A stretch of 64,000 nucleotides of DNA, from the NCBI GenBank assembly GCA_050951585.1, contig JBMNJI010000005.1, positions 16,206 through 80,205 on the forward strand, in the 5' to 3' direction. The stretch is from Peptococcia bacterium (GTDB taxonomy: Bacteria; Bacillota; Peptococcia; DRI-13; DTU073). The position numbers were made by a program, and so were the translations under genes. Within the stretch, counting starts at the first letter, position 1; the number at the start of each line of letters is the position of its first letter. Below the pieces are notes generated by a model, which did not search any database, was not told the origin of the DNA, and was given only the letters and a program-made list of their open reading frames with translations. Positions 1-64,000 of this stretch are shown here, one piece after another.

Positions 1-1
1 G

Positions 2-418
2 GACTACAAAACAAGACCGAATGTGGTGGGAGACATGGAAACCACGCTACCGGCAGAGGTCGCAGGCGAGGTTAGAAAACTTCTCTTCGATTATCATCAT
101 CAAGGGAATACAATCGAAGATATTATTGCCTTCCATTACCGGTTTGAAAGGATTCATCCTTTCCAGGATGGCAATGGACGGGTTGGTCGAATTATTATGT
201 TTAAGGAATGCTTAAAGAACGATATTTTGCCTTTCATTATTGATCATGAATATAAGTTGTTTTACTACCGCGGGTTGAAAGAATACACAACAGAAAGAGG
301 ATATCTTACAGATACCTGCTTATCGGCACAGGATCAATACAAAGGGCTGGTATCATATTTCTATCCGGACCTCACTTCATCCGGACCGGAAAAGAAACAA
401 TCAAAGAATCAGTTATAG
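2..418 (+). CDS. Fic/DOC family protein, C-terminal part (5' end lies outside the window)
   Basis: The frame is open from the window edge. It carries the canonical Fic active-site motif HPFQDGNGRVGR (HxFx[DE]GNGRxxR). Confidence 0.85.
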   Translation, partial: DYKTRPNVVGDMETTLPAEVAGEVRKLLFDYHHQGNTIEDIIAFHYRFERIHPFQDGNGRVGRIIMFKECLKNDILPFIIDHEYKLFYYRGLKEYTTERGYLTDTCLSAQDQYKGLVSYFYPDLTSSGPEKKQSKNQL

Positions 419-440
419 TAAAGTGAATGTTACATGATTT

Positions 441-476
441 AAAAAGCCGCTTCTGTTAATTACAGGGCGGCTTTTT
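441..476 (+). terminator. Rho-independent terminator after the Fic gene
   Basis: Stem AAAAGCCGC / GCGGCTTTT followed by a T-run. Confidence 0.7.
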
Positions 477-562
477 ACAGGTATGCCATTATTTGAAAAT
501 GTCAGAAATAAGTTCTATAATGTTATTATTGCGGCAGATTTAGGTATTATGGTAGTAAGAGG

Positions 563-745
563 GTGGAAATGTTGCAGACCATTGCTTTTTTAGATGTCGA
601 AATTGGGACAATTAGCGGTAAAATTTGCGATATCGGCAGTGTGAAAGAGGATGGCAGCTCATTTCACTCCAGTTCCGTTACCGATTTAATAAAATTTCTC
701 GAGGGGTCACAATATCTGTGCGGACATAACATTATTCAATCATGA
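563..745 (+). CDS. N-terminal DnaQ-like 3'-5' exonuclease segment, split from the 747..5417 ORF by a 1-nt frameshift
   Basis: FLDVE (Exo I DxE) and GHNI (Exo II) motifs are present. Removing one nt near 738-745 reads GHNIIQ-HDMKYL straight into the next ORF. The likely start is ATG 569, after AGAGGG. Confidence 0.6.
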   Translation: MEMLQTIAFLDVEIGTISGKICDIGSVKEDGSSFHSSSVTDLIKFLEGSQYLCGHNIIQS

Positions 746-746
746 C

Positions 747-3700
747 ATGAAGTATCTGCAACACTATTTTCGTGATGCCGGTTTTAATAATGTGGGGATA
801 ATTGATACCTTGTATCTGTCTCCGCTTCTTTTCCCGGCTAAGCCTTATCATGCTCTTCTCAAGGATGATAAGCTGCAATCTGATGACATCAATAATCCGT
901 TGAATGATTCCATCAAGGCGAAAGATCTTTTCTTTGATGAGGTTACGGCTTTTCAAAGGCTGGATAATTCATTAAAACGGATTTTTTATTTACTTTTAAA
1001 AGATCAAAACGAATTCTGCTCATTTTTTCAGTTTGTTGGCTTTCCGGAAGATGGTACAAAGATAAATTCTGAAGAGAGTATTGATCTTGAAAATGAAATT
1101 CGTGAAAAGTTTCATGCTCAAATATGCGAACGGGCAAACCTCGCCAAAATAATCGCGGAACGGCCGATGGAATTAGCTTATTGTTTGGCCCTAATCAATA
1201 TTCAAAGCCGGTATTCCATTACTCCTCCGTGGGTTTTAAAGAATTTTCCGGACGTGGAACAAGTGATGTTTTTACTGAGGCACAAGCCATGTTTAATGGG
1301 TTGTGCGTATTGCGATGAGGCTATGGACATTCATAAAGGATTGAAAAGGTTCTTTGGCTATGACTCCTTTCGGACATTTGGGGGGGAACATCTACAGGAA
1401 AAAGCTGTTAATGCGGCAATCATGAATAAATCTATTTTGGTTATCTTTCCGACAGGGGGCGGGAAGTCCATTACTTTTCAGTTACCTGCCCTAATGAGCG
1501 GGGAAAGCGTCAAGGGTTTGACTGTTGTAATATCTCCGTTGCAATCATTGATGAAAGACCAGGTTGATAATCTGGAAAAGATCGGCATCACAGAGGCAGT
1601 AACGATTAATGGATTGCTGGATCCGATTGAAAGGGCGAAATCCTTTGAAAGAGTGGAAAACGGCTCGGCCTCGCTCCTTTATATCTCGCCGGAGTCGTTG
1701 CGTTCAAGAACTATTGAAAAGTTGCTCTTAGGAAGAAATATTGTCCGTTTCGTCATTGACGAAGCACACTGCTTTTCGTCCTGGGGCCAGGATTTTCGGG
1801 TGGACTACTTATTTATTGGTGATTTTATTAAAGCTCTGCAGGAAAAGAAGAATCTGAAGGAGGCAATTCCTGTTTCGTGTTTTACTGCTACGGCCAAGCA
1901 AAAGGTCATTGAAGATATTCGGGCCTATTTTAAAGAAAAACTCGGTCTTGAATTACAAGTTTTCAGCACAAATGTCTCCAGAACCAATCTTCACTACAAA
2001 GTATTCCAAAGGGGTAGCGAAGAAGAAAAGTATAACTTAGTGCGAGATTTGCTGGAAGAAAAGAATTGTCCAACGATTATCTATGTGCAGCGAACCCAAA
2101 AAGCATATGATTTAGCCCAAAGATTATCTGAGGACGGGTATCAGGCAAAACCGTATCATGGCAAGATGGATAAGCAGGAAAAGGCCGAAAATCAGGATGC
2201 CTTTATGCGGGGTGAGGTTCAGATTATAGTAGCCACATCTGCCTTCGGTATGGGGGTAGACAAAAAAGATGTGGGGCTAGTTATTCACTATGAAATTTCC
2301 GACTCCTTGGAAAACTACGTTCAGGAAGCGGGGCGGGCAGGACGGGATGAAAGTATTTCGGCGGATTGCTATGTCTTGTATGACGAAGAAGACCTAAACA
2401 AGCATTTTATCCTTCTAAACCAGACAAAACTGAGCATTCGCGAAATCCAGCAGGTTTGGAAAGCGATAAAGCATATCACCAAATTTCGTTCCCAGGTATC
2501 ACAATCTGCTTTAGAGATTGCACGCAAGGCTGGTTGGGAAGATACAGTTTACGATTTGGAAACAAGGGTGAAAACCGCGATTCTGGCTTTAGAGCAATCC
2601 GGGTATGTGAAGCGCGGCTATAATATGCCAAGGTTATATGCAGACAGCATTCTAACGAGAAATGCCATGGAAGCCATCGATAGAATTAATGCTTCAGATC
2701 AATTTGATGATGAGAAGCAGAAAACCAATGCGATTCGGATTATAAAAAAGCTTATCTCCAGCAGAAGCCGGAAAGCTTTATATGATGAAGAAGCTGAATC
2801 AAGGATTGATTACATTTCCGATCATTTAGCAATCCCCAAAAATGAAGTAATAAGAATTGTGAATCTTCTCCGCGAAGAAAGGATTCTAGGTGATGCCAAG
2901 GATTTAAGCGCGTATACTCCAAAAGGGCAAAACTTTCTGTATGCTCTAAACATCCTTAAGGAATATGTGCTGATCGAAAAATTTTTGCTTTCGGTGTTAG
3001 AGGACGAGGAAAAAACATTTCATCTCAAGGAATTGAATGAGCAGGCAGGGGAATATGGGTGCGAAGGGGTAACCATCCATAAGCTCAACACTATTTTTAA
3101 CTTCTGGGCAATCAAAAAATGGGTCAAACGCCGCAGATTAGATTATTTGAAAGACCATATTGTAGTTCTTTGTCTGCAGAAAAAGGATGCTCTCAAAGCA
3201 AAGCTCGAACAGCGTTATGAGATAGCAAAGTTTATTTTAGAGTATTTTTCTGAGACTAGTGTTGCAAATACTGAGTATAATATTGCCCCTATAGTTAAAG
3301 ACGTTGTTGAGTTTTCAGTTTTAGAATTAAAACGGCAGTTTGAAAATAGGATGGAGCTTTTTAAGAAAAAAGTGACTATTGAAGATATTGAGGATGCACT
3401 GTTTTATCTGACGCGGATTGGAGCGGTAAATATTGAGGGCGGTTTTTTGGTTATATATAATCCGATGAGTATTGAACGAATTGAGCTTGACAACAAAAAA
3501 CGGTATAAGGTGGAGGATTATCAGATACTCGAAGAGTTTTACGAAAACAAGATCCAGCAAATCCATATTGTGGGCGAATACGCCACAAAGATGCTTAGCG
3601 ATTATAAAGACGCTTTGCAATTTGTTGATGATTATTTTCATTTAAACTATAATTCTTTTCTTAATAAATATTTTCCGGGCAGTCGGCAAAATGAGATCAG

Positions 3701-5417
3701 GCGAAATATTACCCCTGCCAAGTTCAGACAGCTTTTCGGCGAATTATCACCGTCTCAATTAAAAATAATCAATGATAAGGAGGCAAAAAATATCGTGGTG
3801 ACCGCCGGACCCGGAAGCGGGAAGACCCGCATTCTGGTCCATAAGCTGGCTTCCTTGATCTTGCTCGAGGATGTTAAGTATGAGCAATTGTTGATGGTGA
3901 CCTTCTCCAGAGCGGCCGCTACTGAATTTAAGGAACGGTTAATGAAGCTAATCGGGAATGCCGCGCATTTCCTCGAGATAAAAACATTCCATTCTTATTG
4001 TTTTGATCTATTAGGCAAAGTAGGAACAATCGAAAAATCGGATGAGATAATTCGGGAAGCTGTTCAGAAAATAATTGTTGGAGAAGTCGAAGCGAGTAAG
4101 ATTACGAAAACGGTTTTAGTAATTGATGAAGCACAGGATATGGATGCTGATGAGTATGCTTTCATTAAGGCGTTGATGGAACAGAATGAGGAGATGCGTG
4201 TCATTGCGGTCGGGGATGATGACCAGAATATTTATGCCTTCAGAGGATCCAGCTCAGAATACTTGGAGAAGCTAATCACTGAAGAGCATGCCGTAAAGTA
4301 TGAATTGGTGGAAAACTGGCGCAGTAAAAGAAACATTGTGGATTTTGCCAATCAGTTTGTGACAAGAATTACCCATCGACTGAAAGATACTCCTAATGTG
4401 GCGATGCAGAATGACAATGGAAAAATCAAAGTAGTGTGCTATAAGAGTGCTAATTTGATTACGCCTTTAGTAGATGATCTTCTGGCCGAAGGACTTACAG
4501 GAAGCACGTGTGTTATGACCAAGACCAATGAAGAGGCCTTACAGATCACTAGCCTGCTTAGGGAAAAGGGCGTGCCGGCGAAACTGATTCAATCCAATGA
4601 AGGCTTTAATTTATACAACCTATTAGAAGTTCGGTTTTTACTAAGTCAGCTTAATTTGGGTGAGAAAAGCTATACGATTAGCGATGAAGACTGGGCTAAT
4701 GTGAAGCGGAGATTAACCGAGAGGTTTGGGACAGGCTTCAATGTTGAGCTTTGCCTAAACATGATAAAAGCTTTTGAGGTAACGAATCCCAAAACAAAGT
4801 ACAAATCCGATTTGGAGATCTTTATTCGTGAATCACGGCTGGAGGATTTTTGCGGTAACAGTAATGAGATTATCTATGTTTCTACTATTCATAAGGCGAA
4901 AGGCAGGGAGTATGATAATGTCTTTCTGATGCTTGATGGCTTTTATCCTGAAACGGATGATGAAAAAAGGCAGTTATATGTTGCTCTGACCAGGGCAAAA
5001 AGCAACCTGACGATTCATTATAATGGGAACTATTTTGATACTATCAAAACGGAAGATATGTGCATTGTTCATGATTCTGCAGAGTATTTACCTCCTAACC
5101 AATTAGTCATGCAACTCACTTTTAGGGATGTTTGGCTCGATTATTTCTTCTCCTGTCAGCATTTGATTGCGCGGCTAAAAAGTGGAGATAAGCTTACAAT
5201 TAATGAAGAGGGGGATGGGTGTCTTAATTCGGCAGGGCAAACAGTAATCAAATTTTCCAAGCAATTCGTAAATAGAATTGGAGCCATGAAAATCAATCAC
5301 TATGAGCCACAAACAGCCCGGGTCAGGTTTATTGTTTATTGGCAGAAAGAAGAATGCGAACATGAAATTATGATTGTCTTGCCTGAGTTGTATTTTACAA
5401 GAGTGCAAAATGAATAG
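747..5417 (+). CDS. RecQ-like SF2 helicase fused to a UvrD/PcrA-like SF1 helicase (continues the exonuclease segment)
   Basis: RecQ motifs: FPTGGGKS, VIDEAHCFSSWGQDFR, FTATA, ATSAFGMGVDKKDV, QEAGRAGRD. UvrD motifs: AGPGSGKT, VIDEAQDMD, VGDDDQNIYAFRG, NWRS, STIHKAKGREYDNVF, LYVALTRAK. Confidence 0.85.
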   Translation: MKYLQHYFRDAGFNNVGIIDTLYLSPLLFPAKPYHALLKDDKLQSDDINNPLNDSIKAKDLFFDEVTAFQRLDNSLKRIFYLLLKDQNEFCSFFQFVGFPEDGTKINSEESIDLENEIREKFHAQICERANLAKIIAERPMELAYCLALINIQSRYSITPPWVLKNFPDVEQVMFLLRHKPCLMGCAYCDEAMDIHKGLKRFFGYDSFRTFGGEHLQEKAVNAAIMNKSILVIFPTGGGKSITFQLPALMSGESVKGLTVVISPLQSLMKDQVDNLEKIGITEAVTINGLLDPIERAKSFERVENGSASLLYISPESLRSRTIEKLLLGRNIVRFVIDEAHCFSSWGQDFRVDYLFIGDFIKALQEKKNLKEAIPVSCFTATAKQKVIEDIRAYFKEKLGLELQVFSTNVSRTNLHYKVFQRGSEEEKYNLVRDLLEEKNCPTIIYVQRTQKAYDLAQRLSEDGYQAKPYHGKMDKQEKAENQDAFMRGEVQIIVATSAFGMGVDKKDVGLVIHYEISDSLENYVQEAGRAGRDESISADCYVLYDEEDLNKHFILLNQTKLSIREIQQVWKAIKHITKFRSQVSQSALEIARKAGWEDTVYDLETRVKTAILALEQSGYVKRGYNMPRLYADSILTRNAMEAIDRINASDQFDDEKQKTNAIRIIKKLISSRSRKALYDEEAESRIDYISDHLAIPKNEVIRIVNLLREERILGDAKDLSAYTPKGQNFLYALNILKEYVLIEKFLLSVLEDEEKTFHLKELNEQAGEYGCEGVTIHKLNTIFNFWAIKKWVKRRRLDYLKDHIVVLCLQKKDALKAKLEQRYEIAKFILEYFSETSVANTEYNIAPIVKDVVEFSVLELKRQFENRMELFKKKVTIEDIEDALFYLTRIGAVNIEGGFLVIYNPMSIERIELDNKKRYKVEDYQILEEFYENKIQQIHIVGEYATKMLSDYKDALQFVDDYFHLNYNSFLNKYFPGSRQNEIRRNITPAKFRQLFGELSPSQLKIINDKEAKNIVVTAGPGSGKTRILVHKLASLILLEDVKYEQLLMVTFSRAAATEFKERLMKLIGNAAHFLEIKTFHSYCFDLLGKVGTIEKSDEIIREAVQKIIVGEVEASKITKTVLVIDEAQDMDADEYAFIKALMEQNEEMRVIAVGDDDQNIYAFRGSSSEYLEKLITEEHAVKYELVENWRSKRNIVDFANQFVTRITHRLKDTPNVAMQNDNGKIKVVCYKSANLITPLVDDLLAEGLTGSTCVMTKTNEEALQITSLLREKGVPAKLIQSNEGFNLYNLLEVRFLLSQLNLGEKSYTISDEDWANVKRRLTERFGTGFNVELCLNMIKAFEVTNPKTKYKSDLEIFIRESRLEDFCGNSNEIIYVSTIHKAKGREYDNVFLMLDGFYPETDDEKRQLYVALTRAKSNLTIHYNGNYFDTIKTEDMCIVHDSAEYLPPNQLVMQLTFRDVWLDYFFSCQHLIARLKSGDKLTINEEGDGCLNSAGQTVIKFSKQFVNRIGAMKINHYEPQTARVRFIVYWQKEECEHEIMIVLPELYFTRVQNE

Positions 5418-5451
5418 GGTGGACATTACTCATGTTGAGGAGGTAAGCTTG

Positions 5452-6573
5452 ATGAGGTCAAAAGTATTAATAGTTGTATTGTTCTTAGCCATGCTTTTTT
5501 CTCTGACCAGTTGTCGAAGGGAAGCGGGGAAATTACCGGATCAACCGGCCCCGGGCCAATCCCAGCTTAAACAGAATCTTGAACAGAATCCTGTCCGGAC
5601 GGTGGGCGAAATCACGGATCCCGTTATATTGCAGGAGCTTTGGGAGGAGTATTTTTATCCGACTATTGCGAATGTGGGCAATACCCGGGAATTTAATTCC
5701 GCGGCGGAAATAGATCCCCTGCAGATTGCCCAGTTTGCCTGGCACAAGTATGATACGGAGTTTGGTCGGGACAGCCTCGAGCAGGAGGAAGGCCGGTTCT
5801 CACGGGTTTTCCCCTTGGAGACCGTTCTAAAGTATGCCAAACGCTATTTTGATCTGGACAGCCTGGATCTTTCCCGTATTGACGAGCGCACAGGACAGTA
5901 TGACCCCCAAAGGCAAGCTTTTCTCTTTAACCTGGGCAGTGAAAATGAAACCATTCCCCCTTATAATTCAGGCCAGGCTTGGTCGCTGAAACTGACTAAA
6001 GTCACCAGAAATAATGATGGTACCCTTACGGCGGTACTGACCCATTATGATTATCAGCCCAGTGACCGGGTGGAATATACGAAGACATATACTTTAAAGG
6101 AACGGGAGGACGGCAGTCTCTATTTTCTTAGTGGAAAATGGGAATTCGTCAATAATCATCTGGTCAGCTTGACCGGGAATTATCAGCGCTTTGAGAAAAT
6201 TACCGGTCTTGATATTGACCCGCAGGAAATGTGGCTGCTGCAAGAGCTGAGAATGCTGGGAGAATTCAACGGGAATGTTATGCTTGCTCAGACGCCTTAT
6301 TATGGAGGGACAAAAGGCGCGCTGCTCTTAGTCAATCCCGATAAGATGGAAGTGGTCAAGAAGTTGACTTTGCCGGAAAAAATCTCTCTTTCCGATGTAC
6401 GGTTGTTGACCGATAAGGTTTATGTCTACTTAAAAGACCGCTTCCTGATCGTGAACCCGGATTTGTCCATCACCGGGGAAATCGCTCTTCCTCCGGCGTT
6501 GGCCGGCATAATAGCGCGCGAGGAGAAAGTTGATGCTAAACGGTATTCCGGATATCTTTTTCGGAGGTTATGA
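5452..6573 (+). CDS. Putative lipoprotein
   Basis: GAGGAGG RBS at 5436-5442, then ATG 5452. Signal peptide MRSKVLIVVLFLAMLFSLTSC ends in a lipobox Cys. Confidence 0.65.
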   Translation: MRSKVLIVVLFLAMLFSLTSCRREAGKLPDQPAPGQSQLKQNLEQNPVRTVGEITDPVILQELWEEYFYPTIANVGNTREFNSAAEIDPLQIAQFAWHKYDTEFGRDSLEQEEGRFSRVFPLETVLKYAKRYFDLDSLDLSRIDERTGQYDPQRQAFLFNLGSENETIPPYNSGQAWSLKLTKVTRNNDGTLTAVLTHYDYQPSDRVEYTKTYTLKEREDGSLYFLSGKWEFVNNHLVSLTGNYQRFEKITGLDIDPQEMWLLQELRMLGEFNGNVMLAQTPYYGGTKGALLLVNPDKMEVVKKLTLPEKISLSDVRLLTDKVYVYLKDRFLIVNPDLSITGEIALPPALAGIIAREEKVDAKRYSGYLFRRL

Positions 6574-7235
6574 TGTCTCGGCGGATGGGCAGCAAATCGT
6601 CTATTCCGATGAAACGGGCTTGAAGCTTTTGCATCTTCCTGATGGCAACGAAACGCTGCTGGCGGAGTCAGTACCGCTTGAAGAGCAAGTTGATCAAGGC
6701 TTCTTACCATCGTTCTCCCAGATTTGTCGCCGATGGGCAAAAGGTTATTACCACAATGACAGCGTATGAAGGGACAATGGGCTATACCCTGTGTGATTTA
6801 CAGACGGGTGAGGTTAAAAAATATGAGATCAGTTCGGAAGCGTCCGACACTGGCACAATCTGTTATGATAACGGCATTCTGGAGGTAAATTCATATCAGC
6901 GGGATGGAAGCGTTAAAACATTTTACCTGGATTTCAGGACGGGGGAGCTGACGGAAATACCTATTACCGAAACCGGGGATACGGGGTATATCAGGGAATT
7001 GGCCTTTGTGGGGAAAAATTATGCGGCTTATCTTACTACACGGCAGGATAATAACAACAACGATAACAATATGGCATATCTAAACCGGATCAAGCTGGAT
7101 AATTTCCGGCTGGAGGAACAATTAGTCTCGGTTAAAGCGGCGGAGACCACTCTTTTGGGTGTTTTGGCCGACGGACGGATCCTCTTCTGGTATAGTCTGA
7201 ATCCTTCCGAAAGCGGGATCTGCATCACCCGCTAG
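6533..7235 (+). CDS. Hypothetical protein with TolB/beta-propeller-like repeats, one frameshift near 6705-6715
   Basis: GAGGAG RBS 8 nt before ATG 6533. ORFs 6530..6769 and 6642..7235 join as ...QGFLPS/FSPRFVADGQKVITT. Repeated DG.Q/K.V motifs. It could instead be a frameshifted continuation of 5452..6573. Confidence 0.45.
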
Positions 7236-7377
7236 GAAGAGCTTATTTTTCAAAAAGCTTTCTTCAAAAACAGTCAGGTGTTAGCCGGCAGGGGCAGGTG
7301 GGATTAGGGGCTAGTGCCAGGGAGAATTTCGGGTACAGGGGGGATAGATTATTTTTAATGAACAGGAAATAAGAAGA

Positions 7378-8994
7378 TTGAAAATATTGATTTGCATCTT
7401 GGTTTTGCTTGTGTTGATGCGGTTTTCGGTAGGTTTTCTTGAAGCAAAAGTATACGAAGTTACCGATGAAAGTCAATTTTTGCATGCAGTGAGGTCCGCA
7501 GATGGGGACACCATTAAACTGCTGAATGATCTTCAGGTAAATAACAAGACGGTAAATGTTAAGAATGATGATATAACAATTGATCTTAATGGTCATATAC
7601 TGCATCTTGTCAATAATGAAGATACTGCCTTATTGGTTGACCATGGTTCTGTGAAGCTGACCGGTGAGGGGGAGTTAAATGTAAGCGGTGTTGGCCCTGC
7701 TGTAATTGTGAAGAATAAAGGCAGGGCGGAAGTGACAAATGTGACGGCAACTACTCAGGGTCTTTTTGGTGTGGGTGTTTTTGGTGCGGGTAGTTCCCTT
7801 GAAGTAAACGGCAGTGTTCAGGTGGATGTGACCGGCGAACATGGTTATGGCGTGGGGGCAGATTCTGGAGGATACGCCCTTGTCAAAGGCGATATTAAAG
7901 TAAAAGTAACCGGGAAAGCATGTGCTGCACTTGCCTCCGGTTTTGCCAGTTCGGTGGAAGTGCTCGGGAACATTGAAGTAAACGGTGAGTACGGGATGGG
8001 TGCGCTGGCCAATAGTGGCGCCCGCTGTGTAGTCAAAGGTGAGACGAGGATTAATGGTGGGTTTGGTACCGCTGCATATGCCGAAGGAGAAGGCAGTACC
8101 GTCGAAGTATGGCGTGATGTCATAGTAAGCGAAGGCGGTGTTGGGGCAAGTGCATTTGAAGGGGGACAAGTATTTGTTCATGGCAATGCGCTGGCCTTTG
8201 GCGACTTCAGTACCAGTGTCTATATTAGGGCAGAAGAAGGTTCGCAGAATCCCGGCTCAGTAATTATTGGCGGTAATGCTCAGTCAAGCGGCAGGACATG
8301 CTCAGGCGTGGTGGTGGAGAATTGCGGAAAGGTTATTATCAAAGGTGATGTGCTGACCGAAGGCCGTTTTATTGAACCATGGAAAACGGCACAAGGAATT
8401 ACGCGCGGAGGAAGGTACGCTGGTACCGGTACTTGTCTGCGTGCTGACAGACCAGAAGAAATAGTTGAAGAGTGTTCTATTACTGTTTTGGGTAATGTGG
8501 TGGGCAAAGAAAGTACTGGCGTAAGCACCCTTGGGGGAGATGTTACGGTGTACGGCGATGTCACCACTTCGGAAGGTTATTCTGCGGGCAGTGCCTCTTT
8601 TGGCGGGACGTTAGAAATATACGGCAATGTTACAACAACCGGGGATGATGCTGAAGCAGTAAGCGTCGGACTCGATGGGACTGTTAAGGTGACAGGTGAG
8701 GTCAAGGTAGTGGGAAGCAATTCTTATGCGGTGCATTGTTCGCAAGGAACCGCGACGATTCTCGGCGCTGTCACCGCAATAGGAGAAAATAGTGTTGGGG
8801 CATATGCCAGCATGGGCGGAACGCTTACCATAGACGGGAAGATCACCGCACCAAAGAAGCTCCAGATAAACAATTCGATAATGAGGGCGGAGGATGGGAT
8901 TGCCGGAGGGGGCGCTTCTCAAGATTATTTGATGTACATTAGGTTTGATACAATTGTCGATAAAAACACGACTATCCGGGTGAAAAATAGATAA
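7378..8994 (+). CDS. Secreted beta-solenoid-like repeat protein (paralog of 19907..22192, lacking SLH domains)
   Basis: N-terminal signal peptide. A ~23-25 aa periodic G-x-x-V-x-V-x-G-[DN]-[VI]-x-V repeat runs through the protein. The N-terminal ~110 aa align with the 19907 protein (DGDTI.LL.D, I.LNGH.L, LTGEGELNVSG, GRAEVTNVTATT). Confidence 0.7.
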   Translation: MKILICILVLLVLMRFSVGFLEAKVYEVTDESQFLHAVRSADGDTIKLLNDLQVNNKTVNVKNDDITIDLNGHILHLVNNEDTALLVDHGSVKLTGEGELNVSGVGPAVIVKNKGRAEVTNVTATTQGLFGVGVFGAGSSLEVNGSVQVDVTGEHGYGVGADSGGYALVKGDIKVKVTGKACAALASGFASSVEVLGNIEVNGEYGMGALANSGARCVVKGETRINGGFGTAAYAEGEGSTVEVWRDVIVSEGGVGASAFEGGQVFVHGNALAFGDFSTSVYIRAEEGSQNPGSVIIGGNAQSSGRTCSGVVVENCGKVIIKGDVLTEGRFIEPWKTAQGITRGGRYAGTGTCLRADRPEEIVEECSITVLGNVVGKESTGVSTLGGDVTVYGDVTTSEGYSAGSASFGGTLEIYGNVTTTGDDAEAVSVGLDGTVKVTGEVKVVGSNSYAVHCSQGTATILGAVTAIGENSVGAYASMGGTLTIDGKITAPKKLQINNSIMRAEDGIAGGGASQDYLMYIRFDTIVDKNTTIRVKNR

Positions 8995-9058
8995 TCGTTC
9001 TACTACATATTTGTCAAAAAATTGCGGCGGATTTGTAGAAAATTCTCCTGAATTCCCC

Positions 9059-9087
9059 TTGACAGATTGTAAAAAAGCAGCTATATT
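9059..9087 (+). promoter_or_regulatory. SigmaA-type promoter for the T-box leader
   Basis: TTGACA (9059-9064), a 17-nt spacer, then TATATT (9082-9087). Confidence 0.5.
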
Positions 9088-9121
9088 TAATATCACTTAG
9101 TTTTTTAAAGTGAATATTAAA

Positions 9122-9390
9122 CAGTTATGCGGAAGAAAAGTAGGTCAGTGGAATTTTACAGGGAGTGGGCGTCGTGACTGCAAGCGCTCATAGAAGGAAG
9201 CCGATTGAAGTTCTCTTCCAAACTGCCAGGGTGAATGAAGTAGTCCTGGCCGGAGACTTCCCCGTTACAAGGAAGAGGGTATCGGAGTGATCCCGTACCT
9301 TACAGCTGGAGTGGGCAGTATTTCTGCCAACTAGGGTGGTACCGCGAAAGTAAGTTTTTCGTCCCTACAGGATGAAAAACTTTTTTTATT
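9122..9390 (+). promoter_or_regulatory. T-box leader 1 with terminator
   Basis: Stem I base CAGTT/AACTG and GGAAGA/TCTTCC, with AGTA and AGGGAG elements. Stem II-like CCAGG..CCTGG and stem III GGCAG..CTGCC. Conserved T-box GGGTGGTACCGCG at 9334-9346. Terminator AGTTTTTC..GAAAAACT plus a T-run. Confidence 0.8.
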
Positions 9391-9555
9391 TGCTACATAC
9401 CGGTGTATTTTACTAACCGGCACCCGGTCAAACAGGTGAAAGGCGGATACTCCTGTACCTATAGAGAGGGCAGCTAGCGCTGTCAATAAGGGTGGTACCG
9501 CGGAAAGCCACAGTTTTCGTCCCTGAGGATGAGAACTGTGGCTTTTTCTATTTAA
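9391..9555 (+). promoter_or_regulatory. Second, shorter T-box-like leader with its own terminator
   Basis: GGGTGGTACCGCGG at 9490-9503. Terminator GCCACAGTT..AACTGTGGC plus a T-run. It has stem II-like ACAGG..CCTGT and stem III GGCAG..CTGTC, but only a short hairpin (CCGGT..ACCGG) where stem I should be. Confidence 0.6.
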
Positions 9556-9590
9556 TTATTAAATTTATTAAACAAAGGGAGGAGATTTTA

Positions 9591-10673
9591 ATGAAAACTG
9601 ACGTCAAGGAAAGACAAAGAAAAATTGAAAGAGAAATTAATGGGAGGATTTCGCTGGGGGGTATTTTACGCAGCAGGATTTCGGCGTTCGCCGTTTCGGC
9701 GCTGCTGGTTCTCAGCCTGACAGGGTGCGCTTTGGGCAAAGCTCCGGCTGAAGCAGGCGGGAAAGGGGGCGAGGCCCAAGAGGTGAAGCTGGGGATCATC
9801 CAATATGTGGAGCATCCGTCTCTGGATAGTGCCCGGCAGGGATTATTGGATGTTCTGGCGGAAAACGGCTATACAGAAGGAAATGGGCTTAAAGTCACTT
9901 ATCGCAATGCGCAAGCCGATATGCCCATCGCCCAATCCATTGCCCAGCAGTTTGCGGAGGATAAACCCGACCTGATTCTTGCCATTGCTACGCCTACAGC
10001 GATGGTTATGGCCAATGCGACCAAGGACATTCCCATTCTGATTACGGCGGTTACGGATCCGGTTGATGCCAAACTTGTGCAAAGCATGGAAAAACCGGGC
10101 ACCAATGTCACAGGGACTTCCGACTATATTTCCATCGAGGAACAGATCCTGCTGGTCCAAAAAATCGTGCCGGGGGCTCAAAGATTAGGGCTGATTTACA
10201 ATAACGGCGAACAAAACTCGGTTGTGCAGGCCCAGGAAGTGAAAAACATTGCCGAAAAGCTGAAAATGCAGGTAGTTGAGGCCACTCCCAATAATTCCAG
10301 CGAAGTATTGCAGGCAGCCCAGTCATTAATTGGCAAGGTTGACGCTATTTTCGTCCCAACTGACAATACGGTAGTCTCGGGTCTGGAGGCAGTGATCAAA
10401 GTGGCCAATGAAAACGACATACCTTTGTTTACCGGCGAAAGCGATTCCGTCAAAAGAGGAGCCTTAGCCACTATCGGGGTGGACTATTATGCGTTGGGAA
10501 GAAAAACGGGTGAAAAGGCGCTGCAGGTAATTAACGGGGCCAATCCAGCCACAATCCCGGTAGAGAAGCAAACGGATTATTCCATCAGTATTAACCTGAA
10601 GGCGGCGCAGGAAATGGCGATTGAGATACCGGAGGAGATTATCCAACAGGCCAAGGAAGTATTTAACGAATAG
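9591..10673 (+). CDS. ABC transporter substrate-binding lipoprotein, COG2984 / ABC_sub_bind family
   Basis: GGGAGGAG RBS, then ATG 9591. Lipobox LSLTGC. The family-typical KLGIIQYVEHPSLDSARQG motif is present. Confidence 0.85.
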   Translation: MKTDVKERQRKIEREINGRISLGGILRSRISAFAVSALLVLSLTGCALGKAPAEAGGKGGEAQEVKLGIIQYVEHPSLDSARQGLLDVLAENGYTEGNGLKVTYRNAQADMPIAQSIAQQFAEDKPDLILAIATPTAMVMANATKDIPILITAVTDPVDAKLVQSMEKPGTNVTGTSDYISIEEQILLVQKIVPGAQRLGLIYNNGEQNSVVQAQEVKNIAEKLKMQVVEATPNNSSEVLQAAQSLIGKVDAIFVPTDNTVVSGLEAVIKVANENDIPLFTGESDSVKRGALATIGVDYYALGRKTGEKALQVINGANPATIPVEKQTDYSISINLKAAQEMAIEIPEEIIQQAKEVFNE

Positions 10674-10797
10674 GAAGATATTATGAGAAAAACAGCTTGC
10701 GCGAAGGATAGTTTACTAAATTGAACTAATTATCGATTGATTGAAAGCGAGAATGAGAGAATGAGAGAAAAGACAGACAGGATTGGGGGTATCAGCA

Positions 10798-11688
10798 ATG
10801 TTCATCAATATCAATCTGCTTCTGGGGGCTACTGAGCTTGGGTTAATTTATGCAATTATGGCCCTGGGGGTTTATCTCACTTTCCGTACCCTCGATTTTC
10901 CCGATTTAACGGTTGACGGAAGCTTTACGCTGGGGGCTGCTGCGTCGGCGGTGCTTATTGCCGGCGGGCACAGCCCCTGGCTGGGCTTGCTTCTTGCCCC
11001 GGTGGCGGGGATTTTGGCAGGCCTGGTGACAGGGCTTTTGCATACCAGGTTTAAGATTACGCCGCTTTTGGCAGGCATACTGACAATGACGGCTCTTTAT
11101 TCGGTTAACTTGCGGGTGATGGGAAAGGCTAATGTGCCTCTTTTGGGATTGCCCAGCATCTATGACACCCTGACAAGAGGCGGGCTTTCGGAGAAATACG
11201 CTGTTTTAGCTTTCGGTGCCGGTAGCGTTGCCCTGCTAGTGTTCTTCCTTTATTGGCTTTTTCAGACCGAATTGGGTTTGGCCTTAAGGGCAACCGGGGA
11301 TAACGAAACGATGATCAAAAGCTTGGGGATAAATGGCAACAGCATGAAGCTGCTGGGGCTGGGGCTCGGCAATGGCTTAGTCGCTTTAGCGGGCGCGGCC
11401 ATTGCCCAGTTTCAGGGCTTTGCCGATATGAGCATGGGCATCGGGATGATTATCGCGGGTTTAGCTTCCGTGATTATCGGCGAGGTTTTGCTTGGCTCCC
11501 GCTCCCTGCTGCGGGTGTTAATCGCCGTGGTGGGCGGGTCCGTCGCATACCGCGTAATTATCGCTATTGTCCTAAGATTGGGTTTTCAGGCTACAGACAT
11601 GAAAATGCTTACTGCCGCCCTGGTGGTACTCGCCTTAACCGTACCGCGCTTTAAAAGCAAGCAGCAATACGATTCTCTCAGGAGGTGA
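10798..11688 (+). CDS. ABC transporter permease (partner of the COG2984 binding protein)
   Basis: Polytopic hydrophobic protein lying in the same operon between the binding-protein and ATPase genes. Confidence 0.8.
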   Translation: MFININLLLGATELGLIYAIMALGVYLTFRTLDFPDLTVDGSFTLGAAASAVLIAGGHSPWLGLLLAPVAGILAGLVTGLLHTRFKITPLLAGILTMTALYSVNLRVMGKANVPLLGLPSIYDTLTRGGLSEKYAVLAFGAGSVALLVFFLYWLFQTELGLALRATGDNETMIKSLGINGNSMKLLGLGLGNGLVALAGAAIAQFQGFADMSMGIGMIIAGLASVIIGEVLLGSRSLLRVLIAVVGGSVAYRVIIAIVLRLGFQATDMKMLTAALVVLALTVPRFKSKQQYDSLRR

Positions 11689-11692
11689 TCTT

Positions 11693-12469
11693 ATGTCGGA
11701 ACTGGAAATAAAGCAGGTGACGAAAGTTTTTAACAAAGGGACGATTAATGAAAAAACAGCTTTGGACAATTTGAGTATCACTTTAGAAAAGGGCGATTTT
11801 GTAACGGTTATTGGCAGTAACGGCGCCGGCAAATCCAGCCTGCTGAATGCCATTGCCGGCTCTTGGCCGGTCGATGCGGGCAGAATCTGTCTTGCCGGGC
11901 AAGATCTTACCGGTCTTCCCGACTATCAAAGAGCCGCCTATATCGGTCGGGTCTTCCAGGACCCGCTGCTGGGGACGGCCGCCTCCATGACGATTGAGGA
12001 AAACCTGGCTCTTGCGGCAAAACGTGGGATGCGGCGCGGCTTAAGAAAGGCCCTGTATTTAAGTAACAGGATGAAAATGAAGGAGGAATTGGCGAAACTG
12101 GGGCTTGGCCTCGAGAATCGCCTGACTACACCGGTGGGGTTGCTGTCGGGCGGCCAGAGGCAGGCCCTGACCCTTTTGATGGCGATCTATCAACAACCGC
12201 AACTGCTGCTTTTAGATGAGCATACAGCGGCGCTTGACCCCAAAACCGGGGAGATTGTGCTGCATCAGACGAAAAGCATTGTGGAGAGCCTTCAGCTTAC
12301 AACGATCATGGTTACGCATAATATTAGGGATGCGTTGAAAGTAGGCAACCGCACCATTATGATGCATGAAGGCCGGATTGCCCTGGATATTTCCGGCCCC
12401 CAAAGAGCAGCAGATGACCACTCAGGAGGTCTTAAGACTATTTGCCGAGAACAGGCGGCAGTCAACTGA
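11693..12469 (+). CDS. ABC transporter ATP-binding protein (the 3' end appears frameshifted)
   Basis: Walker A GSNGAGKSS, signature LSGGQRQ, Walker B LLLLDEHTAALD. Alternative frames after ~12400 (C5 run) read ...KEQQMTTQEVLRLFAEN and ...SQLNNDRMLLVN, a typical family C-terminus. Confidence 0.85.
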   Translation: MSELEIKQVTKVFNKGTINEKTALDNLSITLEKGDFVTVIGSNGAGKSSLLNAIAGSWPVDAGRICLAGQDLTGLPDYQRAAYIGRVFQDPLLGTAASMTIEENLALAAKRGMRRGLRKALYLSNRMKMKEELAKLGLGLENRLTTPVGLLSGGQRQALTLLMAIYQQPQLLLLDEHTAALDPKTGEIVLHQTKSIVESLQLTTIMVTHNIRDALKVGNRTIMMHEGRIALDISGPQRAADDHSGGLKTICREQAAVN

Positions 12470-12639
12470 ACAATGACCGGATGCTGCTGGTAAACTAGGC
12501 TAGTAGTGTAGTACTGAGTACTGTACGGTTAATTAGCTGGGAAAGTGACGGGTAAGTGATGGAGGAAAGCGGGTCTAATAAAGTGATATATTTTCCATCG
12601 GACATATAATATAATATTCGTAATAATATATAAGCTTCC

Positions 12640-13590
12640 GGGCATCCATTCCAGCAGTTCGTTAGAGGGGGCAAACCGACCGCCGCATCGGCACATTTTT
12701 CGAGGCTGGCACGCGCATACCGGGTCAATGGGACCCTTAACGGCAATAAATTGGAGTTTTATATTGATTTTAATAAACCCGGTTTAGCCTATGGTGAGTT
12801 GCGGGGCAACAAATTCACCGCTTATCTTCCTAAGGATGATCTCAATTTCATGGCCGGTGAAATGGAGAAGACCAACCAGGAGAAATTCGGCTTTTATGCG
12901 ACCAGGGAAGACTACTTGGCTTTGATACTCCCACCCTGAATCAATTAAGCTATTCTACTATCGTAGGCTCCTGGAAGGTTGATTATGGTGACGGTGAGGG
13001 TGAGTTGAAGGTTAATGCTCCTGTTTCAGGTTCGGGAAGTTTCACCGGCACTTATACGGACAGCAACGGTTCGCTCCAGTGCCGTAACCGGCAAGGTGCA
13101 GAATAATTTTCACAGCGTAAGCTTTTCCTTTACTACTGCCGCCGGAGGAAACGCAAACGTTCACGGGAAATATCCATACGTGGAAAAAAGGGGATTATCT
13201 CCGGTTATACTACGCTCAACAACCGCAAATACGGGTTTTGTGGCAACACGTTTTAACACTACGATTTAATGTGGGGCTCTTTAACGGCTCCCAGCAAACT
13301 TGAGGCTGTTGGTGGCGCCCAGTCCATTACCCTGACCTGGCAGGACAATACCTTGGATGAAAGCAAATTTGTCATCGAAAGAAAGGGCGGCGACCCCCTC
13401 CCCACCGAGTACAGCCAGATCGCGACAGTTGGGGCCGAATGTCACTACTTATACTGATACCGACGTCGGGCGGCTTTCCCAATACACTTACCGGGTCAAA
13501 GCGGTAAAGGGAGCCAGTTCTTCTGTGTACTCTAATGAAGCAAGTGCGTCTTTAACCTTAAGAACGCCCTCCGTCACACTTTTACGCTGA
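12640..13590 (+). pseudogene. Decayed remnant of a secreted protein ending in a fibronectin type III domain
   Basis: Several short ORFs in different frames. The FN3-like sequence ITLTWQDNTLDESKFVIERKGG... / GPNVTTYTDTDVGRLSQYTYRVKAV is split by a frameshift. Confidence 0.4.
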
Positions 13591-13737
13591 CGGCTGACGT
13601 TTAGCGGGCTGAACCCAAAACATGAAAAACACCTCGTTCCGCTTTTTTGATATGCTACCTAACATATCATTTTTCCGTGGAGCGAGGTGTTGATATTTTG
13701 ATAATAACTTCATTATCCCATCGACAATTCCAAGGGG

Positions 13738-15315
13738 CTATTCTCTTTTGGTGGCCCGGGTTGTTGAGCATCTGATCTTCTCGAACATTCGATAAGAAAC
13801 CCCATCATCAACTAATATTGTTGGGAGCATATTGACCAGTTGAAATAATGAAGCCTCCTTCGATAATAGATTAACTTCGTTCTTTTCGGCGTGACCCAAA
13901 AGATAAAGGAAGGCAAAAGCAGGGATTCGCAGAAGCTTGCCGCCGTTAGGTGTATGGTGGATGCCGTAATCGTCAAACCGCTTGGTAACAACAATGGCGG
14001 TGCCAGCCTCTGCGCACAGGTCGCAGATTGCATCATTATCCAGAATCGGCGCGTGTTCCCGGTACTTTATTTCAATGAGCATTTTATTGGTCTTTGGATA
14101 GTCCACAACAATGTCAATTTCCTTGCCTTTTTTTCCTCCCCGGTAATAACCGACTCGCGCCCCCCTTTGCTGATAAAATGCCGCCACATGCTTATAAACA
14201 GCGGTTTCCACCAGCCTTGCCCATTTCTTCAGGCACGGTCAAAATATCGTCATCCATTAATACGGCATTCTGATCGCAGCATCGGCAATATAGATTTTGG
14301 GCTGGGCTTTTTAACACTTTTTGGCCGCTCATTTCTACCGGATAGCTCAGATAGATTAGATTAGCACTTTCCAGGTACCGAATGTAGTTTTCCACCGTCG
14401 GGCGGGAAACACCGTGCAATTCTTTGGCGATCGCCTCAATGGGAAACGATATTGGAGGAGACATTACAAAGGTATAAGAAAATACGCTCCAGTTCAGTCG
14501 AGTTGCGGATATTGTAAAGAGAGGGCAGGTCACGCTTGAGTACCTTATCTACACACATCTTCCCGCATCACCTGCTGGGCCAGTAAATCATTTGTGGCAA
14601 GAGCCCAGTTCGGGGAAACCGCCACTTGCAGGTATCTTACAAAGTGGTTTTTGAACCGGGGACAGCTTCATCATCAGCGCAGAACGCTCCTGCTGGGTCA
14701 TTTGCAGCAAAGATGGGGGGCTTATTATTTGCTCAGCTAATATTTCTTGTATCCCGATTAAGGAGCAATATTCATAAAAAGGAAAGAGTAGGAACCTGGA
14801 TAACACTCCAGCGCCCGGTTCCACTCTCGGTACTTACCTTTGATTAATACAGGGCTGGCCGAGCCAGTGGCGATATCACTTTGGTCTCCGGCTGGAGATC
14901 ATAGATTGTTTTGAGCCACTTATCCCATTCCGCAGCATACTGAATTTCATCAAAGAAATAATAGGCATCTTGATGTGGCGTAGATATTCTCGTGGTAACA
15001 TTCCAGAATTTCATTAAGGCGCTTAATTTCAGCATGGGATGATCCATTGAGATAAAGACAATCTGCTGTGGATTAACGCCTCGTTTTGAGCAGAGTTTCT
15101 ATCATTTGATATTGGATGGTGGTTTTCCCGACCGGCGCGCCCCGGTCAGCACGATGTTTCTTCTGATGTCGGTTTGCTCAAGACGCCTGAAGGCTTTCGT
15201 AATAAGCAATTCGTTTGAATTCCTTTGTGAAACCGGGATGAACTATCCCTGTTTTCCACCAGGGGTTAAAAGCGGCTAATACCTTTAAAATTCCCTCTTT
15301 TGAGGTAATTGCCAT
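13738..15315 (-). pseudogene. AAA_14/DUF4143-family ATPase, disrupted by several frameshifts
   Basis: On the minus strand, ATG 15315 follows a GAGGTGA RBS. The N-terminus reads MAITSKEGILKVLAAFNPWW.., and a Walker A (LTGARRSGKTT) follows in a shifted frame. Fragments 14844..15047, 14588..14824, 14192..14533 and 13738..14211 are collinear with the intact paralog at 25016..26317. Confidence 0.7.
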
Positions 15316-15550
15316 TGGTCTCACCTCATTTCATATTTTAATCATAGGGAAAACTTTTATCTTTGTCAATATATATTATAAGTATACTTTAAATGATTTA
15401 TACACATTTTAAAAGTTTGGGCACAAAATTTCAAAAACAGGTTAGCCGGAAAAATTTGCACGAAATAATTGGGTAATATTGACATTACTAGAGAAAAGCA
15501 ATAAACATGATATAACAAAAATAAAAGAAAAATTATAAAGGGGAGTGTGA

Positions 15551-16290
15551 TTGTTAAACATGGAAAGGGAAATCTGCAAAAAGGGAATCTTCAAAAAAAG
15601 AATCGGGGTCTTCACTTTATGTGCTGTCTTCATCTGTGGGGCTAGTTTAGGGGCAATTGGCGCAATCCCAACTGCAAGAAGTAAAAGCGTAACATTAATC
15701 ATGAGCTGAAATTGAAGCTAAACGGCGTAGATTTTGTCCCCAAGAGAGCAGACGGGACGATTATGCCGCCCGCTCACGTACAATGGCAGTACCCTATCTG
15801 CCGGTGAGGGCAATTGCGCAAGCTTTATCCGTTGCCGTGGATTATGATGCTGCTTCGCAAACAGTATATATCGGGGAAAAAGGCAGAACTCCGCTGGAGA
15901 GCAAGCACTTTGATCATCTCTGGTGCCTGTCAGCTTAGTTTTGACCAAAGCCAGCTTCTGGTGAACGGGAAACAGTATCAGTCGGGCATCCTTTATACCG
16001 GCAAAGATGGATATGCCGAGATGGGGGGCTTGTGCTGCCTCAGGGACAATTCCAGAAATTTGGCGGGGTAGCGTGCCTGCAGGATAACGTTAATACTGAT
16101 GATCCTACGGAAGAAGTGACGATTAAAATCAGAGAAAAGGATCAATCGGCCGGGTGTTGAAAGAACTGAAAGTGAAAAAATGGTGAGTCTATCGCTTTTG
16201 AGGTTGATATTCCGCAAATCCAGCAGCTCTATGTGCAGAACTTGATATATGAGCGGGTACCAAAGAATATCGCACCCGGATATCATGGTG
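15551..16290 (+). pseudogene. Decayed secreted protein with a copper amine oxidase N-terminal-like (stalk) domain
   Basis: Signal peptide (..GVFTLCAVFICGASLGAIGA) followed by LKLNGVDFVPKRADGTIMPP..VRAIAQALSVAVDYDAASQTVYIGEKG. The sequence is broken by stops and frameshifts. Confidence 0.45.
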
Positions 16291-16353
16291 ATTGCTGATC
16301 CATATTTTTAAATAAGCGGGATCTAAGTTGTGGAAAAGTAAAGGAGTGGTAAA

Positions 16354-18686
16354 GTGTTAACCAAATTGAGGAAGAAATTTGTTTTCTTCTGGCTCGTTTT
16401 CGCTTTGGTTTTGTGTTTCTTCGCGGTGCCTGTTTTTGCGGCAGGAGAAACTACGATGTCGGGGCATATCAACAACAGGCAATCTGAATTTGACGGTACG
16501 CAAAGTCAATGGGCCGAAGCAGACCTGCGGGAGGCCTATTCCCTTGGACTGACTTATGACCAGGTCGAGCAAAATTATCAGCGGCCGATTACCCGCGAAG
16601 AATTCTGCGTGATCGCGGTGAAGCTTTATGAAAAACTGAGTGGGACCATCGCAATTCCAGGGAACAATCCGTTCGTGGATACGACAAATCCGGAGATTCT
16701 GAAGGCTTATGCCGTTAGAATAGTAAACGGCACGTCCGCGAATACTTTTTCACCTTCAGCGAGCATTACCGTCAAGAGATTTGTTGTATGATCCTAAATG
16801 CCTTAAAGGCAGCTCAAACCAAACCTTGATGCCAGCCCCCGGCAGCGATTTTCCTTTTAATGATGCCGGTGAAGTGGCTTCATGGGCTCTCAATTCCATG
16901 AAATTGCCTATCGCAACGAGATAATGAGAGGAACAGCAGCGGGAATCATTTCTCCGTTAAGTAATACGACGCTGGGAACAGGCGGTTATCCTGTTAAAAC
17001 GTACTACAGCAAATATGTCGGAAATAGTCAGTCCCGGAGCAAGGAGCGCTTCTTGAGAATCTCGACATCAATGATCTTTATGCCAAGATGCAGGAGCACC
17101 GTTCACCAGGGATCCGCAGGCGAATAATAACAACATCCATCCGTCCTTTTCCGCCAATGCTTCCGGTGGGGTATCGGTGACACCAATAACGGGATTGGGG
17201 ATTATTGGTGATTTGCAGCCGAACATTGGGACCCCCTCACTGGGCGAAGGCTCATCCGCATTAGATGAGCTTTCCTCGGGGTTCCCACTTAAACCAAGTG
17301 AATATGATCTTGCGGGTATAGATTATCTGGGCAGGGGCTATAACATTATTACCGGGAAGTATGCCGATGGCAACAGTGTCAATGATTATGTCCTGAGTAT
17401 TAACAAGCTTTTAAACAGCCAACGGGTCTATAAATTAGATGCCAGTGCAAGTGACAGTCGGTTTGTCAGGGGAAGCAGTGTCCATAAATATGCCGAGCAT
17501 ATGGCCACGTCAATTGGCGTCAGCGGAGGATACCTTTTCTTTAGCGGAAGCGTGACAACAAACTTCAGTTCCTCCTCATTAACGGAAACTAATCGGCAAT
17601 ATGCGACGCTGATCTATGAGGCGCCCCAATATTGTGTTTACTTTGATGACCGGAATTTGAATTTCAGTGACTTTTTAGATCCGGCTTTTAAGCAGGCCGT
17701 TAACGATCCCAATGTGAAACCGGCGGAGCTTTTTGAGTTTTACGGCACTCATGTCCTGCGGTCTGTCAGAATGGGCGGGCGTCTGGAGTATAACGCTACG
17801 GCCAATAGTACCTATAACAGCCAATCTCATAATTTTGAGCAGGATGTAAAGGCTTCCTTTAACGCTCTATTCGCTTCGGCGGGAGTCAATGTACAGAATA
17901 GCAGCAGTACGACCAGTGAAGCATTTACGCAACACTGTGAGACCAAAATTAAAGCTTATCCGGCCTATGGTGCCGGGGATTTCAATCCCGCAGCTTTCCA
18001 GCAGTGGTTTAACAGCCTCCAGACAAAACCGGGGATTAGCGATTTTGGGCCCAGACCCTTGATCCCGATTTATGAGCTGGCCTCCACCCCCGCCAGACGG
18101 CAACAGCTCAAACTAGGTTATGAGGAATATGCGGCTAACCATCAATATATTCCGGCCGCAGTGGTCCACTGCATTACGGGATTCGCCTGCACGCTTATAC
18201 TGTAGCTGATGCTTTGAGCAATAATATTCCGGCGTTTATGTGGATCCTACTACCGGTCAACCTGGAAACTGGTTTCCAATATTTCGCCGCACATGATGCA
18301 ACCGGGTGATACACTGCAACATATTTATGTACGGGAAGGAGCCAGTGATAATGCCCAAAATCCACCGGTTGTGGCTGTTTTCCTGGTCAATGAAACCCAG
18401 GGGGAAAATGCGCAAACTATCTTTAAGCATTTTTGGGGGAATGATCCACGGCCCGCCTTTGGGAGTTGGAGCGGAGCTTCCGCCCAATTCCGGACTGCAG
18501 AATTATGTGAGCGCCTTGCCGGTTGGAGATAAGTTGAAGCTCTACTATGTGACCAGCACCAACGAACGCCCAATCACCCAATTGCGCGTAAGGCATATAG
18601 GCAGGGACGGGAAAACTTATTATTTCCCCAGTAATACGGAGATGGATTCATCCTTTTATACGGTATTTGACGCGGGTCGATCATGA
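16354..18686 (+). pseudogene. Surface protein with signal peptide, SLH-like repeats, a MACPF domain and a C-terminal domain; at least 6 frame breaks
   Basis: ORFs 16354..16791, 16882..17127, 17177..18205, 18293..18532 and 18306..18686 join into one collinear protein only by switching frames. Confidence 0.6.
17177..18205 (+). CDS. MACPF (membrane attack complex/perforin) domain segment
   Basis: MACPF signature YGTHVLRSVRMGG ([YW]-G-[TS]-H-x-x6-G-G), plus the N-terminal LGRGYNIITG motif typical of MACPF domains. Confidence 0.75.
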   Translation: MTPITGLGIIGDLQPNIGTPSLGEGSSALDELSSGFPLKPSEYDLAGIDYLGRGYNIITGKYADGNSVNDYVLSINKLLNSQRVYKLDASASDSRFVRGSSVHKYAEHMATSIGVSGGYLFFSGSVTTNFSSSSLTETNRQYATLIYEAPQYCVYFDDRNLNFSDFLDPAFKQAVNDPNVKPAELFEFYGTHVLRSVRMGGRLEYNATANSTYNSQSHNFEQDVKASFNALFASAGVNVQNSSSTTSEAFTQHCETKIKAYPAYGAGDFNPAAFQQWFNSLQTKPGISDFGPRPLIPIYELASTPARRQQLKLGYEEYAANHQYIPAAVVHCITGFACTLIL

Positions 18687-18836
18687 AGGGTGAATTTAAG
18701 CCCCAGGACTGCGCGGAGGGAACTCCCGACAGTTTCGGCCTTTTCGGGCTTCACAGATTTACTTTCCTGGAGTATTCGTACGAGTAATAGCCCATAGCAA
18801 GACAAACTGGTAAGTGTTTACTTAAACAAAGTGCAA

Positions 18837-18887
18837 AGCCATCGGTCGGGAGTAGTGAGATGATAGTGCCCGGCCGGTGGCTTTTTT
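18837..18887 (+). terminator. Rho-independent terminator
   Basis: Stem AGCCATCGGTCGGG / CCCGGCCGGTGGCT followed by T6. Confidence 0.6.
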
Positions 18888-19394
18888 ACCGATGGCAGCT
18901 ACCGGGGAAGAAAATAAAGGAGGTTGAAATATTTAGTCGAATATATTTTAAGAAGTCAAAAAATAGGTAAGAGGGTCGCAAAATGGAATTATTGCAATGT
19001 AATAAAAGAGATTAATCCCGACTATTTAAGGTTCGTTAAAGGATTTACAATAAATATCCCCAATATAAGGATAGTTCAACACCTGTTTTAAAGCAGTTTT
19101 TGTACAAGCGAGGAGCTTTTTGCAGTCGTCTGGAAATTACGCTATGATGGTAAAAAAAGGCAACAAAATTATTGCAACTTGCATGTATATCATTTCCAAA
19201 AGCTATGAGAAGGTACTGCAGGTTGCTTTTTTTTGACCGATGGATTGTTCAGCAGAAGATCGTAGCGAGTGGTACCGGATAGACGAGTTGCTTAGTTCCC
19301 TTTGATAAAAGGCTTTAATGTTCCCTCTTCAATATCCTTCAGGACATCCTGCCATACTTCCTCCGCATCCCCAATGATGACACTGTTTTTATAT

Positions 19395-19701
19395 TCTTAC
19401 CCCAATCCCCGGAACGGTCTTCTATCATGAAATGAAGAAGCAAAAGAGGATCTACAATGAGGAGATCTATTCTTATAATGGAGCCGAAGCGGTGCATCTG
19501 CCGAAGAATATGACACCGGAGGAGTTGACGGAGGCTTATTGGACCCTGTATAGGAAAGTATTTACATATAAAAACATTCTGCGGAGAACGATCCTGCATC
19601 GAGGTTTTTTCAAAAAACCTGGAAATTGCTTGTTTTATTTTACCGTCAACTTGTATTATCGCAAGCAGATCAAGGAACGGATAACCCCCAATATTATTTA
19701 G
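19395..19701 (+). pseudogene. C-terminal remnant of a B12-binding-type radical SAM protein
   Basis: ILTPIPGTVFYHEM.. / ..MTPEELTEAYWTLYRKVF resembles radical SAM C-terminal regions. No intact N-terminal part exists, and the upstream 19.0-19.4 kb reads as out-of-frame fragments. Confidence 0.4.
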
Positions 19702-19906
19702 AAAACCTTGTTACGCACCAGCCCTAAATATACTACTATAAGATCATACTATTACGAATGTAGGCAATATTCATTATGGTATAATGTTATGTAGTAAATT
19801 AGTATTTTTGTGGGGGGTAATGAACAGAACACGCTGGCAAATATAAAAAAATCATATTCCGGATACAACACCAGGAAAATTCGGATACAGGGAGGAGAGG
19901 CTTAAG

Positions 19907-22192
19907 ATGAAAAGGCGGGGAATAAGCAGCCGGATGTTGCTGCTATATGTGGTGTGCGTAATGCTTATGTTGGGGATGATTTGGCCTGCCGCAGCGTTAG
20001 CGGAAGGGAAAAACTATGAGGTGGCCAATGAAATCGGTTTTTGGGCAGTACTGCTCTTTTTGGCAGATGGGGATACCATTACGTTGTTGGATGATGTTGA
20101 TGTGCATGGTGTCACAGTGGAGATTATTGATGCAGACATTACTCTTAATCTGAATGGACATACGTTAAATATTGTCAATAATGAGGGGCGGGCTCTTGTA
20201 GTTGACAATGGTACTCTTAAACTGGCCGGCGAGGGTGAGCTGAATGTCAGTGGATACGGCTCTGCTGTGAGGGTCACGAATGGGGGCAGGGCGGAAGTCA
20301 CTAATGTTACGGCCACCACGGAGATTGGTTTTGGCGCAGGTGCTTTTGATGAGGGCAGTTATGTTCAGGTCAATGGCAATATCAACGTGACCGTGATCGG
20401 TGAGAATGGAAAAGGAGTTATCGCAGATTATGGTGGAAAGGCTCTTGTGAAAGGAAATGTATCAATAGTTGGTCCGAAAAGCAGTGCTGCCCGTGTATGT
20501 TGCCCCGGCAGTTCGATTGAAATATTAGGTAATGCCGTGGCTAGCGGAGAATACTCTCATGGTGCGTTTGCGATGAACGGAGGGAAGTGTGTTGTCCGGG
20601 GTGAAGTCAAGGTTACCGGTGACCACGCATATGCTGCTTATGCTTTAAGGGAAGGCAGTACCGTTGAAGTGATGCGTAATGCGACGGCCAGCGGTTTTGC
20701 CAGGGCCGTATGCGTTTATGATGGTGGGCTGGTGACGGTTCATGGCAATGCTACGTCTATTGGTAATAAGAGCATTTGTATCTATATTCCGTCAGATGAT
20801 AATGAGCCGGTTAAACCCAGTTCAGTGTTCGTTGGCGGCAATGTGAAGGCAAGTGGCGCAAATTGCTGCAGTGTGTTTGCTCTGAATTTTGATCGAATCA
20901 GCATTAAGGGCGATCTAATTGCCGAAGGAGTCTATCAGAATGGAGAATACCTCGGTGCTGATACAGGAATAGACATATTAGGCACAAAAGATAAAACCAG
21001 TCATGTAGAAATTGGCGGAAACGTGCTGGTGAAAGGTGATTATGGTTTGTACGGAATGTATGAAAACATTGTAGTACATGGTAATATTTCGGTAGAAGGC
21101 AGCCATTGTGTGGCCATCACCTCTGCCGGGTGCGGAAATATCGAGGTAGGCGGTGATATTACAGCAAATGGCATTCAAGCGCCTAAAGCAGTGAAGTGTT
21201 TATTGTCTACCTTTGTGCATGTAAAAGGAGATGTCAATGTAAACGGTAATGAAGGAACGGCAATAGAATCACTGAATGCAAGAATCATTGTTGACGGAAA
21301 TGTTACGGCTACCGGAGAGAATAGTCTTGGTGTATGTGCTGAGAGAGGAGGAGTAGTTGCTGTTACCGGGAGGATTAACGCACCTGATTATGTGATGGTC
21401 TGCCGGTCGAAAATGACTGCTGCCGAAGGAAGCACAGGGGAAGGAGCTTATCAAGGCTATCAAGTATACAGTTCGATTGGCGAATATGATGATAAATACA
21501 GTCTTATTTATGTGAGAAATGCTGCTGTGGATAGTGCCAAACCTATTACCAAGCAAGATATTCAAGAAATACAGAACACACAAATTTCTGAAAGCAATGT
21601 CCCTATCTCTGTCCCTGTTTCCATTGATACCTTTACCGACTTAGCAGATGTTCCCTGGGCTCAAGGAACCATTGAAGTCTTACTCTCCAAGGGAATCATG
21701 AAGGGCATATCGCCTCAGCAATTTGTGCCCGCAGCAAACATTACGAGGGCGGATTTCCTTTCCTCATTAGTGAGAGCGTTGGGCTTGAATGTTAAGTTCG
21801 AGGGTAATTTTGCTGATGTTCCTTTTGAGGCGGATTATTATCGGGAGATCGGCATTGCCAGAGAGCTAGGGATTACCAGCGGAGTAGGAAACAATCTTTT
21901 TAACCCGCAGGCGGAAATTACGCGACAGGACATGATCGCTTTAACGGAAAAAGCTTTACGCAATTTAGAACTGCTCACCACAATTGGGACACCTGCCGAT
22001 TTAGACCGGTTTACCGATAAAGCATTCATCTCGCCTTATGCTGTGAATAGTGTTGCTGCTATTATTAAGGAAGGGTTAATTGTTGGTAGCGGCGATCAAC
22101 TCAATCCGCTCGGAAACACTACCAGGGCAGAAGCAGCCGCCTTTTTGCATAAGATATATAATAAGTATTCTCAGGATACTTCGCCGAATTAA
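19907..22192 (+). CDS. S-layer-anchored beta-solenoid repeat protein (three C-terminal SLH domains)
   Basis: Signal peptide, and the same repeat architecture as 7378..8994. Three SLH units: FTDLADVPWAQGTIEVL.., FADVPFEADYYREIGIA.., FTDKAFISPYAVNSVAA... Confidence 0.8.
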   Translation: MKRRGISSRMLLLYVVCVMLMLGMIWPAAALAEGKNYEVANEIGFWAVLLFLADGDTITLLDDVDVHGVTVEIIDADITLNLNGHTLNIVNNEGRALVVDNGTLKLAGEGELNVSGYGSAVRVTNGGRAEVTNVTATTEIGFGAGAFDEGSYVQVNGNINVTVIGENGKGVIADYGGKALVKGNVSIVGPKSSAARVCCPGSSIEILGNAVASGEYSHGAFAMNGGKCVVRGEVKVTGDHAYAAYALREGSTVEVMRNATASGFARAVCVYDGGLVTVHGNATSIGNKSICIYIPSDDNEPVKPSSVFVGGNVKASGANCCSVFALNFDRISIKGDLIAEGVYQNGEYLGADTGIDILGTKDKTSHVEIGGNVLVKGDYGLYGMYENIVVHGNISVEGSHCVAITSAGCGNIEVGGDITANGIQAPKAVKCLLSTFVHVKGDVNVNGNEGTAIESLNARIIVDGNVTATGENSLGVCAERGGVVAVTGRINAPDYVMVCRSKMTAAEGSTGEGAYQGYQVYSSIGEYDDKYSLIYVRNAAVDSAKPITKQDIQEIQNTQISESNVPISVPVSIDTFTDLADVPWAQGTIEVLLSKGIMKGISPQQFVPAANITRADFLSSLVRALGLNVKFEGNFADVPFEADYYREIGIARELGITSGVGNNLFNPQAEITRQDMIALTEKALRNLELLTTIGTPADLDRFTDKAFISPYAVNSVAAIIKEGLIVGSGDQLNPLGNTTRAEAAAFLHKIYNKYSQDTSPN

Positions 22193-22304
22193 CCAGAGTG
22201 GTAGTTGCCTCCGGGCGCCATTACCGTTACAATGTAGTTGTTACCGTAGTTAGTAGTTTTTAAATGGTAATGTGAACTGTATCGAAAAGTGAGGGCTACC
22301 GTTA

Positions 22305-23315
22305 ATGAGTAAGGTTTATGCTTTTATTAAACCGCGGGCGGAGGCAGTGGCGTATCTTCGACAACTGCTGACGGGTCATGGGATGGAATGGCTGGGCGAA
22401 GAAATAGTGAATCAAGGCTATGGGCTGAAAATCAGCGGCGAAGATCAAGGAACCGCTTTTTCCGGTGTGCTCTATTTTAATAAACAGGGCTTTTCGTCGA
22501 AGGTAATTATTGATAGGGGCAGTGAACGCCTTTTATGTATATTGGAACAGGAATTGGGGAGAGGAACGATCACTGCGCCAGCCCAGGCCAACACCAAACT
22601 GGCGAAGGCCGAAATGAGCGCGGACGAACCGGCTATTTTAAAACAATTGCTGACTGAAGCCCATCTGGGTACGGATGAATCCGGCAAAGGGGATTATTTT
22701 GGGCCGCTGGTTGTGGCCGGTGTTTTTGTGCAACCGCAAGATGCCGCGATCTTGCAGGAGATGGGGGTTGCGGACAGCAAGACTTTAACAGAGCAGAAAA
22801 TCAAAACAATCTCTGAAAGTTTGCGTACATATTTGCAAAACAGATTCGAGGTTCTTTTCATTAAGCCGGAAAAATACAACGAGCTCTACGCGAAAATCGG
22901 GAATCTAAATAAACTACTGGCGTGGGGGCATGCTAGAGTAATGGAAAATCTCCTGGAAAAACTGGAGTTATCGAAAACGGGGAAGCTGGATTGCCGGTAT
23001 GCCCTGGCTGATCGATTCGGGGATGAGAGTCTTATTCAGAGGGCGCTGATGCAAAAAGGCCGCCGCATCCGCTTGGTACAAATTCCGCGTGGGGAGCGGG
23101 ATCCGGCGGTGGCGGCCGCGTCGATCATCGCCCGGGATGTTTTCGTCCATAAAATGGAGGAGCTTTCCGAAAAATACGGAGTGGTTTTACCGAAGGGTTG
23201 TAATGAGAGAGTGCGGGAAGTGGCCCGGCAAATTGTGGCGAAACACGGGGAAGACGAGTTGGGGAAAGTAGCGAAGCTTCATTTTAAAACAACGCAGGAG
23301 TTACGGGGAAGATAA
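22305..23315 (+). CDS. rnhC: Ribonuclease HIII
   Basis: The GTDESGKGDYFGPLVVAGV catalytic motif, with the N-terminal RNase HIII-type extension. Confidence 0.85.
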   Translation: MSKVYAFIKPRAEAVAYLRQLLTGHGMEWLGEEIVNQGYGLKISGEDQGTAFSGVLYFNKQGFSSKVIIDRGSERLLCILEQELGRGTITAPAQANTKLAKAEMSADEPAILKQLLTEAHLGTDESGKGDYFGPLVVAGVFVQPQDAAILQEMGVADSKTLTEQKIKTISESLRTYLQNRFEVLFIKPEKYNELYAKIGNLNKLLAWGHARVMENLLEKLELSKTGKLDCRYALADRFGDESLIQRALMQKGRRIRLVQIPRGERDPAVAAASIIARDVFVHKMEELSEKYGVVLPKGCNERVREVARQIVAKHGEDELGKVAKLHFKTTQELRGR

Positions 23316-23349
23316 AGAACCCAAAGCATTTTTGCCTTGGGTTCTTTTC
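23315..23349. terminator. Bidirectional terminator between convergent rnhC and the LamG gene
   Basis: Stem AAGAACCCAAAG / CCTTGGGTTCTT with flanking T and A runs. Confidence 0.65.
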
Positions 23350-23377
23350 CTTATTTCTACCGTTGATTTAGTTTTCT

Positions 23378-24724
23378 TTAGTTCGCCTTTTGATAATTGG
23401 TTAAAATTTCGGCTGCTGTCAAAGCCCTTTCGTAAATACTGACTTCATCAATAAGGCCTTTGAAATTAGCATTAGCGGTATCTCCGCCAATATACAGGCT
23501 GCCATGATTATAATTAATTCTTCCGGTTACGGCAAAGGATTTAACCAAATTTCCGTTTAAATAAAGGCTCAACTTTGCTCCATCATAAGTACCGACCACA
23601 TGGGTCCATTTGTTCAAAGAAATGGGGCTGGGCGAATAAGCGGTTTGCGCTACATTGCCCATTTTGATGGAGAAACCGATTCGATTATCACTTCTGGAAA
23701 AGATACTGTAATCAGTTTTCGTGCCTTGGTTTTTGCAGATGATTTTCTGCCAATCCTTCATGTTCACAGTTGGTTTAATCCACGTCTCTACGGTCAGGGC
23801 TGTTCCGGGGTTTAAAGCACCCGTACCATCATAAGCAGGAATTTGCACGAGGTCATTGCCGTCAAAGCGAAGAGCAGATCCTACTTTACCGGTTGCCCAG
23901 GTAGCTCCATTAATTAAACCGTGGAAATTTAACCCGCCTGAATCTGTAGCTTCTGTACCTTCACCCTCGTCAAAGCTCCATTTGGCTACCAGGTTCATTT
24001 CCCCGGGATCTGGCAATCCCGCTTCATACCGGCTTAATACGTCAGAAGCGGAAAGTGCCTGCGAATAAATATTTACTTCATCAATAACGCCTTTGAAATT
24101 GGCATTAACGGTATCGCCGCCAATGCGCAGCGCTCCTTTATTATCATTGATTTTTCCGGTTACGGCAAAGGAATTAGCCAGTTTCCCGTTTATATAGAGG
24201 CATAATTTTTTTCCGTCATAAGTACCGACCACATGAGTAAATTGATTCAAAGCAATAGGAAGTTTGGAATAAGCAGTTTGGGCCACATTGCCTATTTTGA
24301 TGGAGAAACCAATTTGATTATCCTTTCTGCCGATGATACTGTAATCAGTGTTTTTCCCCAGGGATTTGCAGATGATTTTCTGCCAATCCTGCATGATAGC
24401 AGTTGGCTTGATCCATGCTTCTACCGTGAGGGCAGTTCTGGTGTTTAAGGCATCATGATGAGGGACCTCAACATACTCACTGCCATCAAAACGAAGAGCC
24501 GATTCTACTTGTCCGATTAACCATTCAGCTCCATAGACTGTACCATCAAAACCGTTTTCGCTTGTATCGGCAGCGATTGTCCCTTCTCCTTCGTCAAAGC
24601 TCCACTGCGCTACCGGTTCTACGGCAGTACTTGTTGTTGCTAGCAATGGCATACATTGGAAAAGTAGTCCCATCACTAATACCAGACCAATAACAGTTCT
24701 TTTACTCATTCTCTTGAACAACAT
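23378..24724 (-). CDS. Secreted protein with two LamG/concanavalin-like (Laminin_G_3) domains
   Basis: Signal peptide. An internal duplication gives two ~200 aa units, each starting WSFDEGEGT.. and containing ALRFDG, WIKPT, GG(D)T.NANFKG.IDEV.IY. Confidence 0.75.
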   Translation of the reverse strand: MLFKRMSKRTVIGLVLVMGLLFQCMPLLATTSTAVEPVAQWSFDEGEGTIAADTSENGFDGTVYGAEWLIGQVESALRFDGSEYVEVPHHDALNTRTALTVEAWIKPTAIMQDWQKIICKSLGKNTDYSIIGRKDNQIGFSIKIGNVAQTAYSKLPIALNQFTHVVGTYDGKKLCLYINGKLANSFAVTGKINDNKGALRIGGDTVNANFKGVIDEVNIYSQALSASDVLSRYEAGLPDPGEMNLVAKWSFDEGEGTEATDSGGLNFHGLINGATWATGKVGSALRFDGNDLVQIPAYDGTGALNPGTALTVETWIKPTVNMKDWQKIICKNQGTKTDYSIFSRSDNRIGFSIKMGNVAQTAYSPSPISLNKWTHVVGTYDGAKLSLYLNGNLVKSFAVTGRINYNHGSLYIGGDTANANFKGLIDEVSIYERALTAAEILTNYQKAN

Positions 24725-25015
24725 TGATTGACCTCCTCAGAAACTATTTTTTCGTAATAATTGTCTCTTTGTGAACATTATGAAGACAATTATTTTTAAC
24801 ACCTCCTCTCTTTTCGGTATTGCTCACATACCCTAATTATTACCTTATTTCATTATACATAAACTTCCTGTAATTACAAGAATATTACCGAATAATTTAC
24901 AAATGAAGTGAATATAAATTTCCCCGTAAAAAATGTAATATACATACCAAATATCGTTGTAATTTCTGTTACAGCGTGCTATACTATACTCGTATTAGCG
25001 TATGGAGGTGTATAT

Positions 25016-26317
25016 ATGTACCGAATCGCCATCGAGAACCTATATAAATGGAAAGAAAGTAAGAACCGTAAGCCGCTGCTTATTGAAGGCGCAAGGCAGG
25101 TTGGCAAGACTTGGCTGATGAAAGAATTCGGCGCAGAGGTTTATGCGGATACTGTATATATCAACTTTGATGCAAATTCCAGAATGGCGGATCTGTTTTC
25201 ATCAGACCTTGACACCGACCGTCTGATTATGGGACTGGAGCTATATGCCGGACGAAAAATTAACGCGGATAATACACTGCTAATTTTTGACGAGGTGCAG
25301 GAGGTGCCGAGAGCACTGTCCTCGCTGAAATATTTTTATGAAAACGCGCCGCAATATCACATTGTCTGCGCCGGTTCACTTCTGGGAATTGCTTTACATC
25401 AAGGTACATCTTTCCCGGTTGGGAAAGTGGATTTTCTAAAGCTTTATCCGCTGTCCTTCAAGGAATTCTTAATGGCGACCGGGAAAGAACGTTTTTCTGA
25501 ACTGTTGGATAAACAGGACTACCAGATGATTACCTCTTTCAAGCAAACCTATATTGATGCACTAAAACAGTATTATTATGTTGGCGGCATGCCGGAGGCG
25601 GTTCAAAGCTTTGTAGATGAAAAAGATTTTAGCGAAGTACGTAATATTCAAAAGCGGATTCTGGCTGCATATGAGCAGGATTTTTCCAAGCATGCACCCA
25701 ATGAAATCGTTCCGAAAATCCGCATGGTCTGGAACAGCATTCCCTCCCAGCTTGCCAAGGAGAACAAGAAATTTATTTACGGTCTTTTACGTGAGGGCGG
25801 ACGGGCCAAAGAATATGAAACAGCGATCATGTGGCTTTCCGACTGCGGTCTTATCCATAAGGTCAGCCGTGTGAATGCGGCCGGTATTCCGCTGAAAGCC
25901 TATGAGGATCTGAAAGCATTCAGACTGTTTATGGTCGATGTGGGACTTCTCGGCTGTATGACCGGCTTGAGCCAGCAGACACTTCTTGACGGAAACGGCT
26001 TGTTTACCGTATTCAAGGGCGCGCTGACAGAGCAGTACGTCTGTCAACAGCTGAAAACAATCGCTGATTTAGGTGTCTATTACTACACCAATGACCGTGG
26101 CTCTTGTGAGATTGATTTTGTGATTGATACCGGGGAGCAGGTCATTCCGCTTGAAGTTAAAGCTGAGGTCAATCTCAAAGCCAAGAGCTTGCGGGTATAT
26201 AAGGATAAATACAATCCCGAAATCGCTGTCCGCACCTCGATGGCGGATTATAAAAGGGAAGAATGGCTTGTGAATCTGCCGTTATATGCGGTAGAAGGAA
26301 TTAAAAAAATAGATTAA
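25016..26317 (+). CDS. AAA_14/DUF4143-family ATPase (intact copy)
   Basis: GGAGGTG RBS, then ATG 25016. Walker A GARQVGKTW and Walker B LLIFDEVQ. The C-terminal part is restriction-endonuclease-like (EIDFVI.. PLEVK). Confidence 0.8.
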   Translation: MYRIAIENLYKWKESKNRKPLLIEGARQVGKTWLMKEFGAEVYADTVYINFDANSRMADLFSSDLDTDRLIMGLELYAGRKINADNTLLIFDEVQEVPRALSSLKYFYENAPQYHIVCAGSLLGIALHQGTSFPVGKVDFLKLYPLSFKEFLMATGKERFSELLDKQDYQMITSFKQTYIDALKQYYYVGGMPEAVQSFVDEKDFSEVRNIQKRILAAYEQDFSKHAPNEIVPKIRMVWNSIPSQLAKENKKFIYGLLREGGRAKEYETAIMWLSDCGLIHKVSRVNAAGIPLKAYEDLKAFRLFMVDVGLLGCMTGLSQQTLLDGNGLFTVFKGALTEQYVCQQLKTIADLGVYYYTNDRGSCEIDFVIDTGEQVIPLEVKAEVNLKAKSLRVYKDKYNPEIAVRTSMADYKREEWLVNLPLYAVEGIKKID

Positions 26318-26487
26318 TTCCACTTAAATCAAAACAGGGGTGGAATTTTACTTTTCAATTAAGGGGATGCTAAAAAATCAGATTAAGATGAAATATTTCT
26401 AGCGTAATGGCAGAAAATCTGTTAAAATTGTGTGGGAAGTTTGAGAGACTGATGCGACCCGATTAAGCGGGACAAGGAGTGAATCAC

Positions 26488-27687
26488 ATGGTCAGGACAG
26501 TTGGCACTGTAGTACGTGGCATAAGGTTGCCCATCATCAAAGCAGGGGACGATTTAGTTCAGATGGTAGTCCGGAATATACTACACTCAGCCGAAAAAGA
26601 GAAATACACCCTTAAAGACAAAGATATTATTGCTGTAACCGAATCGGCAGTCGCGAGGGCGCAAGGGAATTATGTCAGCCTGGACGATATCGCTGTGGAT
26701 ATTAAAGAGAAGTTTGCCGGCAAAAAAGAATTTGGGATTGTTTTTCCGATTCTCAGCCGGAATAGATTTTCCATCGTCTTAAAAGGGATTGCGCGTGCCA
26801 CAAGGAAGCTCTATTTGCAATTGAGCATCCCTTGTGACGAGGTGGGCAATCATTTAATGGATCCGGAAATCCTTGATGATCTGGAGATCAATCTTTATCA
26901 GGAGGTTCTGGACGAGAAAACCTACCGGAAATTATTCGGGGAAGAGGTAAGGCATCCTTTTACGGGGATTGATTATGTGCGGATGTACCGCGAAATCGCC
27001 GAAAAGGAAGGTGCGGAGTTAGAGATTATTTTTGCCAATGACCCCAGGGCGATCCTCAAATACACGAAGGATGTGCTGGTGGCGGATATTCACACCAGGT
27101 TCCGGACGAAGAAGCTCTTGAAAAAGGCCGGGGCGGAATTACTGTGGGGCCTTGATGATATTTGCACCAGTTCACGCCATGGGAGCGGGTATAACCGTCA
27201 ATACGGTCTGCTGGGCTCCAATAAGGCAAGCGAAACCCTGGTGAAACTCTTTCCGCGGGACGGAGAAAAGTTTGTGGTGGCCGTGCAGGACGAGCTGATT
27301 AAGCGGACAGGAAAGCAAATCGAAGTGATGATATACGGCGACGGTGCCTTTAAGGATCCGGTCGGGAAGATTTGGGAGCTGGCGGACCCGGTAGTTTCTC
27401 CGGCGCATACAGCGGGCTTAAGCGGGCTGCCCAATGAAATTAAACTGAAATATTTTGCGGATAACGAGCTGAAGGACATGTCTGATGAAGAAAGCCAGCA
27501 AGCGATTAAAAAATATATCCGCGAAAAAGAGGTTAACCTGGTGGGGTCCCGGGATTCGGTGGGGACAACACCGCGTCGCTTGACCGATTTACTGGGTAGC
27601 TTGTGCGATTTGGTCAGCGGCAGTGGGGATAAAGGAACACCGGTGGTGCTCATTCAAGGATATTTTGATAACTATGCGACTGAATAA
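26488..27687 (+). CDS. CofE-like (F420-0:gamma-glutamyl ligase family) protein
   Basis: AAGGAG RBS 8 nt before ATG 26488. The N-terminal pattern ..PIIKAGDDL.. IIAVTESAVARAQGNY resembles the CofE fold. The assignment is by recall only. Confidence 0.45.
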   Translation: MVRTVGTVVRGIRLPIIKAGDDLVQMVVRNILHSAEKEKYTLKDKDIIAVTESAVARAQGNYVSLDDIAVDIKEKFAGKKEFGIVFPILSRNRFSIVLKGIARATRKLYLQLSIPCDEVGNHLMDPEILDDLEINLYQEVLDEKTYRKLFGEEVRHPFTGIDYVRMYREIAEKEGAELEIIFANDPRAILKYTKDVLVADIHTRFRTKKLLKKAGAELLWGLDDICTSSRHGSGYNRQYGLLGSNKASETLVKLFPRDGEKFVVAVQDELIKRTGKQIEVMIYGDGAFKDPVGKIWELADPVVSPAHTAGLSGLPNEIKLKYFADNELKDMSDEESQQAIKKYIREKEVNLVGSRDSVGTTPRRLTDLLGSLCDLVSGSGDKGTPVVLIQGYFDNYATE

Positions 27688-27750
27688 ATATATAGAGTAA
27701 ATTTTTCTTCCTTATTTCTAAGGAAGAAGGGGAAAAAGGGGGAGGATAAT

Positions 27751-29184
27751 TTGTTTGCTAATCTGAAAGAATGCAAGAAGTACTGTCAGGAAAACGGGAT
27801 TAAGGCGATTGATTTTAAATTGATTAATCTCGCGGGGCGTTGGCACCACCTGACCATCTCTGTGGAGAGATTAGATCAGCAAATCCTGGATGATGGGATC
27901 GGTTTTGACGGTTCCAGTTATGGCTTTTTAACGCTGGAGAAATCGGATATGGTTTTCCTACCTGATTTTAGTACCGCCTTTGTAGATCCCTTTTGTGAAA
28001 TACCCACTTTAAGCATTATGAGCAACATTTATCGTCTTGACGGGAATAAAATGGTACGATTCGAGGGTGACCCGCGCTATATTGCGGAGAAAACGGAAAG
28101 ATACTTAAAGACTACCGGCATTGCTGACCGGAGCTCTTTTGGACCGGAATTTGAATTCTACCTGATTGACCATGTTTCTTACGCCATTGAGCGGAACAAT
28201 ATCAGCGTTCAGCTTGATTCCGAAACGGCCGAGTGGCATACGAAGGACAACGATTATCAGAATTTAGGCTTTAAGGTTCCCTATCAGCAAGGGTACCATG
28301 TGGATATTCCTTATGACGTGAATTTTGAATTAAGAAAGAAAATGGTTCTGCAACTGGAAGAAATGGGTGTGCCGATTAAATATCATCATCCCGAAGTGGG
28401 CTCCTCCGGGCAAGTGGAAATCGAAATCTGTTTCGGAAATCTTTTCGAGATGGCAGACCGGACCATGCTGATCAAATATGTCGTCAAAAATATGGCGCTG
28501 GCGCACGGAAAGACAGCGACCTTTATGCCCAAGCCCTTTTACCGGGAGGCGGGTAGCGGCATGCATGTACATATCAATATGTTTAAGGGAGACCAGCCGG
28601 TGTTCTTTGACGAAAAGGGATATTCCGGCTTAAGCCAGACGGCTCTATATACCATCGGCGGTATCTTAAAGCATTCCCCGGCTCTTTTGGCCCTGACAAA
28701 TCCCAGCACCAATTCCTATAAACGTTTGGTGCCCGGTTACGAAGCTCCGGTCAGTATTTGTTACGCGACGGCCAATCGTAGTGCGGTCATCAGAATTCCC
28801 GGTTATGCGAACCGGCCGATGGAAAAACGGTATGAATTCCGTCCTTCCGATGCTACCTGTAATCCGTATCTGGCTTATTCGGCCCTGATGATGGCGGCAA
28901 TCGACGGGGTTCAGAACAAGATCGATCCGGTGCAGGAAGGTTTTGGCCCATATGATATTAACATCTTCAATTTAAGTGAAGAAGAACGCGCCAAGATTAA
29001 GGCTTTGCCGAAATCCTTAGACGAAGCGGCTGATGCCCTTGAAAAAGATCACGACTTCCTGCTCGCGGGCGGGGTCTTTACAGAGGGAATCATTAAAGAC
29101 CATTTAAAGAGAATCCGTAAGGAGGCCAAGGAGGTCAGCATCATTCCCCATCCGAAGGAATTTGACCTTTATTACGATCTGTAA
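27751..29184 (+). CDS. glnA: Glutamine synthetase
   Basis: GS motifs GPEFEFY, KYHHPEVG..GQVEI, GSGMHVH, NSYKRLVPGYEAP, RIP. Confidence 0.85.
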   Translation: MFANLKECKKYCQENGIKAIDFKLINLAGRWHHLTISVERLDQQILDDGIGFDGSSYGFLTLEKSDMVFLPDFSTAFVDPFCEIPTLSIMSNIYRLDGNKMVRFEGDPRYIAEKTERYLKTTGIADRSSFGPEFEFYLIDHVSYAIERNNISVQLDSETAEWHTKDNDYQNLGFKVPYQQGYHVDIPYDVNFELRKKMVLQLEEMGVPIKYHHPEVGSSGQVEIEICFGNLFEMADRTMLIKYVVKNMALAHGKTATFMPKPFYREAGSGMHVHINMFKGDQPVFFDEKGYSGLSQTALYTIGGILKHSPALLALTNPSTNSYKRLVPGYEAPVSICYATANRSAVIRIPGYANRPMEKRYEFRPSDATCNPYLAYSALMMAAIDGVQNKIDPVQEGFGPYDINIFNLSEEERAKIKALPKSLDEAADALEKDHDFLLAGGVFTEGIIKDHLKRIRKEAKEVSIIPHPKEFDLYYDL

Positions 29185-29200
29185 GAGATACGGTTCACTA

Positions 29201-29232
29201 GAGGAGCTATTGCAAAACATGGCTCCTTTTTG
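29201..29232 (+). terminator. Terminator after glnA
   Basis: Stem GAGGAGC / GCTCCTT followed by a T-run. Confidence 0.55.
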
Positions 29233-29322
29233 TTGTATTTTTTTACGTAAAGCAATACAATCTTAATAGACTATTTTTCAATAAACGGGGATGATCAGTG
29301 ACAGGCAGGAGGGCTGTTTACC

Positions 29323-30093
29323 GTGGAGATTACCGTCAAAGGTGTGAAAGTGAATTATCATGTATCCGGCGAGGGAAAAGACCTGATTCTGTTGCCCGGC
29401 TGGGGCTGCACAATCCAGACCGTTGCCCCGGTCCACCGGCATTATGAAGCTTTTTTCCGGACTTATTCCCTTGACTGGCCGGGCTTTGGACAAAGTGAGG
29501 AACCGCCGGAGCAGTGGGGGGTAGCCGATTATGCGGCCTTCTTATGTGCTTTTCTGGAGGAGTTGGGGATCGAAAACCCGCTGATTATCGCCCATTCCTT
29601 TGGCGGTAGAGTGGCCATATACAGTGCGGGGGCGCTGCAATACCCCTTTGCAAAGCTTGTTCTGACCGGCAGTGCCGGCATCAAACCGCGGCGCGGTCTG
29701 GATTATTATGTTAAGGTTTACACATATAAATTAGCAAAGCGGATCATCATGCTGCCCGGCTTGCGGCAGCTGTTCGGGGACGTGTATGAGCAGTACCGGA
29801 AGAAGGCAGGCTCGGCGGATTATCAAAATGCCTCCGAGCGGATGAAAAAGGTCTTTATTAAAGTGGTAAACGAGGATTTAACGAAATATCTGCCGGAAAT
29901 AAAAGTACCCACCCTGCTGATTTGGGGGGAGAATGATACGGCTACGCCGCTCCGGGATGCCCGGATCATGGAGAAAAACATTCCGGGGTCAGGCTTGGTT
30001 GTTTTTAAGAATTGCGGCCACTATGCCTTCCTCGAGATGCTAAACCATTTTCTCAGCGTCACCGATAGTTTCTTCAAGGAGGAGATGCGCTGA
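29323..30093 (+). CDS. Alpha/beta-fold hydrolase
   Basis: Nucleophile elbow AHSFGG, LPGWG oxyanion region and a C-terminal GH (NCGHYAF). AGGAGGG RBS before GTG 29323. Confidence 0.8.
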   Translation: MEITVKGVKVNYHVSGEGKDLILLPGWGCTIQTVAPVHRHYEAFFRTYSLDWPGFGQSEEPPEQWGVADYAAFLCAFLEELGIENPLIIAHSFGGRVAIYSAGALQYPFAKLVLTGSAGIKPRRGLDYYVKVYTYKLAKRIIMLPGLRQLFGDVYEQYRKKAGSADYQNASERMKKVFIKVVNEDLTKYLPEIKVPTLLIWGENDTATPLRDARIMEKNIPGSGLVVFKNCGHYAFLEMLNHFLSVTDSFFKEEMR

Positions 30094-30264
30094 TGCATGA
30101 ATTTGCCCCGATCCCTGTTTTGCAGAGCAACGAGGGCTGGAAGGATGTTGAGATCAGGGAAAACGGCGAGCAATTAGTAGCTGTAATGGTATTGTAAACC
30201 GAACTGTAATACAATATTATATAAAGATGTATATTGGAAAGTATAATTAACGGAGGTAAAGTGC

Positions 30265-31965
30265 TTGTTCGGTAAGATTATTTTCGTGACGGCTCTTTTA
30301 GCCGGCTTGTCCTTCCTGGTTTTTAAACTGAATTATCATTTTCATATGCTGCAATTGAATTCATATATGAACGGTCGCTATTTATTGTGGCTCAGACGAA
30401 ATCCCGGCAAGGCATTCCGCCCCGTGGATTTTCTGCCCTTTTTTGTTCTTCTGCCGTTTGTGCTGCGGCTTTTGGCTCCTGAGACGGAAACGGCCGGGAT
30501 ACTGCCGGTCGTCTTGTATGCGGCCTTTGGAGCAGTATCGCTCGGCTTAATCTTTTTTCGGGAAAAAACGAAAGCGAAAAAGAAGATCAAATATACGGCC
30601 AGGGTGAAGAGACTGTTTACCGCCGCCGCGTTGTTGTGCCTCCTCCTTTTCGGGGTGCTGTGGCAACTTCAGGCGGAGCCTTTGCTCTTCCTTTTGCTGG
30701 TGGGCTTCTTGCAGCCTTTTGTGGCCGGACTGGTTTTCGTCAGCAATATCATCCTTATCCCTGTGGAAAAAGGCATCAACTATTATTATTTCCGGGATGC
30801 CCAGAAAAAAGTGCAGGCCATGCCCCATTTAAAAGTAATCGGCCTTACCGGCAGTTATGGGAAAACCAGCACGAAACATATCGTGCAGAAAATCTTGTCC
30901 CAGAAATATAACGTGCTGATGACGCCCGGTAGCTATAACACGACCATGGGGGTTATTCTGACCATCCGGCAAAACTTGAGTCCGCTTCATGACTTCTTTA
31001 TCATGGAGATGGGGGCGAAAAAGCCCGGCGATATTACGGAGATTTGTCAATTGGTGCAGCCGGACTACGGGATTTTAACGTCGATTGGGCCACAACATCT
31101 GGAGACTTTTCAGACGATCGAGAACGTGCAAAAAACCAAATTTGAATTAATCCGGGCTCTGCCTTCCGCAGGGTTTGCCGTGGTGAATGGGGATGATGCC
31201 TGCATCGCGGCAGGCAGGGAACGATACGGGAACAAGGAGCTCCGTTATATTTCCTATGGAATTGCCGAGGACGAGAGCGCGGCTGTGGGTGCGGAGGAAC
31301 CGTGCGGCACGGCCAAGACCGCTTTTGCGGAGAAACCGGCGCAGAAGGTGCAGTTCAGAGCAACAAAGATCAGTTATTCCGAAAATGGAACGGAGTTCAC
31401 GGTTGTGCGCAGCGGGGCTGGGGAAGAACAGGAATATTCTTTCCGCACCGGCTTGCTGGGGCAACACAACCTGTACAATATTTTGGCCGGGATTTCCCTT
31501 GCCTTTACCCTCGGCATGGACTATAAAGCGATTTATGCGGGCGTAAAAGACCTTACCCCCATTGAGCACCGTTTGCAGATCAAACGCCAGCACGATTATG
31601 TGCTGATTGATGACGCCTATAATGCCAACCCTGTCGGGACGCGCATGGCCCTGGAGGTTTTGCGGCTCATCAGCGGCAATAAAAAAATTCTCATTACGCC
31701 CGGCATGATTGAATTGGGCAGTCAGGAATACGAGTTGAATAAGGCTTTTGCCCGGCAGGCGGCCGAGGTTTGTGACTATATTCTGCTGGTCGGCGAAAAA
31801 CGCACCCAACCCTTGCAGGATGGCTTGCGGGAGGCAAATTATCCGCCGGAAAAATATACGGTGGTCAAGGATATTTTCACGGCTTTTGCTCACCTGGAGA
31901 AGATTCGGGAGAAGAATGACGTCGTCTTAATTGAGAATGATTTAACCGACGATTATGATGAGTAG
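30265..31965 (+). CDS. murF: MurF-type UDP-MurNAc-tripeptide--D-Ala-D-Ala ligase with a ~170 aa N-terminal membrane domain
   Basis: GLTGSYGKTSTK P-loop and the MurF-typical IDDAYNANP. The first ~170 aa form 4-5 hydrophobic helices in place of the usual Mur N-terminal domain. GGAGG RBS before TTG 30265. Confidence 0.7.
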   Translation: MFGKIIFVTALLAGLSFLVFKLNYHFHMLQLNSYMNGRYLLWLRRNPGKAFRPVDFLPFFVLLPFVLRLLAPETETAGILPVVLYAAFGAVSLGLIFFREKTKAKKKIKYTARVKRLFTAAALLCLLLFGVLWQLQAEPLLFLLLVGFLQPFVAGLVFVSNIILIPVEKGINYYYFRDAQKKVQAMPHLKVIGLTGSYGKTSTKHIVQKILSQKYNVLMTPGSYNTTMGVILTIRQNLSPLHDFFIMEMGAKKPGDITEICQLVQPDYGILTSIGPQHLETFQTIENVQKTKFELIRALPSAGFAVVNGDDACIAAGRERYGNKELRYISYGIAEDESAAVGAEEPCGTAKTAFAEKPAQKVQFRATKISYSENGTEFTVVRSGAGEEQEYSFRTGLLGQHNLYNILAGISLAFTLGMDYKAIYAGVKDLTPIEHRLQIKRQHDYVLIDDAYNANPVGTRMALEVLRLISGNKKILITPGMIELGSQEYELNKAFARQAAEVCDYILLVGEKRTQPLQDGLREANYPPEKYTVVKDIFTAFAHLEKIREKNDVVLIENDLTDDYDE

Positions 31966-32051
31966 AAGCACGAAAAAGGAAGTGAACAGTGAGAGCAGGA
32001 AGTGGGTCGTGTGAAATAAATAGTGGGAAGAAGATGGGAGGTCGGATTGAA

Positions 32052-33215
32052 TTGAAAATTAAAGTAGGGGTGTTTTTCGGGGGGAAATCAACTGAGCACG
32101 AAGTGTCGGTCATTTCGGGAATTCAGGCCGCACATAGCTTAGATAAGGAAAAATATGAGGCAGTGCCTGTCTATGTGACCAAACAGGGGACTTTTTATAC
32201 TGGGGCGGAGCTCCTGGATATTACCGAGTATAAAGATATGGAGGCACTATTACACAAAGCCACGCCGGTAGCCATCATCAGGGATCAGGAGCAAAATAAG
32301 GTTTTCCTTTATAAGTATCCCTTCGGGCTCTTTAAGAAGCCCCTTGCTTATCTGGATGTGATTCTGCCGGTGATGCATGGCAATCTCGGCGAAAACGGCG
32401 CGTTCCAGGGCTTTTTTGAGGTGCTGGACATCCCTTATGCCGAATGTGGGGTCCTTCCTTCTGCCGTGGGCATGGATAAGGTGATCACGAAATATGTCCT
32501 GCGCAGTGCCGGTATCCCGGTAATCGACTGGTACAGCTTTTACGGTCATGACTGGCTCACTGACGAGACCAGGCTCATCGAGGAAATGGAGGAGCAGATC
32601 GGCTACCCCTTAATTGTGAAGCCGGCGACAGGTGGCTCCAGCATTGGCATTTCCATTGTCCATAACCGGCAGGAGCTCAAAGACGGGGTGGAATTAGCCC
32701 GCTCCATGGCGGAAAAGATTATTGTGGAAAAACTGGTGCAGAATATTAAGGAGGTCAACTGTTCGGTGCTTGGAGACAGTGAGGATGCGGAGGCTTCTGT
32801 CTGCGAAGAGCCGGTCAGCAGCAAGGATATCCTCTCCTTTGACGATAAGTATAGCAACAACAGCACCAAAGGGATGTCGGGCGCGAAAAGAAAGATTCCG
32901 GCCGATATATCCGCGGAGATGGCCGGTGTCATTCAGGATCTCTCCCGGATTGTCTTTAATCTTTTAGGTTGTAAAGGCGTAATTCGCATTGATTATATTA
33001 TTGATCAGGACACCAATCAGGTTTACCTGAATGAGCTGAATACCATCCCCGGTTCGTTGGCTTTTTATCTCTGGGAGAACAGTGAGCTTACCTACGCCGG
33101 GCTCCTGGATCAATTGCTGACAATGGCGATTCGTCATCACCAGAAGGCGAACGCGTTAACCTATTCCTACGAGAACAATCTTTTCAATTCGGGGATCCAG
33201 GGCTTCAAGAAATAG
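32052..33215 (+). CDS. ddl: D-alanine--D-alanine ligase
   Basis: KIKVGVFFGGKSTEHEVSVISG N-terminus and an ATP-grasp core (IVKPA.GGSSIGI, ELNTIPG). GGAGG lies 9 nt before TTG 32052. ATG 32034 or GTG 31989 are alternative starts. Confidence 0.85.
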   Translation: MKIKVGVFFGGKSTEHEVSVISGIQAAHSLDKEKYEAVPVYVTKQGTFYTGAELLDITEYKDMEALLHKATPVAIIRDQEQNKVFLYKYPFGLFKKPLAYLDVILPVMHGNLGENGAFQGFFEVLDIPYAECGVLPSAVGMDKVITKYVLRSAGIPVIDWYSFYGHDWLTDETRLIEEMEEQIGYPLIVKPATGGSSIGISIVHNRQELKDGVELARSMAEKIIVEKLVQNIKEVNCSVLGDSEDAEASVCEEPVSSKDILSFDDKYSNNSTKGMSGAKRKIPADISAEMAGVIQDLSRIVFNLLGCKGVIRIDYIIDQDTNQVYLNELNTIPGSLAFYLWENSELTYAGLLDQLLTMAIRHHQKANALTYSYENNLFNSGIQGFKK

Positions 33216-33501
33216 CAGGCTAAAGGGAATATTGCAAACCATACGACAAAGTGGAAATAAAAGGAAACAAGGTAAGATTGGGCGAAAAAAAGATTATGGA
33301 AGCGTTTTCTAAATATATAGGGAAATAGTGTCAGAAAAAAATATGGGTTAGTTTTAGAAAAAAGGGCAGTGCCAGAAACGGCGCGGCCCTTTCTTTATGG
33401 GCATTTGCGGGCGACAAGGACAAAGGGAGAAAAATATTTGACAAATTCCAGTAAATGACAAAGTTTACAAATACCATCATGTATAATACGGGGTGTGAGT
33501 A

Positions 33502-33543
33502 TTTTTTTGATTTACGTAAGGCGCGCTACGTCAGTCAAAAAAA
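33502..33543 (+). promoter_or_regulatory. 17-bp imperfect inverted repeat in the leader of the first TasA-like gene
   Basis: TTTTTTTGATTTACGTA, an 8-nt spacer, then TACGTCAGTCAAAAAAA (15/17 complementary). It lies downstream of an extended -10 TGTATAAT (33480-33487) and upstream of the RBS at 33631. Confidence 0.4.
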
Positions 33544-33645
33544 GGAGGCGATCGGTAAGAGAATTCTGTTAAAGGATTTAACAGGACAGCAAAAGTTGAT
33601 GCAATCTTTTTACTGAAAAAATAGGAATTGAAGGGAGTAATGAAA

Positions 33646-34312
33646 ATGAAAAAAACAAGAATGTTACTTGCTACTCTGGTTTGTGCTGTAATGCTGATGG
33701 GCGTTGGCTACGCCGCATGGTCTGATTCGGTTACCTTGGCAGGAACGGTGAATACCGGGGAACTGAATGTACGTTTTGAAAATGATCAGTTTGAGCCATT
33801 TGTTCCTACCACATATGCAAGTGGTTATGCGACGGCAGTTTTCAACAAACTTGAAGAAGAGAATATTGAATTCACTTTTGACAAATTACACCCCGGAGTC
33901 GTTGGCGTTGTTGATGTAGCCGTTAAAAATGCCGGTGATTTTCCGGCTAAATTAGCTAATGCAACTGTAATCACTACGGGTGATGAAGTATTAAAAGACG
34001 ATATTTATGTGCAGGCCTTGTATTACAAAATGGGAACCAACGGTTTACCTGTCTGGGAACATTCAACGCTACCCCATATGTTTCTCTTGATCAATTAGAG
34101 ACAACTTTAGAAAATGCTTTAAGTGCTTTTGAATTGGCACCCGGGGAATCAATTGTCTTTGGTGTTCCGGAAGGCGAAGAATCAACTCTTGATTTAAACA
34201 ATGACGGTGTAAATGAAGAGTGCTTTATCTTCTACTTTGACTATGATTCCGGTAATGAAACAATGGATAAGACCATTACTATTGATTTAGAGATGGATTG
34301 GGAAATTGCGTA
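33646..34312 (+). CDS. TasA/camelysin-like secreted protein A (SipW-type signal peptide); one frameshift near 34060-34080
   Basis: AAGGGAG RBS, then ATG 33646. MKKTRMLLATLVCAVMLMGVGYAAWSDS. Internal LHPGVVGVVDVAVKNAGDFP. The shifted frame continues ..NATPYVSLDQLE..ITIDLEMDWEIA to TAA 34312. Confidence 0.8.
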
Positions 34313-34349
34313 ATCACTAATACGGCGCTGAATTGAATTATCATCCTGC

Positions 34350-34381
34350 AGACCCGCCACCTTTTTGGCGGGTCTTTTTTT
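34350..34381 (+). terminator. Strong rho-independent terminator after gene A
   Basis: Stem AGACCCGCC / GGCGGGTCT followed by T7. Confidence 0.8.
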
Positions 34382-34559
34382 AGCTATGAGGGAGTATTAG
34401 TTTTGGGTAATACAAAGATTATTTCCGGACAAGCCTAATAACGACAATATATACAGAAAAAGTAAGATATAATATTAAACAGTATAGAAAGACAAAGTCA
34501 AAGTAATCTATTATTCTGCTCTTTACTTTATCTAAAGTTGAATGGGAGGGTTATTGGCG

Positions 34560-35194
34560 ATGAGACGATATCTGATACTATTATTGGGTTGCGTCTTCTG
34601 GGGTTTGGCGATAGTGCCGGGGGTATATTCTTCCTGGCAGGACCAGTTATACATCAGAGGGGAAATCCGGCTAAATGATGTTTCTCCTCTACGTTCTGTC
34701 GAACAGGGATCAGACTCAAATCTAGCACGGAAAGTGGATGAACATAAAGGTACTGTGGCGGGGACGGGAGAAGTGCCGGACCATAAAGCGGAGGAAGGGA
34801 GAGGTTGCGGAAGAACTGGAGACGGGATTTCAAGCAGTGCCTGCAGCAGTGTTCGAGGGCAGTACCCGAAGCAGGAATTAAAGAAAGCCTTCCAGTGAGC
34901 GAGCCGGTTGTAGCAGAAACGACAGGAGGCAGTGCAACGGCAGATTCGGCAGTAACCGGGGAAGACCCTGGGCAGGATCCAAGCGAGGCGATAACTAATA
35001 CTGTAACTGATGATATCATCGGAGATACAGCAGGGGAAGCAACCGAAGAAATAACCGAAAGCAGGGGTGAAACAGCAGGGGAAGCAGCTTCTGAAACAGT
35101 CGAGAAAAGCGCTGATGTAAAGGCGGAGAATGAAAACAATAATGCGGCGGCAGAAGCAGGAGGAGAAATGGAAACCGGCGCTGGAGCAGAATGA
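34560..35194 (+). CDS. Signal-peptide/N-terminal-strand-only protein B with an acidic low-complexity tail; probably two frameshifts (~34800, ~34865)
   Basis: GGGAGGG RBS, then ATG 34560. MRRYLILLLGCVFWGLAIVPGVYSSWQDQLYIRGEI. The three reading frames join as ..EEGR/EVAEELETGFQAVPAAVFEGST/PEAGIKESLPVSEP.. into a T/G/E/A/D-rich tail ending at 35194. Confidence 0.55.
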
Positions 35195-35261
35195 AGCACA
35201 AAAAGTCGCAAGAATAATTATTATAGAAGAAAATGTAAATTAAAATTTTCAGCTATTCTTA

Positions 35262-35296
35262 AAGGACTGTCCCGATGTGGCCAGTCCTTTATTTTA
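35262..35296 (+). terminator. Terminator after gene B
   Basis: Stem AAGGACTG / CAGTCCTT followed by a T-rich tract. Confidence 0.7.
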
Positions 35297-35398
35297 AGTA
35301 TTATAGAAAAGAATAAAATATTTTTTAATTAGCAACTAAAAACGACAAAAATTTCAATTGCGATTATATATAATATCTAGTAATATAATGTCTAGTAA

Positions 35399-35974
35399 GT
35401 GAAAAAGGGAGAGGCGGAATCAATTGTGCGTTTTTTCTATCCACTTTTCAGTATAATCTTCATATTCTGCATGGGCGGGTTTGGGATCAGTTACGCCACC
35501 TGGAGTGATACCTTAACATTAGAAAGCACCGTATCTACCGGTTATATTAATACCATTTTTACTGATGCTGAATTATCAAAGAACGGCAATGAGGGAGAAG
35601 GGAAAGGAAATTGTCGGGGGGGATCTGGTTCAGACGCGGATTTTGGAACAGTTGTTATTGATGAAGACGGCAAGAGTCTTTTGGTCAGCATAAAGGAAAA
35701 AGGGAACTACTATCTGGATTTTACGCTTGAAAATAAAGGGACATTACCTGTCGAAATTGAGATTCCTGATACGAAGGGAAAAAAGCCCGATGGCGAAGGA
35801 CAAGCCATTAAGATAGAGTTTAAGGATAAAGGAAATAAAGAGGACCGGATACTATTCGTTGATGACAGTATGCAAGGTCGTATGGAGATAAAAGTGCAAC
35901 CTCCTCATTGGAAAGATGGTTTGGAGGGTAACTTTTCAGTTACGCTCGAATCTCGCCAGGCGAGTCTTAAATAA
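35399..35974 (+). CDS. TasA/camelysin-like secreted protein C
   Basis: ..FIFCMGGFGISYATWSDTLTLESTVSTG. Internal YYLDFTLENKGTLPVEIEI. The start is GTG 35399 or in-frame GTG 35426. Confidence 0.7.
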   Translation: MKKGEAESIVRFFYPLFSIIFIFCMGGFGISYATWSDTLTLESTVSTGYINTIFTDAELSKNGNEGEGKGNCRGGSGSDADFGTVVIDEDGKSLLVSIKEKGNYYLDFTLENKGTLPVEIEIPDTKGKKPDGEGQAIKIEFKDKGNKEDRILFVDDSMQGRMEIKVQPPHWKDGLEGNFSVTLESRQASLK

Positions 35975-36125
35975 ACAGGCGCTAAGTTGATATTTGAGGT
36001 GCAATAATTTATAAGGGGGGAGTACATCAATATTAAGGAGATAAGAGAAGCACCTTTAATTAAATTGACAGCATTGTAAATTCAGAAAAGTATATAGTTT
36101 TTAAAACGAAGGGAGATCAAAAACA

Positions 36126-36653
36126 ATGAAAAAAGCAAGACTTTTAATTGCTGCATTAGTATGTGCAGTAATGATGATGGGAGTAGGTTATGCCTTATTT
36201 AACGACACTACTGTTGTATCTGCAACAGCAAAGGCGGGTAACTTTGATGTGGATTTTATTGACGCAAGAGGTCCAGTGGAAGTTAGTCCCGAAAATGTAA
36301 GAGTTTACCTTGATAGAGATAATTGTGATCAGGATTTACTCCATTGCACAATTAGTGGTATATTTCCAGGTCAGACGGTAGTAATCCCCATTCCTGTTAA
36401 AAACAACTGTGCGGTAGGAGCAAAATTAGTTAATGTTGAGTGTAAACGTGTTAACGGAGACTGGGGCTTATATAATCAATTCCAGATTTCTGGTGAGAAT
36501 AATAAAAAAATAGCTGCTGGGGCAAGTGACACCTGTAATTTAACAGTTATGTTAAATAGTGAAACTGATACCAAATACCAAGAACAAACGGTTGAGTTCA
36601 CAGTAGATCTAGAATGGGAACAATACCTAAAGACAATAAATACCCAATCGTAA
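36126..36653 (+). CDS. TasA/camelysin-like secreted protein D
   Basis: AAGGGAG RBS. MKKARLLIAALVCAVMMMGVGYALFNDT. IFPGQTVVIPIPVKNNCAVGAKL. C-terminal VEFTVDLEWEQ. Confidence 0.85.
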   Translation: MKKARLLIAALVCAVMMMGVGYALFNDTTVVSATAKAGNFDVDFIDARGPVEVSPENVRVYLDRDNCDQDLLHCTISGIFPGQTVVIPIPVKNNCAVGAKLVNVECKRVNGDWGLYNQFQISGENNKKIAAGASDTCNLTVMLNSETDTKYQEQTVEFTVDLEWEQYLKTINTQS

Positions 36654-36679
36654 ACATAACCTAACTATGTCTTTTAATT

Positions 36680-36713
36680 GCAGGATGGGCAAATGCTCAT
36701 TTACCCATCCTGC
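36680..36713 (+). repeat. Conserved 34-nt hairpin, copy 1 (after gene D)
   Basis: GCAGGATGGGCAAAT-gctc-ATTTACCCATCCTGC. It has no downstream U-tract; an A-run follows instead. Confidence 0.75.
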
Positions 36714-36757
36714 CGTAAAAAAATTTATATTTACTTAATGAAGGGAGAACAAAAGTA

Positions 36758-37303
36758 ATGAAGAGAGCAAGGATTTTAATTGCCACATTAGTGTGTGCAG
36801 TAATGATGATGGGAGTAGGTTATGCAGCATTTACCGACAGTCTAAAATTAAATGCATCACTGGCAACGGGTACTATGAATGTAATTTACGGAACAGATAC
36901 AAAAGTTGATAGAGCTGACAGTGAAGTAGTAGCTACTGTTACACGTTCTGACGATAAGAAGACCCTTGATTGCACAATTGCAAACTTATATCCTGGGCGG
37001 GGTGCAGTTTTTAGCATTCAGGTGAAAAATCTGAGTGGTGTGCCTGTAAGCTATACCAACTGTATACCTACCGGATTAAGCGAGTACGAAAAGAGCATTC
37101 TTGATTTTGATTTCGCTAGAGATGATTACAACGCTGAGATTCCGGCAAACGGTGAGCGCACTTATAAGGTTTTCGTCAGACTGAGCGAAGACGTTGATAA
37201 TACTGTGCAAAACAAAACTTATACATTTCAACTTAGATTTGATTGGGAACAAGTTATTCAAGACAGTGTAACCCAAGGTTTACCTATAGGATCCGCGAGT
37301 TAA
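36758..37303 (+). CDS. TasA/camelysin-like secreted protein E (close paralog of D)
   Basis: AAGGGAG RBS. MKRARILIATLVCAVMMMGVGYAAFTDS. LYPGRGAVFSIQVKNLSGVPVSY. C-terminal YTFQLRFDWEQ. Confidence 0.85.
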   Translation: MKRARILIATLVCAVMMMGVGYAAFTDSLKLNASLATGTMNVIYGTDTKVDRADSEVVATVTRSDDKKTLDCTIANLYPGRGAVFSIQVKNLSGVPVSYTNCIPTGLSEYEKSILDFDFARDDYNAEIPANGERTYKVFVRLSEDVDNTVQNKTYTFQLRFDWEQVIQDSVTQGLPIGSAS

Positions 37304-37340
37304 TTAGTATTGTCTGAACTGAGGTTTAATTCCGTTGGGT

Positions 37341-37374
37341 GCAGGATGGGCAAATGCTCATTTGCCCATCCTGC
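37341..37374 (+). repeat. Conserved 34-nt hairpin, copy 2 (after gene E)
   Basis: GCAGGATGGGCAAAT-gctc-ATTTGCCCATCCTGC, a perfect 15-bp stem that is near-identical to 36680..36713. Confidence 0.75.
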
Positions 37375-37433
37375 CATAATAAAAACTATATTAATTTGAG
37401 AGTGCTTAGCGTACAATTGGAGGTTATCTCGTC

Positions 37434-38342
37434 ATGAAAAAATATATTACTATTATAATGATATGTTCGTTCCTGGGATTAGCAATGATTCCGGGAGTAT
37501 ACTCCGCTTGGGGAGAATCGTTACAGATCACGGGAACTGTGCAGATAGGCGAAGACGACATTGAATGCCCTATTCCGGAGTGTAAAAGGATATGGAACTT
37601 AATATTAGCGATGCTTAATGATATTGATAAATGTTCCTTAAGGGATCTTCTCGCTTGTGAAGACGATTTTGACATAGCTGCATTAATAGCGTTTCTTGAA
37701 GACATAGACAGTATTGATGATGGCATTATAAGCAACCTTAAATGGCTAGAAGGTTTTAATTTCGGCGGTTTTTCCGGTTCTAATGGAACGATGATGCTTG
37801 CCGGTGGGGACATGGAAATGATGACAATTCCGCAGGAAACACAACAGCCAGCCGCACCGCCTGTACAGGCGCCCTCGATGCCACCGGAAGGAGGGCAGGA
37901 TATTGCGGATAATCATAAGGGAAATACTGCCCAGGAGCGTACAACGGGGGATACAGCGGGAGGACCAGCGGATGCTGGTGACACCGGCGACAACGGACAG
38001 CAAACTGAGGATAATATAACGGATAATACCGGCGGCGCTGATCTTCTCGGCGCAGGTGATCCTGTTGGTGCAGATGATATTGTCGATGATGGCAATGATG
38101 TAGCCGGTACAGGGAATGACACTATTTCCAAAGGTAATGATCCTGTCCCTGAGACAACGGGGGAAAGCGGCCGGGAAGATGGGACGGCAGAGAGCGGTGC
38201 CGGTGATAAGAGCGGTTCCGGGAGCGCAGAAGGAAACAGTGATGATACCGGCAATAAAACCAATGAAGGAAACAGCGCTGGTGGCGCTGGCAACGATGGG
38301 GAATCCGGTGCAGGGAACAGTGATAGTACGATAGAGGAGTGA
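37434..38342 (+). CDS. Signal-peptide/N-terminal-strand protein F with a Cys-containing helical segment and a ~170 aa acidic G/D/T/N/E-rich tail
   Basis: GGAGG RBS. MKKYITIIMICSFLGLAMIPGVYSAWGESLQITGTVQIG. The tail has no hydrophobic core. Confidence 0.75.
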   Translation: MKKYITIIMICSFLGLAMIPGVYSAWGESLQITGTVQIGEDDIECPIPECKRIWNLILAMLNDIDKCSLRDLLACEDDFDIAALIAFLEDIDSIDDGIISNLKWLEGFNFGGFSGSNGTMMLAGGDMEMMTIPQETQQPAAPPVQAPSMPPEGGQDIADNHKGNTAQERTTGDTAGGPADAGDTGDNGQQTEDNITDNTGGADLLGAGDPVGADDIVDDGNDVAGTGNDTISKGNDPVPETTGESGREDGTAESGAGDKSGSGSAEGNSDDTGNKTNEGNSAGGAGNDGESGAGNSDSTIEE

Positions 38343-38411
38343 GCAGAGGGGAAATTAGCAAAAATAAATGAAAAACACAGGGGGACAACCGGGTTTGACG
38401 GATGGAGGCTT

Positions 38412-38654
38412 TTGCTGCTGAGAAAATATCTGAGATTGATTCTGCTTTGTGTTATTGGCGGGCTGTTGCTGATTCCGGGCACCGATGGGAGTTGGAATCA
38501 GGTCCTGGATGTGGAGGGGCTCGTGAGGCTTCCGGATAATTACATATTTGATGAGGTAGTGAGTCAAGATGGCCATAAGGCGCTGGATTTTGCTAGGGAT
38601 GGTTTCGTTCATGATTATACTGACGAATACGAACCTCATTCCCTTGACGAATAA
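38412..38654 (+). CDS. Small signal-peptide/N-terminal-strand protein G
   Basis: MLLRKYLRLILLCVIGGLLLIPGTDGSWNQVLDVEGLVRL shares the motif of B and F. The TTG start has poor SD spacing, so the start is uncertain. Confidence 0.5.
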   Translation: MLLRKYLRLILLCVIGGLLLIPGTDGSWNQVLDVEGLVRLPDNYIFDEVVSQDGHKALDFARDGFVHDYTDEYEPHSLDE

Positions 38655-39735
38655 TATTAATTTTATCTATTTTGGACGACCACTTCTATGGTTCGGTGTG
38701 GCCGCGACAGTATACTGCTTTCCGCGCACCAGGGCAGCCGGCCGTTTGAGTTTACGCCGCTTTGTGCTTAATTTGGCGATTGGGGCAGCGGTTATCAATA
38801 TCCTCTTTATGATGGTGGGGGGAATGATTACGGGCTTGGGCAAAAGCCCTTATGCGGTGGGACTGGTCACTTCAACGATTAATTTTATATACATTTCCTG
38901 TTTTGTGCTGGGACTGGAGGCAACACGCTCGTTTTTAGTCAACAGTTATAAAGGGAAAAGAGCATATCTTACAATTGCCCTAGTCAGTTTTTTCTATTTG
39001 TTTACTGAAATCTCTTTGGGGGAAATTCTGAATTTTAGTAACGGTTTAGAGTTTGTGCGTTTTTTTGGGAGTGAGTTTTTACCTGCTTTGGCCCAGAGTA
39101 TTTTAACTACCTATTTTGCTTTTCTGGGCGGATTTGCTCCGGCGGCGGTATTTCACGGGATTTTGCTGGCTTTCGAATGGTTCAGCCCGATCTTACCTGA
39201 TTTAACGTGGCCGATGAAAACTTTTCTGGGTTGCTTCATTCCAGCTTTTTCCCTGCTGGTGGTGCGGCATTTCTATCTGTTACAGGCCCACCAGATCAAA
39301 AGAAATTCTTCAGAAAGTGAAGAATTATTCGGCTGGCTGGTGACGAGTATTATTTCGGTAGCGCTGATTTGGTTTGCCGTCGGTATTTTCCCGATTTATC
39401 CTTCCGTGATTGTCACCGGTAGTATGGAACCAATGATCAAACCGGGCGATCTTGTTTTGGTGCAAAAAATCGACGGGGAGAAGGTTTGTCTCAATGATGT
39501 GATTCAGTATTATGATCCCGAAAGGGAGATTAGTATAACCCATCGGGTAATTGCCATTAATCGGACAGACAAGATAACGCTGACGACCAAGGGAGACAAT
39601 AACACATCTGCAGATACGGATTCGGTTTTATTAGGACAGGTAAAGGGAAAGGTCCTTAAGGTTGTCCCCAAAATGGGTTGGCTGACCCTTTTCTTAAGGA
39701 GTAATCAGCCGATTCCGGAAGGGGTAGAGAATTAA
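38569..39735 (+). CDS. Polytopic membrane domain fused to a SipW-type (ER/archaeal-type) signal peptidase I
   Basis: C-terminal VTGSMEPMIKPGDLVLVQK, ITHRVI and TKGDNN match the Ser-His SipW class. The N-terminal ~270 aa hold about six hydrophobic helices. The start is uncertain (ATG 38569/38599 or TTG 38644), and the ORF overlaps gene G. Confidence 0.8.
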   Translation: MAIRRWILLGMVSFMIILTNTNLIPLTNNINFIYFGRPLLWFGVAATVYCFPRTRAAGRLSLRRFVLNLAIGAAVINILFMMVGGMITGLGKSPYAVGLVTSTINFIYISCFVLGLEATRSFLVNSYKGKRAYLTIALVSFFYLFTEISLGEILNFSNGLEFVRFFGSEFLPALAQSILTTYFAFLGGFAPAAVFHGILLAFEWFSPILPDLTWPMKTFLGCFIPAFSLLVVRHFYLLQAHQIKRNSSESEELFGWLVTSIISVALIWFAVGIFPIYPSVIVTGSMEPMIKPGDLVLVQKIDGEKVCLNDVIQYYDPEREISITHRVIAINRTDKITLTTKGDNNTSADTDSVLLGQVKGKVLKVVPKMGWLTLFLRSNQPIPEGVEN

Positions 39736-39767
39736 CACGAGGAAAGTGTTTGATAGGGGGAGTTTCA

Positions 39768-40946
39768 ATGGTAGAACTGGTAAAAAAGGTCAAAAAAGTC
39801 GGGATGCCGTATCAGCTTAGGCTTTTCTTGCTCAGTATTGTTTCGGTGGTCTTCCTCGCTTTACTTGCTGCGCTTCTGGTGAACAGCATGGGTCCGCGCA
39901 CGGAGGAGCAGGAGATTACGAATTATCAGTATCACCAAAAGGGGGAAATCACCTATGAGGTCGCTTTAAACGATAATCTGCTATACGGGAACAAGGTCCT
40001 GGGCATGAATAATGTTTATCCTTCTAAATATGTGAAACAGGTTACGGCCGATCTGAAATATGATTTTAACGGTAATAAGCGTGGCACAGTCTCCGGGCAA
40101 TACATGGTTGTGGCCACGGTTCAAGGCATTCAAATGGAAAACCAGGCGGAAAAAGTTTTGTGGAGTAAAGATTTTGTCCTAGAACCGGCGACACCCTTTT
40201 CGGATGAGGTCACGGAAACAAGCCGGGTCATTATGCAGAAAAAGCTGGTGATCCCGTTCCAGGACTTTAATGCGTTTGCGCTCCAGGTGCAGCAGGATAC
40301 CGGGATTCTCTCCAGTGTTGCTTTAAAAGTGAAGTGCCTGATCAAGACAGAGGCGGAGACGGAATACGGGATGATTCAGGAAGAGCTCACGCCCGGTTTT
40401 CGCTTGCCTTTGTGCATGACCTATTTTGAGATTACAGGAGATTTGACCCAGGAGAAGGAAGGGGCTTTGACGGAAACAGTCATGCAAAATATTCCTCCTA
40501 ACCGCACTCTGTTAAGGGTTTTGGGAGGCGGCGCCGCCCTTTGTTTGCTGTTGCTTTTGGGGTTGCTCTTCTTTGTCCGGGGAACCAAACCGGATGCATA
40601 TCAAAAGCGGATTAAGGAGATCTTTAAAAAATATGAGGAAAGACTTGTTGCTTTAGGACAGGAATTACCGGGAGACGCGGCGGTCGGAAAGAAGGGGACT
40701 GTTAGTACGGAGAAGTATATCCGGGTGAAAACGGTCGACGACTTGGTCCGTGTCGCCGATGAAATAAGTCGGCCGGTCTATTATCTGGAGCGGGGACTTG
40801 CGGGGGAGAAAGGTTTCACCTTTTATGTCATCAGTGAAACGAATATCTTTACTTATGAGCTTAAGCCGACTCCGGGCAGTAAGACTTCCCCTATGCAGGA
40901 GGAGCAATATCCCCAAAAGCCGGGACAACAAGACATCAAACTCTAG
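39768..40946 (+). CDS. Bitopic membrane protein, DUF5305-like
   Basis: GGGGGAG RBS, then ATG 39768. N-terminal TM (LFLLSIVSVVFLALLAALLV), a ~210 aa extracytoplasmic domain, a second TM (GGGAALCLLLLLGLLFFV), then a ~115 aa cytoplasmic tail. The family assignment is by recall of the architecture and its adjacency to a signal peptidase. Confidence 0.65.
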   Translation: MVELVKKVKKVGMPYQLRLFLLSIVSVVFLALLAALLVNSMGPRTEEQEITNYQYHQKGEITYEVALNDNLLYGNKVLGMNNVYPSKYVKQVTADLKYDFNGNKRGTVSGQYMVVATVQGIQMENQAEKVLWSKDFVLEPATPFSDEVTETSRVIMQKKLVIPFQDFNAFALQVQQDTGILSSVALKVKCLIKTEAETEYGMIQEELTPGFRLPLCMTYFEITGDLTQEKEGALTETVMQNIPPNRTLLRVLGGGAALCLLLLLGLLFFVRGTKPDAYQKRIKEIFKKYEERLVALGQELPGDAAVGKKGTVSTEKYIRVKTVDDLVRVADEISRPVYYLERGLAGEKGFTFYVISETNIFTYELKPTPGSKTSPMQEEQYPQKPGQQDIKL

Positions 40947-40999
40947 GGGAGGATACGTTAGAACGGCAAAATGAGAAAGTAAAGGAATAGGGAGAGCAA

Positions 41000-41150
41000 A
41001 TGGAGAGCATTATATTTAGTGACAATTGCGGCGATTAATCTAATCGCCGCTTTTCTTATGGGGCTGGGTATCCCCTTTTTCCAATAGGGATGCCTTGTTT
41101 GCTCGCCTTTAATATGGTCTGCTTTTATTACCTGAAGGGCAAGACTTTCT
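41000..41150 (+). pseudogene. Internally deleted remnant of a DUF1294 gene
   Basis: GGGAGAG RBS plus ATG 41000. Blocks 41028-41060 and ~41072-41139 match the intact copy at 43266-43300 and ~43433-43500 (last 68 nt ~91% identical). About 125 nt of the middle are missing. Confidence 0.6.
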
Positions 41151-41264
41151 ACTAATGTGTTAATAATATGAAAAAGCAGTTTATTAATAAAATGTTGTAT
41201 AATATATTCAGATGTTATGATATAAAAAGCAGTGCAAAAAAGAAAAAAGAGTGGGGGATTGATT

Positions 41265-43283
41265 ATGAATTTTCTTTCGATGGGAAAAAGGCATAGGGTG
41301 TTGGTTTTGCCGTTGCTGCTTTTCTGTTTGCTTTGACTGACTGTATGTACAGAGGAGGTAGCTGCTTTTAGTGGTACAGGGAGCGGAGGCATAGCTGATC
41401 CGTACATAATATTGACGGCGGAGCAATTGAATGAAGTCAGAGAGGAGCTGACCGCTCACTATCAGTTAGGGGCTGATATTGACCTGAGTGTATATGAAAA
41501 TTGGGTGCCAATTGGGGATTGGGAAAACAGTTTTACCGGTTCTTTTGATGGCAACGGTTATGTCATTAGTAATATGACCATCGATATGCCTGAGGAATAT
41601 TATTTAGGTTTATTTGGAGTTGCGTGGGGCGGGTCTTCATTAAACAACGTAAAATTAGAAAATGCAAGTGTGGTTGGAGCCGGATGTGTTGGAGGTTTAG
41701 CAGGAGATTGCGCAGCAAATACGGTAAATAACTGTTCAGTAAGGGGTAGGGTAACTGCACTCAGCGATTCTTATGCGGGTGGGCTGATTGGGGGAAGCTC
41801 CAGCGAAGTCAACAACTGTTATATGATCGGAGAAGTAGCAGGCAGAAGTGCGACAGGTGGACTACTGGGCGGAAATAACAATGAGATTAGAAACTGTTAT
41901 GCGATAGTTAGTGTATCTGCACCGGCATCTAATTATGTGGGTGGTTTGGTTGGAGAGAATAACGATAGCATTATAGACTGTTATGCTGTCAGCGCGGTAA
42001 TTGGTAATCGACAGGTGGGAGGTTTGGTCGGGCGCAATAGTGATGTAATTAGGAACTGTTTTTCCGTTGGCAGTGTAGAAGGAGTGAATTATTGCGGTGG
42101 ATTAGCCGGTACATCTTCTTATATGGCAGAAAACTGTTATAGCCATAGTAGCGTGTCAGGAAGTACTAATACCGGTGGTTTAATTGGGGCCGATTCTGCT
42201 ACAATTACGAATTGTTATGCTGCCGGGTTGGTGACCGGTGAAGGCGAAAACTTTGGCGGATTATGCGGCGATGCTGATTCTATTATCACTTCCTCCTATT
42301 ACGACTCAGATACTACCGGGCAGACCGATGAAGGAAAGGGTGTCGGAAAAACAACGGATGAAATGCAACAGCAAGGTACTTTTGGCGGCTGGGATTTTGC
42401 TGAGGTTTGGGGACTGGTTGCCGGGAAGAATGATGGTTATCCGTATTTGTTAGCTTTTGCGGATAATGAGGCGGATTTAGCTGATTTATCCGTGAGTGCG
42501 GGGACCTTAAGCCCGGTTTTTGCTGACACGGAACGGGATTACACGGTCAATGTGGCATACGGTACGGCTGTTTTGCAGGTAGTTCCCGAGTGTGAGGCTG
42601 AGACTGCTTCATTAGCGGTTACTGTCAACGGAGAAACCGTATCCGCGACTGAAGATGCTTATGCGGCGCCCCTCAATGTGGGGGAAAACCTGATCCGGAT
42701 TGTGGTCACAGCGGAAGATGAGATGACCGGTACGGTCTACCGGCTTAGGGTTAACCGGGGCGAGGCGGATACAAACGCGGATTTGGCTGGTTTATCCTTA
42801 AATGAAGGTAATGTGCCGTTAGAGTTTACCGGAGATATAACCGGTTATAATCTTACGGTAAGTAACAAGGTGCGCAGCCTGTCGGTGAAGCCGGTAACCG
42901 TAGAGGAGACGGCCGTCGTGACAGTCAATGGGGTAGCAGTTAGCAGTGGGGAAAACTCAGAGCCGATTGCCCTGCGGACTGGCAGTAATGTGGTCACCAT
43001 TCAGGTTGTGGCCGAAGATGGGACGGAAAAAACATATACATTGAACATCAAGCGAAAACACAAATCGCAGACCAGCACAACGAGCATAACCGAAGAAACC
43101 GAAGAACAGCAAACCCCGGAAGAAGAGGGACAAGCTGACAACCAGGCAAGTAACGATGATTCCGGACTAGCCGATAACCACAAAAAACCAGGCAGTACTG
43201 GATATGACAATATTCAATGGGGAGAATTTATAAAATGGCTACTTTCAAATCTTTCGAAATTGGCATTGTTGCGATTAATCTAA
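41265..43283 (+). CDS. Secreted GLUG-repeat protein with cadherin-like beta-sandwich domains; in-frame TGA at 41334-41336 inside the signal peptide
   Basis: ATG 41265 is in the same frame as the 41412 ORF (MNFLSMGKRHRVLVLPLLLFCLL*LTVCTEE..). Repeated GGLAG/GGLIG/GGLVG..NCY units, then ADLADLSVSAGTLSPVF and ADLAGLSLNEGNVPLEF domains. Confidence 0.7.
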
Positions 43284-43513
43284 TCACCTTTTTTCTCTGC
43301 GGCCTCGATAAGTATAAAGCACAGCGGGGGCTGTGGCGGATTCCGGAAAAGAGCTTTCTGCTTATGGCTGCCGCCTTCGGGGCGGGTGGTATCCTGGTTG
43401 GGATGAAGGTATTCCGCCATAAGACAAGACATCCCCTTTTTACAATAGGGATGCCTTGTATGCTTGCCTTTAATCTGGTCTGTTTATATTACCTGAAGGG
43501 CTTTTTGTTTTAA
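43235..43513 (+). CDS. DUF1294 family small membrane protein
   Basis: GGGGAG RBS, then ATG 43235. ..FFLCGLDKYKAQRGLWRIPEKSFLLMAAAFGAGG..FRHKTRH is the typical DUF1294 signature. Confidence 0.75.
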   Translation: MATFKSFEIGIVAINLITFFLCGLDKYKAQRGLWRIPEKSFLLMAAAFGAGGILVGMKVFRHKTRHPLFTIGMPCMLAFNLVCLYYLKGFLF

Positions 43514-43741
43514 GCGCGTCAGGTTCTGACCTGATCTGGCTGATGTTTAATCAGTATTTTCCTGATGACATCAGCTTTTCAATTATACGGTAAATTATGG
43601 CGGAGAAAAGTCTGGTGGGGGAGTGTTTTCTCTTGCGTGAATTAATGATACAATTATACTTATGTATGAGTGTGTCTGTTTCATTAAAATACTGTTGAAA
43701 AAGCATTTGACAAAATATATCGGAGGGGATGGAGAGCACAA

Positions 43742-45562
43742 ATGAAGAAGCTTTTAACAGGAAATGAAGGGATAGCAAGAGGAGCTTACGAAGCCGGGTG
43801 CTCCGTAGCGGCGGCTTATCCCGGTACACCCAGCACCGAGATACTGGAGAATTTGGCAGGATATAAAGAGATATATACCGAATGGTCCCCCAACGAGAAG
43901 GTCGCCGTTGAAGTAGCCAGTGGCGCGGCGATTGCCGGGGCGCGGGCTTTGGCGGCGATGAAGCATGTCGGGATGAATGTGGCCGCTGATCCTCTTTTTA
44001 CGATGGCTTATGAGGGGGTGAACGGCGGGCTGGTCCTTGTTACGGCGGACGACCCGGGCATCCATAGTTCCCAAAATGAGCAGGACAACCGTTATTATGC
44101 ACCCCATGCCAAGGTTGCCATGCTGGAGCCGTCGGATAGTCAGGAATGTAAGGACTTTGTGAAAATTGCCTATGCTTTGAGCGAAGAGTATGATCTGCCG
44201 GTCATTCTACGGGTAACAACCAGAGTGTGTCACAGCAAGAGCCTGGTAGAATTAGGGGAAAGAGCAGAAGTGGGGGTTAAACCATATCAGAAAAATGTGC
44301 AGAAATACGCGATGGCACCGGCCCACGCTCAAGCGCGGCATATCATTGTGGAAGAAAAACTGCGCAAACTGCAGGCGGCCGCGGAAACGTCGACCTGCAA
44401 CCGCATTGAATGGGGGCACTGTGGCATCGGGATTATTACGAGCGGTATTTCTTATCAATATGCGCGGGAGGTTTTTGGCGACGAGGTTTCCTATCTGAAG
44501 CTCGGCTTGACTTATCCTTTGCCTGAGCAGATGATTCGTGATTTTGCTGCCCAGATGGAGGAAGTCTGGATCATCGAAGAAAATGATCCCTATCTGGAAA
44601 CAGCGGTGAAAGCCCTGGGAATTTCCTGCCGGGGGAAGGAGCTACTTCCTGTCTGTGGTGAATTGAATCCGGGGATTATCCGGGAGGCTTTTTTCCCGGC
44701 GGAGGAAGAGGCTAAAAAGCAAGACGAGGCGCCGGAACAGGGGCAGGAGCAGGCCGACAAGCGGGCGAATGTTGCTGAAGCCACTCCGTTTCCCGTACCG
44801 GGACGACCGCCTGTGATGTGCGCCGGTTGTCCGCACCGCGGGATGTTCTTTGCTTTGAGTAAGTTAAAGAATATAGTCGTTTCAGGGGATATCGGCTGCT
44901 ATACGTTGGGGCTGACCCCGCCGCTGGGGGTTACGGATACGGTGATATGTATGGGCGCAAGCATTTCGGCCGGGATTGGCTTTGAAAAGGCTTTCCAGCA
45001 GGGCGGAGTGTCCAAAAAGGTCTTTTGCTGTATCGGCGATTCAACCTTTTTCCATTCCGGGATTACCGGTCTGATTGATGCGGTGTACAACAAGAGTAAA
45101 GTCTGTGTCGTGATCATGGATAACCGGATTACGGCCATGACCGGCCATCAGGAGAATCCGGGCACAGGGCGCACCTTGCAGGGTGAAGAAACTGTGATTG
45201 TTGATATCGAAAAGATTGTGCGGGCCGTGGGGATTAAGGAAGAACATATCCGGGTGGTTGATCCCTACAATCTGGCGGAAACGGAAAGTGCGGTGCGGGA
45301 GGCTGCGGCAGCAGTTGAGCCCTTTGTGATCATCTCAAAGTGTCCCTGCGCCTTGTTGAAGGATGTGCAGCGGGAACGTGCGGGGCAGGCCTTGCGGATT
45401 GACCAGGAGAAATGCATTAAATGTAAGACGTGCCTGAAAACCGGTTGTCCGGCCCTGTCCATCCGAGAAGGACAGGTGCTAATTGATGAAAGTTCGTGCA
45501 ACGGGTGCGGGCTTTGCCGGCAGTTATGCAAATTTGGGGCCATTACAAAGGCGGGTGAATAA
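43742..45562 (+). CDS. iorA: Indolepyruvate:ferredoxin oxidoreductase, alpha subunit
   Basis: N-terminus MKKLLTGNEGIARGAYEAG..AAYPGTPSTEI, a TPP-binding region, and two C-terminal 4Fe-4S motifs (CIKCKTCLKTGCP, CNGCGLCRQLC). Confidence 0.85.
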   Translation: MKKLLTGNEGIARGAYEAGCSVAAAYPGTPSTEILENLAGYKEIYTEWSPNEKVAVEVASGAAIAGARALAAMKHVGMNVAADPLFTMAYEGVNGGLVLVTADDPGIHSSQNEQDNRYYAPHAKVAMLEPSDSQECKDFVKIAYALSEEYDLPVILRVTTRVCHSKSLVELGERAEVGVKPYQKNVQKYAMAPAHAQARHIIVEEKLRKLQAAAETSTCNRIEWGHCGIGIITSGISYQYAREVFGDEVSYLKLGLTYPLPEQMIRDFAAQMEEVWIIEENDPYLETAVKALGISCRGKELLPVCGELNPGIIREAFFPAEEEAKKQDEAPEQGQEQADKRANVAEATPFPVPGRPPVMCAGCPHRGMFFALSKLKNIVVSGDIGCYTLGLTPPLGVTDTVICMGASISAGIGFEKAFQQGGVSKKVFCCIGDSTFFHSGITGLIDAVYNKSKVCVVIMDNRITAMTGHQENPGTGRTLQGEETVIVDIEKIVRAVGIKEEHIRVVDPYNLAETESAVREAAAAVEPFVIISKCPCALLKDVQRERAGQALRIDQEKCIKCKTCLKTGCPALSIREGQVLIDESSCNGCGLCRQLCKFGAITKAGE

Positions 45563-45563
45563 G

Positions 45564-46166
45564 ATGACGATGGAGAAAAATACGGAGACAAAAGCCTTAT
45601 TGCTGGTTGGCGTTGGCGGACAGGGAACGATTCTGGCCTCGAAGATTCTGAGTGAGGGGCTGGTCTTGCAGGGATACGACGTGAAAATGTCGGAGATTCA
45701 CGGGATGGCGCAAAGAGGAGGCAGTGTGATCACCCAGATTAAATACGGTCCCAAGGTGTATTCCCCGATTATCGGGGCCGGTGAAGCTGATGTGATTGTT
45801 GCTTTTGAGAAATTGGAAGCGGCCCGGTATATGTTCCAGTTGAAGAAAATGGGCACACTAATTGTAAATGATTATGAGATCTATCCTTTGCCTGTGTTAC
45901 TCGGTCAGCGGGCTTATCCGGATAATGTGCTTGCCGGGCTCACCCGATATGTGGAAGAACGGGAGGGACAGTTGAAGGTTTTAGAGGCGCATAAGCTGGC
46001 GGCTGAATTGGGCAACGTCAAGACGCAGAATATCGTTTTGCTGGGAACGGTTATTAAGGCTTTAGGGCTGGAGAAGCTGGACTGGGTAGAGGTGTTGAAG
46101 CGTTTCTTACCGCCGAAGCTTCATGAAATAAATATTAAGGCCTTGGAAACAGGGCTTGGTCTGTAG
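45564..46166 (+). CDS. iorB: Indolepyruvate:ferredoxin oxidoreductase, beta subunit
   Basis: ATG lies 2 nt after the iorA stop. LLVGVGGQGTILASKIL..SEIHGMAQRGGSV. Confidence 0.85.
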   Translation: MTMEKNTETKALLLVGVGGQGTILASKILSEGLVLQGYDVKMSEIHGMAQRGGSVITQIKYGPKVYSPIIGAGEADVIVAFEKLEAARYMFQLKKMGTLIVNDYEIYPLPVLLGQRAYPDNVLAGLTRYVEEREGQLKVLEAHKLAAELGNVKTQNIVLLGTVIKALGLEKLDWVEVLKRFLPPKLHEINIKALETGLGL

Positions 46167-46208
46167 TTGTAGTATAGTATGCAGTTGGCAAGGAGGATCT
46201 ACACATCT

Positions 46209-47918
46209 ATGAAGAGTAATATTGAGATAGCGCAGGCGGCTGAAAAGGAACGGGTTAAAGATATTGCCGCAAAACTGGGAATCGAAAAGGAACACCTGAT
46301 TTATTACGGCTTCTTCAAGGCGAAGGTTGATTACCGGCTGCGGGAGAAGCTGGCTGACCGTCCGGATGGACACGTTATTCTGGTGACGGCCATTAATCCC
46401 ACGGCGGCCGGAGAAGGGAAAACAACGGTCACCATCGGTTTGGGTGATGCTCTGAACCGTTTGGGGAAAAAGACGGCCATTTGTCTGCGCGAACCGTCGC
46501 TGGGCCCTGTTTTCGGGGTAAAAGGCGGGGCTACGGGGGGCGGCTATGCTCAGGTCGTACCAATGGAAGATATCAACTTGCATTTTACCGGGGATTTGCA
46601 CGCCATCAGCGCTGCGAATAATCTGCTGGCGGCCCTTTTGGATAATCATATTTTTCAAGGGAATAAACTAGGGATTGATCCAAAGAAAATCACCTGGCGC
46701 AGGGCTTTGGACATGAATGACCGGCAACTCCGTTATATCGTCAGCGGGCTGGGCGGAAACGGCAACGGGACACCACGGGAGGACGGTTTTGATATTACCG
46801 TGGCCTCGGAAATTATGGCCGTTTTTTGCCTGGCGCAGAATTTGCACGACCTGAAGAACCGCTTGGCGAAAATGGTGGTTGCTTATACCTTTGAAGGGCA
46901 ACCGGTCACGGCCGGAGATTTGCGGGCCCAAGGGGCGCTTACGGCCTTGCTGAAGGATGCCTTCAACCCGAATCTGGTGCAGACTTTGGAGGGGACCCCT
47001 GCTTTTGTGCATGGCGGGCCTTTTGCGAATATCGCTCACGGCTGTAATAGCCTGATCGCCACCAAGCTGGCCATGAAGCTGGCCGATTATGTCATCACGG
47101 AAGCCGGTTTTGGGGCCGATTTGGGGGCGGAAAAATTTCTGGATATAAAATGCCGGACCGGCGGATTTAAACCGGAAGCGGTGGTGCTGGTGGCCAGTGT
47201 CCGCGCTTTGAAGCTACATGGGGGCTGTCCGAAGGAATTGCTGGGAGAGGGGAATCTGGAATATCTCTGTAAAGGGATGGCGAATCTGCACCGGCATATC
47301 GAAAATATGACCCGGAAATTTCATCTGCCGGTTGTTGTTGCTTTGAACCGATTCCCCACCGATACGGTGACGGAATTGGAGTTAGTGATTAACGAATGCC
47401 GCGAAAAAGGTGTGGAGGCGGCGGTGACCGAGGTTTTCGGCAAAGGCGGCGAAGGCGGCCTGGAGCTGGCCGGGAAGCTGCTGGAAAATATCGAGCAGAA
47501 GCGGAACCGGGACGAGGCCAAGGACGGCGGCTATGACCGGGGAAAGGATGGATTCCTTTACCCGGCGGAGATGGGTTTGCGCGAAAAGATCATCACGATT
47601 GCCAAAGAACTCTATCGGGCTGGCAGTGTGGTGATTAGTAAAGACGCCGCCAAGAGTCTTGCGCAGTTTGAAGCTTTGGGATACAGGGAATTGCCGGTCT
47701 GTATGGCCAAGACCCAATATTCCTTTTCGGATAATCCGGCATTACTGGGTGCGCCGGAGGGCTTTGAGCTGACCGTCAGGCAGGCGCGTCTGTCGGCGGG
47801 GGCCGGCTTTGTGGTGGCTCTCACGGGGTCCATTAATACATTACCCGGCTTGCCCGGTTTGCCTTCGGCCGAAAAGATTGATGTGGACGAGACGGGCAAG
47901 ATATTAGGGCTTTTCTAG
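46209..47918 (+). CDS. fhs: Formate--tetrahydrofolate ligase
   Basis: [31 protein letters not shown] and full-length collinearity with FTHFS. AAGGAGG lies upstream of ATG 46209. Confidence 0.9.
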
Positions 47919-47931
47919 TAAGGTGTAAAGG

Positions 47932-48285
47932 GTGGGTGTAAAATTGCTCAGGATTATCTTATTGCTAAGCGGAGGCTCAATCTTATTAGCGCTTATTGTC
48001 ACTTTGCAGGTAAAATTCGCCGCGGCGGACTTCGCTTCCATCGCTAAATACTATTTGGCGGTTTTGCCGCTCCTTTATGGGGCTAATATTTTTATCGGGC
48101 TGGGGATCAACAAAGGGCACGCTATTTTTCAGAACCTGCCCCTTCTCATTGCGGGGCAGACTTTTATTTATTATCTGGCGATTGCCTTCTTTTCGGTGGC
48201 CATTTTAGGGAATAAACTCTCCCTCCCGAAAACAGCCCTTGCTTTCGGCATGATTATTACCGCCATTTATCTACTGAAAAGCTGA
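47932..48285 (+). CDS. Small four-helix membrane protein
   Basis: A 117 aa ORF that is almost entirely hydrophobic, packed tightly after fhs. Confidence 0.5.
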   Translation: MGVKLLRIILLLSGGSILLALIVTLQVKFAAADFASIAKYYLAVLPLLYGANIFIGLGINKGHAIFQNLPLLIAGQTFIYYLAIAFFSVAILGNKLSLPKTALAFGMIITAIYLLKS

Positions 48286-48445
48286 CGTTTACCCGGTGCC
48301 GCAACTTACGTGGATAAGCGGGGATTGTTAAGCATTAAGCAAAAAATTGACCGAACATGAGAGTGACGAGGAACAAAATGAGGGTCTTTTCGTCAGTCAG
48401 ATTAGGAACATTGCGAAAAACAGCAGAGGAGGGGCTAAGAGGAGA

Positions 48446-50287
48446 ATGATCAAGAAAAAGAGAAGTAGGATCGGAACCATCATGCTGGCCATGGCATTTT
48501 TGCTCACTTCCGGCCCGGGGGCTGGAAACGCGGCGGCGGCCAACGGAGCCAATACTGCCGATGCCGGGAATACGGGCAGGGCAGTATCTGTAGCAAGCAA
48601 TATCTCGCCAGTCACGGGCGGCATTGAAATAACTGGGGTTACGGCGACCACCGGGCAAGGAGATCATTTTAAACTTGGTAATGAAGTTTTGTTGAGCAAG
48701 TATCGTTATTTGCTGGACGGAAAAAAGGTTGGTTTGATTACGAATCAAACCGGAGTAAACAGTAAAGGCGAAAGCACCATTAATGTTCTGGCGCGGGAGA
48801 CTTCTTTTCAATTAACGGCTCTTTACGGACCGGAGCACGGCATTGACGGGCAGGCGGCGGCAGGTGCTTATGTGGAGTCCTATGTGCATCCGCAGTTGGG
48901 TATTCCGGTGTACAGCCTTTATGGGGCGACGAGAATGCCGAGTGCAAGCATGCTGGAAAATGTGGATATTTTGCTTTATGATATTCAGGATATCGGGGCC
49001 CGGACCTATACTTATATTTCGACGCTCAATTACTGTATGCAGGCAGCCCGGAAATATCACAAAACGATTATTGTCCTCGACCGGCCCAATCCGCTGGGCG
49101 GCTTAACCGTTGACGGCATGGTGCTGGAGGAAGGCTATGAGACCTTTGTCGGGGTGGATAATTTGCCCACGGCGCACGGGATGACCATTGGGGAACTGGC
49201 CCTGTTTTTCAACCGGAATATCGGGGCGGATGTGAAAGTGATACCGATGGAGGGGTATTCACGGGAAATGATCTGGCAGGATACAGGCCTTACCTGGATT
49301 CCGACTTCGCCGAATATTCCTGATCTCGATTCCCTCTTTGGTTATATGTCCACGGGCTTAGGAGAAGGGACCGGTATTTATCAGTCCGATAAATTCAAAT
49401 GGATCGGCGGCAAAGGGGTGGATGCCCTTGCTTTTGCCAAGCTGCTGAATCAAGCCGGACTGCCGGGGGTTGTCTTTATTCCCGAATACAAAGGGACGGC
49501 CGGCGGGGTGAGGCTCAGCATTCAGGATTACCATACCTTTAATCCGGCGAAAACCGGGATTTACGCCTTGGCCTATGCCCATTCTTTGAACAATTTTAAA
49601 GTACCCAAAAGCGGGAAAACCATGGTGATGTTTGACAAGATTATGGGGACAAATAAAATCGGTCAATGGCTGGAACAGGGGCTGACCCCACAGCAGATGG
49701 AGGCCAATTATCTGCCGGAGCTGAATAAATTCCGGGCGGAACGCCAGAAATACCTGATCTATGGCAGGCAGGCGGGGGAACATCAAGAACCACAACAACC
49801 TGAGCAGCCGGTCGAGCCTGCGCAGCCGGAGAATCCGGAACAGCCTAATCAACCGGTCGAGCCGCAGGTGCCAGAGCAGCCCGGAGAGGAACAGACACCT
49901 GAAAAGCCGCAACAACCCGGTCAGCCTGACGGGGCGGTGCCTCCTTTGCGGCTGATTGTAAAGGGACAAAATGTGGAGTTTGATTCCGAACCATATATTG
50001 ATGCCAACAACCGCTTGATGGTTCCGGTGCGGGCCATCCTGGAAGCCTTGGGCGCCACGGTCGATTGGGATGAGGCAGAGCGGACGGTTTCGATTAGCGG
50101 ACAGGGGCACACCCTTTTATTGAAGATTGATAGTACCCGGGCGGTCGTTGATGGTGGGCAACGGACCATGGACACCTGTCCCGTGATCAAGAATGAGCGG
50201 ACGATGTTGCCGGCGCGTTATGTGGGCGAATATTTAGGGTTCACCGTAGACTGGGATGAGGAAACCCGCACGGTGACCGTGGAGTAA
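48446..50287 (+). CDS. Secreted DUF1343/NamZ-family (exo-beta-N-acetylmuramidase-like) protein with a Pro/Gln/Glu linker and a C-terminal copper amine oxidase N-terminal-like domain
   Basis: Signal peptide MIKKKRSRIGTIMLAMAFLL... GLITNQTGV, LYGPEHG, YDIQDIGARTYTYISTL, LDRPNPLGG. Linker EPQQPEQPVEPAQPENPEQP... C-terminal ..LMVPVRAILEALGATVDWDEAERTVSI. Confidence 0.75.
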   Translation: MIKKKRSRIGTIMLAMAFLLTSGPGAGNAAAANGANTADAGNTGRAVSVASNISPVTGGIEITGVTATTGQGDHFKLGNEVLLSKYRYLLDGKKVGLITNQTGVNSKGESTINVLARETSFQLTALYGPEHGIDGQAAAGAYVESYVHPQLGIPVYSLYGATRMPSASMLENVDILLYDIQDIGARTYTYISTLNYCMQAARKYHKTIIVLDRPNPLGGLTVDGMVLEEGYETFVGVDNLPTAHGMTIGELALFFNRNIGADVKVIPMEGYSREMIWQDTGLTWIPTSPNIPDLDSLFGYMSTGLGEGTGIYQSDKFKWIGGKGVDALAFAKLLNQAGLPGVVFIPEYKGTAGGVRLSIQDYHTFNPAKTGIYALAYAHSLNNFKVPKSGKTMVMFDKIMGTNKIGQWLEQGLTPQQMEANYLPELNKFRAERQKYLIYGRQAGEHQEPQQPEQPVEPAQPENPEQPNQPVEPQVPEQPGEEQTPEKPQQPGQPDGAVPPLRLIVKGQNVEFDSEPYIDANNRLMVPVRAILEALGATVDWDEAERTVSISGQGHTLLLKIDSTRAVVDGGQRTMDTCPVIKNERTMLPARYVGEYLGFTVDWDEETRTVTVE

Positions 50288-50292
50288 AACAA

Positions 50293-50336
50293 AAAGGAGT
50301 GTTACAGCGGTGGTTACCGCGTGACACTCCTTTAAA
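50293..50336. terminator. Long hairpin terminator
   Basis: Stem AAAGGAGTGTTAC / GTGACACTCCTTT with the inner pair GCGGT / ACCGC. Confidence 0.7.
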
Positions 50337-50360
50337 TATTTAAATATTCAACTGATCTAC

Positions 50361-50945
50361 CTAGTCTATTCTGGCTCCAAGGGCGAGTTCTTTATTGATT
50401 AATGGCAGCTTGCTTTTACCGGTGATGGTTAAACCGGTGATCTTTTCGTTTTTTGTTCCAAGCTTAATGTAGCCTTTGGAAAAACCCAGATCATGGTTTA
50501 GAGAGAGACCGCCTGAACTTGCACTGAAGGAAAGGATATTTCCCAGATCAAGTTTTTTAAACTTCAGTTCGGATGACTTCAGCGGATTATCTAGTTTAAT
50601 GGCGTACATCACGTTAGTATTGAGAGGCAGTCGGGTTTTTTCTAAAACAGCGAAGCCGGTATTTTTCCAATTCACGTCAAATAGCAAAACTATTAAAATA
50701 TTTATAGGACCGCTAGTGCAAAATAGTGGATTTGTGATAGAATAGATATAATATTCATGTGATGAAAAAGGTCGTGATGCTATGTCTTTTTTCCAAAAAT
50801 CGCAGAAGCTGAATAATGTGAAGTACGCAATTAGAGGACCGATTATCGATGAAGCGAAGAAACTCGAAAGATACGGTTTTGAGCTAATCAAACTGAATAT
50901 CGGTAATCCGACTCCTTTTGGTCTATATGCACCGCCGGAAATCAT
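50361..50945 (-). other. Doubtful ORF, possibly a C-terminal gene remnant
   Basis: Only the last ~110 codons (50361..~50690) lie outside the aminotransferase gene. No convincing RBS or start was found, and the sequence is strand-rich with no recognisable family. Confidence 0.2.
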
Positions 50946-52068
50946 TCGTGATGTTATTCATAATTTGCGGGTCGCGCAGGGGTATTCCGAGTCCCAGGGG
51001 ATTTTTGCCGGACGCAAGGCAATAATGCAGTATTATCAGCAGAAACAGGTGCCGGGTGTGGATGTTGACGATATTTATACCGGTAATGGCGTTAGTGAGC
51101 TAATTATGATGGCCATGCAGGCTTTATTAAATAATGGTGATGAGATTCTTATCCCTAAACCGGATTATCCTCTTTGGACAGCAGCCGTTACCCTTTCAGG
51201 CGGTATTGCGGTGCATTATCAGTGCGATGAACAGGCGGACTGGAATCCGGATATCGAGGATATCCGTCGTAAAATCACGAGAAACACCAAAGGAATTGTG
51301 ATTATTAATCCCAATAATCCTACGGGGGCTCTTTATCCGGTGGAGGTTCTGCAGGAGATCGTGAAGATTGCGGAAGAGCATAAGCTGATTGTTTTTTCGG
51401 ACGAAATATACGATAAGATTCTTTATGAGGATGCTCAGCATGTTTCTACGGCCAGTCTTTCGGAAGACGTTTTCTTTCTGACCTTTAACGGACTGTCGAA
51501 ATCACACCGGATCGCCGGTTTTCGGGCAGGCTGGATGGTTGTCAGCGGGAATAAGGAATTGGCGGCCGATTATATTGACGGGCTGAATACCCTGGCCTCG
51601 ATGCGCTTATGCAGTAACGTACCGGCTCAGTATGCCATTCAGACCGCCCTGGGGGGCTATCAGAGCCTGACCGAATTACTGGTGCCCGGCGGCAGACTGC
51701 AAAGGCAGCGGGAATTATGCTATGAAATGCTGAATAATATCCCGGGAATATCCTGTACCAAGCCGAAGGGAGCCTTCTATATGTTCCCCAAAATAGACAC
51801 CAAGCGGTTTAATATTACGAATGACTATAAATTTGTGTTAGATTTTCTGCGGGAAAAGAAGGTTATGCTGGTGCAGGGTACGGGCTTTAACTGGCATGAG
51901 CCCGATCATTTTCGGTTAGTATACCTGGCGCCTGTGGAAACACTTACCATCGCGTTGAACCGGCTGGGCGATTTTTTGGCGGAATATGTGCAGACAGAAG
52001 AGGATCTCTCGGCCTTGCCCTTAGACATGGATCCGGATGGCGAGGAAGGCTTTTTCGAAAACTTCTAA
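50782..52068 (+). CDS. PLP-dependent aminotransferase, AlaA/YfbQ-like class I
   Basis: N-terminus ..KSQKLNNVKYAIRGPIIDEAKKLERYGFELIKLNIGNPTPFG. The SKSHRIAGFR lysine motif is present. Confidence 0.85.
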   Translation: MSFFQKSQKLNNVKYAIRGPIIDEAKKLERYGFELIKLNIGNPTPFGLYAPPEIIRDVIHNLRVAQGYSESQGIFAGRKAIMQYYQQKQVPGVDVDDIYTGNGVSELIMMAMQALLNNGDEILIPKPDYPLWTAAVTLSGGIAVHYQCDEQADWNPDIEDIRRKITRNTKGIVIINPNNPTGALYPVEVLQEIVKIAEEHKLIVFSDEIYDKILYEDAQHVSTASLSEDVFFLTFNGLSKSHRIAGFRAGWMVVSGNKELAADYIDGLNTLASMRLCSNVPAQYAIQTALGGYQSLTELLVPGGRLQRQRELCYEMLNNIPGISCTKPKGAFYMFPKIDTKRFNITNDYKFVLDFLREKKVMLVQGTGFNWHEPDHFRLVYLAPVETLTIALNRLGDFLAEYVQTEEDLSALPLDMDPDGEEGFFENF

Positions 52069-52172
52069 CTCCATAACCCAATATGGCTCCTTAGGGGGGC
52101 GCGCGGGGGCGCTAAGAAGCTATCAGCAATAAGCGGCAGAAATACGGCAGTTTAGGTGAAGTGCCTTAGAAG

Positions 52173-52213
52173 AAGTAAGCAGACATTGAATCGACAGTGA
52201 TGCTTACTTTTTT
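52173..52213 (+). terminator. Terminator after the aminotransferase gene
   Basis: Stem AAGTAAGCA / TGCTTACTT followed by T5. Confidence 0.75.
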
Positions 52214-52340
52214 CATTAGCTGTTGCCAAGTGCAACTAGAGCTTTGGGAACATTTTCAAAAAAGATACGTCAAAATAATATAGAGGATTGAAGGAAGTCA
52301 GAACGGAGCCAAAGGAAGTTTTAAGAGAGAAAAGAAAGAG

Positions 52341-52384
52341 ACCGGAAGAAAACCGGAAAAATACCGGAGAGAAACCGGAAGAAG
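52341..52384 (+). repeat. Four tandem 11-bp direct repeats ACCGGARARAA
   Basis: ACCGGA occurs at 52341, 52352, 52363 and 52374, exactly 11 bp apart. The array runs into the AAGGAG RBS of the next gene. Confidence 0.8.
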
Positions 52385-52396
52385 GAGTGAATTCAG

Positions 52397-55154
52397 GTGA
52401 TGAAAACAGGAAAAAGCAAGATCATTATTTCTTTGCTGGTTGTGGGTTTGGTAGTGTTGGGAGCGCTTTTATTTGTTCAACCGCGGGTGATCACTGCCGG
52501 CGACGAACCGCAGAAACAGACGGGGGATGCGGAGACCATCCTGCAGAAAAGACTGGCGAATGCCATCGTTCTATACGCAGAAAGCCCCATCGCACGGGTT
52601 AATAATGCGCAAATGCAGGTGGAAGCAGATAATGCAGGGATCGTCCCTTATGTGAGCGGGGGGCGGGTCCTGGTACCGCTGCGGTTTATTGCCCAGAACC
52701 TGCAGGCGGAGATTACCTGGGAGAAGGAGACTTCCGCCGTAACACTTACGGTGGGTAAGGACACGGTCAAATTACAGCCCGGGCAGGAGCAGATGCAGAT
52801 TAATGGGAAGTCAGTAAAGCTGGATGCAGTTCCGGAAATAATTGACGGGCGGACTTTTGTGCCTATTCGGGCGATTAGTGAAGCCTTTGGGAAAGCAGTC
52901 TTTTATGATCGCGGTTTAATTGTGATCGGGGATGACCAAAACCCCTTTGATAAAGAGTCCGAGAAGTCGTTGCTCGATCGGTTAATTGCCAAAGTGAACA
53001 ATCTTCCGGCCGTCGGTTCGGCGGAGAATTTGCTCAAGCTGTTAACGGAGGCGAACGAGAACGATTATCGAAAACGGATCGCGGCTGATGGCGGCATTGC
53101 TTTTGACATGGCGGCTACGGTAACGGAAGCGCTTAATGGGGTAAGCCAGCAACAGAACACCCAGAATAAGGCCAAGGTACCGGCGCCGGCTGAACAAAAG
53201 CAGGGAAAGACTGAAAGCAGTGCGGCTGTAGATTATTCCAAAACAAATGTGCAGGTGCAGGGTGTGGATGAGGCTGACCTTGTGAAAACGGACGGGGAAT
53301 ATCTCTATCACGTCAATAAACAGCGCGTGCTGATTACGAAGGCTTATCCGGCGGCCGAACTGCAGGTGGTTTCCACCTTGACTTTCGCGGAGAAGGATTT
53401 TTGGCCGGAAGAGCTTTATCTTGATGAGCAATATCTGGTGGTAATCGGCCGCAACAATTTGTATTATGACTATATTTTGAAACCGGTGCCGGTTGTACCG
53501 CAGGACGATGTGCAGCCGGATAAGGACAAAAATACGATAAATAATACGGCCACTGCCGGTATTGCGCCGGATGAGGCACAGGCCGGTGGTCAGGATGGGG
53601 CAGGGGCTGCCGTACAGTTTGAACGGGAAGTGGCGCTCGCGGATGTTGCCCCTGCGGTGCCGCGCTCTGCCGCCAAAGTAATTTCCATCTGGCCGCCCCG
53701 TCTTTCCCGGAATGAGGTCAAAGTTTTCATTTTTGACATTCGGGATAAGACGAAGATCACGAAGGTAAGAGAAGTCGAGATTGAGGGAAATTATCTTACC
53801 TCGCGGAAAATCGGGTCTTTTGTCTATTTCGTTGCCAATTGTCCTGCCTACCTATATGGTTATGGACAGGAGGAAAATCCGAACCCGGTGCCTTTTTACC
53901 GTGATACGACCTTGAAGAATGATTATCAGGCCGTACCTTATGAAAAGATCTATTATCTTCCGCCCGTAAGGAGCTCCAATTATCTGGTTATTGCCGGACT
54001 GGACCTGAATCAGCGGGAGGAAGGGGTGCAGATTTCTACCTACCTGGGGGCCGGCGATGATGTCTATGTTTCCCAGAATAATCTTTATGTGGCGCTGCAG
54101 AATTACAACTACGGGCCGATTAGGATCATGGCGCTCGATGCTGCCGGCAGTAGCGGGGCGGGCAGTTTGAAACCGGCCGGAAAGCACGGAGCCCGGAACG
54201 CAGATTTATAAGTTTTCCCTTGATCAGGGCAAGGTCACTTATCTTGCCAAGGGCGAGGTTCCGGGAACATTGCTTAATCAGTTCTCCATGGATGAACATA
54301 AAGGGTATTTCCGGGTGGCCACGACCACAGGCAATACCTGGAGTTCGGGCCAAGATAAGTCGCAGAACAATGTCTATGTGCTGGATGAAACGATGACGCT
54401 CGTGGGGATGGTGGAGGGGATTGCCCCCGGGGAAAGGATTTACTCCACCCGCTTTATCGGGGACAGAGCGTATCTTGTCACTTTTAAAGATACGGACCCC
54501 TTCTTTGTCCTGGATTTAAAGGTGCCGTCCAATCCGCGTGTGTTAGGCGCTTTGAAGATACCCGGGTACAGCGATTACCTGCATCCCTATGATGAAAACC
54601 ATATTATCGGCATTGGTAAGGATACGGTGGAAGTACCCATTAAGGGCTGGGGGTCAGCGGAAGGAACTGTATCCACGCAGGCCTACTATCAAGGAATGAA
54701 ACTGGCGGTGTTTGACGTGACGGACGTCACGAAGCCCCGTGAATTATTCAAGGAAGTGATCGGTGACCGGGGCACTGATTCGGAGTTATTGCGCGACCAC
54801 AAGGCCCTGCTTTTTGACCGGGAAAAAGAATTGTTTGCCTTCCCTGTCCGCGTGCTGGAGATCCCGGCCGAATATAAACAGGGGAATCCTAACGCGGTGC
54901 AGTATGGCCAGTTCACCTTCCAGGGCGCGTATGTGTATCAGCTTAATCTGACGGATGGATTCACCCTGCGCGGGAAGATTACCCATCTTTCGGCAGAGGA
55001 ATTGCTGAAGGCCGGTTCTTCTTATGCCAATGCGGATAAGGAAATTAAGCGGATTCTCTATATTGATAATGTCCTCTATACCTTATCCGATGGTATGATT
55101 AAGGCGAACGGTATGACCGGGCTGAAAGAGCTGAACAGCCTGGCGCTTCAGTAA
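52397..55154 (+). CDS. Secreted beta-propeller-domain protein with an N-terminal copper amine oxidase-like domain; one frameshift near 54130-54185
   Basis: Signal anchor, then ..GRVLVPLRFIAQNLQAEITWEKETSAVTL. C-terminal YSTRFIGDRAYLVTFKDTDPFFVLDL..PRVLGALKIPGYSDYLHPYD (Beta_propel family). ORFs 52397..54211 and 54270..55154 join via ..TEPGTQIYKFSLDQGKV. Confidence 0.75.
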
Positions 55155-55260
55155 ATGCAACTTTTTCGGTGGTGAAATAGAGCTTAATCTACCATGAAAC
55201 CCAACGGTTGAATTAATATCTGGTTTTAAAGGATATTTGCACCTTATTATCGAATTCCTT

Positions 55261-55295
55261 AAGATGGTCTATTTTCTGTTAGGCCATCTTCTTTT
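55261..55295 (+). terminator. Terminator after the beta-propeller gene
   Basis: Stem AAGATGGTC / GGCCATCTT followed by a T-run. Confidence 0.55.
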
Positions 55296-55369
55296 ACACT
55301 GCTTCTTTTCTTTTTCAACATTGCTTGCCACCATGGCCACCTTATAAATAGATTTCGGGAGGGATTTTC

Positions 55370-56438
55370 TTGTATTACATATCCAATTTCAGCCATGACC
55401 CGTATTACAATTTGGCTTTTGAGGAATATTGCTTTAAACAGCTGGATCCCATGGAGCAGTATGTTCTGCTTTGGCAGAATGAGCGCTCAGTCATCGTGGG
55501 GAGATTCCAGAACACCCTGGCCGAGATTAATGCCGATTACGTAAAAAGGCATGGGGTGCATGTGGTCAGACGGATGACCGGCGGCGGGGCGGTTTATCAT
55601 GATCTGGGCAATTTGAATTTTACCTTTATTCAAAACAGGCAAAGTGAGCAGATTGATTTTCGCCCTTTTACCGAACCGGTGGTAAAAGCCTTGGCCGAGA
55701 TGGGGATTACCGCGGAAATCAGCGGACGGAATGACCTGACCATCGGCGGGAAAAAGTTTTCCGGTAACGCCCAGTATCACGAAAAAAACCGCACGATGCA
55801 TCACGGCACCCTGCTTTTTGCGGCGGATCTGGATGCCGTCGAGGCCGCCTTGCAGGTGAAGCAGGACAAGTACGCTTCGAAAGGGGTGAAATCGGTCCGC
55901 AGCCGTGTCACCAATATCAGAGAGCATTTAGAACGACCGCTCACTCTGGCCCAGTTCAGAGATACCCTCCTGGAGCATTTATTTGCATACCAGGGCGAGC
56001 CCGTGCGGGAATATCATTTAAGCAATGAGGACTTTGCCGGGATTGCCCGCCTCTGTAATAGTAAATACCGTACCTGGGAGTGGAATTATGGGCAGTCGCC
56101 GCAGTTTAATGTGAGAAATAACGGGCGTTTTGCCTGCGGCGGGGTGGAGGTGTGTCTGCAGGTGGATAAGGGGATAATAAAAGAGTGCAAAATCTATGGG
56201 GATTATTTCAGCAATGAGGAGCCGACGGAATTTCGAGCAGAAAATGAGCGGGGTCAAATACGAGAGCGAGGCAGTGTATGATGCTTTATATAAGGCCGGG
56301 GTTGCCAAGTACTTTGGGCAGGTTAGTGCGGAGGAATTACTGCCGCTTTTTATACCATCTGTGTATCGGGAACCGTTATTTGCGTATATCAGAAACGCTG
56401 TTGCCAGCAGAGAGAGCATTGAACATAATAAAACATAA
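55370..56438 (+). CDS. lplA: Lipoate--protein ligase; one frameshift near 56230
   Basis: RRMTGGGAVYHDLGNLNF and GRNDL.IGGKKFSGNAQ. ORF 56196..56438 supplies the normal C-terminus (EQKMSGVKYESEAVYDAL..YFGQVSAEELL) in another frame. Confidence 0.85.
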
Positions 56439-56450
56439 TAAAACATAATA
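56421..56450 (+). repeat. Three tandem 10-bp units (G/A)AACATAATA spanning the lplA stop codon
   Basis: Read directly: gaacataata aaacataata aaacataata. Confidence 0.7.
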
Positions 56451-56545
56451 GAAGTAATATATGAAGTGTAAGTAAAAAATGCGGCGAAGGCATGAGCATC
56501 GCGGAAAAGAGAACGTGGTGAGAGCAGCGAACAGGAGGGAAAATA

Positions 56546-57697
56546 ATGTCTCAGATTGATTTAATTGCTACCGCGACTTTTGGGTTGGAGTCCGTTGTGG
56601 CCAGGGAGTTAAGGGAGCTTGGTTATACGGAACAGACCGTGGAGAACAGCAGGGTGATTTTTGCCGGTGATGAGAGGGCTGTTTGCCGCACAAACCTTTG
56701 GTTGCGGACAGCCGACCGGGTGCTGATTAAGATGGGGCAATTCAAGGCGTTCAGTTTTGAAGAATTGTTTCAGCAGACGAAGGCGTTACCCTGGGGCGAC
56801 TGGCTCCCGGTTGATGCCGAGTTTCCCGTGGAGGGCAAGTCCATTAATTCTCTTTTGCATAGTGTTCCGGATTGTCAGGCGATCGTCAAAAAAGCGGTGG
56901 TTGAAAAAATGAAGGAAAAATATAAGGTCAGCTGGTTCCCGGAAAAAGGACCGCGGTATAAAATCGAAGTTGCTATCCTAAAGGATGTGGTGACTCTGAC
57001 CATTGATACAAGCGGACCGGGCCTGCATAAAAGGGGTTATCGCAAGCTAGTGGGACAGGCTCCTTTGAAAGAAACGCTGGCGGCGGCAATGATCATGCTA
57101 AGCTTCTGGAAAGCAGAGCGTCCTTTTATTGATCCCTTTTGCGGCTCGGGGACAATTCCGATTGAGGCTGCTCTGATCGGTCTGAATCGGGCGCCGGGCC
57201 TCAAGCGCAGTTTTACGGCGGAGGATTGGCCGAATATTCCCCGGAAGCTGTGGCAGGAGGCGCGTCGGGAGGCAGAGGATTTAATCCGGACGGAACAGGT
57301 CATGGATATTGAGGGCTATGACTGGGATAAGGAAGCCTTGAGCTTAGCCCGTTATCATGCCAGGGAGGCGGGTGTCGAGAAGCTTATTCATTTTCAGGAG
57401 CGGGCGCTGGCTGATTTTAGTACGAAGAAGCAATACGGCTATCTGATTTGCAATCCGCCGTATGGAGAGCGCCTCGAAGAAAAGGCGACGGTGGAACGTC
57501 TTTACCGGCAGATGGGACAGGTTTTTGGAAAGCTGGATACCTGGTCATATTTTATCCTGACGGCGCATCCGGCCTTTGAAAAGTTATTCGGACGTAAGGC
57601 GGGCAAAAACAGAAAGCTGTATAACGGCCGGATTGAATGCCACTATTATCAGTACTTCGGGCCCAAGCCGCCCCGCCCGACTATTAAAACGATTTGA
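56546..57697 (+). CDS. THUMP-domain class I SAM-dependent RNA methyltransferase (RlmL/YpsC-like)
   Basis: N-terminal THUMP region, DPFCGSGT SAM motif and the NPPYGERL catalytic motif. Confidence 0.85.
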   Translation: MSQIDLIATATFGLESVVARELRELGYTEQTVENSRVIFAGDERAVCRTNLWLRTADRVLIKMGQFKAFSFEELFQQTKALPWGDWLPVDAEFPVEGKSINSLLHSVPDCQAIVKKAVVEKMKEKYKVSWFPEKGPRYKIEVAILKDVVTLTIDTSGPGLHKRGYRKLVGQAPLKETLAAAMIMLSFWKAERPFIDPFCGSGTIPIEAALIGLNRAPGLKRSFTAEDWPNIPRKLWQEARREAEDLIRTEQVMDIEGYDWDKEALSLARYHAREAGVEKLIHFQERALADFSTKKQYGYLICNPPYGERLEEKATVERLYRQMGQVFGKLDTWSYFILTAHPAFEKLFGRKAGKNRKLYNGRIECHYYQYFGPKPPRPTIKTI

Positions 57698-57969
57698 TCT
57701 TTAAACTCATTTACGGATAGGAAGGTAATTGCCTGACATGAGATCGGCATGATTGGATGAACTTCAATTCTCCCTTTTGCATAATTCAACTGCGAATAGA
57801 CTTTCACTTACCGTTTTGATCGGGAATAATAGGGCTTTGCTAGAAAAAAGGGGAACATTTTGATAAAAAGCAGGAATATGAATAATCAAAAGAATAAATA
57901 GCTATAGTCGAAAAACAGCCAAAAGAAGTATCGTAAAAACATTTATGACAAAGGGGGTTAAGTAATCCA

Positions 57970-60949
57970 ATGAAGAAGAAAAGATTGCGGCATATTTCAC
58001 TGTTGCTGTTTTGTACATTTGTTATAAACTTGTGCCTTCCTTGTCTTTCGGTGCGGGGAGAAACGATCTCTTGGCCGGAGTCTTTTGGCGGAGGAGCACT
58101 CTTTAACAGAGCCGGGCTCCTTTAGTGATATAGGAGGACATTGGGCGGAAAAGGAGATCAAAGCCTGGACGGCGCGTGAGCTGGCGGGGGGCTACCCCGA
58201 TGGTACTTTTCGGCCGGACAGCCCCATTACCCGGGCCGAGTTTGTGACGCTGGTCAACCGGGCATTTGACTCTAGTAAAATGCTTGGTATGGATGAAATG
58301 GCGATTAGCCAAACCAGCGGCACTGCTGGCTTTCGTGATGTGGCGGCAACTGACTGGTATGCGCCCGAGTTTGCTAAAGCGGTGGCGATAGGCTATCTAA
58401 GTGGTTATCCGGACGGCACGGTGAAGCCGCAAAACCTGCTGACCCGGCAGGAAGCGGCGGTGCTTTTGGCGCGGATTATGCCGTCGGCCGGTTTGGCGAA
58501 AGATAATATATTTGTCGACCAGGCGCAAATACCGGAGTGGAGCGAAGCAGCCATAGCCGCGGCAGCAAACGGTGGCTACATGAAGGGGTATCCGGACGGC
58601 ACTTTTCAGCCTGCCAGACCGATTACCCGGGCGGAGGCGATCTCCCTCTTAGACCGTGCCGTCGGCACATTATCTAATCACAATAGACCTCTTGACGACG
58701 GTCAGTATACCCAGTCGAAAAAGAAAAAAAGCAATGATGTCAGTTTAAGTGACTTAACAATAAACGGAATTACCGTACCGGGCTTTGCGATCGATGTTTT
58801 GTCCTATGAGCTAGTATTGCCTTACGGCACGACCGATGCGGATCTGCCACAGGTGGCCGGGGTTGCCGCTACCGCGCATCATGCGAAAGCAAGAGTCACG
58901 GTGACACAAGCGGTCGGCTTAATGGCCCCGGATAATATCGCTACTGTACTGGTAACGGCGGAGAACGGCAGAACCCAGGTCTATACGGTGCTCTTTACTG
59001 TTGCGCCCAACACAGCCACTAGTCTGAGTGAATTTACGATCGGCGGCGAAGATATTTTAGCTTTACCGGGAGTGCTTACCGCAGCAGGGGCATTTTTGCC
59101 GGTAGCAGATTTTACTGATTTTGAAGGTATTGTTGTGGAAAGCACTGATCCGCATGCTGCGGTGACGGTTACTTTAGATGGGACTTTAATTGCGGAAGAA
59201 GCATTAGCCACGCAGGTGATCACGGCTAATAATGTCATTATCGTTACGGTAGTGGCTGAAGATGGAGTAACGACCGGAAATTATAAGGTAACGGCCGTGC
59301 AGGCTTATTGCGTGACCTATGACGGTAACGGCAGTACGAGCGGCAGTGTGCCAACCGACGGGAACGCTTACCAAGGAGGAGATACCGTAACGCTATCGGA
59401 GAACGTTGGTGCGCTTAGCAAGACGAACTATATCTTCGCCGGATGGCAAACCGCACAGGATGGCAGCGGGACAACTTACGAAGCGGGAGATACTTTCGAG
59501 CTGGGGGAAGCGAATGTGACCCTGTATGCCCGGTGGGTCATTGACAATAATTTTACCAATGAAAGCCGGACCGGAACAACGGCGACTTTCACCTGGACAG
59601 CGGCGGAAGGGGCGGACAGTGTTCAGATTCGGCAATCGGCAGACGGCGGGCAGACCTGGGAAGACGCTACCCATGCAGCCCTGCTTCCGACCGCCGAGAC
59701 CGTGGTAGTAACAGGGCTGAGTACCGGGACAGATTATCGCTTTAAGCTGCTTGTTACGGGTGGAGCTACTCCCGGCGAATCCCGCACAATAGAAGTAACA
59801 ACCGAGGAAGAACTAGTCTTTGGCGCGTCCTGGAATAGCAGTACAGGAGGTACGACAATGACACGGCTGGGGGACGCCGTTGGGGCAAACGGCAAAACAA
59901 CTCCGGCGCAAATCGGTAAATATTTTGATGATTTTGCCCCGTGGAGCGGGATGAGACTCTGCACGGTGTCCGATGGCGGGGTGATTACTTCTTATCTTGA
60001 CGAATTTGCTAATCCGGATGACTTTGATCGTTCTGGTGGTGCCGGGCAGGTGATGGTGCAAATACCGAAATTCTATTATAAGCATACTTATGAAAACGGA
60101 GTTCATGAATTTTGGGTGGCTGATAGTTCTGCAGAAGGCTACATTTTGCATCCGGCTTTTATGCGGGCCGGATCAGAAAGGGATTTTCTGCTTGTTGGGG
60201 CATACAAAGCGAGTTTGGGAAAAGCCGAAGACAATGTAACTGACACGATTGCTTCCCGTACGGGTACCTTTCCGGAGGTGTCGAAAACATTAAAAGAATT
60301 CCGGGATTATGCCACTGCCAGAGGTGATAACTGGACACAGATTGATGCCCTGACGAGAAATGCGATAGCGCTATTGTACCTGGTAGAATATGCGAACACG
60401 GATAGCGAAAATGCCATTGGTCGGGGGGTTGTAATCGCCAGCGAGCCTGTTGCCTGCGGGGGTTGTAATTACCTAAACGGGGCGTCCGGAAATGCAGCCG
60501 GCGATGTGGGAAAGAGGTCGGTAAGTTACCGTGGAATGGAAGACCTTTGGGGCAACTATTGGGAATTTATTGATGGAATAAACATTCGCGACTATTGTCC
60601 ATATGTTGCTGATAATAGCTTTAAAAGTAACGAGTTTGAAGGGGAATATCAGGAACTGTCCGTTAGTTTACCCAACGCTGACGGCTATATAACGGATTTT
60701 ATCTTTTCGCCGAAGGAAGAAGAAAACTGGTTCTTGCTGCCGTCTACGGTAGACTCAAACGATAAAACGCGTATACCGGATTATTATTATCAAAGTAGTG
60801 GTGAGAGAATCGTTCTGGCCGGTGGCCGTTGGAGCAGTGGGGGAACGGCCGGGATGTTTTCCTATACAATAAATGCCGTTTCAACTAGCAAGAATGATTA
60901 TTCGACGGCACGCATCCTATTCATACCTGAAAGTGAGTTGGAAAAGTAA
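57970..60949 (+). CDS. S-layer-anchored multidomain surface protein; frameshift between the signal peptide and the first SLH domain (~58045-58060)
   Basis: Signal peptide MKKKRLRHISLLLFCTFVINL.. in one frame. In the next frame: three SLH domains, cadherin-like beta-sandwich domains, a Listeria-Bacteroides-type repeat (YCVTYDGNGSTSGSVP..FAGW), FN3, and a ~370 aa C-terminal domain. Confidence 0.8.
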
Positions 60950-60953
60950 CACA

Positions 60954-60986
60954 AAATACCTCGGCTTAACAAGCCGGGGTATTTTC
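60954..60986 (+). terminator. Terminator after the SLH surface protein gene
   Basis: Stem AAATACCTCGGCTT / AAGCCGGGGTATTT followed by a T-run. Confidence 0.75.
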
Positions 60987-61011
60987 CGGATCAGGTTATT
61001 CATTATAGCGA

Positions 61012-61290
61012 TCAGCCATCCAACAAAAAATCTGTCAGTATAACAATTCTGATCCCATCCTGCGTCACCGGGTGCTCACAGTTACCGGCGATGACGAGCT
61101 TTTCGTAATTGTCCCTTATACTGCGGAGCGGGGCAAGCTCGCGCTCCCTGGTGGCGGGATCGTTCATAGCCGCGGCGCGAATAGCATAAACTCGCTGAAA
61201 AACAAAGTTTATGCTATCCATAGCACAAACATTCATATTTCGACTTTTACGGTAGGAAGCTGAAATCTCACAAAAGCCACTGCGGGACAC
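61012..61290 (-). pseudogene. C-terminal fragment of a DUF4143-family ATPase
   Basis: ..DPATRERELAPLRSIRDNYEKLVI..DGIRIVILTDFLL resembles the C-terminus of this family. There is no N-terminal ATPase part. Confidence 0.45.
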
Positions 61291-61387
61291 CCAGAGGAAG
61301 GGACATCGAGGACATATAAAGGGGCGCTTAACGAGATATGGCGGGTATTATTTGGTTAATATTCGGTTACTATTTGCGCAAATTTAT

Positions 61388-61416
61388 TTGACAACGACCG
61401 GATAAATGAGTAAGAT
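61388..61416 (+). promoter_or_regulatory. SigmaA-type promoter of the valS leader
   Basis: TTGACA, a 17-nt spacer, then TAAGAT. Confidence 0.5.
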
Positions 61417-61429
61417 ATAAGGCAGAAAT

Positions 61430-61760
61430 GCGCTTGCTTCAATTGTAGCATTACGAAGCGAGATATTGTGGAATCGTTCGAAGAAGGGAAGTAGTAGGCT
61501 ATAAATCCCTGCAGAGAGATAAGCCCTTGGCTGTGAGGCTTATCAGGGCTAGTTATAGTGCTCAGTCGTCCCGGAGGTGCGGTATTGAGTTCCCTTACCG
61601 GATGTACAAAGTCATATCTGGAAGTATTTAAGGGAATTAGATGCTGCCGGGTTTGCCCGTTACAGCAAAAAGCGAGAGTCCCCCATGGGGGAATTAAGGT
61701 GGTACCGCGGAACAGAATCCTTCCGTCCTTTTTTGGGATGGGAAGGATTTTTTATTCTAT
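61430..61760 (+). promoter_or_regulatory. T-box leader of valS
   Basis: GGGAAGTAGTA and AGAGAG stem I elements. T-box AAGGTGGTACCGCGG at 61696-61710. Terminator AATCCTTCC / GGAAGGATT plus a T-run. The candidate specifier is GUU-A at 61552-61555. Confidence 0.85.
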
Positions 61761-61834
61761 AGAAAGTTTTCTATAGAAAGTAGTTTTCTTTATTCGGAAA
61801 GGGAAAGATGTTTTCGGGGAAAGGATATGATGTT

Positions 61835-64000
61835 ATGGAAAACGAAAAAAGTTATCTAACAATTTATCTACCGTTTATGAACCGCAGAATGTGGAAGAAA
61901 AATGGTATCAGGTTTGGGAAAAAGAAGGTTATTTTATTGCCGGGGCTAATGAAGAGTTGCTGAAGAAAAAAGCGACCGGAGAGGCAGAGACTTTCTCTAT
62001 TGTGATGCCGCCGCCCAATGTGACCGGTTTTCTGCACCTGGGGCACGCCCTTGATAATACCTTGCAGGATATTCTGACCCGCTGGCGCCGGATGCAGGGT
62101 TACCATACTCTCTGGCTGCCGGGGACAGATCACGCCGGAATTGCCACGCAGGCCAAGGTGGAAGAGCAATTGGCCAAAGAAGGGCTTTCCAAGTACGATT
62201 TAGGAAGGGAGAAATTTCTGGACCGGGCTTGGGCATGGAAAAAGCAATATGGCGGCCGGATTACGCAGCAGCTCCGGAAGCTGGGCACTTCCTGTGACTG
62301 GTCGCGGGAAAGATTCACCATGGATGAAGGCTGTTCCGAGGCGGTGCGGGATGTTTTTGTCAGTCTCTACGAAAAAGGGCTTATCTATCAGGGTAATTAC
62401 ATCATTAACTGGTGCCCCAAATGCCAGACCACCATTTCCGATATCGAGGTGGAGCATGAAATCCATGCGGCGAAGATTTGGCATCTTCGTTATCCGGTGA
62501 TTGATGAGGCCGGGGAAAATACGGGCGAATACATTGTGGTGGCCACGACCCGGCCGGAAACGATGCTGGGTGATACGGCGGTAGCGGTTCATCCCGGGGA
62601 TGAACGCTACAAAGCGCTGGTGGGAAAGAAACTGCGTTTACCGCTGATGGGACGGATTATTCCGATTGTGGCCGATGATTATGTGGACCGGGAATTCGGT
62701 TCCGGGGCAGTGAAGATTACCCCTGCCCATGACCCCAATGATTTTGAGCTGGGCTTGCGGCATAATCTGGAGCAGATCACGGTAATTGACCGGAAGGGTT
62801 TCATGAATGAACAGGCCGGAGTCTATCAGGGGCTTGAGCGTCTCGAGGCCAGAGAACGGGTCGTAGCCGACCTTGAGGCCCAAGGTTTCCTGGTGAAAAT
62901 CGAAGACTACGAGCACTCGGTAGGGCAGTGCTATCGCTGTAATACGGTGATTGAGCCCTTGATTTCCAAGCAGTGGTTTGTGAAGATGAAACCGCTGGCC
63001 GAGCCGGCTATTCAGGCGGTACTGGACGGCCGGATCAAATTTGTGCCGGAGCGGTTTACGAAGATTTATCTGAACTGGCTGGAAAACATCCGGGATTGGT
63101 GCATCAGCCGGCAGCTGTGGTGGGGGCACCGGATTCCGGTCTGGTATTGTCAGGATTGTGGCGAGGTGATATGCAGCAAGGAAGATCCGGCTGAAATGCC
63201 CGCGTTGCGGCTCCGCCAAACTGGAGCGGGACACGGATGTGCTGGACACCTGGTTCAGTTCCGGTTTGTGGCCCTTTTCCACGCAGGGGTGGCCGGAGGA
63301 GACCGATACTTTGCGCTGTTATTACCCGACTTCTGTTTTGGTAACCGGGCGTGACATTATCTTCTTCTGGGTGGCCCGGATGATTTTCATGGGGCTGGAA
63401 TTTATGCCCGATGTACCCTTCCGCGAGGTCTTTATTCACGGGCTGGTCCTTGATGCGCAGGGTCGAAAGATGAGTAAATCCTTAGGAAACGGGATTGACC
63501 CCATTGAAGTGATTGAGCAATACGGGGCCGACACCTTGCGTTTTATGCTGATTACCGGAAATACGCCCGGTAATGATCTGCGCTTTCAAACGGAGCGGCT
63601 GGAGGCGACCCGTAATTTTGCCAATAAAATCTGGAATGCTTCCCGCTTTGCTTTAATGAACCTGGCGGATTATGAAGAGACGCCGGAAGGGGCGGCAGGC
63701 AACGGCGCGGGTAAAGATGCCTATACTTTGGCCGACCGCTGGATCAGGAGCCGTTTCAACCGCACGGCGGAAGAGGTGACCCGCCATCTGGAACGTTATG
63801 ACCTCGGGGAGGCGGCGCGGGTGATTTATGAATTTATCTGGAACGAATTCTGTGACTGGTATATTGAAATCGTCAAACCGCGTCTTTACGGGAAGGAATC
63901 CGCTGAAAGCAAGAGGACGGCCCAGGCGGTGCTGGCCAATACCTTGCGCGGGACGATGGAATTACTGCATCCTTTTATGCCCTTTATCACGGAAGAAATC
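61835..64000 (+). CDS. valS: Valine--tRNA ligase (3' end outside the window); two apparent frameshifts (~61845-61850 and ~63190)
   Basis: Adding one A to the A6 run gives [39 protein letters not shown] (HIGH) is present. After ~63190 another frame reads [28 protein letters not shown].. and contains KMSKS ([14 protein letters not shown]). Confidence 0.9.

Follow-up and report, generated by a model that had tools for sequence, protein, structure and literature searches.

Nine open reading frames, all in one orientation on the plus strand, occupy positions 33646–40946 of the analysed stretch of 64,000 nucleotides (the window), downstream of ddl (31989–33215), which agrees with the initial annotation of nine co-oriented genes. 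They encode four predicted β-sandwich subunits (A, C, D, and E), three donor-strand-only proteins (B, F, and G), a dedicated signal peptidase I (H), and a DUF5305 protein (I). The gene cluster is genuine and very probably encodes a secreted fibre of the TasA superfamily (AbpX branch) along with a signal peptidase of its own. The original description of a TasA-like fibre locus holds for the several substrates, the SipW-type (archaeal/ER-type) signal peptidase, and the DUF5305 protein; however, the nearest relative is AbpX and not canonical TasA or camelysin, the curated models of which are not passed.

Gene A (33646–34313) encodes an AbpX-like subunit that is 222 residues long if intact and is interrupted in this window. 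Gene C (35426–35974) encodes a small, C-type AbpX-like subunit of 182 residues from a GTG start codon at 35426, within a frame that is open from 35399. The other AbpX-like subunits are D (36126–36653, 175 residues) and the strain-variable E (36758–37303, 181 residues). A subunit profile of 71 sequences matches AbpX at E-values of 8.6e-18 (PDB 9sj2_C) and 6.6e-12 (9rhp_A). The same profile matches TasA at 2.5e-5 (fibre, 8aur) and 2.7e-5 (5of1) with most of the domain covered, which places the mature subunit domain in the TasA superfamily in the broad sense. As a single sequence, the intact ortholog of A from contig L003 matches AbpX 9sj2 at an E-value of 0.002. The C-type profile matches AbpX at 1.9e-9 and aligns with the A/D/E-type profile with an hhalign probability of 99.7 (E 2.4e-26). 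AF2 predicts E to be an all-β sandwich (pLDDT 82), in which residues 22–37, corresponding to the donor strand, are disordered, as is expected of a donor-strand subunit. A Foldseek search of the PDB with the E monomer returned generic β-sandwich matches, all with E-values above 1e-3; TasA (8aur) has rank 21 (E 0.043), and AbpX is not among the best 50 matches.

It is improbable that the small proteins do not polymerize and instead are secreted adhesins, secreted components of a matrix, or proteases of the camelysin (Peptidase_M73) kind. In favour of such roles, a few members of the family have a precomputed match to PF12389, and the TasA-like paralog BsaB of C. perfringens forms only dimers (PMC11580942). 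The Peptidase_M73 check proposed in the initial annotation gives 19.9 bits for D, the best single sequence, and 12.0 bits for E, and does not reach the gathering threshold of 22.5 bits. However, even this match under the cut-off is confined to residues 7–46, which correspond to the signal peptide only; A and C have no match to PF12389, and the HExxH motif is absent from A, C, D, and E. Furthermore, AbpX and TasA, the nearest solved relatives, are fibres, and the donor-strand residues are kept across the substrates.

All seven proposed substrates, the number predicted originally, have a K/R-containing n-region and a hydrophobic core followed by the motif small-x-[WF]-x-[DEQ]. When the whole window was scanned for this motif, the plus strand yielded these seven proteins, and the matches elsewhere were seven scattered, unrelated open reading frames, mostly on the minus strand. 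The n-regions (MKKTR, MKKAR, MKRAR, and MKKY) do not contain an RR (twin-arginine) motif. All seven mature substrates carry W or F as their second residue, and six carry D or E as their fourth (W2/D4 in A, B, and C; F2/D4 in D and E; W2/E4 in F); G, with W2/Q4, is the sole exception at position 4. Positions 2 and 4 are those named as critical (bioRxiv 10.64898/2026.01.04.697558). Among the subunits, D alone has an aspartate at position 18, where AbpX has a Ca2+ ligand, whereas A, C, and E have N there; the mature N-terminus of D (LFNDTTVVSATAKAGNFDVD) retains F2, D4, D18, and D20. Although the motif is visibly similar to the SipW-cognate signal described by TIGR04088, no protein reaches the cut-off of 19 bits of this model, which had been suggested as a check (A 17.5, D 16.7, and E 10.1 bits; no match for B, C, F, and G). 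Some homologs are labelled by JGI as 'predicted ribosomally synthesized peptide with SipW-like signal peptide'. That the products are ribosomally synthesized peptide precursors with a SipW-like leader is nevertheless extremely improbable, given that the proteins are folded domains of 175–222 residues and that the open reading frames and domain searches of the locus revealed neither a modification enzyme nor an exporter gene.

The strand-only proteins share a common layout, in which the donor strand is joined by a P-x-P turn, a short helix, and a long tail that is acidic and disordered; they lack anchor motifs. Gene B (34542–35194) encodes a protein with an acidic low-complexity tail that is 216 residues long if intact; the gene is interrupted in this window. 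The 302-residue-long product of F (37434–38342) contains a helical stretch with cysteines and a long acidic tail, so that its mature part has 57 D and E versus 11 K and R residues; an LPXTG motif, an SLH domain, and a C-terminal transmembrane segment are all absent. The short open reading frame G (38412–38654, 80 residues) has Q at position 4, overlaps H by 86 nucleotides, and begins with a TTG codon just 3 nucleotides past its ribosome-binding site; it is less certain that G is a real gene. Of 69 loci in our scan, 41 have a strand-only gene immediately upstream of the long peptidase gene. The strand-only proteins are not discussed in the main text or supplement of the January 2026 preprint on bacterial abpX loci (bioRxiv 10.64898/2026.01.04.697558).

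The 388-residue-long signal peptidase H (38569–39735) scores 78.2 bits against TIGR02228 (cut-off 51.85), which bears out the SipW-type peptidase of the initial annotation. Residues S271, H311, D329, and D335 (Ser, His, and Asp of an ER/archaeal-type S26 domain) are invariant, and in Foldseek the model of the catalytic domain matches SEC11A/C best (7p2q and 7p2p; E ~1e-4). The peptidase is SipW-type only: it was rejected as a SipW ortholog because it scores 59.7 bits against the SipW equivalog NF046067, which has a cut-off of 190. The catalytic domain is preceded by a conserved polytopic membrane domain of ~250 residues, not mentioned in the initial annotation, which has about nine helices and an invariant E and R; the model contains eight long helices followed by a transmembrane segment ahead of the S26 domain. 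Conservation of the polytopic domain extends to at least 630 homologs and, with clustering at 50% identity, to 549 clusters, in almost all of which it is fused to the signal peptidase, and the long peptidase occurs in 224 species genomes of our scan. The recurring gene order in loci with the long peptidase is C-type subunit, strand-plus-tail protein, signal peptidase, one or more subunits, and DUF5305 protein.

Gene I (39768–40946) starts 32 nucleotides after H and encodes a 392-residue-long protein, whose assignment to DUF5305 (PF17231), one of the suggested checks, was confirmed with 95.3 bits (cut-off 29). It was described as a bitopic membrane protein; however, it has two hydrophobic segments, residues 11–43 and 246–275, and therefore two transmembrane segments. 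By analogy with the accessory role of DUF5305 proteins put forward previously (bioRxiv 10.64898/2026.01.04.697558, PMC11821415), I may be an accessory subunit of the signal peptidase.

Canonical terminators had been reported after A and B. The one after A (34350–34382, plus strand) is a canonical intrinsic terminator with a 10-base-pair G+C-rich stem (34350–34375) and a U7 run (−21.2 kcal/mol, z −3.0). The hairpin after B (35260–35297, plus strand; −17.3 kcal/mol, z −3.6) has a U-rich tail and is probably a terminator, although it was not listed by the terminator consensus scan. The conserved hairpins noted behind D and E are present and are part of a 58-nucleotide direct repeat, the two plus-strand copies of which (36679–36736, z −4.4; 37340–37397, z −4.3) are 88% identical. 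Both hairpins lack a trailing U run and are therefore not canonical terminators. Gene E is missing from contigs L001 and L002, where the deletion fuses both copies of the repeat. Subunit stoichiometry may be regulated separately and the fibre may be 'switchable', as the initial annotation had suggested. An intrinsic terminator at 41028–41058 on the plus strand closes the F-G-H-I block. It is followed by an open reading frame for a 623-residue-long GLUG/cadherin-like protein (41412–43283), which separates I from a DUF1294 gene (43217–43513). The latter had been described as a remnant adjoining the locus; however, it is intact, since its match spans the whole Pfam model.

Genes A and B contain frameshifts that had escaped the initial annotation, and both are broken in this window. 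A deletion of one nucleotide in the G run at 34055 splits A into a frame from 33646 to 34098, with a stop codon at 34096–34098, and a remainder that extends to 34313 in another frame. Gene B has two one-nucleotide insertions, at 34803 and 34857, each again within a G run. Either the three G runs contain assembly errors, or the fibre of the sequenced strain is made without A and B. It is possible, if rather doubtful, that the locus is partly decayed, with A and B being true pseudogenes, and that its product, if any, is a fibre reduced to the subunits C, D, and E, together with the strand-only protein F and perhaps G. The three frameshifting indels are located within 0.8 kb in two adjacent genes, and B has been struck twice independently. 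Over ~17 kb compared with short-read contigs, the other indels are only outside annotated functional genes (41219–41525, in and just upstream of the GLUG open reading frame; an in-frame 9-nucleotide difference at 43239–43248; and 50291), and uniform sequencing error does not predict such clustering in A and B. Close relatives show gene loss and remnants at the same site: A is missing from L089, in which a C-type gene and a tail gene are fragmentary, and L090 has a 43-residue remnant. In addition, a stretch of fragmentary open reading frames at 12.5–19.9 kb of the window indicates that broken genes do occur in this sequence. By contrast, all three indels are in G runs, which is typical of base-calling or assembly error, and two independent assemblies, the metagenome contigs L002 and L003, about 99.4% identical to the window, keep A and B whole. 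Moreover, A is otherwise the best conserved of the subunits.

Very probably, the products of the locus are an extracellular AbpX-clade fibre, built through donor-strand complementation, and the machinery that processes it. The pre-proteins would be exported by Sec and cleaved behind a small residue (GYA| or VYS|) by H, with I as an accessory subunit. The cleavage would expose the sequence x-[W/F]-x-[D/E]-x-h-x-h as a donor strand that enters the open groove of the next subunit, and the insertion is probably aided by Ca2+ at the acidic position 4, by analogy with AbpX. The orthologs in L090 are 84% identical for A, 71% for the peptidase, and ~28% for the D/E-type subunit. On the basis of gene order, conservation, and domain logic only, A is likely to be the major subunit, because its gene comes first and is followed by a strong terminator of its own, and because no other subunit is as conserved; C would be a conserved minor subunit, and D and E may be interchangeable, fast-evolving variants. 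Proteins B, F, and G would donate a strand without being able to accept one, and therefore would occupy the open groove at one end of the fibre as a cap, primer, or anchor, bringing an acidic disordered tail to that end. Several observations count against the fibre model: the proposed major subunit (A) and one of the caps (B) are broken, G has weak start signals and overlaps H, the Foldseek matches of E are generic, and no single protein passes PF12389 or TIGR04088.

It is a more speculative and rather unlikely proposition, taken as a whole, that the strand-only proteins are an unrecognized core component of bacterial AbpX systems, tripled in this locus, that D and E are cassettes, and that the peptidase domain couples cleavage to assembly. 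If so, the strand-only proteins would fill the one open groove of the fibre and thereby prime, cap, or tether it. The D/E cassettes, positioned between conserved 5′ and 3′ repeats, could be gained, lost, or exchanged to give alternative fibres. The polytopic domain of the peptidase, with its invariant E and R and a faint Rce1-like fold, would be more than a membrane anchor.

Among solved structures, the subunits are most closely related to AbpX from Pyrodictium abyssi (PDB 9sj2, 9rhp; bioRxiv 10.64898/2026.01.04.697558). The AbpX-like clade, for which Bacillota members have been reported in the same preprint, and the locus described here have in common a dedicated signal peptidase I with an extra polytopic domain (H here; about ten transmembrane segments for the peptidase of the clade), a DUF5305 accessory protein beside it (I), and additional AbpX-like 'minor' subunits. 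The locus of P. abyssi is minimal, consisting of abpX and the signal peptidase, whereas four subunits and three strand-only proteins are encoded here. Filaments, cleavage, or polymerization have been observed for no bacterial AbpX-type locus.

The similarity to TasA is remote (E 2.5e-5 with the profile only; PF12389 and TIGR04088 not passed). Like the locus described here, the tapA-sipW-tasA operon of B. subtilis (PDB 8aur) has an ER-type signal peptidase dedicated to the operon and signal peptides of the SipW type, the cleavage site of which (predicted in our case) precedes A-[FW]-[NS]-D. Its β-sandwich subunits polymerize by an N-terminal donor strand, as is predicted for the subunits described here. 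The closest parallel to B, F, and G is TapA, an accessory protein that engages the subunit by a strand (PMC10151520). However, SipW of B. subtilis has ~190 residues and two transmembrane segments without a polytopic domain, and the operon contains one subunit gene and no DUF5305 gene. The haloarchaeal Tat-fimbriae (tafi: TafA/E, TafD, TafG; PMC11821415, PMC12337348) resemble the locus in that their cluster encodes more than one pilin-like subunit (a major and a minor one, a tip, and an anchor) in addition to a dedicated signal peptidase with multiple transmembrane segments (TafD) and a DUF5305 protein (TafG). They are assembled by strand donation, as is predicted here; deletion of tafD blocks processing and fibre formation (PMC11821415, PMC12337348). 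Unlike the proteins described here, which have no twin-arginine motif, they are exported via Tat, and their pilin fold has been described as distinct. TafD has four transmembrane segments and a C-terminal extra domain, whereas the polytopic domain of H is N-terminal.

The initial annotation named no characterized example of this composition; however, the locus is preceded by the abpX loci of bacteria, which comprise a major subunit, AbpX-like minor subunits, a signal peptidase I with ten transmembrane segments, and DUF5305 (bioRxiv 10.64898/2026.01.04.697558), and by sipW-bsaA-bsaB-bsaC of C. perfringens (PMC11580942). The latter, a characterized multi-subunit case from a clostridium, combines a dedicated SipW with at least two TasA-like paralogs in one operon, and BsaA forms surface-attached polymers through strand exchange (PMC11580942). 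It differs in that the strands of BsaA are locked by isopeptide bonds and that the operon includes a VWA protein dependent on type IV pilus genes; a DUF5305 gene and a polytopic peptidase domain have not been reported for it (PMC11580942). The organisms behind two loci of our scan (L039 and L062) are also examples in the preprint. The bacterial loci presented there often include anchors of the SLH or LPXTG type, enzymes of c-di-GMP metabolism, histidine kinases, or a Spo0A-like regulator, whereas the locus described here has none of these and is set between ddl and the GLUG open reading frame with DUF1294. It is set apart from its relatives only by degree, being rich in subunits: it encodes seven predicted substrates, compared with one to six in the comparison loci (n = 50), and three strand-only proteins, compared with at most one in each of them.

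The window contains a real, subunit-rich AbpX-type locus of the TasA superfamily, two genes of which are frameshifted in the window sequence. Nine ORFs in one orientation (A–I, 33646–40946, forward strand) are positioned downstream of a murF-like gene (30265–31965) and ddl (31989–33215), in agreement with the initial annotation. The genes A (33646–34313) and B (34542–35194), both split in the window, are followed by C (35426–35974, in a reading frame open from 35399), D (36126–36653), E (36758–37303), F (37434–38342), and G (38412–38654), the last of which overlaps with the signal peptidase gene H (38569–39735). The gene of the DUF5305 protein I (39768–40946) precedes a terminator at 41028–41050 that closes the block. 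The G+C content over genes A–E (33500–37500) is 0.36–0.41, versus 0.45–0.51 in the flanking genes.

The N-termini of all seven small proteins, A–G, consist of a K/R n-region, a hydrophobic core, a small residue, and x-[W/F]-x-[D/E/Q], which bears out the earlier count of seven SipW-type substrates. A scan for this motif in all ORFs of the 64-kb window recovers the seven proteins of the locus on the forward strand, and elsewhere only seven scattered unrelated ORFs, mostly on the minus strand. Therefore, the clustering of the motif is not a chance pattern. According to the text of a January 2026 preprint, the fibril of AbpX from Pyrodictium abyssi has been solved, AbpX-like proteins, some of them from Bacillota, are classed as one clade of the TasA superfamily, and the subunits assemble by donor-strand complementation, with Ca2+ bound where strand and groove meet; the critical residues of the donor strand are W2 and E4 (bioRxiv 10.64898/2026.01.04.697558). 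The seven window proteins fit this AbpX donor-strand rule: all have W or F at position 2, and six carry D or E at position 4, where G has Q.

Fibres of the TasA superfamily provide the protein scaffold of Bacillus biofilms and form archaeal bundling pili. To our knowledge, the AbpX branch has been solved for one hyperthermophilic archaeon only, and its bacterial members are unstudied. When the subunits of the locus were scanned as single sequences, two of the families proposed for checking in the initial annotation gave scores below threshold throughout: at most 19.9 bits for Peptidase_M73 (threshold 22.5), with the match confined to the signal peptide, and 17.5, 16.7, and 10.1 bits for TIGR04088 (cut-off 19). 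A word-indexed protein search with D as the query returned no match beyond D itself. Because these searches failed, a profile was constructed from related loci: 80 were gathered through the peptidase, 252 candidate substrates were extracted from them, and 71 A/D/E-like proteins were aligned. Among solved structures, the profile matches AbpX (9sj2_C, E 8.6e-18; 9rhp_A, E 6.6e-12), the TasA fibre 8aur (E 2.5e-5), and TasA 5of1 (E 2.7e-5). Intact A matches AbpX even as a lone query (E 0.002). Profile comparison identifies the smaller C-type subunits as homologous to the A/D/E-type (hhalign probability 99.7, E 2.4e-26), and they also match AbpX (E 1.9e-9). The AF2 model of E is an all-beta sandwich (pLDDT 82) with a disordered N-terminal strand (residues 22–37), as would be expected of a subunit that needs the strand of a neighbour. 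Foldseek searches with this monomer model gave generic sandwich matches only, with TasA ranked 21st and AbpX absent among the 50 matches listed. None of the subunits contains an HExxH motif, and a metalloprotease reading was rejected on this ground.

The 388-residue-long H passes the cut-off of TIGR02228 (78.2 bits, cut-off 51.85), in line with the SipW-type peptidase originally proposed, and does not pass that of the Bacillus SipW equivalog (59.7 bits, cut-off 190). Its S26 domain, formed by the last approximately 120 residues with invariant Ser, His, and Asp, has a SEC11-like fold (7p2q, 7p2p; E ~1e-4). The N-terminal approximately 250 residues are polytopic, modelled as about eight long helices followed by a transmembrane segment that precedes the catalytic domain. 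The invariant positions of this N-terminal domain (38569–39350) include an E-x-x-R pair, G-x-S-P-Y, and S-P-x-L-P-x-x-x-W. At 50% identity, the domain defines 549 clusters among 1.84 billion representatives; with few exceptions these are 380–440 residues long, which means that the domain is fused to the peptidase. None of 32 members has a Pfam or NCBIfam match in this domain, even at E values up to 10. A CPBP/Rce1 relationship is no more than a lead: there is one weak fold match, to the CAAX protease Rce1 (4cad_C, E 0.07, TM 0.31/0.41), but the domain lacks both a Pfam match and an invariant His. Protein I matches DUF5305 with 95.3 bits, as anticipated; the description of it as bitopic does not hold, since two hydrophobic segments are located on either side of a domain of approximately 200 residues.

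The locus was well read as TasA-like but is not unprecedented. The text of the preprint describes an AbpX-associated signal peptidase I with ten transmembrane helices in bacteria and archaea alike, and reports that minor AbpX-like subunits, tip proteins, and a DUF5305 accessory protein of the peptidase are encoded in most AbpX-type loci as well, with Natronincola peptidivorans and Clostridium amylolyticum among the bacterial examples (bioRxiv 10.64898/2026.01.04.697558). The loci of the latter two species were found independently by our peptidase scan (L039, L062). Further precedent for what had been taken as a composition without a characterised example is provided by sipW-bsaA-bsaB-bsaC of C. 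perfringens, a studied case with several paralogs. As in the locus described here, DUF5305 lies beside a dedicated multi-transmembrane peptidase in the haloarchaeal Tat-fimbriae, whose pilins are no longer processed once the peptidase is deleted.

The long peptidase has relatives in 224 species-level genomes, mainly of Clostridia and Peptococcia; among these, the best match to the window (69%) is in an uncultured Peptococcaceae metagenome-assembled genome. The usual gene order in related loci is a C-type subunit, a strand-plus-tail protein, the peptidase, one to three larger subunits, and DUF5305. By heuristic counts, the window encodes seven predicted substrates, three of them strand-plus-tail proteins (B, F, and G), versus one to six substrates and at most one strand-plus-tail protein in each of the 50 loci with full flanks. 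In 41 of 69 loci, the gene immediately upstream of the peptidase gene encodes a strand-plus-tail protein. These proteins share a signal peptide followed by x-W-x-[K/E/D]-x-L-x-I-x-G-x-I-x-V, often P-D-P and a helix, and a tail rich in E, D, S, N, and G; no LPXTG motif, SLH domain, or C-terminal transmembrane segment was found in them. The main text and supplement of the preprint, figures aside, do not discuss them (bioRxiv 10.64898/2026.01.04.697558).

In the proposed mechanism, the pre-proteins would be exported by Sec, and cleavage by H together with I would expose an amphipathic strand that enters the next subunit, with Ca2+ at position 4. A may be the major subunit, C a conserved minor subunit, and D and E variable subunits, while B, F, and G might fill the single open groove at one end of the fibre. 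An AbpX-type fibre is a likely explanation of the locus as a whole, whose homologies, motifs, architecture, and strain-level variation are directly observed; the roles assigned to the individual proteins are much less certain. The locus is no new kind of system. Coming from an uncultured Peptococcia-like anaerobe, it is compact and, as a test case, unusually rich, with four paralogous subunits and three strand-donor-only proteins. It allows direct tests of how fibres that have no SLH or LPXTG anchors are started, capped, or anchored, and of the role of the additional membrane domain in the peptidase.

The initial annotation placed canonical terminators after A and B and hairpins after D and E. 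The terminator at the end of A is canonical, and the hairpin at the end of B has a U-rich tail. The hairpins of D and E are strong (z ~ -4.4); however, no U run follows either, and they are therefore not canonical terminators and are more likely to be stabilisers or leaky stops. F, G, H, and I are closely packed. Separate control of subunit levels is a plausible candidate reading of these signals. No Rfam family, including riboswitches, was found inside the locus, where the one sRNA match is at chance level (E 0.69). A T-box leader (RF00230, 113.6 bits, gathering score 93) is located at 9118–9369 of the forward strand, with an ORF at 9492–10673 downstream.

The reading frame changes near 34055 in A and twice in B. 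The window was aligned to two independent contigs from metagenomes, approximately 99.4% identical (L003, JGI 3300060804; L002, Logan SRR28624434). The alignment identified three one-nucleotide indels, each within a G run: a deletion at 34055, and insertions at 34803 and 34857. Both contigs encode intact A (at least 218 residues) and B (216 residues). The location of all three indels in G runs makes the frameshifts look like assembly errors, and their crowding into 0.8 kb makes them look like gene decay. Phase variation is unlikely, since the G runs are only 1–4 nucleotides long. Over the approximately 17 kb compared, the other indels are only outside annotated functional genes: at 41219–41525, in and just upstream of a GLUG ORF, at 43239–43248 (an in-frame nine-nucleotide difference), and at 50291. 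Mismatches to L003 inside the locus are concentrated in A (five in 175 nucleotides, at least two of them protein-changing). The region 12470–19906 of the window contains only short, fragmentary ORFs; for instance, the minus-strand pieces at 13738–14211 and 14192–14533 resemble a single gene that has been split, and so do the pieces at 16354–16791, 16882–17127, and 17177–18205. This region is either pseudogene-rich or error-rich, which bears on the reading of the frameshifts in A and B.

The DNA of D and E is approximately 80% identical over the first 120 nucleotides, which include the ribosome-binding site and signal peptide, and 82–88% identical in a 58-nucleotide 3' repeat containing the strong hairpin; the stretch between is only 20–60% identical. 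Two near-identical contigs (L001, L002) lack E and one copy of the hairpin repeat (36732–37339). The deletion joins the two repeats, its junction lying inside the repeat, and E thus behaves as a cassette gained or lost by recombination; its presence or absence provides a natural variant of one subunit that is useful for testing. In a related Peptococcia metagenome-assembled genome, an A-type gene and the gene of a 202-residue subunit are duplicated in tandem (L007:3745–7520, L010:3673–7448); the L007 gene calls show the two copies separated by a truncated C-type fragment. A has been lost from L089, where gene fragments are present, and L090 encodes a 43-residue remnant at the position held by B in the window. 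In L090 and L091, relatives with a peptidase 71% identical to that of the window, the DUF5305 gene is followed by a 184-residue C-terminal DUF5305 fragment (12471–13025 in both) that nearly matches the C-terminal half of I from the window in sequence. This trace suggests that the whole locus between ddl and DUF1294 was replaced at some time in the past. Between lineages with 71% identical peptidases, A is 84% identical and the D/E-type subunits approximately 28%. The GLUG and cadherin-like ORF (41412–43283, 623 residues) has no signal peptide at its TTG start and overlaps, with its 3' end, the beginning of DUF1294; L001 and L002 lack 1.24 kb of this ORF (41810–43049) and have a gene for 194 residues in its place.

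Follow-up and report, generated by a model that had tools for sequence, protein, structure and literature searches.

Strand-only secreted proteins beside AbpX-type fibre loci in Clostridia: candidate minimal counterparts of TapA

Results

Three small proteins, B, F and G, encoded in the window (the whole 64,000-nucleotide stretch of Peptococcia DNA analysed here) belong, by sequence criteria, to a conserved, unnamed strand-only family that accompanies AbpX-type fibre loci in Clostridia and that probably starts or caps fibres, much like TapA in Bacillus subtilis. Each carries a short signal peptide followed by x-W-x-x-x-L-x-[IV]-x-G-x-[IV]-x-[LIV]. We consider, with a probability of about 0.55, that B, F and G represent a natural minimal TapA, the donor strand of which would plug the acceptor groove left free on a terminal subunit, the protein acting as initiator or cap while its polyanionic tail extends outwards. 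The family is covered by no Pfam or NCBIfam family, and it is unmentioned in the text and supplement of the report on AbpX loci (bioRxiv 10.64898/2026.01.04.697558).

What kind of fibre might these proteins accompany? The paralogs with a body, A, C, D and E, fall, by profile comparison, into the AbpX branch of the TasA superfamily. The body profiles matched AbpX (PDB 9sj2) with E=2.8e-15 and 8.2e-16, the latter obtained with alignment A5, in which D and E were included, and matched TasA at only about 3e-3 to 1e-2. The first-pass annotation had drawn its parallel with TasA; AbpX, and not TasA proper, is the relevant solved relative. The architecture of the locus, with AbpX-like subunits, a polytopic signal peptidase I (SPase I) and a DUF5305 protein, is the same as that of published AbpX loci (bioRxiv 10.64898/2026.01.04.697558).

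All features given by coordinates here are on the + strand unless stated otherwise. The predicted fibre subunit A (33628..34313; donor strand AWSDSVTLAGTV) is a member of the family whose profile matches AbpX 9sj2, and also gave a weak match to TIGR04088 (SipW-cognate). Its frame is broken in the window only, where one G is missing at 34055-34057; the copy in assembly L029 is intact (218+ aa). An intrinsic terminator (34350..34375; a 10-bp stem with 7 GC pairs, then a T run) lies 3' of A, between A and B. C (35399..35974), a putative minor AbpX-like subunit with donor TWSDTLTLESTV followed by STGYI, has an extended, hydrophobic n-region, and its likely start is a GTG near 35426. D (36126..36653; donor LFNDTTVV; N-terminal matches to Peptidase_M73 and TIGR04088) and E (36758..37303; donor AFTDSLKL) are further AbpX-like fibre subunits, and E is missing from strains L030 and L031. 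In an AF2 model of E, the body (residues 40-170) had pLDDT >90, and the donor strand (residues 24-36) had pLDDT <50 and was left unplaced and not self-complemented; a Foldseek search of this model against the PDB returned generic beta-sandwich matches only. Downstream lies a dedicated SipW/archaeal-type signal peptidase I (38569..39735; TIGR02228, E=5.9e-22) fused to a polytopic N-terminal membrane domain. It has the catalytic residues Ser285 (GSMEP) and His325 (THR), and its 8-10 hydrophobic segments fit the ten-TM SPase I of AbpX loci (bioRxiv 10.64898/2026.01.04.697558). It is followed by a DUF5305 protein (39750..40946; PF17231, E=4.6e-27), a putative accessory subunit of the peptidase, as has been proposed for such proteins (bioRxiv 10.64898/2026.01.04.697558; PMC12337348).

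In the six-frame translation of the window, the motif [IV]PG[VT][YD][SG][SA]W.[DEQ].L.[IV].G.[IV] had exactly three matches, at 34614 (B), 37488 (F) and 38472 (G), against 7e-10 expected from amino-acid composition. Because this expression, taken from the first-pass annotation, was fitted after the fact, independent tests weigh more. First, a profile of strand-only N-termini aligned with the N-termini of 62 AbpX-like bodies over 41 columns (hhalign probability 96.3%, E=2e-9), in register, W on W, through both signal peptide and donor strand. Second, we scored the proteins with a PSSM made from 120 body proteins and covering the 16 residues that follow cleavage, with 3966 16-mers as controls. 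F reached 15.9 bits, level with the 15.0 of paralog E and the 15.1 of the donor strand in the solved AbpX structure; B, at 1.1, lay above all controls, and G scored -5.0, exceeded by 0.025% of them. The six-frame matches, hhalign and the PSSM thus uphold the shared N-terminal motif and its parallel with the N-termini of the bodies. An HMM from which Peptococcia sequences had been left out gave 21 bits for B and 12 bits (11.9 before rounding) for G, no higher than the 23 bits of body protein A, so that the placing of B and G in the strand-only class depends on their lack of a body, on G10 together with the hydrophobic position 14, and on similarity to F. At position 4, the Ca2+-coordinating position of AbpX, 111 of 120 body donors carry an acidic residue, whereas 84 of 153 strand-only proteins carry Lys, and B, F and G have D, E and Q, respectively; the interface therefore cannot be identical.

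The deposited AbpX chain begins one residue ahead of W, and by homology with this mature chain cleavage of B, F and G is predicted at the same place. Their -3/-1 residues (G-Y-G, V-Y-S, T-D-G) are as compatible with cleavage as the corresponding residues of the body proteins. This fit bears on a very unlikely alternative, in which the proteins are membrane tethers, uncleaved or slowly cleaved, whose N-terminal helix stays in the membrane while the adjacent strand holds the base of the fibre. Such an anchor would suit a locus that, in contrast to many bacterial abpX loci, encodes no SLH or LPXTG anchor, and TapA was first named as an anchoring protein. However, besides the apparent cleavage sites, a strand held at the surface of the membrane could not reach across a Gram-positive wall, and the tails, being C-terminal to the strand, would point away from the membrane.

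B (34560..35194; 210 aa after removal of two spurious G; HMM 61 bits) comprises a predicted signal peptide (34560-34631), a donor-like strand (SWQDQLYIRGEIRLND, 34632-34679) and an acidic tail up to 35194, residues 41-210 having a net charge of -29. A Shine-Dalgarno sequence (GGGAGGG) stands 8 nt 5' of its ATG at 34560. In the window the ORF is split by two single-G insertions, at 34803/34804 and 34856-34858, and the first-pass annotation had questioned the frames at 34780-34880. Two independent metagenome assemblies (L029, L030) lack both extra G and encode B as one 210-aa frame, which settles the frame and shows that the tail is real; the fear that the acidic tails might be frameshift artefacts was not borne out.

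F (37434..38342; 302 aa; HMM 65 bits; donor PSSM 15.9) is the syntenic ortholog within the strand-only family, and is closest to the syntenic orthologs of loci L001, L003 and L004. Its sequence is identical across 15 metagenome contigs and its Shine-Dalgarno sequence is GGAGG. The predicted signal peptide (37434-37505) and donor-like strand (AWGESLQITGTVQIGE, 37506-37553) are followed by a Cys-containing hydrophobic segment (aa 45-130; 37566-37823) and a G/D/T/N/E-rich tail (aa 131-302; net charge -30). The earlier description of the continuation as low complexity applies to aa 131-302 but not to aa 45-130, which are 44% hydrophobic, contain 4 Cys and are predicted to be helical. A single-sequence AF2 run (mean pLDDT 42, and thus weak evidence) placed helices only at residues 47-106, with coil after 107.

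G (38412..38654; 80 aa, TTG start), the weakest member of the three, consists of a predicted signal peptide (38412-38489), the strand SWNQVLDVEGLVRLPD (38490-38537) and a short acidic tail (residues 41-80; net charge -10). It has a Shine-Dalgarno spacing of 3 nt, and its 3' end overlaps the peptidase ORF by 86 nt. G was called as a gene on seven of eight contigs, and was recovered as P0082 in an exhaustive profile search with E=2e-10, G itself being part of the query.

That search yielded 261 cluster representatives at E<=1e-3, 64 of them at E<=1e-10. Of 28 related Clostridia loci, 24 contain a strand-only gene; except in L008, it lies immediately upstream of the peptidase gene, which it adjoins or overlaps, and it usually follows a C-like minor subunit. 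Three more members from the weak end of the search also adjoin C-like, peptidase or DUF5305 genes. Geosporobacter subterraneus DSM 17957, Paratissierella segnis BX21 and Clostridiaceae bacterium 35-E11 are cultured organisms that carry such a gene. The motif is thus conserved in orthologous and in distant loci. Conservation ends about 16 residues past the point of predicted cleavage, and hydrophobic residues recur at alternate positions (6, 8, 12 and 14); among 153 sequences, W2 was found in 153, L6 in 134, I8 in 131, G10 in 137, I12 in 124 and V14 in 115. No Pfam or NCBIfam match was obtained for B, F or G, and an HMM of the AbpX body matched none of 141 additional representatives (P0015-P0155); no body was detectable among the best 150 of the 261. 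The reported absence of a beta-sandwich body from B, F and G is accordingly confirmed by these null results. The tails cannot be aligned between members and range from 0 to about 250 aa, some members being only 44-70 aa long; they average 25% D+E and 7% K+R, 147 of 149 are net acidic, and none of the 149 contains an LPXTG motif or TM segment. Within species, no variation was seen in B, F or G.

These observations bear on the scarcely credible view that the three genes are non-functional, being either artefacts of assembly or decaying 5' fragments of subunit genes, continued by reading frames that purine-rich DNA leaves open by chance. B is indeed frameshifted in the window, low-complexity DNA keeps several frames open (e.g., antisense ORFs 34654-35211 and 37913-38482), and G is weak by independent criteria. 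Yet two other assemblies carry an unbroken B, 15 contigs give one and the same F, and across the 261 representatives strand and synteny are conserved and the tails consistently acidic; for B and F this view is largely refuted.

Discussion

How might such proteins act? We propose that the locus's polytopic signal peptidase I cleaves each precursor after G-x-Y-[GSA], which would bare x1-W2-x-x-x-L6-x-I8-x-G10-x-I12-x-V14, an amphipathic N-terminal donor strand of the kind that each AbpX subunit inserts into its neighbour. Having no jelly-roll body, a strand-only protein would donate a strand and accept none, and its place would therefore be at one end of the fibre, in the only acceptor groove left free. 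It might there prime the first subunit, in an initiator or chaperone role like that of TapA, and leave that end capped, with its unconserved, polyanionic, largely disordered tail jutting out. The homology to the AbpX donor, the restriction of conservation to the strand and the position of the gene next to that of the peptidase fit the part of the first-pass annotation that proposed donors unable to accept. Its wording that the proteins 'keep' only an N-terminus was misleading: B, F and G did not arise by recent truncation of A, C, D or E, but are members of a separate family of old standing.

In part, the motif that the proteins share after the cleavage site could also serve recognition by the peptidase instead of acting as a strand.

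A doubtful alternative is that these are secreted polyanionic matrix or Ca2+-binding proteins outside the fibres, which share only the signal by which the products of the locus are exported and processed, the 14 conserved post-cleavage residues being an exosite motif for the polytopic peptidase. The conserved segment abuts the cleavage site, and the context G-x-Y-[AGS]/x-W (slash, cleavage) is common to every substrate class; the tails are consistently acidic, AbpX assembly responds to Ca2+ (bioRxiv 10.64898/2026.01.04.697558), and Lys at position 4 is unlike a Ca2+-binding donor. However, recognition by signal peptidase I normally does not reach 14 residues downstream, and the hydrophobic positions 6, 8, 12 and 14 with the small residue at 10 reproduce W2-I12 of AbpX, the inserted strand in the solved fibre. 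Tails unconstrained in sequence and length, and very short members, are hard to reconcile with the tail as the functional part.

Another reading, which draws on the same structural evidence as a minimal TapA but is likewise unlikely, is that the proteins are terminators or length regulators, which would bind by the same insertion of strand into groove and, once incorporated, keep that end from growing further. The ratio of strand-only protein to subunit would then set fibre length, the three paralogs tuning different subunits. The coupling to the peptidase gene implies low stoichiometry, and high TapA:TasA ratios yield only short oligomers (PMC10151520). Nevertheless, TasA and AbpX filaments elongate when a new subunit accepts the exposed strand of the last one, and a strand-only protein would bind the opposite, non-growing end; elongation would therefore not be stopped, unless monomers were sequestered first.

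Among known systems, chaperone-usher pili (the G1 donor strand of PapD/FimC and the terminator PapH) also use a strand in trans to complete an incomplete Ig-like fold, also at a fibre end, but these are folded periplasmic proteins of Gram-negative bacteria, of a different fold family and with an usher-driven mechanism. CapP (BC1280) of the Bacillus cereus group is comparable in that it serves a TasA-family fibre, that of CalY, as an extracellular chaperone, and in that its C-terminal region, which modulates the interaction, is disordered and repeat-variable (10.1101/2024.02.27.582368). It is of unrelated sequence and has a 150-residue DUF4047 N-domain that itself assembles, and donor-strand mimicry is unreported for CapP. 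AbpX of Pyrodictium abyssi (PDB 9sj2, 9rhp) shares the aromatic residue at 2, hydrophobic residues at 6, 8 and 12 and the small residue at 10, and its acidic position 4 is also kept in F and B; AbpX has a jelly-roll body and polymerises, whereas B, F and G end, as regards fold, after the strand, and most strand-only members carry Lys at position 4 and are without the T14-G15 turn. The accessory proteins of bacterial abpX loci come from the same locus type (AbpX-like subunits, ten-TM SPase I, DUF5305), and AbpX-like minor subunits and SLH- or LPXTG-anchored proteins are predicted to join by donor-strand complementation (bioRxiv 10.64898/2026.01.04.697558). They too place an AbpX-type donor strand on non-subunit proteins, but have folded domains and wall-anchor modules, and the strand-only family has neither.

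TapA (YqxM) differs in that it has a complete central Ig-like domain, absent from B, F and G, that no sequence homology of B, F and G to it was detected (NCBIfam, Pfam), and that the fibre here is of the AbpX type and the peptidase of the polytopic fusion type with DUF5305. TapA itself is of low abundance and initiates filaments by strand complementation, giving its N-terminus to TasA; it is located only at a filament end and has flexible termini (PMC10151520). Like it, the strand-only proteins are predicted secreted partners of a TasA-superfamily fibre, with a signal peptide cut by the SipW-type peptidase of their own locus, a mature N-terminus that resembles a subunit donor strand, and a gene that abuts or overlaps that of the peptidase, as tapA does with sipW (PMC10151520). 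Because the first 57 residues of TapA (signal peptide and about 14 residues) are enough for function in B. subtilis (10.1101/794164), a natural strand-only design is credible.

Organization of the fibre locus

The fibre locus spans 33.6–41 kb of the window, and every one of its genes lies on the + strand. The gene for the AbpX-like subunit A (33628–34313) is separated by a terminator (34350–34375) from that for B (34560–35194), the first of three strand-only proteins, by which we mean small secreted proteins with a signal peptide and a donor-like strand and without a beta-sandwich body. These are followed by the minor AbpX-like subunit C (35399–35974), the AbpX-like subunits D (36126–36653) and E (36758–37303), the strand-only proteins F (37434–38342) and G (38412–38654), a signal peptidase I of 388 aa (38569–39735; TIGR02228, E=5.9e-22) and a DUF5305 protein, a putative accessory (39750–40946; PF17231, E=4.6e-27). 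The C-terminal domain of the peptidase is of the SipW/archaeal type, with the catalytic Ser285 in GSMEP and His325 in THR, and the N-terminal ~280 residues contain 8–10 hydrophobic segments ahead of it; this polytopic peptidase and the DUF5305 protein, encoded beside AbpX-like genes, give the locus the composition of the AbpX type. Bacillota loci of this exact type were described in a January 2026 preprint (bioRxiv 10.64898/2026.01.04.697558); their AbpX-like subunits have a donor strand of the W2/acidic-4 kind and are accompanied by DUF5305, a dedicated SPase I with ten TM segments, minor subunits, and anchors (SLH or LPXTG) for which joining via donor-strand complementation is predicted.

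The locus occupies the same chromosomal position in the window and in its two closest relatives, where it comes directly after alpha/beta-hydrolase, murF-like and ddl genes (window 29323–33215, L003 3055–6660, L004 2836–6564) and is followed downstream by DUF1294 and pyruvate:ferredoxin oxidoreductase genes. Directly upstream of C (35368–35398), the 15-bp unit ATATAATATCTAGTA is repeated in tandem (2.1 copies); this repeat and a GC-rich stem-loop between E and F (37345–37372) are possible regulatory elements. Two antisense ORFs (34654–35211 and 37913–38482) were rejected as genes and regarded as by-products of low-complexity DNA.

The kinship of the bodies with AbpX became visible only with profiles. 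Compared singly with PDB sequences by phmmer, D retrieved nothing, and a homolog search with D alone returned D itself only, a family profile being needed for more. A profile of major subunits from related loci matched AbpX of Pyrodictium abyssi (PDB 9sj2) at E=2.8e-15 and the self-complemented AbpX 9rhp at E=1.5e-9, and reached TasA (5of1, 8aur) only at ~3e-3; a second profile, made from E and D of the window and 60 database homologs, matched 9sj2 at E=8.2e-16 over residues 25–167. In the AF2 model of E, the body (residues 40–170) has pLDDT >90, and its own N-terminal strand (24–36) is unplaced with pLDDT <50, which is the picture expected of a subunit needing a strand from elsewhere. A Foldseek search of the PDB with this model found generic beta-sandwiches only (best E=7e-3, TM ~0.3) and neither AbpX nor TasA, possibly owing to the floppy N-terminus of the model or to the cut-off date of the library, and was given no weight. 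A, D and E otherwise give only weak N-terminal matches, to TIGR04088 (the SipW-cognate signal peptide model) and Peptidase_M73. Two existing labels were rejected: camelysin protease, because the Peptidase_M73 matches are restricted to the N-terminal signal region, and RiPP precursor, which reflects the IMG name 'ribosomally synthesized peptide with SipW-like signal peptide' given to some bodies that are AbpX-like structural proteins.

Reading frames and strain variation

The frame of B between 34780 and 34880, which the first-pass annotation had left unsettled, was resolved by aligning window 33990–35220 with L029 and L030, two independent, otherwise identical metagenome contigs. Relative to both, A is broken in the window by one G missing from the G run at 34055–34057, and B by one extra G at 34803/34804 and one at 34856–34858. 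In both contigs B occupies one uninterrupted frame of 210 aa, which opens at the ATG at 34560 behind a GGGAGGG Shine-Dalgarno sequence, so that its acidic tail is in frame with its N-terminus and is not the product of frameshifted reading; A is intact there, with at least 218 aa, its 5′ end being cut by the end of the L029 contig. The broken A and B look like an assembly problem rather than biology. Three single-G homopolymer differences suggest a long-read or homopolymer error profile of the window assembly, which may also account for other seemingly split genes in the window.

The sequence of F is identical on 15 contigs from several samples, and B, F and G show zero substitutions among L029, L030 and L032. 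JGI 3300060804 and SRR28624434 are examples of samples in which this strain occurs. Between strains, B, C, F, G, the peptidase and the DUF5305 protein are invariant or differ by synonymous change only, and D and E carry four and two non-synonymous changes, respectively, with no synonymous ones; these small numbers hint at diversifying selection on exposed fibre subunits. A stretch holding the E gene (36732–37339) and ~1.2 kb (41810–43049) inside a downstream Glug/cadherin-like gene (41412–43283) are absent from L030 and L031, contigs that are otherwise 98–99% identical.

The N-terminal strand of B, F and G

A regular expression proposed earlier for the N-terminal motif matched exactly B, F and G in the six-frame translation of the window, with a chance expectation of 7e-10 for a pattern that was fitted after the fact. 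The first-pass annotation had also held that these N-termini parallel those of the body paralogs, and two comparisons bear this out. First, hhalign aligned the strand-only N-terminal profile with 62 body proteins in register, W on W and signal peptide on signal peptide (probability 96.3%, E=2e-9). Second, on a PSSM built from the first 16 mature residues of 120 body proteins, F scored 15.9 bits, as against 15.0 for its paralog E and 15.1 for the real AbpX donor strand; B, at 1.1, was higher than all 3966 control windows, and G scored −5.0, a value exceeded by 0.025% of the controls. All three proteins have the N-terminal features of the AbpX/TasA superfamily, namely a SipW-type signal peptide (G-x-Y-A) and an aromatic residue at position 2 of the mature protein, here W2. 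They also lack a body, as had been claimed: no body HMM, Pfam or NCBIfam match was found in B, F or G that would point to a jelly-roll or beta-sandwich body with an acceptor groove, the part that carries the NLYPG ... N-G-[ST]-[IV]-P motifs. Because no body is detectable, they are therefore not subunits.

Cleavage is predicted at PGVYS/SW in B, PGVYS/AW in F and PGTDG/SW in G. A site of the form G-x-Y-A/x-W is probable by homology with the deposited AbpX chain, which starts one residue ahead of the W (QWSETLSLSATISTG). Were the signal peptides to stay uncleaved, B, F and G could be membrane tethers, which we consider improbable. Neither LPXTG nor a second TM/hydrophobic segment was found in B, F, G or the 154 family sequences described below, nor was there a Pfam match to SLH, and the three proteins do not resemble the SLH/LPXTG wall-anchored donor-strand proteins of abpX loci.

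Donor position 4 is occupied by D in B, by E in F and by Q in G. Lys stands here in 84 of 153 strand-only proteins, compared with an acidic residue in 111 of 120 bodies (D4 in 105). The acid at this position coordinates Ca2+ in AbpX; it is speculation that Lys4 could salt-bridge the acidic site directly.

A conserved family of strand-only proteins

A genome scan with the peptidase as query gave 28 related loci, ranging from Peptococcia MAGs (64–69% identity) to Clostridiaceae, Tissierellaceae, Lutisporaceae, Geosporobacter and Paratissierella (33–49%). The motif proved to be conserved in these orthologous loci, 24 of which carry a strand-only gene. Its product consists of a short signal peptide, [SP]G[GV]Y[GS], x-W-x-x-x-L-x-I-x-G-x-I-x-V and a tail of variable length, either acidic and S/T/D/E/N-rich or E/K/Q-rich and coiled-coil-like. 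In L008 the strand-only gene is downstream of the peptidase gene; in the other 23 loci it comes directly before that gene, with either a gap of a few bases or an overlap, and this arrangement is seen in L040 as well. The loci without a strand-only gene are L002, L005, L023 and L025, and L024 gave no match either. In L002, from a long-read Peptococcia MAG, a frameshifted remnant of the gene is found at 9243–9386, and a two-gene module (an A-like subunit of 222/230 aa and a 202-aa subunit) is duplicated in tandem at 3706–7481.

Upstream of the strand-only gene there is usually a gene for a C-like minor subunit, whose n-region is long and basic and which carries the motif STGYIEP. Such C-like proteins form a distinct class in L006–L027 (for example, L007 8530–9057 and L020 8476–9051) and in L037 (4412–4981), with a long Arg/Lys-rich n-region and STG-Y-I-E-P-Y-F after the donor strand. 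The near-constant adjacency, with the C-like gene upstream, suggests that C-like and strand-only proteins act as a pair. On L037, a 1.2-Mb contig, the pair (4412–5693) comes after a histidine kinase and is followed by a HAD hydrolase instead of the peptidase and DUF5305 genes; the pair is thus not always found next to the peptidase.

When 1.84 billion cluster representatives were searched exhaustively with HMMER, 261 proteins were retrieved at E<=1e-3, 64 of them at E<=1e-10, and every match was at the protein N-terminus. Among the best 150 of the 261, none of the 141 additional representatives (P0015–P0155) matched the AbpX body HMM. Three members with scores near the bottom of the list were placed on their contigs, and all adjoin C-like, peptidase or DUF5305 genes. 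The family proteins are annotated as hypothetical in all sources, and none has a Pfam domain. In 154 sequences, these representatives included, W2 is conserved in 153 of 153, L6 in 134, I8 in 131, G10 in 137, I12 in 124 and V14 in 115, and conservation stops there. Lengths range from 31 to 302 aa (median 136). The tails of different members are not alignable; those of at least 20 residues average 25% D+E versus 7% K+R, and 147 of 149 are net negative. Acidity on this scale would also suit secreted acidic matrix proteins that share with the bodies the peptidase recognition motif only, a reading that we think unlikely; the conserved positions run on from W2 through the strand to V14.

B, F and G have every feature of the family: a signal peptide, a strand, a net-acidic tail, no body and an AbpX-type locus. 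At its N-terminus, F shares 38–43% identity with the strand-only proteins of which L001, L003 and L004 have one each, as opposed to 34% with B and 30% with G. By synteny F is the ortholog, and this species has B and G as additional paralogs. B, lying after the A terminator, has a promoter region of its own. On an HMM built with them included, B, F and G score 55–65 bits versus 15–33 for bodies, a partly circular comparison; in a control HMM without Peptococcia sequences, F scored 31.9, B 21.1, G 11.9 and body A 22.7 bits. The exhaustive search recovered all three (P0053, P0045 and P0082), again in part circularly, as the queries included the window proteins.

Judged by its sequence, G is the weakest and a marginal member. 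The gene begins, 70 nt after F, with a TTG placed only 3 nt behind GGAGG. With the peptidase start at 38569, the position that orthologs suggest, the last 28 codons of G overlap the peptidase ORF; the overlap (38569–38654) is in different frames and measures 86 nt from the start at 38569 and 44 nt from that at 38611. Weakness of this kind might be expected of a non-functional remnant, a reading that would concern essentially G alone among the three and that we regard as very improbable. G nevertheless keeps the class signature (G10 and hydrophobic residues at 12 and 14, without the T14-G15 turn) and resembles the many members of 44–83 aa found elsewhere.

Acidic tails

The net charge of the tail is −29 in B, −30 in F (residues 131–302) and −10 in G. 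The first-pass annotation had F continue from the strand into low-complexity sequence; this holds for residues 131–302 but not for residues 45–130 (37566–37823), which are 44% hydrophobic, contain four Cys and are predicted to be helical, so that F is a strand, a small helical segment and a tail rather than a strand and a tail. The AF2 model of F, made without an alignment, is of low confidence (mean pLDDT 42) and shows secondary-structure tendencies only and no beta domain. The segment, which is also acidic, has no Pfam match, and none of the other family members examined has anything corresponding to it; it may serve as an interaction domain specific to the lineage. In BLAST searches against all family members, the F mid-segment and the F, B and G tails matched only themselves, and a TRF scan found no tandem repeats within the B or F tails. 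Elsewhere, near-identical strand-only proteins of L011 (1088–1759) and L014 (8622–9452) carry one and three copies, respectively, of an E/K-rich tail unit of ~31 residues, from which we infer that tails evolve by repeat expansion.

A possible role at the fibre end

How might such fibres be started or capped? In the fibre structures of AbpX and TasA, subunit n donates its N-terminal strand and thereby completes the sandwich of subunit n+1; every fibre therefore has an unfilled groove at one end. We propose, with a probability of roughly 0.55, that B, F and G fill this terminal groove as initiator and/or cap and would carry a polyanionic tail at that end of the fibre. The proposal turns on the strand-only protein being a donor that presumably could not accept a strand, and draws on homology, the pattern of conservation and synteny. 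Donors of this kind might instead act as terminators or length regulators, which likewise seems to us unlikely.

A broader and rather doubtful extension of the groove-filling proposal is that Gram-positive anaerobes would in general prime their AbpX-type fibres with strand-only proteins, without a chaperone. Released by the polytopic peptidase together with DUF5305, a donor peptide of ~15 residues would first bind the C-like minor subunit; pairing would open the strand of that subunit for major subunits, and one primer would give one fibre. Lys4, in place of the Ca2+-coordinating acid, would make the first complementation Ca2+-independent, the polyanionic tail would be a Ca2+-binding or entropic brush setting fibre spacing or wall transit, and the three paralogs here would prime three different subunit types.

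The AbpX locus type, donor-strand assembly and the role of TapA are already known; we found no description of a conserved family made of a donor strand and a disordered acidic tail only in the text or supplement of the AbpX preprint or in the literature searched. Biofilm matrices in more than one domain of life are increasingly traced to donor-strand fibres of the TasA superfamily (TasA, AbpA, AbpX, Tafi and cannulae), which have to be started, capped and attached without chaperone-usher machinery. Its members offer defined peptides of 15–20 residues to try as primers or inhibitors of fibre assembly, and their genes, now labelled 'hypothetical protein', mark AbpX loci in hundreds of Clostridia genomes, with cultured carriers usable for genetics, among them Geosporobacter subterraneus DSM 17957 (L020), Paratissierella segnis BX21 (L018) and Clostridiaceae bacterium 35-E11 (L007).

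The closest known parallel is TapA, the partner of the TasA fibre in B. subtilis, which supplies TasA with its N-terminus, makes assembly faster and occurs solely at a filament end; its termini are flexible (PMC10151520). Residues 1–57 of TapA, that is, the signal peptide and ~14 residues, suffice in vivo (10.1101/794164). No homology to TapA or to its central Ig-like domain was detected in B, F or G (NCBIfam, Pfam, E<=1), and because there is also no folded domain after the strand, they are not members of the TapA family. They are nevertheless TapA-like in two respects: the mature N-terminus is homologous to the donor strand of the cognate subunit, according to both the PSSM and hhalign, and the strand-only gene adjoins or overlaps the peptidase gene, as B. 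subtilis tapA abuts sipW, the overlap of G with the peptidase gene recalling the tapA-sipW stop/start overlap. A family of little beyond a donor strand would be the simplest possible initiator or cap, mirroring the sufficiency of TapA(1–57), and by this analogy the strand-only proteins are the natural counterpart of a minimal TapA for AbpX-type fibres.

Follow-up and report, generated by a model that had tools for sequence, protein, structure and literature searches.

Fibres of the TasA superfamily, which include TasA, AbpA, AbpX, tafi and archaeal threads, hold bacterial and archaeal biofilms together and polymerize by donor-strand complementation. To our knowledge, these fibres have no assembly machinery comparable to the chaperone-usher type, and the only partners conserved with them are a signal peptidase of their own and, at many loci, a protein with DUF5305. 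In Bacillus subtilis the peptidase is SipW (a 189-residue model), an ER/archaeal-type Ser-His enzyme encoded in the same operon as a TasA-family fibre subunit, with TapA as its partner and with substrates that carry an aromatic residue at P2'. In the haloarchaeal tafi system, the dedicated signal peptidase I (SPase I) TafD is genetically required for processing of TafA, whose pathway is Tat, and is paired with TafG, a DUF5305 protein; for TafD itself, four TM helices are predicted, and it carries a second extracellular domain. An accessory role for DUF5305 was proposed in the tafi paper and in a January 2026 preprint, which draws an analogy with the accessory subunits of the signal peptidase complex (bioRxiv 10.64898/2026.01.04.697558). 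The same preprint characterizes AbpX subunits by an aromatic residue at mature position 2, an acidic residue at position 4 and a pI near 4, and it notes a 'ten-TM' SPase I in abpX loci, for which it counts helices without describing fold, conserved residues, distribution or function.

Two further membrane systems are relevant here. SpdC of Staphylococcus aureus is an eight-TM, non-catalytic CAAX-protease homologue that acts as a scaffold for the single-pass extracellular hydrolase SagB; TM3 of SpdC binds the SagB TM helix, and the SpdC TM3-TM4 loop contacts the SagB catalytic domain. In the CPBP proteases Rce1 and MrtX, a catalytic EExxxR motif sits in TM4, a TM5 His and Glu activate water, and HxxxN in TM7 forms the oxyanion hole (PMC11980579).

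We analyzed a stretch of 64,000 nucleotides from a Peptococcia bacterium (contig JBMNJI010000005.1, positions 16,206 to 80,205; hereafter the window) in which a complete gene at 38569..39735 (+) encodes a polytopic signal peptidase of 388 aa plus stop. We give about an even chance to the reading that this enzyme serves a TasA-superfamily (AbpX-like) donor-strand fibre locus as its dedicated signal peptidase, and that its N-terminal membrane domain (the N-domain) is a non-catalytic scaffold or signal-anchor dock. A sequence-only reading had described the product as a SipW-type signal peptidase, with ER/archaeal-type motifs, fused to a polytopic membrane domain of ~270 aa. The fusion is real: one ORF joins a signal peptidase of the ER/archaeal type (SEC11/SipW class) to a polytopic membrane region, about 250-270 aa long. 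The ORF was recovered with exactly the coordinates that had been proposed for it, and the motifs were located at residues 284-288 (GSMEP), 324-326 (THR), 340-345 (TKGDNN), 115-122 (GLEATRSF) and 192-204 (AAVFHGILLAFEW).

The position of the start codon differs between gene callers, as public gene calls (P0001) begin at Met15 (38611) and yield 374 aa. The preceding 80-aa ORF (38412..38654) overlaps the peptidase ORF by 86 nt. An 82%-identical homologue (L004) starts at the equivalent Met1 (MTVRRW...) without any upstream overlap, DNA similarity between the two genes begins close to the ATG of Met1, and a start at Met15 would truncate TM1. Thus, we place the start at 38569. These differing calls (374 versus 388 aa), the sharing of the first 86 nt with another ORF, and the occurrence of at least one genuine frameshift in another gene of the cluster within the window could be taken to mean that the fusion is an artefact, produced by a frameshift or missed stop that joins two genes or by an N-terminal region that is not translated. 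We consider this extremely improbable and rejected it, since the N-domain and the peptidase share one uninterrupted ORF in 80/80 species genomes from several phyla and are joined in 125 of 149 representative clusters (the remainder being mostly fragments), the full-length AlphaFold2 model has a pTM of 0.80 (pLDDT 87.7), and Met1 is backed by L004. No split version, in which a stand-alone N-domain lies beside a stand-alone peptidase, was found, and short matches were mostly fragments or frameshifted calls. The N-domain, searched alone or as a profile, had no informative match in Pfam, NCBIfam or PDB sequences; despite this, more than 600 full-length homologues, each some 400 aa long, share a strongly conserved N-terminal region, which argues for a real domain rather than a mis-joined ORF.

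Residues 272-388 (39382..39732, +) constitute an intact Ser-His-Asp signal peptidase I domain of the SEC11/SipW class, as shown by profile, conservation and structural searches. The archaeal-type signal peptidase I model TIGR02228 of NCBIfam matched residues 268-377 with 78.2 bits (cut-off 51.85), Pfam Peptidase_S26 matched with 24.4 (cut-off 22.9), and a profile match to human SEC11A and SEC11C (E about 1e-18) placed the Ser, His and Asp in register. The catalytic residues are Ser285 (39421-39423) in GSMEP, His325 (39541-39543) in HR and Asp349 (39613-39615), which align with the SEC11A motifs, so that the general base is His325 and not a Lys. S285, H325, D343 and D349 were conserved in 100% of 224 sequences. 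For the catalytic domain, a Foldseek search with the full-length model retrieved 7p2p_A and 7p2q_A (E about 8e-5, prob 1.00, TMt 0.61-0.64), making SEC11A/SEC11C, with the same Ser-His-Asp, the closest solved relatives of this domain. The earlier label 'SipW-type' is correct for the SEC11/SipW class (TIGR02228 above its cut-off) but not for the Bacillus SipW equivalog, as NF046067 scored 59.7 bits against a cut-off of 190. The domain is preceded by its membrane anchor, TM9 (residues 249-271; 39313..39381, +), which was identified from the AlphaFold2 model, hydropathy and conservation and is unusually conserved at W256, W268 and F269 in the 224 sequences. The positive-inside rule predicts that TM9 tethers the catalytic domain on the outer side of the membrane.

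The N-domain (residues 1-248; 38569..39312, +) was modelled as an eight-helix bundle with helices at residues 2-20, 30-50, 60-88, 99-126, 132-147, 159-187, 189-205 and 214-247; modelled alone, it gave a pLDDT of 90.6 and a pTM of 0.88. Together with the anchor, nine helices precede the catalytic part by AlphaFold2 and hydropathy, rather than the six or so suggested from the sequence, and a short C-terminal helix (371-377) is present in addition. Two loops assigned to the extracytoplasmic side by the positive-inside rule are conserved across the 224 sequences. The TM3-TM4 loop G-L-G-K-S-P-Y (residues 89-95; 38833..38853, +) has G91 in 98%, S93 in 93%, P94 in 99% and Y95 in 90% of the sequences, and ranks with TM9 among the most conserved segments of the protein. 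In the TM7-TM8 loop S-P-I-L-P-D-L (residues 206-212; 39184..39204, +), P207 is conserved in 100%, L209 in 98% and P210 in 98%. DSSP assigned short strands in the model to residues 208-210 of this loop and to residues 90-92. Within the membrane, Glu117-x-x-Arg120 in TM4 (38917..38928, +) is invariant (E117 99%, R120 100% of 224 sequences), as is N105. Among the polar membrane residues flagged earlier, only Glu117 and Arg120 of GLEATRSF are invariant; the His of AAVFHGILLAFEW occurs in 11% of the 224 sequences.

The presence of a cluster of TasA-like fibre subunits around the peptidase gene, which had been expected from the sequence, was confirmed by the upstream ORFs. Seven of these share a common signal-peptide and donor-strand motif, have a pI of 4.05-4.70, and encode signal peptides that all end in G-x-G/S-Y-A or P-G-V-Y-S. 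The first TasA/AbpX-like subunit gene (33628..34313, +), a predicted substrate, carries a 1-nt frameshift that leaves two pieces, 33628-34098 and 34134-34313. Three more subunit genes follow (35399..37303, +; 35399-35974, 36126-36653 and 36758-37303), whose signal peptides end in G-x-G/S-Y-A, after which an aromatic residue occupies +2 and an acidic one +4; weak matches to the TIGR04088 'cognate_SipW' model occur among them. Next come two genes that encode a signal peptide, a donor strand and an acidic tail (37434..38654, +; 37434-38342 and 38412-38654), the second of which is the ORF that overlaps the peptidase start. The mature N-termini AWSD, AFTD, LFND, TWSD and AWGE match the AbpX pattern, and no C-terminal sorting signal was found in the subunits. 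On the other side, a DUF5305 gene (39750..40946, +; Pfam PF17231, E 4.6e-27) begins 14 nt 3' of the peptidase gene and encodes a putative accessory subunit of the peptidase. A terminator-like hairpin at 41028..41050 (+), found by consensus scan, likely marks the end of the operon.

Like SipW and TafD, the enzyme is an SPase I encoded within a TasA-superfamily fibre locus, but neither SipW nor TafD has an eight-helix N-terminal domain; the partner here is DUF5305 as for TafD, in place of the TapA of SipW. It resembles the 'ten-TM' SPase I of abpX loci in being a polytopic SPase I beside acidic AbpX-like donor-strand subunits and DUF5305, although our model has nine full TM helices and the short C-terminal helix. 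The Natronincola peptidivorans DSM 18979 locus (L058), which is named in the preprint, encodes a homologue (N-domain E 1e-36, 31% identity) in which the N-domain is fused to S26 with DUF5305 nearby, and a homologue from Natronincola ferrireducens sits in a locus of the same layout that includes an SLH anchor. In concept, the N-domain and DUF5305 may also be compared with the accessory membrane subunits around the catalytic anchor of the signal peptidase complex, although SPC12, SPC25 and SPC22/23 are separate polypeptides unrelated to CPBP, whereas the N-domain is fused in cis.

The fusion is widespread, being found in several bacterial phyla and some archaea in more than 1,000 sequence clusters. 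The N-domain profile finds 1257 representative clusters, and the SPILPDL loop motif by itself retrieves 211 species genomes. In a survey of 80 species genomes, a DUF5305 gene lay within 6 kb of the fusion in 74, and acidic TasA/AbpX-like donor-strand subunits were nearby in 64; motif-bearing ORFs amounted to 138/916 on the same strand against 15/985 on the opposite strand. In the loci L001-L007, the DUF5305 gene directly adjoins the fusion. Of the two-part objection raised beforehand, that the architecture is common and annotated and that its extension has a known role, the first part applies, as the fusion is widespread, annotated as 'signal peptidase I' and noted in the 2026 preprint; the second does not. 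What is new is the structural match of the N-domain described below, its invariant Glu/Arg pair, and an alternative fusion. In three representative proteins (P0186, P0210 and P0227), the N-domain keeps its E/R, GKSPY and SPILP motifs, and a subunit-like protein takes the place of TM9 and the peptidase; the N-domain is followed by a Lys-rich linker and then by a substrate-type signal anchor and donor strand (LAYSHWTDT...). Two of these loci were examined, and they are probably archaeal. The three proteins tie the N-domain to signal-anchor helices.

Variants of this kind, whose N-domain is covalently linked to a subunit-like protein that bears a donor strand, Ig-like domains or a dockerin, resemble a base subunit tethered to the membrane. 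They raise the possibility that the N-domain serves chiefly, with DUF5305, as a platform for assembly or anchoring rather than as a helper in cleavage, either holding the membrane-proximal end of the growing fibre or passing each donor strand, once cleaved, on to the following subunit, and as such would be the missing assembly machinery for chaperone-less donor-strand fibres. A coupling of cleavage to export, anchoring or polymerization, as the sequence-only reading suggested, is conjectural. Its co-occurrence with subunits and DUF5305 in the surveyed genomes and the position of the conserved outer loops on the side of assembly are consistent with this idea, to which we assign a modest minority share of probability. 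Recombinant AbpX self-assembles in vitro without machinery, which speaks against it (bioRxiv 10.64898/2026.01.04.697558), and it overlaps the dedicated-peptidase reading with a scaffolding N-domain to an extent that computation cannot separate the two.

The relationship of the N-domain to known folds was examined next to its sequence. A full-length Foldseek query returned mainly matches to the peptidase domain and placed Rce1 no higher than rank 19, and the N-domain was therefore modelled alone. Against 350,542 PDB chains, the best match was 6u0o_A, which from its length and fold we take to be SpdC (TM 0.58/0.58, prob 1.00), followed by Rce1 (4cad; TM 0.44-0.45, prob 0.87-0.89); the E-values were weak (0.086 and 0.26), and the match to CPBP-family entries spans the whole domain of 248 residues. 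No other fold in these chains exceeded prob 0.21, and transporters had a TM of 0.2 or less. A fold search of the viral BFVD database returned unnamed, uninformative matches with a TM of about 0.49. The sequence searches were negative throughout. PF02517 was absent from 115 N-domain family members at E up to 10, and a PDB sequence search with the N-domain returned nothing. Comparison by hhalign with a haloarchaeal Rce1-like family (A3, all PF02517, seeded from a Halorussus Rce1-like protein with E 1e-12 to 4cad) gave a probability of 0.13-0.8%. Motif searches of the window and of the 80 fetched loci turned up no CPBP gene; an invented CPBP consensus had no match in the PDB, yet recovered annotated CPBP genes on plasmids. 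CPBP homology of the N-domain is thus not established by sequence, and it is the fold of the model that suggests the link.

The earlier comparison with CPBP enzymes gains support from the fold, SpdC and Rce1 being the only confident PDB matches in the proposed Foldseek check of the N-terminal region, and fails in sequence, profile and histidine motifs. The negative outcome of every sequence-level test and the weak Foldseek E-values would suit a convergent bundle unrelated to CPBP, for example one that transports or channels subunits or calcium, or one that binds lipids. We regard such a bundle as doubtful, since only CPBP-family entries reached high probability among all PDB chains, over the whole domain and with a TM of 0.58 by both normalizations, transporters scored far lower, and the invariant Glu/Arg pair lies on TM4 as in CPBP. 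A sortase-like enzyme, which had also been suggested, was rejected together with exosortase- and archaeosortase-type enzymes, because the N-domain has no conserved Cys or His and no NCBIfam or Pfam match, and the subunits lack a C-terminal sorting signal.

The helical bundle of the N-domain is similar to that of Rce1/MrtX, and its invariant Glu and Arg lie on TM4, the helix that carries the catalytic motif in those enzymes; N105 is invariant as well, and the motifs are kept where the S26 domain is not fused. This invariance of E117 and R120, even where no peptidase is fused, would be compatible with catalysis as well. On these grounds the N-domain might work as an intramembrane protease, a variant of the CPBP glutamic endopeptidases that lacks their histidines and uses Glu117, which would clear the cleaved signal peptide as a built-in signal-peptide peptidase or cut the precursor a second time. 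We hold this to be unlikely, a little below the platform in our estimation and scarcely above the convergent bundle. The TM5 His and TM7 HxxxN needed by the CPBP mechanism are missing, as neither FxxxH nor HxxxN/D was found and no His is conserved in the N-domain (H196 11%, H203 27%). Phe is tolerated at Y195, including in the 388-aa protein itself. The TM4 motif has a single Glu and a shorter spacing (ExxR versus ExxxR), and was matched by helix position. Finally, the N-domain has no sequence or profile similarity to CPBP, and SpdC, its best structural match, is a non-catalytic family member; no sequence similarity between the N-domain and SpdC was detected.

We return to the reading of the enzyme as a dedicated fibre peptidase with a scaffolding N-domain, and propose the following mechanism. 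The N-domain may be a degenerate module of CPBP/Abi fold, from which both histidine motifs have disappeared, and, by analogy with SpdC and SagB, serve as a non-catalytic scaffold; SpdC and SagB are separate proteins acting on lipid-linked peptidoglycan, whereas here the partners would be parts of one chain. The N-domain would pack on the anchor helix of the peptidase and keep the catalytic domain a set distance above the GKSPY and SPILPDL loops. A cavity open to the membrane and lined by Glu117 and Arg120 of TM4 could dock the hydrophobic signal-anchor helix of a precursor, perhaps along with its Lys/Arg-rich N-region, and docking of this kind would confer substrate specificity and a fixed cleavage register. 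Cleavage of the subunit precursors by the peptidase would then free the N-terminal donor strand for polymerization.

A bolder interpretation, which is a long shot on a par with the platform, is that the CPBP-like domain and DUF5305 make up the membrane machinery of TasA/AbpX-type fibres, or else that the domain is a new, histidine-independent intramembrane protease. As machinery, the Glu117/Arg120 cavity could capture the signal-anchor helix and set the cleavage register of the SEC11-type peptidase, and the donor strand could be released in step with its insertion into a growing fibre that is tethered to the membrane; the proteins that join the N-domain directly to a subunit-like partner would in that case be a built-in fibre base. 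If the scaffolding role is true, the enzyme would be the second case, after SagB-SpdC, of a CAAX-protease-like bundle that scaffolds a single-pass extracellular enzyme. For TasA-superfamily fibres, the welded N-domain provides a testable candidate for substrate selection, and perhaps for the coupling of assembly to secretion.

The fused signal peptidase is encoded by a single uninterrupted ORF of 388 codons at 38569..39735 (+), and every motif quoted in the sequence-only reading was found (GSMEP, residues 284-288; THR, 324-326; TKGDNN, 340-345; GLEATRSF, 115-122; AAVFHGILLAFEW, 192-204). The first 86 nt of the ORF are shared with the 3' end of a small upstream ORF (38412..38654). In public gene calls, represented by P0001, the start is placed at Met15 and the product has 374 aa. 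Homologue P0002, encoded in the related locus L004 and 82% identical, begins at the equivalent Met1 (MTVRRWALLG vs MAIRRWILLG). The L004 peptidase gene is free of any upstream ORF overlap, and DNA similarity between the window and L004 sets in near the Met1 ATG. A start at Met15 would also cost an Arg-Arg pair and half of TM1. Because of the L004 evidence and this loss, we accept 38569 as the predicted start, and the 374-aa calls in public metagenomes, with half of TM1 lost, are attributed to the overlap at 38569-38654.

The C-terminal part had been described as a SipW-type signal peptidase. It proved to be an ER/archaeal-type signal peptidase I, matching TIGR02228 of NCBIfam over residues 268-377 with 78.2 bits against a curated cut-off of 51.85, but the Bacillus SipW equivalog was not reached (59.7 bits, cut-off 190). 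The score for Pfam Peptidase_S26 was barely over threshold. A family profile aligned with human SEC11A and SEC11C at an E value of about 1e-18, with Ser285, His325 and Asp349 aligned to the catalytic residues, and Foldseek matched the full-length model to the SEC11 chains of 7p2p and 7p2q. By computation, the SEC11-class peptidase domain is intact, and it is predicted to face outward.

AlphaFold2 modelled the whole protein with pLDDT 87.7 and pTM 0.80 (115-sequence alignment), and the N-domain by itself (residues 1-248) with pLDDT 90.6 and pTM 0.88. Eight N-domain membrane helices (residues 2-20, 30-50, 60-88, 99-126, 132-147, 159-187, 189-205 and 214-247) are followed by a ninth, TM9 (249-271). 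The catalytic domain, rich in beta structure, comes next, with a short helix at the C-terminal end (371-377). The estimate of a polytopic domain of ~270 aa was correct, and the count of about six helices ahead of the catalytic domain was too low. Lys and Arg are spread over the loops in a way that fits an N-in topology, in which the catalytic domain, the TM3-TM4 loop and the TM7-TM8 loop are all predicted to lie outside the membrane.

Residues 1-257 had no match in Pfam or NCBIfam. When the N-domain model was compared with 350,542 PDB chains using Foldseek, the three high-probability matches were all CPBP/Abi proteins, and all other matches had prob <= 0.21 and TM <= 0.25. The best, 6u0o_A of the SagB-SpdC complex, aligned over 248/248 residues (TM 0.58 in both normalisations, prob 1.00, E 0.086), followed by two chains of 4cad, Methanococcus Rce1 (TM 0.44-0.45, prob 0.87-0.89). 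The length of 6u0o_A, 248 residues (construct, SpdC 1-256), and the rank of Rce1 right behind it lead us to infer that this chain is SpdC. SpdC, a CAAX-protease homologue with eight helices, plays a non-catalytic part: its TM3 holds the lone TM helix of the hydrolase SagB, its TM3-TM4 loop seats the SagB catalytic domain, and its lateral opening may let in the lipid tail of the substrate. The loose likeness to CPBP proteins noted earlier gained support from fold but not from sequence. PF02517 had no match in 115 family members at E values up to 10, a PDB sequence search with the N-domain returned no match, and the hhalign probability against a true Rce1-like family stayed below 1%, a weak test with an Rce1-like profile of low diversity. 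For that profile, plasmid CPBP genes were found with a consensus query, a Halorussus protein matching 4cad at E 1e-12 was chosen, and 31 members of its family were aligned. All of these sequence-level tests of CPBP membership were negative. A helical bundle with no CPBP kinship and some other role, with which the negative tests would agree and the Foldseek matches would not, is distinctly improbable.

Conservation was counted over 224 family sequences with identity down to 25%. Near-invariant N-domain residues included Asn105, Glu117 (99%) and Arg120 (100%) in TM4, G91-x-S93-P94-Y95 in the TM3-TM4 loop, P207-x-L209-P210 in the TM7-TM8 loop, and several Gly, Pro and Trp. TM9 is conserved to a degree unusual for a signal-peptidase anchor (W256, W268, F269). 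CPBP proteases carry EExxxR in TM4 and HxxxN in TM7, with another His and Glu bridging the catalytic water (PMC11980579). No N-domain His was conserved among the 224 sequences (H203, 27%), and H196, which had been flagged in the sequence-only reading, occurred in only 11%. An intramembrane protease lacking these histidines, perhaps one that uses Glu117 to clear signal peptides, is quite unlikely. We conclude that the modelled N-domain has a CPBP/SpdC-like fold, with a remnant of motif 1 at most, and is not assignable to the CPBP family.

The first protein search returned 631 matches, almost all of ~400 aa with full-length coverage, and those bearing any name were called 'signal peptidase I'. 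A profile of the N-domain only matched 1257 clusters at E <= 1e-3 and 809 at E <= 1e-10 among 1.84 billion representatives; the S26 domain was also present in 125 of the 149 best clusters, the remainder being mostly truncated or frameshifted calls. One conserved N-domain peptide pattern recovered 211 species genomes, the closest being Peptococcaceae/Peptococcia MAGs (59-67% identity), so that this group is the probable origin of the window. Others include Clostridia, Heliobacteria, Moorellales, Syntrophomonadaceae, Tissierellia, Dehalococcoidia/Chloroflexota, MAGs labelled Deltaproteobacteria and one Bathyarchaeia archaeon. The N-domain and S26 formed one ORF in 80/80 fetched loci, which excludes a fusion artefact. 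The proposed survey of TasA-like neighbours found at least one same-strand ORF with a signal-peptide and donor-strand motif in 64/80 loci, several of the others being contigs only 2-5 kb long; the motif occurred in 138/916 same-strand ORFs vs 15/985 opposite-strand ORFs. A DUF5305 gene lay within 6 kb in 74/80. In three homologues (P0202, P0207, P0234) the peptidase is followed by extracellular domains, namely three LysM repeats, SdrD_B/SpaA-like domains or CBM96, which suggests that these enzymes may themselves be tethered to the cell wall or polysaccharide.

In the window, every gene from 33628 to 40946 is on the + strand: four jelly-roll-sized subunits (starts 33628, 35399, 36126, 36758), three proteins with a signal peptide, donor strand and acidic tail (starts 34542, 37434, 38412), the peptidase and, 14 nt 3' of it, the DUF5305 gene (39750..40946; Pfam E 4.6e-27). 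The predicted mature N-termini are AWSD, TWSD, LFND, AFTD, AWGE, SWQD and SWNQ, and six mature forms analysed have a pI of 4.05-4.70 and 14-26% Asp+Glu. By computation, the precursors co-encoded with the peptidase carry one distinctive predicted cleavage-site and donor-strand motif.

Several other features of this region were observed. The first subunit gene (33628-34313) is broken into 33628-34098 and 34134-34313 by a frameshift near 34053-34055; its intact counterpart in L001 (4346-5005, 219 aa) reads ...LVWGTFGITPYVPLNQL..., and the window frame changes at a GGG run following ...LPVW; GGGG there would bring it back. A sequencing error, a pseudogene or a slippage site could each account for this, and the gene is followed by a strong terminator-like hairpin (34350-34375). 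ORF 34542-34898, with a signal peptide and the donor strand SWQDQLYIRGEI, overlaps ORF 34805-35194, which has an acidic Thr/Glu/Gly-rich tail; the two look like one frameshifted gene of the 37434 type. A class of small proteins without a jelly-roll body combines a SipW-type signal peptide, a donor-strand-like N-terminus (e.g. AWGESLQITGTV) and a long acidic low-complexity tail. Its genes lie immediately upstream of the peptidase in the window (37434-38342, 38412-38654), L001 (7546-7986) and L003 (7362-7979), and farther upstream in L004 (4322-4771). By giving a strand and accepting none, these proteins could cap, nucleate or anchor the fibre. Beyond the operon, 41412-43283 encodes a protein of 623 aa that has GLUG repeats and a pair of cadherin-like beta-sandwich domains and is kept at the same position in L006 and L007, whereas other genes occupy that position in L005. 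The ORF as called has no signal peptide, and its start may be wrong; the protein may serve the fibre system as an adhesin or anchor.

Three representative proteins (P0186, P0210 and also P0227; the first two are represented at L088 8001-9479, L089 1478-2956 and L090 4115-5539) have the N-domain with its E/R, GKSPY and SPILP intact and lack the S26 domain. Beyond the eighth helix they continue with a Lys-rich linker, a signal anchor, a donor strand (LAYSHWTDT...) and then Ig-like domains or a dockerin. The signal-peptide and donor-strand segment looks just like that of the subunits (e.g. ...KKTNKRLTPLFLSILITFSICTLAY|SHWTDTIDISGTV), and P0210 is present on two independent contigs. Neighbouring genes encode AbpX-like subunits and an HTH_45 regulator, a family that we take to suggest archaeal origin, and the contigs are probably archaeal. 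No S26 or DUF5305 gene was visible within the short flanks. Since a substrate-type signal anchor holds the place of TM9, N-domain function appears tied to the signal-anchor helices of the fibre family and not to the peptidase alone. An N-domain serving as an assembly or anchoring platform, to which its fusion with a subunit could also be fitted, seems unlikely.

A preprint of January 2026 (bioRxiv 10.64898/2026.01.04.697558) defines AbpX-like members of the TasA superfamily by an acidic pI and mature N-terminus features like those of the window subunits, describes the SPase I of abpX loci as having 'ten TM helices' rather than two, and regards the DUF5305 protein as its likely accessory subunit. 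Natronincola peptidivorans, a genome named there, has a homologue of the fusion (L058), and N. ferrireducens has the same locus layout as the window, with an SLH-domain protein. The window protein is a new member of a kind noticed recently, the polytopic SPase I of abpX-type loci. The sequence-only reading would have been refuted by a common, already annotated architecture whose extension has a known role; the architecture is indeed common and annotated, but the preprint assigns no role to the extra helices. Our literature search found no relevant paper joining signal peptidase with CPBP and TasA, or SipW with CAAX. What appears novel is the N-domain fold assignment, the conserved Glu/Arg pair, the 80/80 count of fusions and the variants joined to a subunit.

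The original observation was confirmed and its interpretation was partly right. The boldest readings, fibre assembly machinery made up of the N-domain module and DUF5305 or a novel type of intramembrane protease in the N-domain, are doubtful. We give roughly even chances to a non-catalytic dock combining peptidase, scaffold and signal-anchor binding. In haloarchaea, the dedicated peptidase TafD is needed for TafA processing. Here, the fused peptidase would cut off the subunit signal peptide and expose the donor strand. The eight-helix dock would pack against TM9, seat the catalytic domain on its conserved outer loops and bind the signal anchor of the precursor, with Glu117 and Arg120 lining the cavity. 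Such docking would confer specificity and a fixed cleavage register.
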